Below, piece by piece: positions 1 through 46,889 of a stretch of DNA of 46,889 nucleotides. This DNA is from Nemertoderma westbladi. Taxonomy: Eukaryota > Animalia > Xenacoelomorpha. The notes beneath the pieces are model-generated. The model ran no database searches, had not been told where the DNA came from, and saw only the letters and a program-made list of their open reading frames with translations. Location: NCBI GenBank assembly GCA_032718475.1, contig JAUCBJ010002469.1, positions 1 through 46,889 of the forward strand. The letters are read 5' to 3'. How positions within the stretch are numbered: the stretch's first letter is position 1; every line of letters begins with the position of its first letter. Position numbers and translations under genes: made by a program.

Positions 1-445
1 AGACTTGCTGAGAACTTTCAAAGTTAAGTGTCAAAATTTTGGTCTTTCTAGAGTTAATAAAAAGACCAACACTAGAAGCAGCATGTTCTAATGAGCTAAG
101 GAGCCGTTGGGTTCCCTCTAGTGATTCTGAGAGTACTCCTAAGTCATCAGCAAAGTCTAGATCAGTTAGGTACTTGGCAGGATTTCCTCGACTTCTGGAG
201 CCAGTAGGTGGAGTTATCATCACCCCATCATCATTATGATGATCTAAGGACATGCGTAGATCATAGTCAACCACAATTATGAACAAGAATGGTGCAAGTG
301 TGTCTCCCTGGAGGACGCCCCATAACACTTCAAATGGTTCTGTGTCACCGTCAACAGTAGACACAAATGTTGTCAAACCATCGTATACTGATCTGATTGC
401 TGCAATAATTTCATCAGGAATCCCATATAATGAAAGTACGCATGT
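1..445 (-). pseudogene. Non-LTR (RTE-like LINE) reverse transcriptase fragment, cut by the window start
   Basis: Manual minus-strand translation gives YGIPDEIIAAIRSVY...GVLQGDTLAPFLFIIVVD...DLDFADDLGVLSES...GLFINSRKTK, which are LINE RT motifs (QG..LAP.LF, FADD, GL.IN..KTK). Confidence 0.85.
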
Positions 446-619
446 GATGGGATTAGTCCTACAATTGCGCCAATAAAAGATAAGTTATTTTCGGTAAAAT
501 AAACGTATCATTCGAGGTAAAGACCCCTAGATCCCTTCCTATAATAAATGTATAATAACAAACACCTCGAAAAATACAGCTTGCCAACACATAGTTACTA
601 TCTATAATGAAAGTATCAG

Positions 620-1195
620 TTTGAGAGCCAGCAAAGCCAGGACAAGCAAGCGAATCAACTATGACTGGGAGAAACTCAGAACTGACAATACAGTAAAGGA
701 TGCATACACAGTAGAACTTCAAAACCGCTTTGAAGTACTTCAGCAATGGATGAAGACCAGTCTACTGATTCAATATACCAGAACATAATAAAAGCACACA
801 AGGAATCAGCCAAGAGGCATATCCCCCAGAAACCTAAACGAAAACAGTATGTGCCATGGCGAGGTTAATTATAAGAGAGAAGATCTTAAGATAGCCTACA
901 ATGTTTAAACCGAACAACCAACAACCGAAAACATTAAGAAGGTTGAGAAAGCTAAGGATGATCTTAAATTCGTCTACAACATCAGCCAGGAAAAGTACAT
1001 ACAGGATAAAATTGAAGCAATTACAACTGGTCACATACAACAACAATCAAGACTTACCTGGCAAAAAGTAAATGAGGTATCTGGTCGGAAAAGTTGTTCT
1101 AAGGGGCGCCTCAAAGCTGATAGTCCTGAAGAACGTGTTTGGAAAAGAAAAGATCACTTCAGTAACTTGCTTGGGCAGCCACCAAACATACATCG
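620..1195 (+). pseudogene. Frameshifted LINE ORF2 fragment (endonuclease-to-RT linker, RTE-like)
   Basis: Translates with frameshifts to YDWEKL...YTVELQNRFEVL...IPQKPKRKQYVPW...WQKVNEVSGRK...DHFSNLLG, typical of the RTE ORF2 linker. Confidence 0.65.
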
Positions 1196-2051
1196 AATGG
1201 CGTAGGATTAGGCCTACTCTTACTCTTAGCAATGGCCGTAATTGTAAATTGTTCGATAGAAATTTCCTAAGCTAAACCAGTCTATAAATCTCACAAAAAA
1301 TGTTTCATAAACACATCCGCTAGGTAGTGTTTCTATTATTCACTCTATGACAATTTTCGTGTTATGGGGCTATTTTTCGAAATAAAACAAGAGATTTAAG
1401 TAATAATATGTTAAACAACCATAGGTCTAATTGATGTTTCCCTAGAAATAATATGGGGGCCTATTCTAGAATTATTGTTATTCTAGTAAGCTTATTTTGA
1501 TTTAAATGCTTCTGCTCTGTAGTAAGTTGTACATTACAGCAGCTACCGGTATACCGGTTGTAAAAAAGTATTGAACGTAAGTTTAATAATTATTACAAGA
1601 AATTTCTTAAACGAACGGATGAAGTGGTAGGCATTCACCAGCGGTAACAGTATATTATATGTAGTTTTATAGTAGCATTATAGTAGCATTATAGTATTAT
1701 AAAAAATAATGTAGACAACATGCGTTTGTATCCAACTACAGTACCTTATACAGTGAACTTTCGGGGTATTTTTGTCTTTTCTCTTTTGTTTTCTTTGCTT
1801 TTCTGTTTCTTGTTTTTTCGTAATTATTTGTAAAAATTCTCCAACCACCCATCACATTAAACAATATGTAGATAGTGTATTCTACCTAGCCATGTGCTTC
1901 AAGTAGACATCTTATAATCCTATGTAACCTACCAGATCCAATTATACCATTCAGTATGTAGACACATGACCGTTCCTGGGATTTGCCTATCAGATTTTCC
2001 AAATTCAACCTTATATTTGTACTTTAGATTCACAGCTTTAGATTTAGATTT

Positions 2052-2299
2052 AGGTTCCACCTTGGTGTAGTGGTTGCATTGAATTAACATCTCCCGTAGG
2101 TCGTGGGTTCGATCCTCACATAGGCCAGGGCAGTTTTCGCTTCGGCATGAATGCTAGGGACCAGCTAGGGCTCATCTATGCCTTGCATCCTTAAGTTTCC
2201 TCTGGGGAGTAAAGTTTGGGGGGACCGCACTGGAAATAAGTCTTAAGACTTTGTGCGTAATCCCTGGTCTATCGGCCGAAGAAAATTTACTTTACTTTA
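2052..2299 (+). mobile_element. tRNA-derived SINE
   Basis: Pol III A box TGGTGTAGTGG (~2063), B box GGTTCGATCC (~2106), a non-tRNA body, a 3' stem-loop (GGGACCGCAC...AAGTC TTAA GACTT...GTGCG...TCCC) and a (TTTAC)n tail. Confidence 0.75.
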
Positions 2300-2361
2300 A
2301 TTTTTAGCTTATAACTAAATCTGTGTAATTTCCCTATCAACTTTACCTTAACATTATACAT

Positions 2362-2594
2362 ACAATATTGCAATGTTCAAGAGTTAATATACGGAAATAA
2401 TAACCTGAAGCGAATAAAACTGAATAATCACTGATGCCGTTCCAGAAGCAAATTAACCTGTATAATTACCGAGGCCGCAGGCCAAGGTTATATTAGGTTA
2501 ATTTGCTGAAGGATAAGGCAGAAGTGATTATTACAGTTTTATTCGCTGAAGGTTTTTATTTCCGTATATTAACTTTACAACATTGCAATATTGT
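2362..2594 (+). mobile_element. ~230-bp imperfect palindrome; non-autonomous element, possibly Crypton-like
   Basis: Arms pair from ACAATATTGCAATGTT/AACATTGCAATATTGT inward to the centre CCGAGGCC-GCA-GGCCAAGG. The palindrome is directly visible; the family assignment is inference. Confidence 0.6.
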
Positions 2595-3175
2595 GTTTAT
2601 TGTTAATTAGAGCATATTGAATAAACAACATGGCAGCATACTTTGTATTTTTAAGGATCGTGTTCTAATCTTTGTTATTAAATGATCGTTAAATGAGTAC
2701 CGGCACCAGTTATATCTTTGCCTGTAAGGAGTATAGTTCTGTGGGGTCTATACTGGAAATGAGTCGTAAGGACGACCGAATCTGTGCAACTACTGTAGAT
2801 TTTTTTCATTATATATTTAATACATTGTTGCAGAAATCACGTTATTTTATTTTCTTCAATACTAGGCTCTTTTCACTGATAAATTAATAAAGATAAGCCA
2901 AATTTACTATGTATATTTATAATAATAATACGAATTATGTTGTTATTTTTAAATACACTAGCTACTGTACCATTTTTATGAATACACTAACTACCATTGA
3001 AAACACTAGCTACTATAAATTGGTATAATACAACAATTATAGAACATTTTTTTAAAATTATACGATTATACTTTTAGCTAGTTTCCGTAGCAATATGCTA
3101 AAATTAACAATAAACATATATACAAGTTAAAATTTTCTGGGATTCACCTATCACGTATTCCCCATTAGAACTTAT

Positions 3176-3570
3176 CAGAGGCGTAGCGAGCCCTTCTGGC
3201 ACCCAGGGGAATGAAGCTGTGATTGCCCCCCCCCCCCCCCCCCCCCGATTCAATAATTTTAACTATGCTTTTAACTATATTTTCTTAAATATTACCTAAC
3301 AGTATATATAATATAGTGCACTTGTAATGTATTGACTAGCGAGTGAAGCGAGCAGATACAATTTTTCCACATTTTTGCATTTTCGCTTATATACTGTAGG
3401 TCCTGTATGTACTGTATTGAGTACATACATATCACACTCCCTGACTTTTCACTGATTTGTCCTACTTTTTACAATAAATCTCTGACAATTCTAGGACATT
3501 TTAGCGCCCCTGGATGAGTGCGCCCGGGGGAACGTTCCCCCTCTACCCCCCCCCCATCGCAACGCCTCTG
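3176..3570. mobile_element. hAT-like MITE
   Basis: TIRs CAGAGGCGTAGCGA / TCGCAACGCCTCTG. Flanking 8-mers GAACTTAT / AAACGTAT match 6/8, consistent with a decayed 8-bp TSD. Confidence 0.7.
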
Positions 3571-4108
3571 AAACGTATAATTATACTGTATAGACCCCCA
3601 CCTTTTACTGTTAATTGCTAGTACATAGTCTGATGCAGAGCGGTAGGTCGAAAACGTTTAAGCCTACTATTGTAACTTTAGCTGTAACTTAATATAATAC
3701 TGTACAACCTGCTAAAGACCCCAAACATTTTATACATATATTTTCTATCATCCATTCAAGAAATTTCTTGATAGTCATCTACAATAACAGTAGCCTACAT
3801 AATATCCAGCTGGATAGAATTAGAATATACAGTAGCATCTATAGTAACCTATTGAAGCAGTGATCAGAATTCAAGGATCTTTTCTGATAGCCTATTTACC
3901 GACCTACCAGAATGAATGTTAAAGTTGCTTTTATCGTTTATCTGTTAATGGATCTTCTGATATGTAAGTTTTCATTATAAGACTATAAAACATCAATACG
4001 ACTAGCTGTCTGGCAAGCAAATTTGGAACTCCGGTACATGTACTGTATGACGGATAAACGCATAAATATAGGCCACGGTACTAGTGTAGTATGCGAGCAT
4101 TCACTCCG

Positions 4109-4686
4109 TGTTAGCGTATTCAATTCCGCTAACCAGGCTCACACAAAGTTGGTTTTAAGCAAAATTGGGAGCACGAGGTTGATTACCACTCAACCTCGTT
4201 TCACCCCAATAAGCGGGGACAACAGGCCCCAAGGGAACACACACAGCGGGGTTCAGAGGTTACACCTCCGGGAGGGAGAGAGAGACAGCAGCGGGGGGGA
4301 AGCTCCCAGGGAGATGGGAGGGTGAGAAGTGAGTTATTAGCCAACGGGGAGAAGGCATCCGCTGAGTAATGTAACACGGGCAACCAGTGCAAAATATTAC
4401 CGTTCTTGTGCCAATTTCATTCACTTAGTCAGTCAGTTTTATTTAGGGTAGAACGTGAACTCTTATTACCGTTTACTGCAGTCATCCATAATTCAGCTTT
4501 ACCGGTACAATTATATTCTACAATCGTGCTTACACTTCACTTGTTAATTCTACATTTTATATATATCATCTTACAACAAAGTCGGAATAACTCTCAACAA
4601 TCTAGAACTCTTTTCATACACATACGGCGGGGAACGCATAAGTCAGATAACTGGATAAACCGGGATCCTCGGTGGATCCCGTCACA
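4109..4686 (+). repeat. 5' LTR of copy A
   Basis: Runs TGTTAGCGTATTCAATTCC...GGATCCCGTCACA and is a near-identical direct repeat of 16124-16703 (roughly 95% by eye). Confidence 0.95.
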
Positions 4687-4739
4687 GTAATAAGATCCGA
4701 TTGTTGCCTGCTAGAAACTGACAAGTCAGCCAGACAAAG

Positions 4740-7700
4740 ATGAGTGAAAGAGAAACGACACCGCTGCGGACCCTGGACGATGATAAAGACCTAACAATCC
4801 GCGAGGCCGCAACGCGACGGTACCGACCCACGACGCCGGGTTCATCGGCCACAGGTGATCCGGCAATCCAGGAGGAGGGGGGCCGTCTACATCGAGAGGA
4901 TGAGTCGAGAGGAGGGAGAGACGAGTCGGGAGAGGAGAGAGACAAGTCGACACACAGCGGCGGTTGACATGCTGATGTCGCCGGCCAGCCACATGCCGAG
5001 GGCGACAGACGGCCCACCAGAACGGCGACAGTGGGGCCGCTGGTACGACGCCGGACCCGGAGGGATAAAGGAGATGTCGGCGACAAGGAAGTCGGGGTCA
5101 GCGACCGGCTCCGACGAGCCTATGCCGCAACCCGGAAGCAGCTGAGAGAGGCTAAAGGAGGGGCGAAGATAGACGAGGTGAAGTTAAAGAAGCGGCTAGG
5201 TGAGTCAAACAGACATTTTGATTACCTAATGCGTTTTGGGCAGGGAGAACTAGCCGATGAGAGAGCAAGAGGGGTTGCCAGCGAACTGTTCGAACTATGG
5301 GAATGTAGGGGTATGGAACCTAGCGTAGTGTACGTAGGGCCATACTTAGTCGATGCCCGGGGAGTAAAATTAGTGGGTTGGAGGAGACCACAGGAGAGCG
5401 AATCCGAGGTTAACCCCGAGGATTCGGTCTCATCGGTCGGAGAAAATTCCGGGAGGCGGGGGAAAGTTAGTAGGACGGGAAGGCGACGGGAGTCCGTCTC
5501 GACCGATAAGTCTGCTACATCCTCCGCGAAAGAAAGATGGGTGATCTGGCAGCACTAGACCAGAGAGAATTAGAGAGACAGGTAGAGGAAGGGAGTGCAT
5601 TATTAGAGAAGGAGAAAGAACTGGTTAGAGTGAACAGAGAGAGGGCCGAGAAGGTCGCTAGAAGCTTTAAGGAGTGCGAGGAAATAGGGAGGATAGAAAG
5701 GAAGGAGAAAAGAAGAGCGCGAGGCGAGAGAGCAGAATAGACGTGATGAGCGTGAGGCGAGAGACCAGAGCGAGTGAAAAGAGCGCAAGGCAAGAGAGCA
5801 GAATAGACGTGAGGAGCGTGAGGCGAGAGAGCAGAACGAGCAAAAAGAGCGCGAGGTGAGACGATTGGAGAGAGTTGCAAGAGAGGCTGAATTAGCCGAC
5901 CAGAGTGCGCTGGAGGATCTGGAAAGAGAGGCAACGGGGAAGCATGTGCGGGATGATCTGCATGCCCGCCTAAGGGGGCTTATTCATTATCAAGCCAAAC
6001 AGAAGCGCAGACTGGAACTAGCGCAGATAGGATTGTCAGAGAGCGAGACTGGCTCGAGTATTTACAAGGAGCCAAGGGCTGTGGAAACGTTTATTAATAC
6101 CCAACTTACAGGGACCGCACGACAGACCCAAGACTGGTGTGACCGTACGGGCGAGGGGGGGGGGGGTAATAATAATACAGTAGATAACGTTAATATTAAT
6201 AGTACCGTATTGGATAATTCTAACCAAACTTTCATTGCAGGAAATATTTTACCTAGTAGTAGTAATTTAAATTTAAATACAAATAGTCCTAATAATCTAA
6301 ACACTACAATAAATAATCTACCTAAATACCTAAGTACCTAAATAATCCGAATAGTCCTAATTCAAATAATCTAAATCTGAATTTACAAAATAATTCAAAT
6401 AATCTGAATTTACAAAATAATTCAAATAATATAAATTTACAAAATAATTCAAATAATATAAATTTACAAAATAATTCAAATAATATAATTACGCAAAATA
6501 ATTCAAATAATCTTACTTTGAACAAACAAAATAATTCCGTTTCTAATTTAGGCGTGCAAAATAATTTTATTGATTTGGAGGATTTAATTGATTTAACAGG
6601 TGATACTAGTAATGGTGCTATTAATATAAACGTGGCGGGCGCAGACGGCCCAACAAACGAGGGCCTGGTAGGCCACGCAGTTAATAGGCAGGGAGTGGCG
6701 GGGTTGAGTCAACCCGATGAGGGCCTGGTAGGCCACGTAGTTAGTAGGCAGGAAGTAGAGGGCCTGGTAGGCCACACAATAGCTGAGAGAGAGGCGGGGG
6801 TGAATAGACCCAGCCACAGTAGGGTTAATGTGTCGACTGGAGAGGGGTGTGGAGGTGAAGTGAGAGATAGTGAAGTAATAGGTGGCGAGGGGGGGCTACA
6901 GGAGCCCCACAACGAGAGATTAGTGGCAAGCGAGGGGGGGGGGGCAAGGAGTGTCCCACAAGCGTCGGCGGATAATGCGTGGGGCAAATTAGGTGAACTG
7001 CAGCACCCGGCAATGGAGAATAGCAGGGAGATTACGAGTATCCCCAGCGGCGTGCGATTGAGCAGAGAGAAGCAGGTTGACGTCGTGAGAGGGCGAGCGA
7101 CGAGACGTCGAGCCCAATCAGAAGAGGGAAGAAGAACAGTGGAGTTTAACCATGAGGTCGACGAGAGATCTCACAACCGGGGATACTGCACTACAGAGAG
7201 AAGAAAGGAAGAGAGTAGAAGAAGTGTTGCCGCGAACGACAGAAGAGCGAGGATGACTGGCGAGCCGTTGGTAGTAGAGGTGGAGACGGAGAGTCAGTGG
7301 GGTCGAACTTCGGGAGATTGCCATCGTCCCGGAGAAATGCGACCTGACAAGGCGTATTACACGCAGAGAGAGGGGTACAGGATGTACCGGCACGAGGACG
7401 AGAGCAGTAGAGGGGGTCGAAGAGAAACTTCGGGATATACCTACTGATCGAGAATACGGTAGCCGCGGGGAGGATTATTCGAGAAGGATAAACTTTGATC
7501 CCGAGCAATACATACAGACTGCAGGACATACTGTAGGCCTTACTGCACATACCATAGGCCATGCTGGGAGAAATAATGTAGGCGAACGACGGGATTAAAC
7601 CCGAAAGTCGCGGAGTATATACCGGCCTTTAGGCCGGAAGTAGATAGGCCTATACTGGTACCAGCACAGCAGTATGACTACAGCATGCAAGGACATAACA

Positions 7701-10700
7701 TATACACAGGCAGGGGAGGGGAGAATTATTGCGAATAGGTGTATGGGCCCCAATATATTAACATCAACCCCAGTACCAAACATACTGGTAGGGGGGGGGG
7801 GGGGGGGGGGGGGGGCAGGGTGACATTCCCCCATCACAATATTAACAATATACCCCAATAGGAGTAAGAACATCAAACCCCTTGGACGAGAATAGATCGT
7901 GCGACACAGAAATATGGAGGGGGCCACTACCCCCAATGATATATCCAAGTCAGAGGAAAGCGGCAGACAGGACGAACAGACCGAACCCAATGGGAGAACC
8001 TATACAGCACCCATCAAACCCATTGGAAGCGCAAGCAATGGGGATGGCCACGTTAATCGATGCATTAAAGACCAGGATCGAGTTACCACCCGTGGAACCA
8101 TTCAAATTCGATGGAAGTAGGCCGGAAGAATACCTACAGTTTCGGAGTATGTATAGTAATGAAATATTAACAATAAATTTGACGCAGGCAGAGTGCCTAA
8201 AGTATCTACAAGTGTATACAGGAGGCCCAGCATACAACATCGTGAGGCAATACAGGGCATCGAGGGTGGCTTCACGACGGCATGGCGGGCGTTAGACAGG
8301 GAATACGGGCACCCGGCCAAGATCATCCGTCAATCCCTTAGAGGCATAACATTGGGTGGCCTACACGATAACCCCGTTAGCATAAAGACATTCGCTAACA
8401 AAGTCGAGAAGGCGTTAATCGTGCTAAAGACGCTGGACGCGCCATACAAACTCAACGCGTCTAACAACATCACTATGATAGTGCAGGCACTACCGATTTG
8501 GCTGTGCAATAAGTGGAGAAAAATCGCTTTCACCACTCGAGATAGGAAGGGTATGGAACCGGGTTTAGAAGAAATGTCGAGCTTCTTAAACTATGAAGCT
8601 GAACTTATAACGGACCCAGTCTATAGCGAGGATAGCCTGGGAAAGGGTTCAAAGACCAATTACCACAGGCCAAAACCAGAGCACAACGCGTCGAACGCAT
8701 TGCCAAAGCTCAGACTATCATTGCCGTATGCAGCAATGGAGGGGACTACCAGTCCACAAGTAGCCGGGGGTAAGACCACATCATGGAGTGGACAGGGGAA
8801 AAATAACAACACAAATAAACATAACCCCAACACGCCCAGTAGGCCAAACCCAAACGATAAGAATAGTAGGGACTTTGGTACAAATACGAGTGCGATATGC
8901 AACGCACTTTATAAGGATGGCTACAACCCAAAGAGCAAATGCAAACTACATACAAATGCACTTCATCAGACCATGAACTGCAGGTACTGGCAAGCGCTAC
9001 CCAGGGAAGATCAGGTAGAATACGCGAGAAGGAATGAAATCTGCTTGCGATATGTGATGAGTGGACATAGAGCCAGCCAATGCAAGGAAACACCAATTAA
9101 GTTCAGTCAAAGTAAAGCTCAGACAATGGCAACAAGCACCATAGTGGCGAGGAAGAGAGGAATGGTACTATTAGGGGTAGTACCAGTAAGGATAATCGGG
9201 GAACGCAATCGATCAGTAACCACACTGATGCTGGTCGATAGTGGTGCAGCCTTCACCTTAGTTGAGGATTGGGTGGCCGAAGAGATAGGATTGAGAACGA
9301 GGCCAAGTAGAATGGCGGTAACAACCATCTCCAGCAAAGATGAGGTTCTGGAGATGAGGACCGGACGGTGCGCGATAGCAGCAATAGCACCGGGATGCAA
9401 CTATGGGGCAACCATCGACCCCATCCAGGTGATAGAGTTGATAAATATCAACGCCAGGCGGCCAACCAACATCAAGGTCGAACAATACAGATTCCTGGAC
9501 AGTATCGATTTCTCAATCCCAGAGGTGGACGTTAGGAAGGTGTCCATCATAGTAGGAATAGATTGCCCAACGGCCCATGAGAGAATGCAAACGGTCTTCG
9601 GCGAAGACAGGCAGTGTGACCCGGTGGCAATATTAACACCATTCGGGTGGACGCTAAGCGGCCCAATCAGGAGTAAGATACCATTTAGGATGTCGGAGAC
9701 ATCAGGATGCATGTTTGCGGGAACTATGCAAGAAATGGGAGATGAGGGAGCAGAGGAGCATCTCAGGAGACTGCTCAGACAGGATTTTGAGGGATTAAAA
9801 GTGACCGGGGTCAGAACCTCGGTAGAAGATAAGCAGGCTTTACAAATTGTAAAGGAATCGATGACATGCGATGAGGGGCGGTATACCACAGGAGTGGTAT
9901 GGAAGCTACCGAAGCTAACGTTACCCGCCAATAAAGGGATGGTACTCACGAGGCTTTGTAAGTTGAAGCAGACGCTAAAACGGAGCCCCGAGAAGAATGA
10001 GTACATTCACAAGACAATCAGAAAGTATGTCAAGAAAGGATGGGCTGTGGAGTTACCGGTCAACAAACCAAACACGGACAGGACCTATTACATGCCACTC
10101 CACGTGGCTCTAGACCTGAAGAAAGGTAAACTGCGGATGGTAGTTGACGCATCGGCCAAGACCAACGGCAAATGCCTAAACGATTATCTGCTGGAGGGTC
10201 CCAACATCTACAACTCAGGGATCGAGGTCCTACTCAGATTCAGGAATGGTAAACACGCTTTCACCTGCGACATCGAAGGCATGTTCAACCAAGTCCGTGT
10301 AACGGAAGAGGATAGCGACAGTCAGCGCTTCCTATGGTACGATGGCGACAAGGAACCGTCGACCATACCGATGTATAAGATGATAGTACAGATTATGGGA
10401 GCCAAGTCGTCTTCGTTTACAACGACTGTGGCCGTAAGAGACACGGTAGAAGGGAAGGAAGATAAATTCAGCGCCAAAGCTGTCGATATGATTCGACGAA
10501 GTTTCTATGTAGACGACGGGATGGAGTCTGGAAATACGATTAAGGAACTACTGGACACAGGGCGCGAGGTTTGCGACATCCTAAAAGGATCCGGGTTCAA
10601 CCTAACCAAGTTCCAATCCAGCTCGCAAGAGTTCATGAAAGCCATAGAGGACAGGAGGCCAGAGTCGACCATGGATAATCCCACAACAGCCAAGGGACAG

Positions 10701-11683
10701 TACATGGCAAACAAGAGAGTGGAGTCCCAGCAGAAGGCACTAGGGATCGTGTGGAACTGAGAGACAGACAAGTTAAAATACCAGTTGAGTCAGGAGGGCG
10801 CAGGTATCCCCACAAAGAAGGGCTATGTGTCGTATATAGCGAGGATATACGATCCCCTAGGCCTAGCATCCCCATTATTAGTCACGGGGAAACAGATACT
10901 CAAGAGAGTATACAAATTAAAGGACGAATGGGACACAAAGGTCCCGGAAGAGATTAGCAAGCAATGGAGCAAGTGGACAGAGAGTTTAGAGCAGATGGGA
11001 ACATACAGCATGCCACGTGTAGATTTCCCGGATGGGGACATGATGAATCTGGATCTGCACATGTTCTCCGATGCGTCATTAGAAGCATACAGAGCGGCAC
11101 TCTACTTAGTACAACGAGAGGGGGTTCACAAGCCCAGACGCGCATTCAGCAAAGCGAAGTCGACGCCACCAAATTCAGCATCAGTTCCGAAACTCGAGTT
11201 GACAGCTGCGAGATTAGGAGTTAGGGCCACAGCCTACTTAGTGGACGCTATTCCCAACATAGTGGAAACACACTACTGGACGGATTCCATGGTAGTGCTC
11301 AGTTGGCTACATAACGAAAGGACGAGGTACCCTATATTCGTCACAAATAGGGTGGATGAAATAAGGGTGACCACAGAGTTAGAAAGGTGGCACTACTGCC
11401 CACCGGACGAGAACCCAGCGGACTCCATAAGAGAAGCAAGTGGAGGAACACGAATAGGGAGTTAAAAGAGGGTGATCTGGTGATCGTCACGGACGATACC
11501 ATCATCAACAACCAGTGGCGATTAGCGAGAGTTGTGGGCACTTACTCCGATGAGGACGGAAGAGTCCGATCGGTAGAAGTGCGGATAGGTGGCAAAATAG
11601 GAGCGAAAGATAAAAAGACCTACAGAAGGGCTGTAGGCAGGTGCTGCCTACTAGAGGGAGCACCTAAGATGAGTAGCGTTTAG
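4740..11683 (+). pseudogene. BEL/Pao gag-pol of copy A, broken by stops and frameshifts; integrase core absent
   Basis: Gag FKFDGSRPEEYLQF...YTGGPA; degenerate knuckles CKLH..H....C and CLRY...GHRASQC; protease LVDSGAAFTLV; RT KLRMVVDASAK, DIEGMFNQV, QRFLW, FYVDD; RNase H HMFSDAS, PKLEL, WTDS, NPAD; C-terminal RSKW...LKEGDLVIV...WRLARV...DGRVRSV. The longest open piece is 8193-10760. Confidence 0.93.
6345..6515 (+). repeat. 27-bp coding tandem repeat (NNSNN[L/I]NLQ) in the Asn-rich Gag segment
   Basis: About five AATAATTCAAATAAT(C/A)T(G/A)AATTTACAA units. The homologous Asn-rich block in copy C is at ~35615-35890. Confidence 0.8.
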
Positions 11684-11789
11684 TCGTCCAAGTTTTGGAC
11701 TGAGGGGGGTGAGATTGAGGGCGAGATGCCCTTCCCACACATAAAATATAAAAAAATAATAAATAAATAAAGAGAGAGAGAGAGTAAGT

Positions 11790-12380
11790 AGGCAGATGGA
11801 AGTTAGTTAGTTAAGTAGTTAGAAGGTACGTAGTACCGTTAGGAGTTAGTAGTTAGAAGGTATGTAGTACCATTAGGCAGATAGTAAGAGTTAGTAGTTA
11901 GAGGGTACATAGTACTGTTAGTTAGTTGGAGAGAGTTAGAGTTAGTAAGAGGGTACGTAGTACCGTTAGTTAGTTGGAGAGAGTTAGAGTTAGTAAGAGG
12001 GTATGTAGTACCGTTAGTTAGTTGGAGAGAGTTAGAGTTAGTAAGAGGGTACGTAGTACTGTTAGTTAGTTGGAGAGAGTTAGAGTTAGTAAGAGGGTAC
12101 GTAGTACCATTAGTTAGTTGGAGAGAGTTAGAGTTAGTAAGAGGGTACGTAGTACCGTTAGTTAGTTGGAGAGAGTAAGAGTTAGTAAAAGGGTATGTAG
12201 TATCGGTTAGTTAGTTAGTGGATTTAGAGGTTAGTAAGAGGGTACATAGTATCGGTTAGTAAGAGTTAGTGGAGTTAGAAGTTAGAGGGTACATAGTACC
12301 GGTTAGTAGAAGTTAGTTAAAAGTTAGTAAGAAGAGGGTACATAGTACCGGTTAGTGAGAGTTAGTGGTAGAAGGGTATA
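11790..12380 (+). repeat. 48-bp tandem array between pol and ORF2 in copy A
   Basis: Unit GAGTTAGTAAGAGGGTACGTAGTACCGTTAGTTAGTTGGAGAGAGTTA; the GGGTA core recurs at 11951, 11999 and 12047. About six good copies with degenerate flanks. Confidence 0.9.
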
Positions 12381-12860
12381 TATATAATGTAGATAATAGT
12401 TAGTAGTGAGCAGCGAGAGGAGGGCATATGAGTACAGCTGGATAAATCATGTAGGCCACGCGACACATACTGTTGTACTGCACAGGCCCACAGAGTGGGC
12501 CAGAATGTGGATTATGAAGTAGAGTAATACATCGGCGATAATAAGTAAGTAGTAACACAGTAGTACGATAGTAGCACAGTACGATTAAATTAAAATAAGA
12601 TAAGAATTAGAAAATTAGATAAATGATGGTAACAGTAGAAAGAAAATTCTGGAACATAATTAAAGTAACGGACAAAAATTGCAATTTAGGGTACAATTTA
12701 GCGCTTTTAGAAATTAAATAGGAAAAATTAGGCTATAACTCAAAATTAAGTAGGAAATAGGCCATTGTCGAACTGTACAGACCATCTTAAACTTATCACT
12801 CATCTGTACTGTGCCTTGGCAAGGCACCACCTTACAGGTGAGTGAGTGAGAGAGTTTGGA

Positions 12861-15428
12861 ATGGTGGGGAAACTGATCAGGAAGAGAAAGGCGGAGTCAG
12901 GAGGAAAGGAGATACTGGTGGATTTCACCAAGAGGCATCCGGAAGAGAAGACAAGGGGATACTATGAGCGGTTAGAGAGAGGTCATTAAGCGCAAGCGCT
13001 ACAAGACCATTTCAGGGAGGTGCACAAACAGTGGCTGGTCGGGACCTACGGGACGCCGTCGCTGGACAATGCAATCTTCGAGCATTTCCTCTACGTGATG
13101 AAATGAGATGAGGTGAAGTTCGGGATTCCGAAGTATGCGAGAGAGCCACCGAGGAAAAATTGGAAGAGGTTCGTAGAGTCCATCAGCAGAGAAGGATACA
13201 TGGTCCTAGACAATGAGGGGACCGTGGAAGACAAGGAGGGTTTGAGGAGAGGATTGGCGGGGTCGGCTAGAACCATACTCCTACATTTGGCTGCACCAAA
13301 TGGGGATATATTCCTATTCGTTCTAGGAACGTATGGAAAGAAGGACGGGCCAAAGTTGAACCGGTTGCCGAAGGCGGTGCAAACCCTAGTGAGAGAGAAG
13401 TCAACGACGAAAGTGGGATCGGCGATTCGCGACCACGCGGAGAGAATCATCGGTCCGGACACCCCCAACCTTCTGGATATGCAGACGGTCTATATGGCTA
13501 TGACAGCACTAGACGGGTTGGGACTAGTGGAGAACACAGGACATTGCGGGGCGGTAGCAATGGGCCAGCTAATGGGGCTCGTGTGTCACAAACCGATGGA
13601 TTGGAGCAAGTTCAGAGAGGAGTACGGAGCGGACTTGGAGAACTCGCTAAAGTGGGGAGTGAGGCCAGGGAGACAAGAGCTGTATCAATTCCGGAGAGGA
13701 GCGATAAAGGTATATCAGAATCGATATATCCTACAGGAGGACTGGATAATGATAGGTTTGCTTAACCTATTCATGACCGTGGTTATCGAGAGGGAACCAA
13801 CGGCATTCCTATTATCAGGATCACCCCTAAGATACAAAAAAGCCTTTAAGATGGCTTTCAAGGGTCTGGTAGACCACCCGGGGATGAAGGGCGAGTCGGT
13901 GTACTACAACAGCCGAAATCTGGTAGACGGGGAGGTAGATACGCCGTATCAGAGGTGGGAGCAGCTAGAGGCGGATAGACGAGAGGCAAAGCGATTGGAA
14001 GAAATCGCTAAAAAGGAGAGGAGGGAAGCAGAGGAAAGGGAGGAGGAAGCTAGGGCACAGAGCTATGGCTTTGAGGAACAGGCGGCCTTAGACAAACTAT
14101 GTTGGACATCGTCAGGGAGTTTGGGGGAGTCTCTAGGGCGAGAATTAGGATGGACGGTGGGATCACCGAAACAGTCGAAGTCGGGATTGCAGGCGACGCC
14201 CATACCAGCGGGCGCCGAGGGAAACCAGCCACTAAGGAGGCTAGGGGAGCTGGAAGGATGGAAAGTTACAGGCGAGAGCCAAGGCGGGAAGGGACACAGT
14301 GGGTCCACTGGGATACTGGGGTTGGAGCCACTGCCAGAGGAGGATGAGGACGATGACGAGTTCGGAGAGATGCTGCCCATCGGGAGGATCGGCCACTCGG
14401 ACACGGACTGGGTTGGCGGGAGGGTGGTGACGGCCAGTGGGGCGAGGGCCTTCTGGGATAAACCTGGCAAGCAGGCCTGGGTGCATGAGGAGCCGGCGAT
14501 GGATTTCGCGGGGAGCGCTATCAGGTTGGGCGAGCAACCGGGGACGGCACCACGGGAAGTATTCGGAGAGACAATGCCCGGGAGGGGCAAGGAGATCGAT
14601 GTAGACAGGGACGCTAACGTCCGGAAGTTTGCTTACCAGCGACTCCACAGACCACGGAGATCGCTTGGGACGAAAGACGGCGTGGGGCGGGAGACATTGG
14701 TGCTCGGCTGTGACTACTGTGGGAGACAGACCCACCAGGAAAGGAGATGTTTGTACCGGTTTCAGAAAGGGACTAGTTGTCTCTACTGCCGCGAGTCGAG
14801 CCACAGGAGGGGGGCGTGTCCACGGTTGCACAACCGGTGTTCGAAGTGCAACTTTTGGGGACACTACGGATGCCAGTGCGACTGGATGGACGACAAAGAG
14901 AAGTTTAGGATCTTTGAGGAGTGGGCCGACATCTGGGCCATGACTCGGCAACGCATGAAGGCCCAGGAGTTCCAGTGGGGCTTCTTTAACATCAACCAGG
15001 AGGCCCACATGGAGATTATCAAACGGAGGCTTCCATTTACCTACCAGGAAGTGGCGACGGCAGCGTCGTATGCCGGAGTGATAAATACGCAGAGGTATTT
15101 GGACAGGTGGATGCCACAGAACAGAGGAGAGTTCAGGGATTTCTTGGCGGAGCATGTGCCGCGGGCGATGAAAGTGATCCTATGGGACGCCACCAGGGGG
15201 AGACAACAGGGCTATTCGGAGGGGACACCCACGAAGCGATACCGGGAGCTAATAACACCGGCGCCCAAGGAGTCGACGACCGGGATTAGTAAAGAGGTGA
15301 TGGCGAGGGTCAGGAGCCTAAAGGGCGATAAGACCAAAGGAGCGGCAGCAACCAGGAAACGACCGAGGGAGGAGGACGACAGAGGGAAAGAGTTGAGGTG
15401 GTTCCCGAAGTCAGGTGGAACGAACTAA
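12861..15428 (+). CDS. Accessory ORF2 of copy A: DEDDy-like 3'-5' exonuclease domain, coiled coil and three CCHC zinc knuckles
   Basis: A 771-codon open frame at 13113-15428, with an in-frame ATG at 12861 separated from it by two stops. Motifs VLDNEG, LLHLA..G.IFLF, LPKAV..LV......KVGSAIRD, LLDMQ and YQNRYILQED; three CX2CX4HX4C knuckles at 14709-14879; basic RKRK at the N-terminus and RKRPR near the C-terminus. Confidence 0.8.
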
Positions 15429-16086
15429 GACATCCATGTGATATGCCTGGAAGGCACCACGTGATACGTGCGAACTCCTAAGTACGAATTCAAGTAATTT
15501 AAATAATTGAAAAGTGCAATTAGTATGTACGTACATAGTAATCATTATTAGTTTAGCAAGTAAATACAATCAAAGTAAGTACTATAGTCATACAACCTTT
15601 TCTCAATTAGCTACTGGGACTGGGGACCAATAGACTATAATACTATCGCGGACAAGGCACTGGACGACATCACACTTCTTGAGTGCGACGGCACAGGAGG
15701 GGGGTGAAACAGGTCGGGAGTGAGTGGGTGAGATAGGGGTTGAGTTGTAGTGCGGAGAGAGTGCGGGTGCAATTCAAGTGTGGGGGGGGGGGGCGAATAA
15801 GAGGCTGAGTGAGGGACAGGGAAGTCCGAGAGTTAGAGCGGAAGTGAGGAGAAGTAGAGGAGAGTCAGGGTGAGAACAGAGTGGAGTTGGAGTGGCAAAA
15901 GTGTTGGGAAAAAAAAAGTCGTGTGAGAGGAGCGCACGATCGGCTCGACACGGGATGCCAGGTAAACAGGGTAGCGATATCATACCCATAGGGGGCGGTC
16001 TGGAAAGCCGGCTCCGAGTAAAATAGATCCACCCCACACTCGATGGTAGATCGAGATCCAGCGGAATTGTAGCGCACTAGAGGTGG

Positions 16087-16123
16087 ATGCTATCTTCTCA
16101 CCGGGAAGATAGCATGGGGGGAG
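16087..16123 (+). promoter_or_regulatory. Hairpin plus polypurine tract of copy A
   Basis: ATGCTATCTTC-TCACCGG-GAAGATAGCAT followed by GGGGGGAG directly abutting the LTR TG. The same arrangement occurs in copy C at ~42964-43001. Confidence 0.85.
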
Positions 16124-16703
16124 TGTTAGCGTATTCAATTCCGCTAACCAGGCCCACACAAAGTTGGTTTTAAGCAATATTGGGAGCACGAGGTTGATTA
16201 CCAATCAACCTCGTGTCACCCCAATAAGCGGGGACAACAGGCCCCAAGGGAACACACACAGCAGGGGTCAGAGGTTACACCTCCGGGAGGGAGAGAGAGA
16301 CAGCAGCGGGGGGGAAGCACTCCCAGGGAGATGGGAGGGTGAGAACTGAGTTATTCGCCAATGGGGGTAAGGCATCCGCTGAGTAATGTAACACGGCCAA
16401 TCAGTGCAATATATTACCGGTTCTTGTGCCAATTTCATTCACTTAGTCAGTCAGTTTTAGTTAGGGTAGAACGGGAACTCTTATTACCGTTCACTGCCGT
16501 CATCCATAATTCAGCTTTACCGGTACAATTATATTCTACAATCGTGCTTATACTTCACTTGTTAATTCTACATTTTATATATATCATCTTACAACAAAGT
16601 CGGAATAATTATCAACAATCTAGAACTCTTTTCATACACATACGGCGGGGAACGCGTAAGTCTGATAACCGGATAAACTGGGATCCTTGGTGGATCCCGT
16701 ACA
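16124..16703 (+). repeat. 3' LTR of copy A
   Basis: Direct repeat of 4109-4686; ends GGATCCCGTACA, one base shorter than the 5' copy. Confidence 0.93.
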
Positions 16704-17330
16704 CCAAATATTACCTACATACAAGCTAGTTTTTGATAATTTATTTTTCGAAATGTTCCAGAACATGTTAGCTAATTATTTTGAAAAAATTAACGTTCTA
16801 GAATAAATAATTTATTAATGGTGTAGTACAAATATTATATTAATTTTCTAGAACAAATATTATATTAATGTTCTAGACCTAATATTATATTAATGTACTT
16901 GAAAAAATATTTTTTGTACATTTTTAGACAGAAGACTGGTTTGTATTTAAAAAGCATCGATTTGGTTCTAAAACGTGTCAAAAATCAAAAATAATTTTCA
17001 AATTTTTCCATTTTCAAAATTAATTTAATTACGGTTGTTTTATAACTTCTGGATCTCGTCTTTATAGTAGTAAATTATTTTCATGTTTGTTTGTTGCCTG
17101 GAACTCTAGCCGGCATTGGTACACCGTGGTACTAATAGTTTGATCTATTATTTTCATATCAAAAAGGCTTTTATCATAAGGTTTTTTTTCTATAACAAAT
17201 AAATGACGTACTGACAGTAGGTTGGTAGCTGATAATTTTGATTTTGTGTCATAGCTATGTAGTCCTATTTTTAGCTAGAGAAAAATATTTATTTTAGATA
17301 GTTTTTTTTATAATTTTTTCTTGCGAAAAT

Positions 17331-18036
17331 GGGCACCGGTATAATCATGAGTTTATGGCACTGTTTCGATAGGCACGACTACATTCTGTGTACCCATGAC
17401 CATATTTTTTTTACTTAAGCTAGTTTTTGCTACTTTTTTTTAAAACTATTCTATTTCATGTTAGCTATTGTTAGGTAAAAAAATATGTTCTATTGATTTT
17501 GTAGATATTGATTTTCCAAGTTTAGCTATCATTAAAACAAATTAAAAATTTCAGAAATTATTTGTAATGGGTAATAAATTGTTTAATTATCTTTCTATAA
17601 ACATTAATAGCTACTAATTTTCAGGCTAGCTAGTGATTTTGCAAGTTTATTATTTACTATTATTAAAAAAAACAATTTATTACTCATAACAAATAATTCT
17701 AGAAAAATTATTATTTTTTAAATGATAGCTAAACTTGCAAAATCACTACTGTAGCTAGCCTGAAAAGAAATAGTAGCTACTAACGTTTACAGATAAATAA
17801 ACAATTTATTACAAACATAACTTTAAAATTAACAATCAAACATAAAATTCTAACAAATAGTTTCTATTAAATTTATTTTTTTTAATTGTTCTAGAACAAA
17901 AAATATTTGTTCTAGAACATTTTTTTTTTATAAAACTATAGCTAATATGACATAGAACATTAAAAAAAGAAAAACTAGCAAAAACTAGCTACTACAAAAA
18001 AATATGATTCGATATATGGTTCGATATGGGTCACCC
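17331..18036. mobile_element. AT-rich foldback/MITE-like element
   Basis: GGG...CCC ends with AAT on both sides. Internal inverted repeats include AAGTTTAGCTATCATT/AATGATAGCTAAACTT. The end TGGTTCGATATGGGTCACCC matches the reverse complement of 45887-45906 with one mismatch. Confidence 0.4.
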
Positions 18037-19089
18037 AATTGCGAAATTTTACAAACTCACCTATAAAATATATAATAATATATATATAATACTATATGTA
18101 TTATATACTTACTATATATGTATTATATACTATATATATACATTATATATTATATCTGTCTCTTTGTCGGTCTAATCTTTGAAAGCTTATTTCTCAGAAA
18201 CTCCCAACTTTATTCTTAAACTAAATCGTTGTAGGACTGATATATGGAAAAGTTTAGAAAGTTTACACACAGTCAGAATTTTGTAGTTCGGTGGCTAGGG
18301 GACTACAGTACATGTTTAATATTAAATGCTGAAATGACATCCCATTTCATAATTTTTAATCTGTCCAAGCTGAAACCATGGCAGACTTGAACTAGACCAT
18401 ATCCGTCATGTGTCTTTCAAAGGAGGCAATAATCCGCCTGCAGTTCTCCAGTTTGCCACTAAAGGGTAAAATATATGATAGTGAAATTATTCTCTCACAT
18501 TGTCATTTATAATACGTTGAAGATGAAACTAGAAGATGATACAGCCTGCACCTTTGTGAGGATGGTAATTGTTTCGTCTACCGTTAGAGAGCAAAATAAC
18601 TAAAAGTATAAAGCTTCTCTGTTCGTGCTTTTAGACCTTTAAAAGGGCAGCACACCGCTATCTATCCCGACAAGTGTCGCGAAGTAAAAATACCAAATGT
18701 TTGGGTACCTGTATCTTCATTTCTATTAGTCATAGTGTACTGTAATTTTCTACACTGTTTTGGTCAAAGTAGAGGTACTAGAATGAATGTGTGTCAGGTT
18801 AATGATGAAGATAGATGACTTGCCAAAGCAATACAGAAGTAGCATATTCAAACAAAGTTGACTTCTGAATCCCAATGGAACCATTCTAGTACCACATTTA
18901 ATATGACAAACTGTGGTGCTGCTCTGAAAATTTCAAGAAAAAAGCTCAAACAGAAGCCGAGATAAAGGAACATTGGTATTTGCTTTAATGCGGAAAGTAT
19001 ATTTTCCGTAAATCACATTTTAAATCAAATGATTGAAAGATTACACAGATCGGTACATAATCAGTCAGTGTTAAGAGTTAAAACTATCA

Positions 19090-20897
19090 GAATATCAACA
19101 TACAGTCATTATAAATATGAGGAAGATATTAGAATGCTCCTGGAGCATATTCCTCACCAGAAGAGTCCTCATCTCTGGGTCTCTTCTTTGTTCAAATGCA
19201 AGCAGTTCTCTGAAGACAATCTCGATTGGAACGCTTGATCCGGATATCATCCAGTTGTTGCAATCCATTCACAGAATATTGTCCTGCATATATTCCGAGT
19301 TTCTCTAGAACTTTGAATCTTGATATATTTCCAGAGTTAAAGCATGATATAGCATCATATGTCCCAAGCTCAAGAGTTTTATATCCAACAAATACCCGCT
19401 TGGGGCAACAAACCCAGATTGAGTTATTGACACTCTCATTACAATTTTGAGTTTGCCCATGTAAGCACTTCCTCAAAAGATTCAAGTTTGATAGATCTCT
19501 GAAAATTGGTCGAATCTCATCCATAATTGCAATTGGAAGTGAATGTTTATGATTATAAGCTTCTCCAGCAATGAGGGATTTGTTGTATCCACACCAGGTG
19601 TTATCCTCTTTGGGGCATAATCCATGTTGGGGATTCTCATTTGTGGACATCTTATGGAAACGGATTGCTTGGACAGCACAATGCATTGCTTGAAGATCAT
19701 GGGTATTTCGTCTAATTGCCATCCCATAGTAGAGTTGGAGAGAGTTTATGGTATTGTCTGTAAGCCGGTTTCTTCCTCCTATTGTTTTACTATCAGATAA
19801 TTTCTTACCCTTGAGAGAGGTCTTTTAGACGCCGCAGTCTACATCCCATCCTTTTCTGTACATGCCCAATGCATTATAATTTGGTTATTGAGCAATCACT
19901 TCCATATGGTTGACTATTGGTCACCGTAGAAAACGAACTACTATCTCCATAACCAAGATATTTTGTATATCTAACACCATACATATCCACAGAGCGATTG
20001 AACATCATCTTGGCACCTACAACCTCCATTCCACCGCTTGTACCTTCATAGTTTTTGATGCAGATCTCCTTGTGTGCATCTTTCACACTTTGAGGCTGAG
20101 ACTGAATCTTGATGCAACCATGGCAGAATTTAGAGACACATGCACATCTGTGACCTTACCAGTATCCATTGATGTCATTGTTACAACTCCATTGAGAGAC
20201 TTATGTCCTCGACGTTGCCAACTACCATCAACACATACAGCAATATCAGTGGCATTATCATTGGCATTTACTGAAACAGTTTCCAATCAAGCATCCTTCA
20301 TAGTTTCTTTAGCTACTGCTTTGACTGCTGGCAGAATTACATCATAGGTTCTTTCAAAATGCTGAATGGGAGATTGTATACCCATTATTGCAGCAAATGT
20401 TTTAGCTCCTTGGACCTCATTCCATATGCAAAACGAAGATTGCTCTCATAGTGTGTCCTGCCCTTCTTGTTTGTGGATACTTTTGCCGGAGGTGATGAGT
20501 CAAATGGTACATAATTGAAACAAGAATGGCATTTCAATTGGAAGTTTGAAGCCAGTCCACACTGTATTTGTTTTTCAATTGTGATATTTGAACCATGGCA
20601 ATGTTGACAGCAAACAATTTCAGAAAGAGCAATATTCAATAATTCTATGTCCATAAGTTCAAACCCATCCCTAGATGAACTGTAGTCAGGAAATCCTAGA
20701 GTTCCAGGAACAGCAGCTATCTTTCTACTAGAAGCTGATTGTCGCTTATTAGTACCAGTTGTTTCAATAGGGACAACTTTTGCATTGCTTTCAGTGGCAG
20801 AACTACTGCACTGAGCACTACTGCCGGTACTGACTGCTGGCTTGTAACGGTTTCCTCTGAAACGCCGTTTCTTCATAAAGCTTGAACATCGGGGCAT
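19090..20897 (-). pseudogene. DDE transposase pseudogene (Kolobok-type; often labelled Mutator-like)
   Basis: Fragments CQHCHG..CHSC, VCVDGSWQRRGHKSLNG, GTSGGME, YTKYLG(Y)GDSSSF, CIGHVQKRMG, YYGMAIRRN, HGLCP....WCGY and TQNCNESVNNSIW..PK, broken by frameshifts and stops. Confidence 0.85.
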
Positions 20898-21779
20898 CTT
20901 CAAGCAGGTACGGACCAAGGTGTGTAAGTACCATGTAGTAAAAAACAATCAATAAATTATATCACAGAAAATAGTTGGATAGTAGTCATATATTATAGTT
21001 ATCTAAAAGCTTATAGGCCTACTTGTAAATATTTTCTGTTTTTTTTATGGCAGTATGGATATCATTGGGTACCTACTCCTACAACCATATTATACTAATA
21101 TAGGCCTATAATTTACAAAATCAAAACTTCTGCTACAAGGTACAAATGTATGAAGATGTATGTGTTTTTCAGATAGGCAGTCAAACTATAGGAGAGTACC
21201 GGTACCTCAAACCCTCAAAAAGTGTGTAGGCCTATATGATATTGTGATAGCAGCTTTAGGCCCTGTTTGTAAGCAGAATATAACATTGATTGATGACAGA
21301 CACATACATATAATATATAATGTTTTATAAGATCTTCAGACTCTTCAAAGAAAGTTGTCAAGTAGCGAAGCGATTGAAACAAGACAGTAACAATGTCACA
21401 CATTAGACTGAAAATTTTACTAAAAATAACGGCAGTGATTTTTTATGTCCTTTTATTTGACTTTTTTTGTCCTTTTTTTTACGAATTATGCATAATGACT
21501 TTTGTTGTTTTCTTAATGACTTTTATTGTCCTTTTAATGACTTTTTATGTATGTATTTCTTCAAACTGTCAGACTGCTGATTTCTGGACTGTCAGACAGT
21601 TGATTTCACTATGCCTGTGCCAAAACATTCCATGATTCCATGATTTATAGACTATGAGATAGATTTCCATATGCGCCTGTGGCCTGTGGTATTTAATAGT
21701 TTGTGGTTGTTGTCGATGATCGATTACCACATGACGTAGCAAAACACTCATTTCATAGCCAAAAACAATTACCAATTGA

Positions 21780-22279
21780 TGGAAAGGAGCTGGTTAAGGC
21801 CGAGTTTTCTAACCAAAACAATAAACAGTCACTTTTCCAAATCAGGAAAAGGAGCAGGTTACAAAGACGGGATTTTCTAACCAAAACAATAAACGATCAC
21901 TTAACTAATTGAGGGAAAGGAGCAGGTTACAGATGCGGAATTTTCTAACCAAAACAATAAACGATCACTTAACTTATTGAGGGAAAGGAGCAGGTTACAG
22001 AGGCGGGATATTCTAACCAAAACAATAAACGATCATTTGACTAATTGAGGGAAAGGGACAGGTTACAGAGGCGGAATTTTCTAACCAAAACAATAAACGA
22101 TCATTTAACTAATTGAGGGAAAGGGGCAGGTTACAGAGGCGGGATTTTCTAACCAAAACAATAAACGATCATTTTACCAATTGAGAGAAAGGAGCAGGTT
22201 ACAGAGGCGGGATTTTCTAACCAAAACAATAAACGATCCTTTAACTAATTGAGGGAAAGGGGCAGGTTACAGAGGCGGG
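21780..22279 (+). repeat. 68-bp tandem array (~7 copies) inside the Kolobok-type element
   Basis: Unit TTTTCTAACCAAAACAATAAACGATCATTTAACTAATTGAGGGAAAGGGGCAGGTTACAGAGGCGGGA. Confidence 0.9.
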
Positions 22280-23484
22280 CCTTCTGTGCTGTTGGAAGTA
22301 GTGGTGCCGCTATCCGTAACACTACTCAGGACAGTAGTCATGATCCATTATTGATTATAAAACTAATACAGTAATAGGTCTAAATTATGTGAAAGGTATA
22401 TCCACATTTTCCACAATCCTGCAATCCAGTTTGGCCTATCAATTATTTCAAATGTATTAGCACAACCGGTAGGCCTACCATTACCGTATTTAAATGGTAG
22501 GCTACACAGTAGGCCTATAGCAGTACCGGTGCCAGTACCGGTACTAAAATACAGAAATATCTGCTTTATACCTACATCTGTACATACAATACAGCAAAAT
22601 AGTGCTATATATACTAATACCGGTACTGATAGCCTGAGAGAACATCAGTAGAGAAACCGGTAGCATGGAACCTAACATTAGACTTTTGGAGGACATAAAA
22701 AATCATAAAAAAAGGACAAAAAAAGGATTTAAACGGACAATAAAAATTATTGCGAAAAATAACTGCAGAAGTAGAAGTTTGAAATTCCCTCCATCATATA
22801 AATTGAAGAAAATGTTGATTTGAAACTCATAATAACAGCATCTATAGATACTGTATTTGACAGATGTATTGTTTGATAAAAAGTAAGTCAAAGTCTCAAA
22901 AATCCATCGGACATACACAAAAGCGAGGCAATTTTTACAATCTTCCTGTATTGATATGGACTCAAAATTTTACCACAGTGAAGACCATATGTGAATCACC
23001 AAAAAACAATCAAAAACTCAATTTTTATTTTTTTTAAATATTTTAGTGGTGTGCTGCCCTAACAGTTTAATCTGCTAATTTATTTGTCTTATAATACCTG
23101 ACAGCCCGTACAAATATGAACACAGCCGAAGCCAGTCTGTGCGGCGTAAACCCACTGGAGGTGGGAGACTGGATTCTATGGCAGAGAGAGATGTAGGCTA
23201 CTTTGTATTATTCGATTGATCTTTACTATATAATCTCTAAAAACTATGTATATTTTAAGTTAAATACTAACAGTTCCTTTCAGGTGCTGCGCTCACACTT
23301 ACACAGATGACACGTTCGTAGGGTCTTCGCGCAGCACTAAGTGAGCAAAGCCTTTATCATATGGGTACCATTAACGAGTTGTCTGCAGTTAGTCAAAAGT
23401 CTTCAATACAATACTCGTCCTCCTCTTGTGCCTAGTTGCGTTCGTTCGTTTTTGACGAAACTTCAGATTCTTTCTAAACTTTGA

Positions 23485-23642
23485 CGAACTACATACATAC
23501 CAAGTTTCGTTTAATTTCATAAAGGAATAACCGAGTTATTAGCGATCAAAAATTTATGACGACAGACGACGACGACAACAGACAACTCGCCAACGGCACC
23601 CATATGCTAAAGCTTCGCTCACTTCGTGGCTCGCCCCTCAAT
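23485..23642 (+). mobile_element. Helentron/HINE-like non-autonomous element end
   Basis: CATACCAAGTTTCG...GAGTTATTAGC, then a (GAC)n/GACAGAC microsatellite, then GCTTCGCTCACTTCGTGGCTCGCC. This layout resembles DINE-1-like elements. Confidence 0.45.
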
Positions 23643-23754
23643 AGTATTGAAACACACCAATTTGCTGACTGTCACTAATTTTACTCGCATATAAGGAAAA
23701 ACTTAACTCATGTACGTTGGGGACTATGAAACAGCATAAACTCATACAAACCAC

Positions 23755-25992
23755 TGTTATTTGAGCTATTCAATTGGGAATAGTACTCCCCTCCGCTTAC
23801 CTCAATAAATCATGAAAACCAAGAGATCTACCGGTTATTCGTAAGTATTCTCCAACTATTAGCATTAATCATTAGGTTACAAATCACAATATATTATAAC
23901 AGCATAAAACAGTATAAAAGATTCGGTGCGGCAATATCAGCAGTCAGACATCAGTAAGTCAGGATATGTTGCAATATGAGAATGTCAAGTATGAATTGTA
24001 TGTAAACGTAAATAATGTAAGTTAATGCAAGTGGAAAGAGTATGTTAAGTATGTAATGATAATAGATTTGCGTTCGGTGATTTATCTGGCCGCTGATGTT
24101 TCTGAGCGAAAGTCAGGAAGTGTATATAAACTCACTGAAGGAGTTGCAGCAATGTCCTTGCATGAAGTAATCAACAAGGCATGAATCACCATCGAATGTC
24201 ATAGAATCCATTGAATCAGGCAGAACTCCAATCAGGGAATCAGTAACCATGCCATCCATCCGTATCCAGGGGATTCGGTAATTCAGTCTATGGCGTGGCG
24301 TAGAGTGGAAAGTATACTGATTGGATGGTAAATAATGCAGAGACAGGGGGACAAAGATAAATACTGTCCCAAGGTTGGTGATTTCTAAATCTAAGCAGCT
24401 GTTTCCTCTAAGAGTGTATGAAAAGGTTCTATTGGTGCCTACTTAGAATAAACGCTGGATGGAGTGAGTTTATGTCATAAAATATAAAAATTCTTATTAA
24501 GGGGTTTTAAGGTTTAGAGTAACCAGCGCATTGTGTCAAAAGGGGGACATTATGGCCGGAAAAACTTTAACCCTATCACCACTGGGGCGGGGGGGGGGGG
24601 GGGGGGGGGAATCGGTCCCTTCTTAGATTTTAATTTCTATATCTCTGCAACCACATTATGTACCAGCCCAATTTTTTACGAGAATTAGTCAAATTAAATG
24701 GCGCATCTTTTTCAGAAAACGGCGTTGCAATTAGATTTCAACTTTTCGATGTGGGTGCCACCTCAAAATTTGGTCACCTGCAGAAATTGTTTTGAAATTT
24801 TCGAACTTTATAAGGTCATTTGTGAGGTAGTAATTCTTTTTTTTATTGATTCTAATTCGTATGGATCACTCTACTACTCTATATCTGTATGTAAGGGAAG
24901 TGGTACGTCATTTTTGGTGCACTAAAATTAAGGCGTGCACTTCAAATTTTCAAAATTTCAATATTTATCTAATACTCCGAAAAGTTTTGATTTCACCGCA
25001 TTTTTAATGGGTTTTCTGGCCCTCCTAATCGATTGAAAGTAATATAGAAGACTCAATTCTTAGAGGTACATCATTTTTGGTGCACCAAATTTAGGGCGTG
25101 GCAAGTTTTGCATTAAAATTTTCAAAATTACGATATTGAGAAAATACCACAAGGTTTTCATTTCAACCCATTTTTATAGGTTATCTGGACCGCTGAATCG
25201 ATTGAAAGTAATCTTGAAGCTTCAAGTCTTAGTGGTACGTCAGTATTGGTACACCAGAATTAGGGCGTGGTACTTTTTCAAAATTTGAATAAGTGCTACT
25301 CCCTAATTTTGGTGCACCAAAAATGCCGAACCACTAACTCTTCAGGCTTTTATAATACTTTCATTTGATTCAGCGGTCCAGAAAACCTATAAATGTGCGT
25401 TGAAATCTAAACTTTTGTTTATTTTCCGAATCTCTTGTATTTTTCAATATTTGAAGTGCCACACCCTAATTTTGGTGCTCCAAAAAAGACGATCCACCAA
25501 GTCTTCAGGCTTCGATAATATTTTCAATCGATTCAGCGGTTCAGAAAACCTATAAAACGAGTAAAATCAAAAGATGGGGGTATTTTCTGAATATCGTATT
25601 TTTCAAAATTTGAAGTGCCACGCCCATTTCTTAGGTGAACGAAAAATAGCATCCAGTTTAATTTCCGGAAAAATGGAATATAATCACATTCGATCCAGCG
25701 TAGTAAAAAACCTACTAATGCTAGCCAATAATGCCACACTATCAGTTTTTAGAATATCGAAAAAATGTATATTTTGTCCTGGGACTACTTCTATTTTTCA
25801 TAAAAATTATTATACCCACCTTAAGAAATTTTCATTTTTTTGGATCCGAAAATGTTCTTCGATAATTTTTTCACCTAAAACCCAAATATTGTAGGATTGT
25901 ATTGTATGATTACAAAAATACAACGGAGGGCGAAACGATCCCTTGCCAGTGGTGCTAATGGTCTAAACACCAAGGTGGTAATAGGGTTAACA
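23755..25992 (-). repeat. 3' LTR of divergent minus-strand BEL/Pao copy E, interrupted by a TTAA MITE
   Basis: Removing 24571-25986 gives, on the minus strand, a purine-rich tract GGGAGCGG followed by TGTTAAAG...(~820 bp)...GAGTACTATTCCCAATTGAATAGCTCAAATAACA, with TGTTA/TAACA ends and a terminal hairpin. No partner LTR is in the window. Confidence 0.6.
24571..25986. mobile_element. piggyBac-like MITE with internal foldback repeats
   Basis: TTAA|CCCTATCACCAC...GTGGTAATAGGG|TTAA. About three direct internal units (TTTTTGGTGCAC...GGCGTG) are mirrored by inverted units around ~25290. Confidence 0.85.
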
Positions 25993-26072
25993 CCGCTCCC
26001 AGGAAATGGGACTTAAGTCTATAAAATATACATAGAGTCACAATGTCTTAATATAATAACTACTGTAAACAA

Positions 26073-28752
26073 TCAATCCTTCTTTCTAGAACGACTTTTA
26101 CGGAGTTTCTTGAAACTTCGGGTAGTTGTAGTATTTTTCTCCGCAGCACAAGCCACTTTAATAGGAGGGCTATAACTCCTCGGAGAAGGGTGCAATATAA
26201 TTGCAACAGAAGGGTTGGGGTTGCAGTTGGTGTATCCGCCGGTCGAGGTACCTGGTTGGTCAATATCAATAGGAGCTCCACTTCGAGATTATAAGGAACT
26301 TCGATATCACACGTTTATTGGAGGATCGAAGGGCGCACGATCTTTAAACCTATTAGTACCGGGCTATAAAATGTTGTACAAATACCAGGGGGGGGGGGGT
26401 GTCGGATTGACCCCCCCCCCCCCCCCCCCCCTCTAAAATCTACAAATTTTTACGAAAACGTCTGATATTTTGTATGTACGTAGGTATCACTAGTGTGAAT
26501 CCGACGCGAAAACAGAATTTTCGAAAAAATGTACTGGGGTGGTTATATTGCAGCACCAAAATTACAAGTAGTGTACAATTTTCACAAAATTTGAAAGATA
26601 CATTTTACGGCTAATTGTTTTTCAATATAGGTTTTCTGGGACGGAAAATACATTGGAAATATTTAAAAATTATATGATTACTATAAATAGCTGTTTAGTC
26701 CTCTCTGCGTAGGAAAAATATGAAAAAAACAAATATAGTTTTCAAAATATGGTGCTAGCACCACATTTTGCACCCACTTCCGAAAAATACAAGTTTGAGA
26801 TGTCTAGTTTGATAATTATAAATTTTATTGAATTCAGAATAGCCGTAAAACTCTAAAATGCAAGAAATAAATTGTCACAAGCAATTTTATCTATTGAGTG
26901 GATTTCCAAAATTTCGTGCTAGCACCAAAATTTGCACACAGCACCGAAAAATACAAGTTTGATACGGTGCTGGCACAAAAAATTGGCACACGCCGAAAAA
27001 AACAAGTTTGAAATTTCTAAATCATTTATAGGAATTCAATCCAATTGCTAACACCAAAAAACCGGTGTAAATCAAAAATAGAAATGTTACAATTCATATT
27101 TAATGAAATGTAATTATTTTCAAATAACATCTCAAAAAAAAGTGCCAAAAGTAGTGTTAAAAATGGTGCTATAACTCGAAAACTACTCAATATTTTTGAA
27201 AACGGTTTTCACTACTAGGAAGACAATATATTTTTAGGAATAGTCATAAAATTTCAGATTCCCAACTGCGTTTGTTTCAGAATTATAATAAAAAAACCAC
27301 GGGGTTTAATAGGGTTAAAGCTAGTCTCAGTACAGCAGCTTGGACTGGTCATCCTGCTTTAGTCGTCTGCATGACTGCCATCGGTTGGCCGTGAGTCGTA
27401 AGGAATTTTCGGGGTTTCACAGTTCTTTCTTATTCCCGTTCCCTTGCCTTATATTCGTAGGGACGTCGGTGGACTTCCTGCAGCTCGGGGTGTGCATTTA
27501 TAAATTTCTCACCGTATTCCATGTCTTGGCTAATGCAACCAAGTAAATTATATAAGTCCAGATTATTCGGTTTGATATTCTTTAAATATTTTCTCACATA
27601 TTTGGTGGAAATATACTCACCAATGCGTTTTAGTAATTCATAACTGGGAATACGAGTTTTCTGCTCGATTTGGAGAAATAGATAGGGGTGAAATGCTTAC
27701 ACTCCCTCATAGGCGCGTCCAGGATAGTAACGATGTCGCGAGTCGCATTGAAGATCTGCGCTAGCTTCCCAAGCTCATATGTATGGCCACACAATTAACT
27801 CGTCTACGCTTTCCATGTCGGGGCTAAAAGGGGAATCCCAACTAGCGTATCCTTTTAACTGACAATAGTGATATTGCGTCATAAACTGGGGGCAGACAGC
27901 AAAGATGTGCTTATTATTAACATGACAATAAGCACAATATATCCCCATTTGGGGTTGGTCTTTGAAGTAGGAACAGACTTCATCAGAGGTCAACAGGGTA
28001 GTGTGATCGTGAGAGGCGCATATGCGGCAGCGCTTTCGAGAAATGTGGCTGGCGTGTCTATAACCATAGGCAGTAAGACTTTTGCGGTCCTTGATACCAC
28101 TCCAGCGTGTGATCATCGTCACTACTACGAGGGGCTATTGGCTGGATTTCATCCACCTCCATACAGATCGGTTCCTCGTCCGTCTGAATAATTCCTACGG
28201 GAGTAGTTATTCTTTGCCCAGGGTCGACAGTTTGTATTTCCATAACCGAATATCCAAAAATGATTTTAGGTCTCTGCAGAATGGGGGAATGCATATTCCG
28301 TATGCACACATCTTTGAAAATAGCAAATCCGGCACTATCTAATTTCTCAGCAGCTGAATAACACAGGTTGAGTTTTGTCAGGCACGGTTTTTAAACTGAC
28401 TATCAACGTTCCGAAAGGGAGTCAGAAAACGCCTGAAACATTCAAATCGGATGAATTTGATGTGTTCATCTAATTTTGTTTGTTTAGTTCCAAGAATTAA
28501 TGGGTGTGAACGGATGGTTCAACTGCACACACCGGCTAACAATCCGGAAAGTGTGCTATTTTCGAATATGGTATAAAATGGCAAAGGAAGGACAAAGGGG
28601 CACAATCATAAAACTATCAACTGCTCCAGGTGCCGTCAATGGTCCATCGAAATATGAACGTGAATAATGGTCGCCATAAACCTTCTGGTAATTAAGCGGA
28701 TTTCCAAATTTAAAGTTACATCCATACTTTTAATACGCTAAATGTCCGACAG
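26073..28752 (-). pseudogene. Divergent homolog of accessory ORF2 in copy E, interrupted by MITE 26348-27314
   Basis: Manual translation: GHLAY*KYGCNFKFGNPLNYQKVYG; CRICASHDH...C, CAYCHVNNKHIFAVCPQFMTQ(Y)HYCQLKG(Y)ASWD(S); AWEASADLQCDSRHR; basic end FKKLRKSRSRKKD*. These blocks are colinear with ORF2 of copy A. Confidence 0.7.
26348..27314. mobile_element. piggyBac-like MITE
   Basis: TTAA|ACCTATTA...TAATAGGG|TTAA, a subterminal polyG-loop-polyC hairpin, and internal GCTAGCACC/GAAAAATACAAGTTTGA repeats. Confidence 0.8.
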
Positions 28753-29359
28753 TGTAAGCGGAATCAATTCCCTGCACTACCCACCAAAAATGGGCTTAGT
28801 GGCATTTTACAAATTATAGTTGGGAAGGTGACATTACCAATAATAATGTCACCTCATAACCAACTTAGGCGATACACATCGCCAGCCACAGAGAAAGTTG
28901 AGAGGTCAAACCCTCTCAGAGGGGTAAAGGGGCTAGCAGGGGTTAGCACGTGGGGACAGTGGCAACAGGGAGTGGCGAGGTGACAATTAATCAGGTTAGG
29001 CAATGATGGGAGGGGAACACAGATTGGGAGCGATTAGAACGCATCTACTGGCCAGGTCACTCAATACCGTAGCAGTGATTAATATGTGTTAATAATATAT
29101 AACCGTTGCACTTATTGATTCTGATTCAGTTGTTATCTATACAGTTGTGAGACTGGAACAGTTTTTAACCATTGTCATTACCGTGCTATTATATTCTGAC
29201 TGTGTTATTATTACGTTCTGAGATTATAACAAAACTGACAGTAAAAACTCAGTTATTTCCATGGCCTCCGGCCTATTATATATATCCAGACCACAGCTTT
29301 TAGCAGCCTACAAACACCGGTCGGGATCCATACTGCCAACTCTGTTGGATCCCGTCACA
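28753..29359 (+). repeat. 5' LTR of BEL/Pao copy B
   Basis: Runs TGTAAGCGGAATCAATTCC...GGATCCCGTCACA (same terminal motifs as A and C) and is followed by gag. Confidence 0.85.
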
Positions 29360-29421
29360 GTTAAAAACCGTCAACAACTCAACAACCATTTAAATAAACT
29401 GTGACCCCAACCAGCCCCAAC

Positions 29422-30474
29422 ATGAGCAAACACGAGATGCTCCAAGGTCCAGAGTAAGAGACGAGCTTGCCATGAACCCCGAGCGACAGAGACAAAATGA
29501 TTCGTGAAGCAGCGACGAGGCGGTACCAGCCCAAAACACCGGATTTGCCAACAAGGGATGCTCCAGTCATTAAGGAGGAGAGTGGCCGAGTATGAGGAGG
29601 AGAAGAGAACGAGTAAATGCGAGATCAGAGGGCAAACGAGCCGAAGTCGCTGGCCAACCATTGGCCAAAGGCGCCAAATGTTGATCGCGCAAACAAGCAA
29701 ATGAGGTCGAATGAGCAATCACCTACAACAAGGGTACAATGCCACAAGGAATTTGTTGAAGGACACTAGAGAGGGAGGAAAGGTAGACCAGCCCAAGTTG
29801 TACCGGAGGCTAGGTGAGTGCAACAAACATTTTCACTACCTAGTCCGATTTGGGCAGGGGGAACTAGCAAGTGAGAGGGCGAGGGGGTTTGCCACAGAAC
29901 TGTTCAAATTGTGGCTATCTGAGGTGGTGGCGCCTAGTGTGGTGTACATAGGGCCCTATCTAGTAGATGCAAGGGGGATTTAGTTAGTGGGATGGGCAGA
30001 CCAGCAAGACACCAAACCCGAGGTTAACCCCGAAGATTCAGTGTCGTCGGTTAGTAGGAATGCTAGTTCCATTAGTAGGACAAACAGGCAACGGGAGTCC
30101 GTCGCAACCGAAAAGTCCACTACATCCTCCACAAAAGCAAGAAGGGTGTTAGAGATAGATCTGGCGTGTCATCTAGACATTGTCGCGCTGGATCAAAAGG
30201 AACTAGAGAGACAACTGGATGAGGGGACTGCGTTACTAGAAAGGGAAAGGGAGATAGTGAGAGAATGTAAAGATAGAGCCGAGAGGGTGACGAGAAACTG
30301 TAGAGAGCGGGATGAGAGAGAAATGAATGAGTGCAAAGAGCATGAGGAGCGGGAGACAAAAGAGGAAAATGAGCGCAAGGTGCGGGAGGCGAGAGCATTG
30401 AAAGTGAAGCAAACGAGCGTAGAGAGCGGGAGGCGAGGGATGCAGAGTTACCTGATCAGAGTATTAAAAAGGAT

Positions 30475-30506
<32 letters not shown>

Positions 30507-30629
30507 TCTAGTAAACGTATGAGGGATGATATGCATTCGCAGTTGAGGGGGTTAATGCAATATCAGGCAAAGCAGAAATGCCGATTAGAACTGGCAAAAA
30601 TGGGTTTATCAGAGAGAGAGGCTGGTTTG
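29422..30629 (+). pseudogene. Truncated gag 5' region of copy B
   Basis: Homologous to A and C: IREAATRRY, RLGECNKHFHYLVRFGQGE, VVYIGPYLVDARG, VNPEDSVSSV, LDQKELERQLDEG, LMQYQAKQK. Confidence 0.85.
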
Positions 30630-31545
30630 GTGGTGCACCAGTGTTAAAGCCCCCGATGACCCTTGGTCATCCTTCGGTACACATAATGGCTTACCATCTG
30701 CCCTCTGCCAGCCCTGTGTGCAACACGTCTCCTCTAACTAACTATCCTGTCTCCATTGTCTCCCTTCGTCATTGGCTCCTCTTCCTTTGGATTAACCTTC
30801 TTACATCCTCTCTTTTTCCACCTTGTCTTCTTATTCGACCTCCTTAGTATCGGTAAATTCTTTATACCCTCTAAGATTGGCGTCTCTTCCGGACATCTCT
30901 CCAGATACCTTGCCATCCACTCTTCCCCATACCCATACTGATACTTGCCAGGAACGTCTTTGTCCCATCCCATTGCCTCTAGGTCCTGTGCGTCAAACCA
31001 ATTCTCCTCCGCCCACTCCCTTGCTGTTACTTGTCTCCTCTACCAATGGTACTTCTCCAGATTCGTCCTCTACCATTTCCACTATACGTGGATCCAGATC
31101 CATACCCACCCCAACTCCTGATATCCTTTCCCGGGCTGCTTCTCATATGGGACCTTCCTATCTCCCATCCTTGACTTGTGATATCCTTCCTAAACGGTAC
31201 TGGACAGCATGCATCCAGATGTTTTGCATACGCCAAACACTTTGTGTCATTGCCAAAAATGGTTTGTAGCCTCTCGTGGGCTGTCGGACAATCCATGCTG
31301 ACTATAAGAGATACTTTCGGGACAACCGGTTCGGGCATGGAGAAGTCATTGTCGATTGCTCTATATCAATCTTTGTAGGTCGCCTGGCGTTAATGTTGAT
31401 CGACTCTATTATTTTTATGGGTTCAATCATAGCCCTATAGTCGCACCCTGGTGTCATCGCTTCGATTCTACACTGTTCTGTCATTATCTTCATGACCGTG
31501 ATTTTGCTGGAGATCGTGGTTACTGTCATTTTACTTGGCCGCAGT
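30630..31545 (-). pseudogene. Inverted fragment: protease C-terminal region of the same family joined to an unassigned coding-like segment
   Basis: VTTISSK...PGCDYRAMIEPI...ININARRPT, VSLIVSMDCPTAHER and KTSGCM match copy A. The stretch 30630-31180 has no recognisable match. Confidence 0.7.
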
Positions 31546-31549
31546 AGTG

Positions 31550-32552
31550 AGATGGGGAGGCCATTCCTTCTCTTCTTTACTTAGCAAGTCAGAGCCACCT
31601 AGCCAATCTGGCGTATCTGTCAGATCTTTGGGTGTAGCTCCTCTGGAGGCAATGTCGGCTGGATTGATAGTCCCAGGGCAATGTCTTCATTGGTCTACTT
31701 TAGTGTGACTAAGTATAACAGCTACACAGTTAGTAACAAAGCCACTGAACTGGCAGACTTTGTTAGTCAAATATTCTAGAATGAGCAATGCATCTGTCTA
31801 ATAAACAGTTTTCTCCAACGGACATTCTATCTGATTGGTAATATTCCTGCCGATGGTGGTTGCGCATAATGCCGCATTTAACTCCACTCTAGGGACCCAC
31901 TGTTTGTTGTTTATCAAAGCTTTTGAGGCGGTCAATGAAACTTTAATTCCTTCCGGAGTTTTGACCCTCAAATAGGCTACTATACCTATTCCAATATTGC
32001 TGGCATCTCCAAACACGTGGAGTTGATTGGAATAAGTGGGGAGAACGTGACCGAAATATGAGCGGGAAATCTTAAAGTCCTCAATAGGTGGTAAAGAGTC
32101 TTTGCACTTCATCCACTTCTTCAACAGTTCTCCCTTGAGAGGGTCATCCCAAGAGTGGTTTTCGAGCCACATTAGCTGGACTAGACTCCAAGGAACCAGG
32201 ATTACAGGACTAATAAATCCTTACGGATCGAAATACGTGCTCAGAATACTCAGGCAAATCCTCTTAGTTTGAACAGGAATATTGCATTGTTTTAATTGTA
32301 AGAACAAAATATCCCTCTCTGTATCCCACTTCAGTCCGAGGGTTTTAGTTTCCGGGAGGTCTTCTTTAAGGAGGTCGAGATCTTTAGCACCTCGTTCCTT
32401 TTCTGGGATCGCCTCCAGAAACTCACGGGAGTTGCTGGTGAATTTAGTTAATCAGAATCCACTGCATTGAAGACACTCTAGCATTCCCTTGGAAAATTCT
32501 ATAGCTTCTTCCACAGTAGGTAGTGACTTGAGGTTGTCGTCCATGTAGAGTA
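31550..32552 (-). pseudogene. Divergent BEL/Pao RT C-terminus and RNase H fragment, possibly the pol of copy E
   Basis: LYMDDNLKS, TKTLGLKWD, STYFDP*GFISPV, SWDDPL, LHVFGDAS, PRVELNAA, *TDA and RHCPGTINPADIASRG. Confidence 0.85.
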
Positions 32553-33639
32553 CATGTACAACATTACTGAGCGAGAGAAAATACACCAACAAAACGATAT
32601 AAATGTAACTATGTACAGTACAATTTATTATAAAACAAAATTAAACTACGTACAACTTTACCGAGAGTGTGACAATACTCCGACTCAACGAAAAAGATTT
32701 AACTATGTTACATCTTGTTTATTTATATGTCAGATACCAAAAAATTCAATGAAAATAATTCTGCGGGTAATATTTAGAAATGCCCAGCGTACAGTAATTT
32801 ATTTGAAAAGCCACAAAATAATTTTACATAAACTGAACCAATACCCACACCTTAATCTGAACCATAAAATGGGCCAAAACAAAACCATACTGGTATCATT
32901 ACCTGCACTGTGACTTAAGATATCTAAAGCATTATTACCCGAATCATAACCATATCTTGAAACAGAACCATAACATGAAACCATAACAACGACTAAACTG
33001 AACCATACCATTACTCTAGGCGTACTGAAACCATTTTACATATACCCTGGTGATATGTAGACTTTTAATAACCACATTGGCAAATTGTTTATATATTTAG
33101 CATCTGACGCATGTCAAAGATTTGATAACAAAATTGGCATTTCATTACATGTTCGTAAATTTTACAAATTAAGATAAGTTTTTTGTTGTTTGTGTGTAAA
33201 ATATACTTAGTAGAAATGCAATGAAAATAGAAGCCGGCAAATAAATGTCCTTGTCCCATGTAAATTGTTGAGAAAACCCCCATCATTAAAATTGTCTGAC
33301 CGCATAACACGAACCTTTATCCTAACCTTAACATGAACCACATCAAAACCTTGTCATTATTACTTGTAGGGCGTACCTTGACATTCAACAGTCTGTCATA
33401 CCATACAGCCATACCAATACTTCAATGGAGAAACGTGATTGGTGCAAGTTTTCGGTGCTGCTTCCCAATGGATGTTTACTGGTCACACCTCTTTTCGTTA
33501 CATTAGCTGTTCCCTCCCCCTCGGGGGCTTTACTCTTAATGTCATATCTTGGCCTTGCCTCTTGAGAATGCCTTCATTCGTGAGACGAATACTGCCAGTC
33601 AGTTGGCTGCTGTCAGATGATCACACTACGTGGTTCCCC

Positions 33640-34224
33640 TTTGAGCGGATTTAATTCGGCTTCATTACCCTCATAAAATGGGAAGTGGCAGTTTCAGCAA
33701 TATATCGGAGATATGAGATTATTAGTAACTAATCTCGTATCACAACCAATATTGGGGACAGTACAAACCCCAAAGCCACGAACAAAGGGAGGTTAGAGGT
33801 CAAACCACCTCAGAGGGAAGGCAGCTAGCGGGGGCTAGTAACAGGGGGGGAAACACTCCCGGAGAGTGAAAGGGTGAGAAACAGGTTGTTAGCCAATAGG
33901 GGCGAATGAGAGCATCCACTAGGTAAAGGGCCACAGTAATTTAGCTGTATAGTAATATTGGTGTGTCGTATATTATCAACTTGCATACCTTTATTAGTTC
34001 AGTTTATCCAGTTACCGGTTTCAGTGCAGACGGGCATCATTGTTTTACCATCACCATTACTGTCACTATCACTGTCATATTGGTTTACAATATTATCTGT
34101 CATCAATAACTCTTGTACTATTATACATAATGTCGAAGGACAACATCAATCTTGAACTTTTCCATCACACCGGTGACGCGTACGAAACAAACTTACCCGG
34201 TCGGGATCTACCGATCCCGTCACA
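33640..34224 (+). repeat. 5' LTR of copy C
   Basis: Direct repeat of 43002-43591; starts TT instead of TG and ends GATCCCGTCACA. Confidence 0.93.
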
Positions 34225-34280
34225 GTAAAACAATCACCAACTATCGCTGAAACTGGGACTGCAGACGAGTAAGTAGAAAG

Positions 34281-37200
34281 ATGAGTTCAGGAGAGCCCCG
34301 AGAATCAGAGGGAGAAAGGACGCCGCCGCGGACCCCAGACGATACCAACCAAACGATCCGCAATGTTGCGACGAGACGGTACCGACCAGAGACGCTGGAT
34401 TCGCCGACGAGGGATGATCCGGTACCCCAAGTGGAGGGCGGCTGTCAACCACAAGAGTGGGACGAGTCGACGCACGACAGCAGACAGAGTACCGAAGTTG
34501 CCAACCAGCCACAGGCCGAGGGCGATGGTCGGCCCACCGGAACAGCAACGGTGGGGCCGCCAGTACAATGCCAAACCAGGAGAGGAGGAGGAGATGTCGG
34601 CGAAGAGGACGTCGGGACCAACAATCGGCTTCGACGGGCCTACAACGCCACGAAGAAACAGTTAAAGGAGGCCAGAGGGGAGCAAAGGTAGACCAGGCCA
34701 AGTTACATCAACGACTAGGTGAGTCGAATAAACATTTCCAATACCTAGTTCATTTCGGGCAAGGAGAAAAGGAGAGTGAGAGGGCGAGGGGGGTCGTCAC
34801 CAAACTATTCAAACTGTGGCAATCCGGGGTTATGGAGCCTGAAGTAGTGTACGTAGGGCTGTATTTAGTGGATGTTAGGGGAATTAAGTTAGTGGGTTGG
34901 GCAGATCCGCACAAGGGCAAACCCGAGGTTAACTCTGAGGATTCGTTCTCGTCGGTTAGCGAGAACCCCGGAAAATGGGGGAAAGTTAGTAAGACAGAGG
35001 GGCGACAGGAATCCGTCACGACCGATAAGTCCACTACATCCTCCGTGAAAGCAAGAAGGGTGTTAGAGAGATCTGGTGTGTCAATTGGACATGGTGGCGC
35101 TAGACCGGAAAGAATTAGAGAGGCAGTTGGATGAGGGAACTGCGCTGTTGGAGAAAGAGAAGGATTTGGCGAGGGAGTGTAGAGAGAGACCCGGGAGGGT
35201 AGCAAGAAATTGTAGAGAGCAGGAAGAGAGAGAGGCAGAGGAACGTAAGGAGCAAGAAACGAGAATAGAGGAGGAACGCAAGGAGTGAGAAGCGAGAGTA
35301 GAGAGCGAGCGTAGAGAGCGGGTTGCGGCGTAGAGAGCAGTTGGCGAACCAGAGTTTGCAGGAGGATAGGGAAAGAGAGAGAGCGGGAAAGCGTATGCAG
35401 GATGATATGCATGCCCGGCTAAGGGGGCTTATGCAATATCAGGCCAAGCAGAAGCGCCGACTAGAACTGGCGCAGTTGGGACTATCAGAGAGTGAGGCTG
35501 GCTCGGGTAGTATTTACGAGGAGCCAGAAGTTATGGAAACGTTTGTTAATATCCCACTTACAGGCGCCAGGCGACAGAACCAGAACTGGTGTAGCCGTAC
35601 GGGCGGGGGGGGGTAATAACAATACGTTAGAAGAAATTAATATTAATAGTACCGTAGTAGACAACCCTAACCAAACTTTTATTACAGGAAATAATATTTT
35701 ATCCAGTAATTCTAATTTAAATACAAATAATCCAAATAATAATATTAATTTAAATATACAAAATAATAATTCTAATTCAAATATTCAAAATAATTCGAAT
35801 AATAATTTAAATTTAAATATACAGAATAATTCAAATAATTTGAATAATTTAGAAAATAATAATATTGATAACAGGGCTATTAATACTAATATAGGAGACA
35901 TGGATGGTCCGGCCAACGGTAGCCTGCAAGGCAACGAAGTTGGTACGCAGGGAGTAGCGGGGCGAGATACCCCGACAGGAGCCTGCAAGGCCACATATTT
36001 AGGCAGGGAGTAGCGGGGGTGAGTCAACCCAACAGGAGCCTGCCAGGCCACGCAGTTGCACAGGGAGAGGCGAGGGTGAACAGACCCAGCCGCAGTAGAG
36101 ACAGTGCGTTGACTAAAGTGATGTGTAGAAGCAAAGTAAGAGGTAGTGAAGTAAGAAGTGGCGAGTGGGGGGGGGGGGGCTACGGGCGCCCCACCACGGA
36201 AGATTATTGGCGAGAGAGAGGGGGGGGGGGGGGGGCAGAGAATGCCCCACAAGAGGGGCATAGAAGCGAAGTAAAAGGTAGTGAAGTAAGAATTGGCAAG
36301 TGAGGGGGGGGGGCTACAGACACCCCACCGCAGAAGATTAGTGGCGAGAGTCGAGGGGGGGGGGGGGGGCAGAGAATGTCCCACAAGAGGGACGTCAAAC
36401 TAAAGTAAAAGATAGTGAAGCAAGGGGTAGTGAAGTAAGAAGCAACGGGTGGGGGGGGGGGCTATGGGCGCCCCACCACGAGAGATTAGTGGCGAGAGGG
36501 GGGGGGGGGGGCAGAGAATGTCCCACAAGCGTCGGCAGATAATGCGCAGGGCAAGTTAAGTGAACCACAACACCCGACGACGGAGAGTAGTAGGGGGATG
36601 ACGAGTATCCCCAGAAGGGTCCAGACGGACAGAGAGAGAGATGTTAGCGCCGAGAGTGGGCGAGCGAGAAGAAGTCAGTCGGAAGAGAGAAGAAGAATGG
36701 TAGAGTTTAACCGGGAGGTCAAAGAGAGAAGAAGTGAAGAGAGTAGAAGAAGCGTTGCTACAAGAAACCGGAGAGCAAGGATGGATAGCAAGCCGTCGGT
36801 AGTAGAGATGGAGTTAGGAAATCAGTGGGGTCGAGCTCCATGAGATTGCCGTCGACCCAGAGAGTCGCACCGCACACCAGAAGAAGGGTACAGAACGTAC
36901 CGATATGAAGATGAGAATAGGAGAGGGGATCGAAGAGAAACTTCCCGATGTGATATAGCTGCCGATCGAGAGTACGGTAGTAATGGGGAGGACTTCTTAA
37001 ATTATTTGAGAAGGTTAAACTTCTGTCCGGAAGGACACATACAGACTGCAGGACATACTGCAGGCCTTACTGCATATACTATAGGCCATGCTGGAAGAGA
37101 TAGTGTAGGCAATAGGATAGCGCAAACAACAGGATTAGATCCGGAAATCATCTCGTATATACCGATAGGTAGTCAAGAAGTGGATAGGCCTATATCGGTA

Positions 37201-40200
37201 CCAGCACAACAGCATGACTATAATATGCAGGGACATAACATATATCCAGGGGAGGGGAGAGTTATTGCGGATATGTGTATGGGCCCCAATATATTAACAT
37301 CAACCCCAGTACCAAACATACCGGTGGGGGGACAGGGTGACATTCCCCCATTACAATATCAACAATACACTCAAACAGGATTAAGAACATCGAACCCCCT
37401 GGACGAGAACAGGTCGTGCGACACGGAAATATGGAGGGGGCCATTACCCCCAATGGTATATCCGACGCAAACAAGGTCAACAGGCCCAACGGGCAGACCT
37501 CACCCAACATGAGAATCTGTACAGCATCCCTCAAACCCATTGGAAGCACAGGCAATGGGAATGGCGACACTTATCGATGCCCTCAAGACCAGGATCGAGT
37601 AACCACCAGTTGAGCCATTTAAATTCGACGGAAGTAGGCCGGAAGAATACCTGCAATTCCGACGCATGTACAGCAACGAGAAATTAAGTAAGAACCTGAC
37701 GCAGGCGGAGTGCCTAAAATATTTACAGGTATATACAGGAGGCCCAGCATACGGCATTGTGAGGCAGTATCAGGGCATCGAGGGCGGCTTCATGACTGCA
37801 TGGCAGGCCCTAGACAGGGAATACGGACACCCAGCCAAGATCATCTGGCAAACCCTGATGGGTATAACATCGGGTGGCCTACAGGATAACCCCGTTAGCA
37901 TAAAGACGTTTGCAAACAAAGTCGAGAAGGCGCTAATCATGCTGAAAACATTAGACGCGCCATACAAACTCAACGCATCTAATAATATCACCACGACAGC
38001 GCAGGCACTGCCGATCTGGCTACGGAGCAAGTAGAGGAAGATCGCCTTCTCCACTCGGGAGAAGAAAGGTGCGGAGCCGGGCTTAGAGGAAATGTCAAAC
38101 TTCCTCAATTACGAAGCAGAGTTGATTACAGACCCAGTCTATAGTGAGGATAGTTTGGGGAAGGCACCAAAGACCGAATAAAACAGGCCTAAACCCGAAC
38201 ACAATCCTGCAGATCCATTCCCGAGAGTAAGACAGTTGCTACCACACGTGGCCACACAGGGGGCTGCAAGCCCACAGTTAGCTGGGAGTAGGGCCTCACC
38301 GTGGCAGGGACAGAAAGAAAATAACAACACAAATAAACATAATCCCAACATACCCAGTAGGCTGAGTCCAGATAACCAAAACACTAAACAGGTAGATATA
38401 AACCTAAGAGCGATACGTGAGGGACTATACAGGAAATGCTACAATCCAGGATTTGGATGTCAGTTGCATAGGGACGGAACCCATAAGACCATGAGTTGTA
38501 AGCAGTGGCAAGCGTTGCCCAAACAATATCGTGTAGCCTACACAGACGCAAATGGACTATGTCATTGATGCATGGTAGAAGGACACAGATCCGGAGAGTG
38601 TAGAGAAACAGCAGCAAGAGATGATGAGACTGGAGGCCAAACGATGGCTACAAGTGCGACAGGAGCGAGAAGAAAGAGGAAAGTACTACTCGGGGTAGTA
38701 CCAGTGAAGATAACAGGAAGGGGCAGTCGATCAGTCACAACATTAATGCTGGTTGACAGCGGAGCAGCCTTCACGCTGGTGGAGAATTGGGTGGCCGAGG
38801 AGATAGGGTTACAGACGAGGCTGAGTATGTTGGCGGTAACTACTATCTCAAGTAAGGATGAAGTCCTGGAGATGAGGACGGGAAGGTGCAAAATATCAGC
38901 AATAGCACCGGGATGTGACTATGGGGCAACCATCGACCCCATCCAGTTAATAGAATCAATCAACATAAATGCCAGGTGACCAACTAACATTAAGGTCAAA
39001 CAGTATAGATTCCTGGACAAACTCGATTTCTCGATACCAGAGGTGGACGTCAGGAAGGTATCCATCATAGTGGGAATGGATTGTCCAACGGCCCACGAGA
39101 GGATACATATGGTTTTCAGCGAAGACAAACAGCGTGATCCGATGGCAGTTCTAACGCCATTCGGATGGATGCTAAGTGGCCCAATCAAAACCAAAATTCC
39201 ATTCAGGATGTCGGAGACATCGGGGTGCATGTTCGCAGGAATTATGAGGGAGATGGAAGATGAGGGAGCGGAGGAGCAGCTTAAGAGATTGTTGAGGCAG
39301 GACTTTGAGGGATTCAAGGAGACCGGGGTCGGAACCTCGGTGGTAGAGGATAAACAAGCAGTACAGAGTGTAAAGGAGTCGTTGAGATGCAAAGAGGGGC
39401 AGTACACCATAGGCATGGTGTGGAAACAGCCAAAACTACCGCTACCCGAGAACAAGGGGATGGTACTCACAAGGCTTCGCAAACTGAAGCAAACGCTGAA
39501 ACGTAGCCCCAAAAAGGATGAGTACATCCATAAGATGATAAAGAAGTACGTTGAGAAAGGATGGGCCGTGGAGTTGCCAGTCGACAAACCGAACACAGAC
39601 AGGACCGAATATTTAAACCTTGGGGATTGAGGTCTTATTGAGATTTAGAAATGGGAGACATGCCTTCACCTGTGACATCAAAGGCATGTTTAACCAAGTC
39701 TGTGTGATGGAGGAGGACAGCGACAGCCAGTGCTTCCTATGGTACAACAGCAACGAGGAGCCATCGACAATACCGATGTATAAGATGGTGGTGCAGAACA
39801 TGGGGGCCAAGTCGTCCTCATTCACAACGACTATGGCTGTAAGAGATACAGTAGAGGGGAAAGAGAGGGAGTATAGCGCTAGAGCGATCAATATGATTCG
39901 ACGTGGCTTCTATGTAGACGATGGGATGGAATCTGGAAACACGGTTAAAGAATTACTGGACACAGGGCGCGAGGCTCACGACATCCTGAAAGGATCCGGA
40001 TTTAACCTGACAAAGTTTCAGTCCAGCTCAGAGGGGTTTATGATAGCCATAGAGGACAGACGACCAGAGTCGACCATGGACAACCCCACAACAGCCAAGG
40101 GAAAGGACATGGCAGACAAAAGAGTGAAGTTTCAGCAGAAGGCGCTGGGGATTGTGTGGAACCAGGAGACAAACGAGTTTAAATTCCAACTGAGCCAGGA

Positions 40201-41439
40201 GGGCGCGGAGATCCACACAAAGAGAGGCTATGTATCGTACATAGCAAGGATATATGATCCCTTAGGCCTAGCCTCCCCATTGTTAGTCACGGGGAAGTGA
40301 TACTTAAGAAAGTATATAAGCTAAAGGACGAGTGGGATACGGAGGTACCGGAAGAAATAAGAAAGCAATGGAATAAATAGACGGGGAGTTTAGAAGAGAT
40401 GGGGACGTACAGCATGCTACGCGTGTATTTCCCGGATGGGGACATGACGGATCTGGACTTACACATGTTCTCCGATGCATCATTGGAAGCATACGGAGCA
40501 GCACTCTACCTAGTACAGTGAAAGGGGGCTTATAAGCCCAGACTTGCATTCAGCAAAACAAAGTCGACGCCACCAGATTCAGTGTCAGTCCCGAATCTTG
40601 AGTTGACAGCTGCAAGATTAGGAGTAAGGGCCACAGCCTACTTGATGGACGCAATTCCCAACATAATGGAAACACATTACTGGACGGACTCCATGGTAGT
40701 GGTCGGGTGGCTGCACAATGAGAAGACGATAATACCCTATATTTGTCATGAATAGTGTGGACGAAATAAGGGTGACGACAGACTTGGAAAGGTGGCACTA
40801 CTGCCCAATGGACGACAACCCAGCAGACTTGTTATCGAGGGGCGTGGCACGCCACACTTTCTCAAAGAAGGAAGTGTTGTGGCAGCACGGGCCACACTTC
40901 CTGAACGATAGGTCGGCCTGGCCACCATTGAAGAAGGTGGACCCGGGCTCAGAGGAAGTAGCACCAGAAGAAGAGGGAGAAGATTCAGAAGGAGAAGAGA
41001 TATATAGTTAGAAATATATCTGAATCTAGAAGAGCCATGCGACAACCCGACAGATAGGTTACTCAGCTACAGCTCCAGCTGGTAATAGACCAAGAAGTTG
41101 GTAGAGTGGAGTTGGTAAGTGGAGTTGGTAAAAGTTGCCAAAGCAATAAGCGCAGAGTACTGGAGGAGGTGGGTCGAGTAATACCTACCCACGTTACACA
41201 GCAGGAGCAAGTGGAGAAACACCACTAGAGAGTTAAAGAAAGGTGACTTGGTGATCGTCACTGACAACACAATCATCAATAATCAGAGGAGGCTAGCAAA
41301 AGTAGTAGACACTTACCCCAACGAGGACGGAAGAGTCCGATCGGTGGAAGTGCGGATATGGGGTAAGATAAGAGCAAAGGATAGGAAGACCTACAGGAGG
41401 GCAGTAGGAAAGTGCTGCCTACTAGAAGGGGCACCATAG
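34281..41439 (+). pseudogene. gag-pol of copy C: many stops and frameshifts, a deletion in RT, no integrase core
   Basis: Colinear with copy A (LVDSGAAFTLV, FYVDD, HMFSDAS, NPADLLSRG, YWRRW..YLPTL..RSKW). The KLRMVVDASAK block is missing at ~39605. Confidence 0.93.
36125..36535 (+). repeat. Triplicated ~135-150-bp G-tract unit in gag of copy C
   Basis: GAAGTAAGAA...polyG-CTA...GATTA(G/T)TGGCGAGAG...polyG-CAGAGAATG occurs three times; copy A has one copy (~6870-6965). Confidence 0.75.
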
Positions 41440-42193
41440 AGTTTAGACGTCCAAGTGTTGGACTGAGGGGGGTGGGATTGAGGGTGAGACGCCCTCCCCA
41501 CACAAAATATAAAAAAAATAATAAAATTATAAAATTAAAATAGAAAGAAAGTTAGAATGTGATAGTAGTAGATAGTACGTAGCACTAGGTAATAAAGTTA
41601 GCAGAAGTTAGTAGTAGTAAGAAGTTAGTAAGAAGTAAGAAGTACGAAGTTAGTATGAAGTAAGAAGTTAGGAAGTTAGTTAGAAGCATAGGGAGTGTGG
41701 TATAGAGACATACCACGGGAGTAAGATGGTGCGTAGTACCGTTAGAGTGGAAGCATAGGGAGTGTGGTATAGAGACATACCACGGGAGTAGGAGGGTACA
41801 TAGTACCGATGAAGTTAGTAGAGTTAGTAGAGTTAGAGAGTTTTGAGATTTAGAGAGTTAGAGAGTTAGGAGAGTTAGAGAGTTAGTAGAGTTAGCAGTA
41901 ATAGAGTAGAGAATATGGTGTATGGATATGACATACCATAGTAGTAAGAAGTAAGTGTAGTAAGAAACTATGTAGTAAGAAACAAATAGAGAGGTAGATA
42001 TAATGATAGCACAGAATAGGAGGAAATATAGGTAAAACAAAATCAAAATAAAGGCAAGGGATATTGGCACGGAAGAAGGAAGGGAGAAAGGCCATTACAG
42101 AACAAAACTTGCAACATCTTGTTTAACGGCACTCACTCAAAAATTGAGCCTTTGTAAGGCCCCACCTATTGGGTGAGTGCGGGGAAGATTGTG

Positions 42194-42238
42194 ATGGCTG
42201 AGAGGTTAGTAAGGAAGAGAAAGGCGGAGAGAGACTGA
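42194..42238 (+). pseudogene. N-terminal stub of accessory ORF2 in copy C
   Basis: MAERLVRKRKAERD* versus MVGKLIRKRKAES in copy A, at the same position after a conserved hairpin. Confidence 0.7.
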
Positions 42239-43001
42239 AGCGGGTGAGACCGGGAGTGACGAGTCATATCACCTCCGAGCGGGGGGGGGGGGGGGGGGGG
42301 GAGGGGGGTGTGTTAAGGCGCGTCATGTAGACGAGCATATAATATAATATATATAATGTATAATTGTATAATAATTTATTGTTATATATAATATAACTCG
42401 TATATATATATTATGCAATATGAACCATAGTAAAGTACAACCTTTTTCCAATAAGCTACTGGGACTGGGGACTAATTGACTAGGGCGGCAGGACGGGACT
42501 TAGACGGATCCCACTAACATGGTGCACACATGTGTGGGACCCAATAAGTGAATGGGGAATGAAAACGAGAATGGGGAATCGGGGGAAGAATGGAGAGGAG
42601 GTGTTGACGTGTGTGGAAAGTGTGCGGGTGCAATTCAAATGTAGGGAGCAAGCAGTAAGAGGGAGAGTAAGGGACAGAGAGGTCCGAAAGTGAGATAGGG
42701 TAGAGTGGAGCTAGAGTGGAGCTAAAGTGAAGTTTGAGTGAGTCTGGTGAGAGTGTTTGAAAATTGTGTAAAAAGTCCACAATTGTCTCAAACAGAGACA
42801 TCAGATGTCTTGGTGCAACATAGGTTGCGATTGCACCAAGAAAGGGTAGCAATATCATACCCAGAGGGTGCGGCCTGGAAACCCGACTCCAAGAAAAGAA
42901 CTCCACACCACACCTGATAGTAGTAGACCGGGTCCCAGCGGAATTGAAGCGCGCTTGAGGTTGATGCTATCTTCTCACCGGAAAGATAGCATGGGGGGGA
43001 G

Positions 43002-43591
43002 TGTGAGCGGATTCAATTCGGCTTCATTACCCTCATAAAATGGGAAGTGGCATTTTCAGCAATATATCGGAGATACGAGATTATTAGTAACTAATTTCGT
43101 ATCACAACCAATATTGGGGACAGTACAAACCCCAAATCCACGAAAAAAGGGAGGATAGTTGTCAAACCACCTCAGAGGGAAGGCAGCTAGCGGGGGCTAG
43201 CAACAGGGGGGGGGGGGGGGGGGGGGGAGAAACACTCCTGGAGAGTGAAACGGTGAGAACCAGGTCGTTAGCCAATAGGGGCGAAGGAGAGCATCCACTA
43301 GGTAAAGGGCCACAGTAATGTAGCAGTGTAGTAATATTGGTTTGTCGTATATTATCAACTTGCATACCTTTATTAATTCAGTTTATCCAGTTACCGGTTT
43401 CAGTGCAGACGGGCAACATTGTTTTACCATCACCGTTACCTTCACTATTACTGTAATATTGGTTTACAATATTATCTGTCATCAATATTATACATAACGC
43501 CGAAGGACAACATCAATCTTGAACTTTTCCATCACACCGGTGACGCGTACGAAACAAACTTACCCGGTCTGGATCTACCGATCCCGTCACA
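43002..43591 (+). repeat. 3' LTR of copy C
   Basis: Runs TGTGAGCGGATTCAATTCGG...GATCCCGTCACA, preceded by the PPT and followed by the TSD. Confidence 0.95.
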
Positions 43592-43741
43592 TCCCCAATT
43601 GTCTTAAATTTGCTTACAAACATTTAAACTAAAATTTAAAAACTTAAAATATCAACATTTAGCTAGTATATTAAATTATTTAACATTTTCCAAAAAAGTT
43701 ATAGAATAAAAAATTGAATCTACGGAGAAAATTTTTAATAT

Positions 43742-45498
43742 TCTATATCTAAAGCTCAAATTGTGTATGTATGTATGTATGAATGTATGTATGTATGTAT
43801 GTATGTTTGTTTGTTCCTCTATCTCCTCCTAAACTACTGGCTCTCGCGATCTGGGGAAAATACCGTTGGATTCAGCGTGGTCCTGGGCTCTGTATAAAGT
43901 CATTTTCACCCACAGGCAGTGAATATTTTCGGTACTTTTAGCACTTTTTCGGTATTTATTGCAATTCGATTGGTGTCTTTGCTTGAACACAGTTAATAAA
44001 AAGCCAGCTATAAGAACAAACAAACGTAGTGTAGTTTGGTCCCTCTCCATTCATTATTATTATCCTACAGTACAGTTACTACAGTTGAAACCTACATTAT
44101 TACTAAAATTCATTCACCTGGAATTAGTAATATTCACATTCGCCCATACCTTTACTGAGAAGGCTATCAGCTGTATGAAATATTTAACACACACTAATGC
44201 TACCCTATGAAGAATTTCAAGTTTGTAAGGGGTGGAGTTTAGGCAGTAGGGCCTAAGCAAACAGGTACAATAATCTTGGCAACCTCATCGATTTATACTA
44301 AGCCTGAGTAGAAATCCATTACATAAGCCATTTTTCATCATGAACACCAGCTGTTATTGGTGTTATTTTACCATTGCGTCTATGGCACTTTTCGTTTATT
44401 TCATTTTTTGCAAAAACTAATTACTGTATTTTTCTGAAAATTGCTTTATACACCCATTCAGACCATACACTACAGGAGGGTAAAAAACAACACAATTGAC
44501 CGGATAGTTTCGGAGCCTTTCTGTGTGACAAACAGACAGTCAGACAAACAGACACGATTTTCTTACAGTAAGGAAATCTGAAGATTTACCATTAAAACAT
44601 TTCAACGACTCCAGTGCTTAGAATTCAATCAGCTGGCCTCCCCCCTAACATAGCAGTGACGGTATTAATTGCAATTCGATTAGTGTCTTTGCTTCTGAGA
44701 GACGTACACAGTTTGAAACTCGGAACATAATAATCGTCTATATTAATATCTCTAGGCATAAGATTATTGTATACTGACTGTTTTTAGTATAGTAGTGTTG
44801 AAGTTGTTGTGTAGTAGTTGTAGGCATGGATGGCATAACGAAACGAAAAGGAAACGGAGCATATTTGGAAAATATATACATATTTGTGGAATAATAATAA
44901 TAATAATAATGATATTCTCCTTATTTGATGTAAATGTAAACGGAGTAACTTATTTCCTTCAATACATCCAACCCTTTTGCTTTCCAGTTCCCGGCACCAT
45001 TGCATTGCAATAGACCAGGGCGGATTACGTTAGAACTACAGTAAAATAAGGAACTAAGGCAATACTGATAGTAAATTAGTACTACATACAGTACAATAGA
45101 GCAACTGGTATGTATACCTGGCATTTCACCTGCCGGGACGTTACGAATGTTACCAGTATATTGCCTATAAAACTCCAAGGCTGTAAGACATATAACAACG
45201 AGTTGGGGGGAGTCAACACCGTCCTTTATATTGATAGAATTATACTGTACTATTTTTTATTATATTGTATTGTGTACTACATGTACACTGTATGTACTAC
45301 ACTTTCAAGGCGTTGGGATGGGGCGGGGAGTTATAATATGTAATACTTTTATTTGATAAAATCAAAAATTTGAATTAACTAAATTTGAGAGCATCAACAG
45401 TACAGTACCTACTCTGTATAGTATAATAGATACTACTGTAGACTAGCAAGCTAGCAAGACTAGCAAGCCTGGCGCGCGAAGCGCACCTGGCTTGCTAG
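43742..45498 (+). mobile_element. Non-autonomous Helitron-like element (may be several pieces)
   Basis: 5' TCTATATCTAAAG followed by a (TATG)n microsatellite; 3' GC-rich hairpin (GCGC-GAA-GCGC core) followed by CTAG|T. Pairing these two ends is inference. Confidence 0.5.
44420..44554 (-). mobile_element. Helitron-like 5' end in the opposite orientation
   Basis: The minus strand reads TCCTTACTGTAAGAAAATCGTGTCTGTTTGTCTGACTGTCTGTTTGTCAC: a TC start plus a GTCT/GTTT microsatellite. Confidence 0.45.
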
Positions 45499-45886
45499 TC
45501 TAACAAAAAAGCTCACATTTTAAAAAATTACTAAAAAAACTGCTAGTATAAAAATTTGTGTGTGGACGGAAGTATTATGTAATGTTGCACCTATGCTGAT
45601 ATGAATGTGAATATCATTAGCTGCACAATCTTTTCATTGGCGCATTTACTACTAATCCCATATTATAATATTTATTTTAATCTTAAATTGTTAATCCGCC
45701 AGTTTTATATTTATTGCGCATTGTTAACTGCGATCTGAACCAATATCAAATATAAGAAAGGCGTATTTAATACATTATATCTATATATATATTATAATAT
45801 GTAATATATATATTAATTATATTTATTAATGAGCAAAAACTTTTATAAAGTACCTATAAATGATTTACTTTGTATATAAAAAAAAT

Positions 45887-46386
45887 GGGTGACCCATATC
45901 AAACCAGTGCCAGTTTTTTTGTTCTAGTTTAATTATTTTACCTTCTGTCAGTAATATGGTGGTTAGTAATTTTGATTTTGTGTTAGCTTGTATGTCTGCA
46001 TTTTATAAAGATATTAAAAAAATAAAACTTTATTTAGAACCTCAACTACTTCGTCATGTCGACACTCCTGTCCAGTTTTTTTACCTGTCACTTTTAATGT
46101 TTTTTAATGATTTTTTGATATTGGTGAATGTTCAAGAGCATTAGTAGATATATTTCTTTTTGGTAGATAGTGTTATTTTTACTAGATAGTATTTATTTGA
46201 AATTATAAAAGTAATTAATTTGTGAAAATATTGATATTTCAGAATTATGCCTTAAAAAAACAAAAAAAAACAAAAAAAACTCAAAACCAAAAGAAATTAA
46301 TGGTTAAAAGATAATATTTATTTTTTTTCAAAACCTGTCCTACATCAAGAAAATGTGTTCGGCTTAGAACATATTATTGGGTACCC
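45887..46386. mobile_element. AT-rich MITE-like element related to 17331-18036
   Basis: GGGTGACCCATATC...GGGTACCC ends with AAT/ATT flanks. Confidence 0.35.
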
Positions 46387-46400
46387 ATTGTTTGACCACC

Positions 46401-46889
46401 TGTGAGCGGATTCAATTCCACCTCACCAAACCCCCATAAAGTGGGAAAGAGCGTCTCTAAGCAATATTGGGAGCACGAGGTTGATTACCAATATCAACCT
46501 CGTGTCACCCCAACAAAGTGGACGACAGGCCCCAGAGAACACACACACAATAGGGGTCAGGGGTTACGCCCCTAAGAGAGAAGAGAGTAACAGCAGCGAG
46601 GGGGGAAACACCACCGGAGGGCAGAGGGTGTGAAGTAGGTTACCAGCCAATAGGGGGGAAGCATCAACTGGGTAGAGCAACGTGGCCAACCATGCATATA
46701 TATATATTATCAGTTGTGTCATTTGGTTCAGTTTACTCAGTAGTTTACCCAGTAAAGTCACGATAGTACGGTGACAGTTAAGACCGTCACCCCGTCACCA
46801 CCATTACCGGTATCTATGCAGTTATTTCTGCCTTTGCATCAATGTTACCATCTTGCTATTATAATATATTTGCATTCAGTATTATACGG
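46401..46889 (+). repeat. LTR D (5' or solo LTR of the same family), cut by the window end
   Basis: Starts TGTGAGCGGATTCAATTCC and shares ATTGGGAGCACGAGGTTGATTACCA...CAACCTCGT and ACAGCAGCG with the copy A LTR. No PPT upstream. Confidence 0.88.

Follow-up and report, generated by a model that had tools for sequence, protein, structure and literature searches.

In the Nemertoderma westbladi DNA analysed here (the window, a stretch of 46,889 nt), ORF3 is a damaged copy of a third gene that BEL/Pao retrotransposons conserve, and this gene is kept under purifying selection across dozens of BEL/Pao families. Previously, DEDDy third genes had been a puzzling peculiarity of rotifers that showed no clear signature of selection, whereas the superfamily considered here, a different one, retains such a gene under strong purifying selection. 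Moreover, intact, dead, and nuclease-less versions form a natural series that makes the benefit of the gene to the retrotransposon directly testable. Read-through into the third gene and self-priming, for which we found no description in Bel/Pao, are also pointed to by our results.

The carrier element, its primer site, and the ORF3 frame

The element carrying ORF3 (copy 1; all features given here lie on the + strand) is a decayed, integrase-less BEL/Pao element, one of multiple copies. Its 5′ LTR (578 nt, 4109..4686) is 95% identical to its 3′ LTR (580 nt, 16124..16703), both having TG...CA ends and lengths in the Bel/Pao range of 0.2-1.2 kb, and no target-site duplication was found, the flanks being different. 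The decayed gag-pol (4740..11683) retained matches to DUF1759 (weak, E = 0.024), aspartic protease (2e-5), reverse transcriptase (RT; weak, 0.004), and Pao RNase H (Peptidase_A17, 2e-38), followed directly by DUF5641 (8e-16). Peptidase_A17, DUF5641, and DUF1759, in a PR-RT-RH order, are the domain set of Bel/Pao, in agreement with the superfamily assignment of the initial annotation. Downstream, an 11-bp hairpin precedes a polypurine tract (together 16087..16123, the tract at 16116-16123) that directly abuts the 3′ LTR, as is typical of Bel/Pao. A second BEL/Pao copy (33640..43591) had approximately 75-83% identity over pol and a 5-bp target-site duplication, and its ORF3 was deleted past the first codons. 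The inverted repeat of the hairpin was kept in both copies, with folding z-scores of -3.5 in copy 1 and +0.5 in copy 2. The integrase core was absent from both, residues ~1548-2032 of an intact relative finding no match. We read this absence as deletion in derived copies, because the DUF5641 tail remains, copy 2 has its target-site duplication, and relatives have an integrase. Both window copies are hence filed as defective derivatives, not as complete members of the Belpaoviridae.

The primer-binding position of copy 1 (4687..4695) had no TGG tRNA-type site, nor did such a site follow the 5′ LTR in any of the three window elements examined, and a search for tRNA genes recovered none. Within the LTR, a 9-mer at 4461..4469 can pair with the 9 nt that directly follow the 5′ LTR, a complementarity reached in 13 of 5000 shuffles, and we consider it a candidate self-primer. 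Similar pairing was present in two other window elements, with different letters and matches of 9-10 nt. In relatives, the primer sites were of the ordinary tRNA type; of 20 matches to the pattern, 18 resembled LTR ends.

ORF3 (12861..15428) comprises 855 codons and, in this copy, is interrupted by in-frame stops at codons 43 and 82, its open frame running stop to stop from 13107 to 15428 (773 aa; 771 counted from 13113). It lies between the pol remnant and the polypurine tract, ~1.18 kb beyond the end of pol, with a 48-bp tandem array (11809..12368) in that gap. The N-terminal extension (12861..13106) contains RKRK, possibly a nuclear localisation signal, and the first 12 codons were also retained in copy 2, at 42194. 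The stop at 13104 is private to this copy, since at least 98% of the depth in each of three runs read another letter. A splice acceptor at 12837 found no support in copy 2, which retained GTGAGT without an AG. The maximum hydropathy (19-residue mean) was 1.48, indicating no clear transmembrane helix; this value, together with the predicted nuclease fold, speaks against the signal peptide and transmembrane anchor of an env-type protein, and no signal peptide or fusion-protein layout had been apparent in the initial annotation either. A recount of frames and motifs likewise reproduced its gene coordinates, its 771-codon frame, its 855 codons through two stops, and its three exact zinc knuckles.

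Predicted domains of the ORF3 protein

A Pfam search of the ORF3 protein returned no family matches. Profile searches, a predicted model, Foldseek, and motif alignment nevertheless placed a DEDDy-type exonuclease domain at 13107..13940, for which we predict a DnaQ-like fold among those of EXD2, Nibbler, WRN, Egalitarian, and RNase D. Against the PDB, the A1 family profile matched trypanosome RNase D (TbRND, 7c45) over both domains, in order (E = 1.6e-7), followed by EXD2 (6.5e-7) and Egalitarian (5.9e-4), and with the nuclease part alone the profile scores were 8e-7 for EXD2 and 1.8 for TbRND. All 20 Foldseek matches listed at E≤0.001 were DEDDy proteins, EXD1 included, and the structural Z-scores from VIA were 13.1 for Nibbler (the top row), 12.7 for WRN, and 12.6 for RNase D. 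The AlphaFold model, built from 12 sequences, had a mean pLDDT of 47.8, with nuclease blocks mostly at 50-81, while a single-sequence fold was uninformative (pLDDT 36). The DnaQ/DEDDy fold expected in the initial annotation is therefore what profile search, Foldseek, and VIA alike suggest.

The ExoI motif VLDNEG has its D codon at 13209 and its E codon at 13215 (D35 and E37 of the open frame), forming the D-x-E arrangement, and the remaining motifs begin at 13278 (LLHLA), 13410 (KVGSAIRDH), 13470 (LLDMQ), and 13725 (YILQED). The acidic residues of ExoII and ExoIII had initially been regarded as shifted or substituted. This copy has His at the ExoII column (13434), immediately preceded by an Asp. 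That His is private, at least 98% of the depth reading another letter in each of three runs, and catalytically intact relatives mostly have Asp at the column. ExoIII, on the other hand, aligned unshifted as Y-x3-E (Y at 13725, E at 13737). The same motif was found in six of the 23 rows that had both the ExoI DxE and an ExoIII acid (51 rows aligned), namely the window and five others, and in the alignment YxxxE thus reads as a family variant.

Beyond the nuclease, the model showed a long helix and disorder where an HRDC domain would stand. Pfam gave no HRDC match in 28 homologs, in 10 ORF3s from relatives, or in the window protein, although it misses the nuclease too. The helix (13944..14099; residues 280-331 of the AlphaFold model, pLDDT 72-85 over 291-320) is E/K/R-rich and could be a coiled coil or a single alpha helix. 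It leads into a disordered linker (14100..14700; pLDDT <50) that was unconserved in the A1 alignment of the family. Three CX2CX4HX4C zinc knuckles follow (14709..14879, starting at 14709, 14778, and 14838), with C/H columns invariant in the family, and these were the sole matches to the pattern in all six frames of the window. They are succeeded by a conserved block that forms a family signature in the alignments, FE..AD.G..T..R......WGF...Y (14913..15050, with FEEWAD at 14913 and WGFF at 14976). This WGF block had neither a Pfam nor a PDB sequence match, and by its conservation appears to be a new domain. The triple knuckle and the WGF block are the part that is constant across the ORF3 family.

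The ORF3 family, its selection, and its predicted expression

A motif scan yielded 91 loci, of which 66 matched the ORF3 family. Gag-pol was present at 45 of these 66 and at none of the 25 others, and had the same strand as ORF3 in 45/45, such that homologs do lie inside BEL elements, a point for which the initial annotation had asked for a test. Nine long gag-pol ORFs reaching RNase H were scanned, and all nine carried matches to Peptidase_A17, DUF5641, and the integrase zinc-finger or core. The 63 family segments formed 49 sequence clusters at 93%; among the listed positive loci, 57 of 59 came from seven similarly named assemblies, which limits the reading of host breadth. Single-protein and A1 word-index searches gave no match, although the collection contains relatives, and a third search of it recovered five family members. 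Relatives were not found in viral contigs, nor by close match in metagenome contigs. The motif occurred at 19 loci in prokaryote genomes, one of which (L097) gave a marginal profile match, lacked any nuclease or pol match, and was attributed to chance.

Selection was evident in both conserved regions, with dN/dS of 0.04-0.21 in the nuclease and 0.00-0.22 in the knuckles plus WGF block (computable for 19 of 22 pairs in each). Within N. westbladi, 15 of the 20 variants of intermediate share fell at third positions (p = 1.7e-4). The supposition that the ORF does not evolve neutrally is thus upheld by dN/dS and third-position bias together. N. westbladi holds many ORF3 copies, host copy number and context being judged from short run contigs. 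That this copy passively captured a host gene, or that the motif matched by chance, would accord with the missing Pfam match, with the broken state of the copy, and with the loci L065 and L078, whose contigs (3.7 and 2.5 kb) show the gene but no pol. Yet the number of clusters, the uniform co-orientation with gag-pol, the strong purifying selection, and the many in-species copies with third-position bias largely refute it, and we regard it as scarcely credible. None of the three outcomes named as refutations in the initial annotation, namely a missing DnaQ-like match, neutral evolution, and homologs that are host genes captured in this copy alone, was thus borne out.

By its nuclease, the family fell into three clades, in which this domain is intact, dead, or absent. 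Catalytic motifs were kept in 23 of 51 aligned rows, the nuclease was dead in 21 loci, and it was undetected in long ORF3s such as those of L008, L026, and L067. Trees of the RT and of the nuclease divided the intact and dead groups alike. Joint inheritance with relatives is unsupported for the window element itself, because its RT had at most 30% identity to theirs and a very long branch in the RT tree.

In 12 families, all in the dead-nuclease clade, ORF3 was in frame with gag-pol past a UGA-C stop. The spacer had no stops in 2472 codons, the other frames having 66 and 43. A stem-loop lies 9 nt downstream of the UGA-C, and both sides of it had changed in 13 of 14 pairs (covariation). Single-sequence folding was mostly unremarkable (z ≤ -2 in only 3 of 12), so that support for the stems comes from the covariation. 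We predict that ORF3 in this clade is a read-through fusion to Gag-Pol. This arrangement was found only in dead-nuclease relatives; the window element has a separate, distal ORF3. Read-through would put ORF3 right behind integrase, which, alongside the good EXD2 and WRN scores, would accord with a DNA exonuclease that resembles WRN, EXD2, or the exonuclease inside Dada transposases and either provides proofreading to RT or shortens cDNA ends ahead of integration. The DEDDy domain of Dada transposons has been proposed to process cleaved 3′ ends (PMC3706591). However, the predicted fusion behind integrase occurs in the catalytically dead clade, and CCHC knuckles, along with RGG-rich tails in relatives, suggest RNA instead, rendering such a role improbable.

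The ORF3s of some relatives contain introns, and we attribute the frame changes of split ORF3s to these, since L043 lacks precisely the intron of L050. Programmed frameshifting was rejected for the split ORF3s, as slippery sites were missing in most, and overlapping alternative frames were read as GC-rich shadows. A loose end of X5 resembles a cDNA template-switch adapter, a sign that does not suffice as evidence of expression. The introns imply export of genomic RNA that still contains them, and ORF3 could be an adaptor that binds a structured element of the genomic RNA and carries it unspliced from the nucleus or into the germ line, in analogy to the nuclease-like domain of Egalitarian, which binds localisation signals. 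Egalitarian-RNA complexes, including one with an I-factor signal, ranked among the top Foldseek matches, and dead nucleases are still under selection (dN/dS 0.14-0.21 in divergent pairs). Still, about half of the aligned rows keep their catalytic motifs, and fusion to Gag-Pol would be an odd production route for an export factor, making this adaptor role quite unlikely. Dead or absent nucleases, read-through, introns, the missing integrase, and the missing tRNA primer site had not appeared in the initial annotation.

Proposed function and comparison with known systems

We give an even chance to ORF3 being an accessory RNA-binding and 3′-trimming protein that acts on the RNA of its own element. 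The knuckles and WGF block would grip single-stranded RNA and guide its 3′ end into the nuclease, in the manner of the CCHC fingers of TbRND. Synthesis of the protein would be low and tied to that of Gag-Pol, in relatives by predicted read-through or stop-start, and the protein would act in the ribonucleoprotein or particle of the element. RNA binding would be the core job, with trimming an extra that some clades have dropped. In the window lineage, one candidate substrate would be the 3′ end of the self-primer, but primer trimming is not the general role, because relatives have ordinary tRNA-type sites.

The main rival is anti-silencing, in which ORF3 would degrade, trim, or sequester host piRNAs or siRNAs, or act as a decoy for partners of Nibbler, Mut-7, or EXD1, with dead versions binding only. 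Overexpression of TbRND is reported to lower a small guide-RNA population (PMC7797062). Nibbler, a small-RNA trimmer, is tied as best structural match, its EXO domain topping the VIA rows, and fits this rival equally; EXD1 among the Foldseek matches, the accessory gene position, the basic RKRK motif, and the many copies in the host species are also consistent with it. Conversely, 2′-O-methylated piRNA ends resist such nucleases, and the apparent Gag-Pol fusion of 12 families links the product to the stoichiometry of the particle. Given that two clades have an inactive or absent nuclease, which in one of them is apparently fused to Gag-Pol, anti-silencing accounts for the findings less well than does an action on RNA of the element itself, and we consider it rather unlikely. 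The own-RNA role can be extended to a more specific scheme that we regard as unlikely, in which a Bel/Pao lineage has replaced tRNA priming by self-priming and its knuckle-guided, RNase D-like exonuclease trims a 5′ transcript fragment to the LTR-edge duplex, making the primer, while a sister clade has converted the gene to a dead-nuclease RNA clamp fused to Gag-Pol via programmed UGA read-through.

Among known systems, the bdelloid rotifer LTR retrotransposons Juno, Vesta, and Athena/Terminons carry a DEDDy ORF3 (Rodriguez et al. 2017, PMC5408684). The initial annotation had named rotifer elements and nematode Cer elements as carriers, and for Cer elements no such gene was found in the literature. 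In the available part of that paper, the rotifer ORF3s are non-env genes after pol that encode an RNase D-like DEDDy exonuclease, without clear departure from neutrality or copy-number benefit. As described there, they belong to rotifer-specific lineages that are not referred to as BEL/Pao, and have a DEED motif and no described knuckles. The BEL/Pao ORF3, of which we found no report in the literature, is set apart from those descriptions by its DED[D/E] motif, triple knuckle, and WGF block, by clades whose nuclease is dead or absent, and by predicted read-through and introns. Belpaoviridae with env-like third genes (ICTV profile, PMC8742986) share LTRs, gag, PR-RT-RH-(IN), a polypurine tract, and a third gene after pol. 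The third gene here is instead a nuclease-knuckle protein, neither an integrase core nor a tRNA-Arg/Gly primer site is present in the window copies, and copy 1, at 12.6 kb, exceeds the 4.2-10 kb range of the family.

The read-through of SIRE1 pol-env (PMC2829016) and of alphavirus-type stops (PMC3159437) likewise involves one stop before the third gene, UGA-C or CAR-YYA, and a stem 8-9 nt after the stop. The present case differs in that only relatives of the window element show the arrangement, in BEL/Pao rather than Copia, and with a dead nuclease plus knuckles as the fused partner. Self-priming in Tf1/Sushi, Tcn1, and TAR (PMC4600332, PMC6317226) similarly involves a primer-binding position that pairs with sequence within the 5′ LTR in place of a tRNA. 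The window match is 9-10 nt, and in the available portions of these sources self-priming is not described for BEL/Pao.

EXD2, WRN, Nibbler/Mut-7, EXD1, and Egalitarian share the fold predicted for ORF3, in a class that spans active trimmers and dead RNA-binding versions, and no single donor can be named among them because identity is only 9-16% and structural scores are tied. By its domain order, the closest architecture appears to be TbRND (PDB 7c42-7c45; PMC7797062), the best PDB profile match, in which a DEDDy exonuclease precedes tandem CCHC fingers that supply RNA binding. Rrp6 with Air1/2, cited in the initial annotation, is a more distant model, and Pfam detected no HRDC. In TbRND, a cellular enzyme, four fingers follow a linker of 28 residues, whereas the retrotransposon-borne ORF3 has three knuckles behind a linker of ~250 residues and also contains the WGF block. 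As EXD2 outscores TbRND when the nuclease is taken alone, the fusion may be convergent; ORF3 is not filed as a TbRND, but may work like one.

The ORF3 gene and its decaying copy

ORF3 (12861-15428, forward strand) lies between LTRs at 4109-4686 and 16124-16703 that are 95% identical, confirming the observation in the initial annotation of such a gene within a BEL/Pao element (copy 1). Read from the ATG at 12861, ORF3 is 855 codons long and is interrupted by stops at codons 43 and 82; 773 codons are open in the frame at 13107-15428. All of the ORF3 motifs previously named were recovered at their reported positions, including three CX2CX4HX4C knuckles that occurred nowhere else in the window in any of the six frames, and a hydropathy check revealed no segment of transmembrane strength. 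Copy 1 encoded protease, Pao RNase H, and DUF5641 along with a weak match to RT, with many frameshifts and stops in gag-pol. Only the first codons of ORF3 remained in the second copy (33640-43591). Because both long copies lacked the integrase core, this BEL/Pao family may be non-autonomous in this species. The integrase-core losses, at 11430 and about 41150, had breakpoints nested between the two copies. A splice-donor-like GTGAGT was present just 5′ of the ORF3 ATG in both (12838-12843 and 42173-42178). The window also contained Mutator-like transposase fragments (19195-20948, reverse strand), a tandem array with a 68-bp unit (21729-22347), a third, gag-truncated element of related type (28752-30400), fragments of Pao protease and RT-RNase H in inverted orientation (31160-32586, reverse strand), and another LTR piece at its end (46401-46889).

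ORF3 had zero matches in Pfam. A full HMMER scan with an E-value cutoff of 0.001 recovered 28 proteins, ten of which were aligned with the window protein and one cluster mate (alignment A1). The A1 profile matched TbRND (7c45; E 1.6e-7), with the order of nuclease then fingers retained, as well as EXD2 (6.5e-7), Egalitarian (5.9e-4), WRN (0.02), and the knuckles of Lin28. An AlphaFold model built from A1 (mean pLDDT 47.8) had DEDDy proteins as its best Foldseek rows, and in VIA-align it scored against Nibbler (Z 13.1, rmsd 3.4, 197 residues), WRN (12.7), and RNase D (12.6). The profile and the predicted structure both point to the DnaQ-like, DEDDy-type fold proposed for the N-terminal part; since the Nibbler, WRN, and RNase D scores were tied, we assign a superfamily and name no donor.

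The ExoI DxE and an ExoIII acid were present in 23 of 51 aligned nuclease segments. Six of these 23, the window copy among them, had Glu at ExoIII, so this position, initially read as shifted or substituted, is a family variant. The window copy had His in the ExoII column. Contigs from three DNA runs (two studies) were compared with the window over 13060-13480. In each run, at least 98% of the depth disagreed with the window both at this His and at the 13104 stop, and the two ExoI acidic codons had no variant among the 40 of 47 differences listed for the three runs. Twenty of these 40 were intermediate-share variants, falling at third, first, and second codon positions 15, 4, and 1 times (p 1.7e-4), and the 20 nearly fixed differences were distributed 7, 7, and 6. 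The ORF3 family is under selection and the window copy is decaying. Of the 20 changes private to the window copy in the same region, 12 lay within TpG or CpA, a pattern compatible with the decay of methylated CpG. Between 4086 and 6477 contigs per run aligned over ORF3, a depth that does not equal copy number, and all 12 indel differences listed (of 36) were outside ORF3.

Relatives in BEL/Pao elements and their nuclease states

Searching metagenome contigs for the motif that follows the knuckles (the WGF motif) yielded 91 loci, 66 of which matched A1. By tblastn with intact relatives, gag-pol was present at 45 of these 66, always on the same strand as ORF3 (45/45), and at none of the 25 loci that did not match A1; homologs lie within BEL elements. 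This tally covers metagenome loci, with the homolog proteins P0003, P0005, P0007, P0016, P0022, and P0028 standing outside it, and 57 of the 59 positive loci listed came from seven similarly named assemblies. Of the 21 A1-positive loci without gag-pol, 17 were on contigs shorter than 5 kb. The 63 knuckle segments formed 49 clusters at 93%, and all nine gag-pol ORFs that reached RNase H matched Peptidase_A17, DUF5641, and integrase. At one locus (L007, 5073-10817), ORF3 was flanked by direct repeats with no gag-pol match, and this is possibly a non-autonomous element retaining ORF3 alone. Another (L065, 79-2022; P0001) had a degenerate nuclease and two tandem knuckle and WGF modules on a contig without pol.

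Three nuclease states were observed. The nuclease was intact in one clade, lacked the ExoI and ExoIII acids at 21 loci in a second (dead) clade, and was not detected in the ORF3s of a third (L008, L019, L026, and L067), some of them long, in which the knuckles and WGF block were present. The knuckles and WGF block were constant across all three states, partly owing to the WGF-based choice of loci. Trees of RT-RNase H (25 rows) and nuclease (35 rows) split intact from dead groups with starred support and had several sister pairs in common. The window RT was at most 30% identical to those of relatives and formed a very long branch, so that joint descent with them is only one possibility and a module swap is another. 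Among 22 chosen pairs, 19 were computable for each region, giving dN/dS of 0.04-0.21 for the nuclease and 0.00-0.22 for the knuckles and WGF block, with several dS values close to saturation; these ratios, alongside the third-position excess, indicate purifying selection.

Expression and priming

ORF3 followed gag-pol in frame after UGA-C in 12 of 13 dead-clade families with a clear junction (L004, L010, L013, L022, L031, L032, L038, L040, L041, L048, L058, and L059; L054 was the exception), a count that leaves out L017, L023, L035, and L045. The context was CAAUUA in five of the 12 and CGG in two. Across these loci, selected for having the junction, the 2472 spacer codons contained no stop, compared with 66 and 43 stops in the two alternative frames; the 935 codons before the first Met likewise had none, vs 27 and 15. 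A two-part stem 9 nt downstream of the stop paired in 85.7% of cells, vs 42-51% when slid, and both sides had changed in 13 of 14 pairs, a covariation test biased in its favor by taking the structure from folds of the same sequences. From sequence, the junction and putative stem fit the read-through signals (UGA-C, CAR-YYA, an 8-9 nt spacer) in PMC3159437 and the SIRE1 precedent, as relayed second-hand in PMC2829016. In four intact-clade families (L043, L050, L055, and L066), no more than 8 nt separated the ORF3 ATG from the pol stop, which suggests stop-start coupling, and L061 had ACG at the start site near the pol stop. Five loci (L050, L061, L063, L072, and L076) had a short intron in the ORF3 linker, three with GC-AG ends, and L043 was precisely without it. 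In the window element, ORF3 was separate from gag-pol.

Relatives had primer sites of TGG type, and none was found after the 5′ LTR in the three window elements examined. In all three, the 9-10 nt immediately following the LTR perfectly complemented a corresponding LTR-internal site, with different letters in each: 4461-4469 with 4687-4695 in copy 1 (13 of 5000 shuffles), 34039-34048 with 34225-34234 in the second copy (4-6 of 5000), and 29161-29169 with 29360-29368 in the third element (18 of 5000). Predicted pair probability was ~0.9 in two elements and 0.03 in copy 1, and chance is not negligible, since shifted windows reached matches of 8 and once 10. The resemblance to Tf1-type self-priming, described in PMC4600332 and PMC6317226, is a lead.

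Proposed role and known counterparts

In TbRND, CCHC fingers confer RNA binding and increase cleavage (PMC7797062). By analogy, the ORF3 knuckles would hold single-stranded RNA and the nuclease would trim RNA 3′ ends, and we see about an even chance that ORF3 acts on the element's own RNA. The constancy of the binding module and the apparent coupling to Gag-Pol lead us to prefer this role over four others. Anti-silencing, suggested in the initial annotation, is a doubtful second reading; a role in export or localization seems unlikely, cDNA processing, also raised there, is rather improbable, and passive capture is highly implausible. The earlier interpretation is supported in part, in its fold and selection.

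For Bel/Pao, a survey of the open literature, mostly at the level of listings, turned up no account of an ORF3 nuclease, of read-through, or of self-priming; nor did it turn up the DEDDy ORFs attributed to nematode Cer elements in the initial annotation. An earlier description may exist, for example in subscription papers, Repbase, or GyDB. The word "exonuclease" was absent from the main text of PMC3118150 and PMC13524379. The third genes of Bel/Pao in the ICTV profile are env-like only (PMC8742986). DEDDy domains are described elsewhere for the ORF3s of rotifer Juno and Vesta and in Terminons (PMC5408684, PMC6431247, PMC5718144), and for Dada DNA transposons (PMC3706591).

What the first reader, a model, noticed from the sequence alone, without database searches (positions are those of the whole stretch)
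23755..28752. Hidden, highly divergent second copy of the exonuclease-knuckle gene in a different BEL element
Seen after removing two TTAA MITEs, on the minus strand: GHLAY*KYGCNFK...YQKVYG (A: GAVAMGQLMGLVCHK...FREEYG); a frameshifted FDGPLT..EQL..FYDC segment resembling ExoIII; CAYCHVNNKHIFAVCPQFMTQYHYCQLKGYASWDS (A: CLYCRESSHRRGACPRLHNRCSKCNFWGHYGCQC, with C>Y, H>Y and C>S each one base away); WEASAD....RHR (A: FEEWAD....RQR); a basic C-terminus; then a hairpin, PPT and an LTR unrelated to A-D. A divergent BEL RT-RNase H lies upstream on the same strand (31550-32552). Inference: the accessory gene is an old, maintained part of a BEL lineage, not a one-off capture.
Basis: partly seen in the sequence, partly recalled or inferred. 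Interest (0 to 1): 0.8.

Follow-up and report, generated by a model that had tools for sequence, protein, structure and literature searches.

The report
Exonuclease accessory gene in BEL retrotransposons
This stretch is a broken fossil copy of an extra gene, a predicted RNA-trimming enzyme joined to zinc fingers, which many BEL-type jumping genes carry intact behind their core genes and likely use to handle RNA or blunt host silencing.

Summary
The homology is real. Profiles built without element A or the candidate find a triple-knuckle module plus its downstream domain at 28038-27729 (minus strand, iE 1.4e-9; gag knuckles score a third as much). A short exonuclease remnant at 28752-28665 is modestly supported; the frameshifted ExoIII piece is inconclusive. 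Both TTAA MITEs check out. The LTR and PPT are plausible but unverified (no second LTR, no TSD). The link to the BEL RT-RNase H at 31550-32550 is only colinear: element C interrupts, integrase is missing, and trees cannot place either piece. In 30 of 32 metagenome loci with at least 4 kb upstream, the gene follows a BEL pol on the same strand. Its distances track RT-RNase H distances (rho 0.88), and dN/dS is 0.09-0.64. A's domain folds like DEDDy nucleases (EXD2, Nibbler, RNase D). One clade lost the catalytic acids but kept the gene. My searches found DEDDy ORF3s reported only in rotifer gypsy and Athena elements, not in BEL. Function is untested.

The parts
28623..28752 (-). Remnant of the second half of the DEDDy-type exonuclease domain (after ExoII), one frame, one stop; cut at 28752 by element C's LTR
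   Evidence: Position-specific score above 218 of 218 background windows with two profiles; weak by hmmsearch
28560..28622 (-). Possible ExoIII helix, broken by frameshifts
   Evidence: By eye only; scored inconclusive
28080..28559 (-). Linker-like region with stops; acidic patch; no scored homology
27729..28038 (-). Triple zinc-knuckle module (third knuckle decayed) and the family's following 'FE.FAD.G..T..R' segment; one in-frame stop
   Evidence: iE 1.4e-9 with a profile lacking A and the candidate; SW 68 vs 32+-4.6; alignment
27319..27728 (-). Continuation of the C-terminal domain in the same frame, with stops
   Evidence: Pairwise alignment to A runs to about 27560; alignment
26344..27318 (.). 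MITE-like insert 1 (26348-27314) with TTAA duplication and imperfect CCCTATTA-type ends
26073..26343 (-). Lys/Arg-rich putative C-terminus with two stops
   Evidence: Translation; no scored homology; basic tails are common in relatives by eye
25993..26011 (-). 5-bp hairpin and weak polypurine tract
23755..25992 (-). Putative 3' LTR, about 818 bp without the insert, TGTTA...TAACA ends; unverified
   Evidence: no second copy in the window
24567..25990 (.). MITE-like insert 2 (24571-25986), TTAA duplication, 11 of 12 terminal bases inverted, internal palindromic repeats
28753..30650 (+). Element C (A-family): 5' LTR 28753-about 29358 and start of gag, inserted into the ORF
   Evidence: LTR similar to B's; gag similar to A's
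30650..31545 (-). Inverted A-family protease-region piece
   Evidence: 61-64% amino-acid identity to A on the minus strand
31550..32550 (-). Divergent BEL RT (from the YxDD motif) to RNase H, truncated at both ends, four stops; link to the ORF only colinear
13107..15428 (+). Reference: ORF2 of element A, 773-aa open stretch, DEDDy-like domain plus triple knuckle

Best explanation
The region is a decayed copy of an accessory gene that many BEL/Pao retrotransposons carry intact between pol and the 3' LTR, encoding a predicted DEDDy-type 3'-5' exonuclease, a linker and a triple zinc-knuckle domain, and it likely sits in the 3' end of an old BEL element hit by two MITEs and by element C. Shown: family membership of the knuckle module; the gene's place behind pol in intact elements; its co-divergence with pol; purifying selection. 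Inferred: the relic's LTR and its tie to the upstream pol. Mechanism (inferred, untested): the protein, likely made from its own subgenomic or spliced RNA, would bind RNA through the knuckles and hold or trim 3' ends in the nuclease pocket, most likely to blunt host small-RNA silencing of the element (about 0.4 of the functional odds). RNA binding would be the core role, since one clade lost the catalytic acids but kept the gene. This copy is dead.
For: Homology. Family: 28 hits at E<=0.001 among 1.84 billion proteins, most sharing the module. Context: 75 of 80 loci with flanks have the knuckle-domain ORF; 43 of 75 have BEL gag-pol homology upstream on the same strand, 3 only downstream, 0 only on the opposite strand, 29 none (27 of them with under 4 kb upstream); 30 of 32 with at least 4 kb upstream. 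12 of 12 long upstream ORFs scanned carry Peptidase_A17 and DUF5641. A PPT-TG junction follows the ORF in 11 of 15 elements examined. Co-divergence: Spearman 0.88 for 25 loci, 0.85 for 18 after thinning, 0 of 2000 permutations each. dN/dS 0.09-0.64 in 8 of 9 pairs, one saturated. Fold: A's N-terminal domain matches EXD2, Egalitarian, NrnC, Nibbler, RNase D at E 2e-4 to 1e-3; Atlas lead PF01612 + zf-CCHC at 0.85. Four catalytic acids kept in 26 of 43 rows that cover ExoI; 12 rows of one clade lack them.
Against: The exonuclease remnant in the relic is weak and its ExoIII piece inconclusive. The relic's pol and ORF are unplaced: its pol groups with A/B in a FastTree run (0.86) and loosely in a 37-row tree, but not in the 62-row tree; its nearest database relatives (35-38%) are BEL proteins of unknown context, closer than the ORF2-bearing pols (26-34%); its pol and ORF distance profiles do not correlate (rho 0.10, p 0.62), though A's do not either (0.05), so that test has no power here. 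The AlphaFold model is poor overall (mean pLDDT 45.6; 50-74 over much of the N-domain) and the Atlas score is under 0.9. Many loci share contig-name prefixes, so they are not independent. No activity or expression data.
Confidence: 0.7

Rival explanations
1. Same gene family, but the ORF-LTR relic and the RT-RNase H piece come from different BEL elements that met in a nest of insertions and deletions.
For: C and an inverted piece lie between them, integrase and half the ORF are missing, the pol is truncated at both ends; trees do not tie them.
Against: Same strand and the family's order (pol, ORF, PPT, LTR), as in 30 of 32 informative loci; one clade of all ORF bearers including this pol is not rejected.
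Confidence: 0.35
2. The family protein is mainly an RNA adaptor for export, localisation or packaging of the element's own genomic RNA, like Egalitarian or the CERV protein of Cer1, and nuclease activity is incidental.
For: A clade of 12 rows lacks the catalytic acids yet stays under purifying selection (dN/dS 0.17 and 0.28); Egalitarian is the second fold hit; CERV seen as a search listing only (PMC10309623).
Against: 26 of 43 rows keep all four acids over deep divergence, which argues for catalysis in most lineages.
Confidence: 0.3
3. The nuclease works on the element's DNA or replication intermediates (proofreading or trimming cDNA 3' ends).
For: DEDDy enzymes can act on ssDNA (PMC5408684 passages); plastid polymerase exonuclease domains are among the fold hits.
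Against: Most fold hits are RNases or RNA binders; it is a separate ORF, not fused to pol; most BEL elements are described without it.
Confidence: 0.12
4. The likeness is only to generic zinc knuckles, by chance.
For: tblastn finds nothing; one profile matches only two knuckles; identity to any relative is at most about 31%.
Against: True gag knuckles score 10-11 bits against 33; the match runs past the knuckles into the family segment; the exonuclease remnant lies upstream in the right order and strand.
Confidence: 0.03

Closest known systems
DEDDy ORF3 of bdelloid rotifer Juno and Vesta gypsy-type elements and Athena/Terminon elements (Rodriguez et al. 2017, PMC5408684; passages read)
   Same: A DEDDy 3'-5' exonuclease gene downstream of pol in an LTR retrotransposon; function untested; RNA 3'-processing or silencing roles proposed.
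   Different: Here the carrier is BEL/Pao; the protein adds a triple knuckle and an unnamed C-terminal domain; it co-diverges with pol over deep time, whereas the rotifer ORFs were described as acquired at least twice and exchanged. Sequence kinship to the rotifer ORFs was not tested.
Belpaoviridae / BEL-Pao elements with env-like third genes (ICTV profile PMC8742986, whole text; PMC3118150 and PMC9094657, passages)
   Same: gag-PR-RT-RH-IN order, LTRs, short PPT, an extra gene behind pol.
   Different: The extra gene is a nuclease-knuckle protein, not a fusogen; 'exonuclease' occurs 0 times in the main text of PMC3118150 and PMC9094657 and not in the ICTV profile.
Cellular DEDDy proteins EXD2, Nibbler/Mut-7, RNase D, NrnC, Egalitarian/EXD1
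   Same: Fold of the N-terminal domain; D-x-E, D, Y-x3-D/E pattern; both active and inactive branches.
   Different: 11-17% identity; no Pfam hit in A's ORF2 or in 11 of 11 loci ORF2s scanned; mobile-element context.

Membership tests
Exonuclease-triple-knuckle ORF family (A's ORF2) | Triple C/H knuckle module followed by the FE.FAD.G..T..R segment | tested here: met
   iE 1.4e-9; third knuckle decayed
Exonuclease-triple-knuckle ORF family (A's ORF2) | N-terminal DEDDy-like domain upstream on the same strand | tested here: inconclusive
   Only about 30-45 codons survive; above 218 of 218 background windows but weak by hmmsearch
BEL/Pao (Belpaoviridae), the relic | BEL-type RT-RNase H | tested here: met
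   Peptidase_A17 E 1e-25; all 120 listed hits carry PF05380
BEL/Pao (Belpaoviridae), the relic | Two LTRs with TSD | tested here: inconclusive
   One LTR-like end, no partner in the window; no genome held
BEL/Pao (Belpaoviridae), the relic | PPT of about 10 nt before the 3' LTR | tested here: inconclusive
   GGGAGCGG before TG; departs from the relatives' form
BEL/Pao (Belpaoviridae), the relic | pol and ORF belong to one element | tested here: inconclusive
   Colinear only; trees unresolved
BEL/Pao (Belpaoviridae), intact relatives | gag-PR-RT-RH-IN polyprotein upstream of the ORF | tested here: met
   12 of 12 long ORFs with Peptidase_A17 and DUF5641; 30 of 32 informative loci
DEDDy 3'-5' exonucleases (family protein) | DnaQ-like fold | tested here: met
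   Foldseek E 2e-4 to 1e-3 on a moderate-confidence domain of A's model
DEDDy 3'-5' exonucleases (family protein) | ExoI D-x-E, ExoII D, ExoIII Y-x3-D/E | tested here: met
   26 of 43 rows; A has them by eye (one column off in the alignment); 12 rows of one clade lack them. ExoI and ExoII are absent from the relic.
DEDDy 3'-5' exonucleases (family protein) | Metal-dependent 3'-5' activity | not testable with these tools
   Needs an assay
Rotifer retroelement DEDDy ORF3 | Shared ancestry with Juno/Vesta/Athena DEDDy ORFs | not tested
   Their sequences were not in hand; supplements not opened
piggyBac-like MITEs | TTAA duplication and CCC-starting inverted ends | tested here: met
   Insert 2 clear, insert 1 imperfect; the piggyBac label is recalled

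The most novel reading that the evidence does not exclude
A large, unreported group of BEL/Pao retrotransposons has carried its own Nibbler/EXD-like nuclease with a new triple-knuckle domain since early in BEL evolution, as an encoded counter-defence that trims or sequesters host piRNAs and siRNAs; one branch turned it into a catalytically dead decoy.
Probability: 0.3. Interest if true: 0.85.

Novelty: new variant of a known kind. Interest (0 to 1): 0.62.

Why it matters
Accessory genes of animal LTR retrotransposons are usually taken to be env. Here a conserved non-env gene with no Pfam match follows pol in dozens of BEL elements and evolves with it. It offers natural active and inactive versions of one nuclease, so the open question of whether animal retrotransposons encode their own silencing suppressors or RNA adaptors becomes testable on a purified protein. 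The relic itself adds one more deep branch and little else.

Tried and rejected
tblastn of A's ORF2 against the masked window: nothing in the region. Word-indexed homolog searches with A's ORF2 and with a knuckle alignment: 0 hits among 7996 and 2769 candidates; the second missed P0018, a known relative in its length range, so these blanks carry little weight. Single-sequence fold of A's N-domain: pLDDT 36, unused. Viral contigs: 0 pattern matches, 0 loci. Earlier findings: none. No whole genome and no read data were available, so no intact copy of the relic could be sought. The iE 0.008 exonuclease hit was discounted because it ran into C's LTR. The FastTree grouping of the relic's pol with A/B was not accepted (lost). 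The knuckle-domain tree leaves the relic on a 4.5-long branch with no supported sister. Left out of profiles: P0021 (generic knuckles), P0023, P0028 for the knuckle profile; 40 of 120 loci had no flanks and were not counted for context; trees used 62 or 37 of 148 pol rows. L008, L032, L072 (weak knuckle hit, 507 aa, no pol within short flanks) remain unexplained.
Full report
Setting. The window is eukaryotic repeat-rich DNA with nested BEL/Pao elements: A (LTRs about 4109-4686 and 16124-16703, 95.5% alike), B (about 33642-43591, 94.9% over aligned columns), a fragment C from 28753, and an LTR D from 46401. A carries a 773-aa open stretch behind pol on the plus strand (13107-15428) with no Pfam match. 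No whole genome is held.

Is the relic real? The quoted peptides are present. tblastn misses them. Local alignment of A's residues 530-700 scores 68 against 31.9+-4.6 in shuffles (0 of 300) and tops 342 tile-frames, where the next region scores 47. A phmmer search of 1.84 billion proteins with A's ORF gave 28 hits at E<=0.001. They define a family: a DEDD-like domain, a variable linker, three C/H knuckles and a conserved segment FE.FAD.G..T..R..WGF. A profile of 25 of them, without A or the relic, finds 28038-27729 at iE 1.4e-9, while gag knuckles score 10-11 bits against 33. A profile from 103 loci sequences matches only the first two knuckles. The relic is therefore a family member, with the third knuckle decayed and stops in frame.

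The exonuclease part is thinner. C's LTR begins at 28753, so only the last part of the domain can survive. Pairwise it is not significant. hmmsearch on the relic's own DNA gives 5.1 bits with one profile and nothing with another. A position-specific scorer ranks the first 30-45 codons above 218 of 218 background windows with two profiles, and above 100 of 100 shuffles with the one tested. The ExoIII-like piece beyond the frameshifts is inconclusive.

The 3' end. Both inserts have TTAA duplications. After a basic tail come a 5-bp hairpin, GGGAGCGG and TG; an 818-bp stretch (without the insert) ends in TAACA at 23755. It is unrelated to the LTRs of A, B and C and has no partner, so it stays a candidate.

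The link to pol. Upstream lie C's LTR and gag start (plus), an inverted A-family protease piece (30650-31545), then the RT-RNase H fragment, cut at both ends. Integrase and half the ORF are gone. Order and strand fit one element. Trees do not settle it: FastTree joins this pol to A/B at 0.86, a 62-row IQ-TREE run does not, and a 37-row run leaves a loose group. Holding all ORF bearers together, with two proteins of unknown context, is not rejected (p-AU 0.534). I put the link at about 0.6.

The wider claim. 75 of 80 hold the knuckle-domain ORF. 43 of 75 have BEL gag-pol homology upstream on the same strand, 3 only downstream, none only on the other strand; among the 32 with at least 4 kb upstream, 30 do. 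Many are open throughout: a 2000-2400 aa gag-pol, then a 700-1300 aa ORF. 12 of 12 long gag-pols scanned have Peptidase_A17 and DUF5641. A PPT-TG junction follows the ORF in 11 of 15, so it lies inside the element. The 114 knuckle-domain sequences fall into 97 clusters at 90% and 54 at 60%, but many contigs share name prefixes and are not independent. RT-RNase H and knuckle-domain distances correlate (rho 0.88, 25 loci; 0.85, 18 thinned; 0 of 2000 permutations), and the two trees share their subgroups. Kin share traits, so this shows joint inheritance, not functional coupling. dN/dS is 0.09-0.64 in 8 of 9 pairs, one saturated. B keeps only the first 14 or so codons of the ORF, so single copies do lose it.

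What the protein is. An 11-row AlphaFold model of A's ORF is poor overall (pLDDT 45.6) but usable at the N-terminus. Foldseek returns EXD2, Egalitarian, NrnC, RICE1, Nibbler and RNase D at E 2e-4 to 1e-3. The Atlas lead agrees at 0.85, a lead only. 26 of 43 rows keep all four acids; 12 rows of one clade lack ExoI and ExoII acids yet show dN/dS 0.17 and 0.28.

How it likely works (inferred). The knuckles would bind RNA and the DEDDy pocket would hold or trim 3' ends. I favour counter-silencing (about 0.4), by analogy to Nibbler/Mut-7 and EXD1 in small-RNA pathways (roles recalled; partly in PMC5408684 passages). An adaptor for the element's own RNA is close behind (0.3); DNA-end work is less likely (0.12). 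Nothing here tests these.

What is in print. PMC5408684 (passages) reports DEDDy ORF3s in rotifer gypsy and Athena elements and says they had not been reported in retrotransposons before; PMC5718144 and PMC6431247 (passages) repeat this. PMC3118150, PMC9094657 and PMC12451622 (term look-ups) have 0 occurrences of 'exonuclease'; the ICTV profile PMC8742986 (whole text) lists only gag, pol and env. Nine searches (listings only) showed no BEL exonuclease paper. The term 'BEL Pao' matched 0 times in the listed papers, so those two were weak. Subscription journals, Repbase reports and supplements were not seen, and could hold a prior mention.

Verdict. A real, dead, very divergent copy of an apparently undescribed BEL accessory gene. 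The gene family is the result; the relic's tie to its neighbouring pol is open.

Noticed in passing
window 11400-11680 and 40850-41450: A and B both lack the integrase core: RNase H runs almost directly into the integrase C-terminal segment, with different breakpoints. Both may have moved as non-autonomous copies.
   Followed up: partly
window about 42180-42225: B keeps only about 14 codons like the start of A's ORF2; the rest is deleted. A's ORF2 seems to begin near 12860, with two in-frame stops before the 773-aa stretch.
   Followed up: partly
window 4687, 29359, about 34223: The 5' LTRs of A, B and C are followed by GTAA/GTTA rather than a TGG primer-binding site, unlike several relatives that show TGGCGCC. 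Priming may be unusual.
   Followed up: no
window 4104-4108 and 16704-16708; B flanks: A shows no matching target-site duplication; B appears to have TCCCC.
   Followed up: no
L002, L007, L021, L031, L033, L034, L037, L039, L062, L065, L068, L069: A clade whose exonuclease domain lost its catalytic acids but stays open and under purifying selection.
   Followed up: partly
L005, L015, L043, L051; P0001: Very long versions of the ORF (1300-1600 aa) without Pfam matches; P0001 has the knuckle module twice.
   Followed up: no
L008, L032, L072: A 507-aa ORF with a weak knuckle-profile hit and no pol in short flanks; may be another context.
   Followed up: partly
window 19192-20948 (-), 2-484 (-), 21729-22347, 11847-12230: Mutator-like transposase remnant, a reverse-transcriptase fragment, a 68-bp tandem repeat, and a 48-bp tandem repeat between pol and ORF2 of A.
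   Followed up: no
P0112: A BEL polyprotein labelled as Streptococcus in its source; likely host contamination of that record.
   Followed up: no
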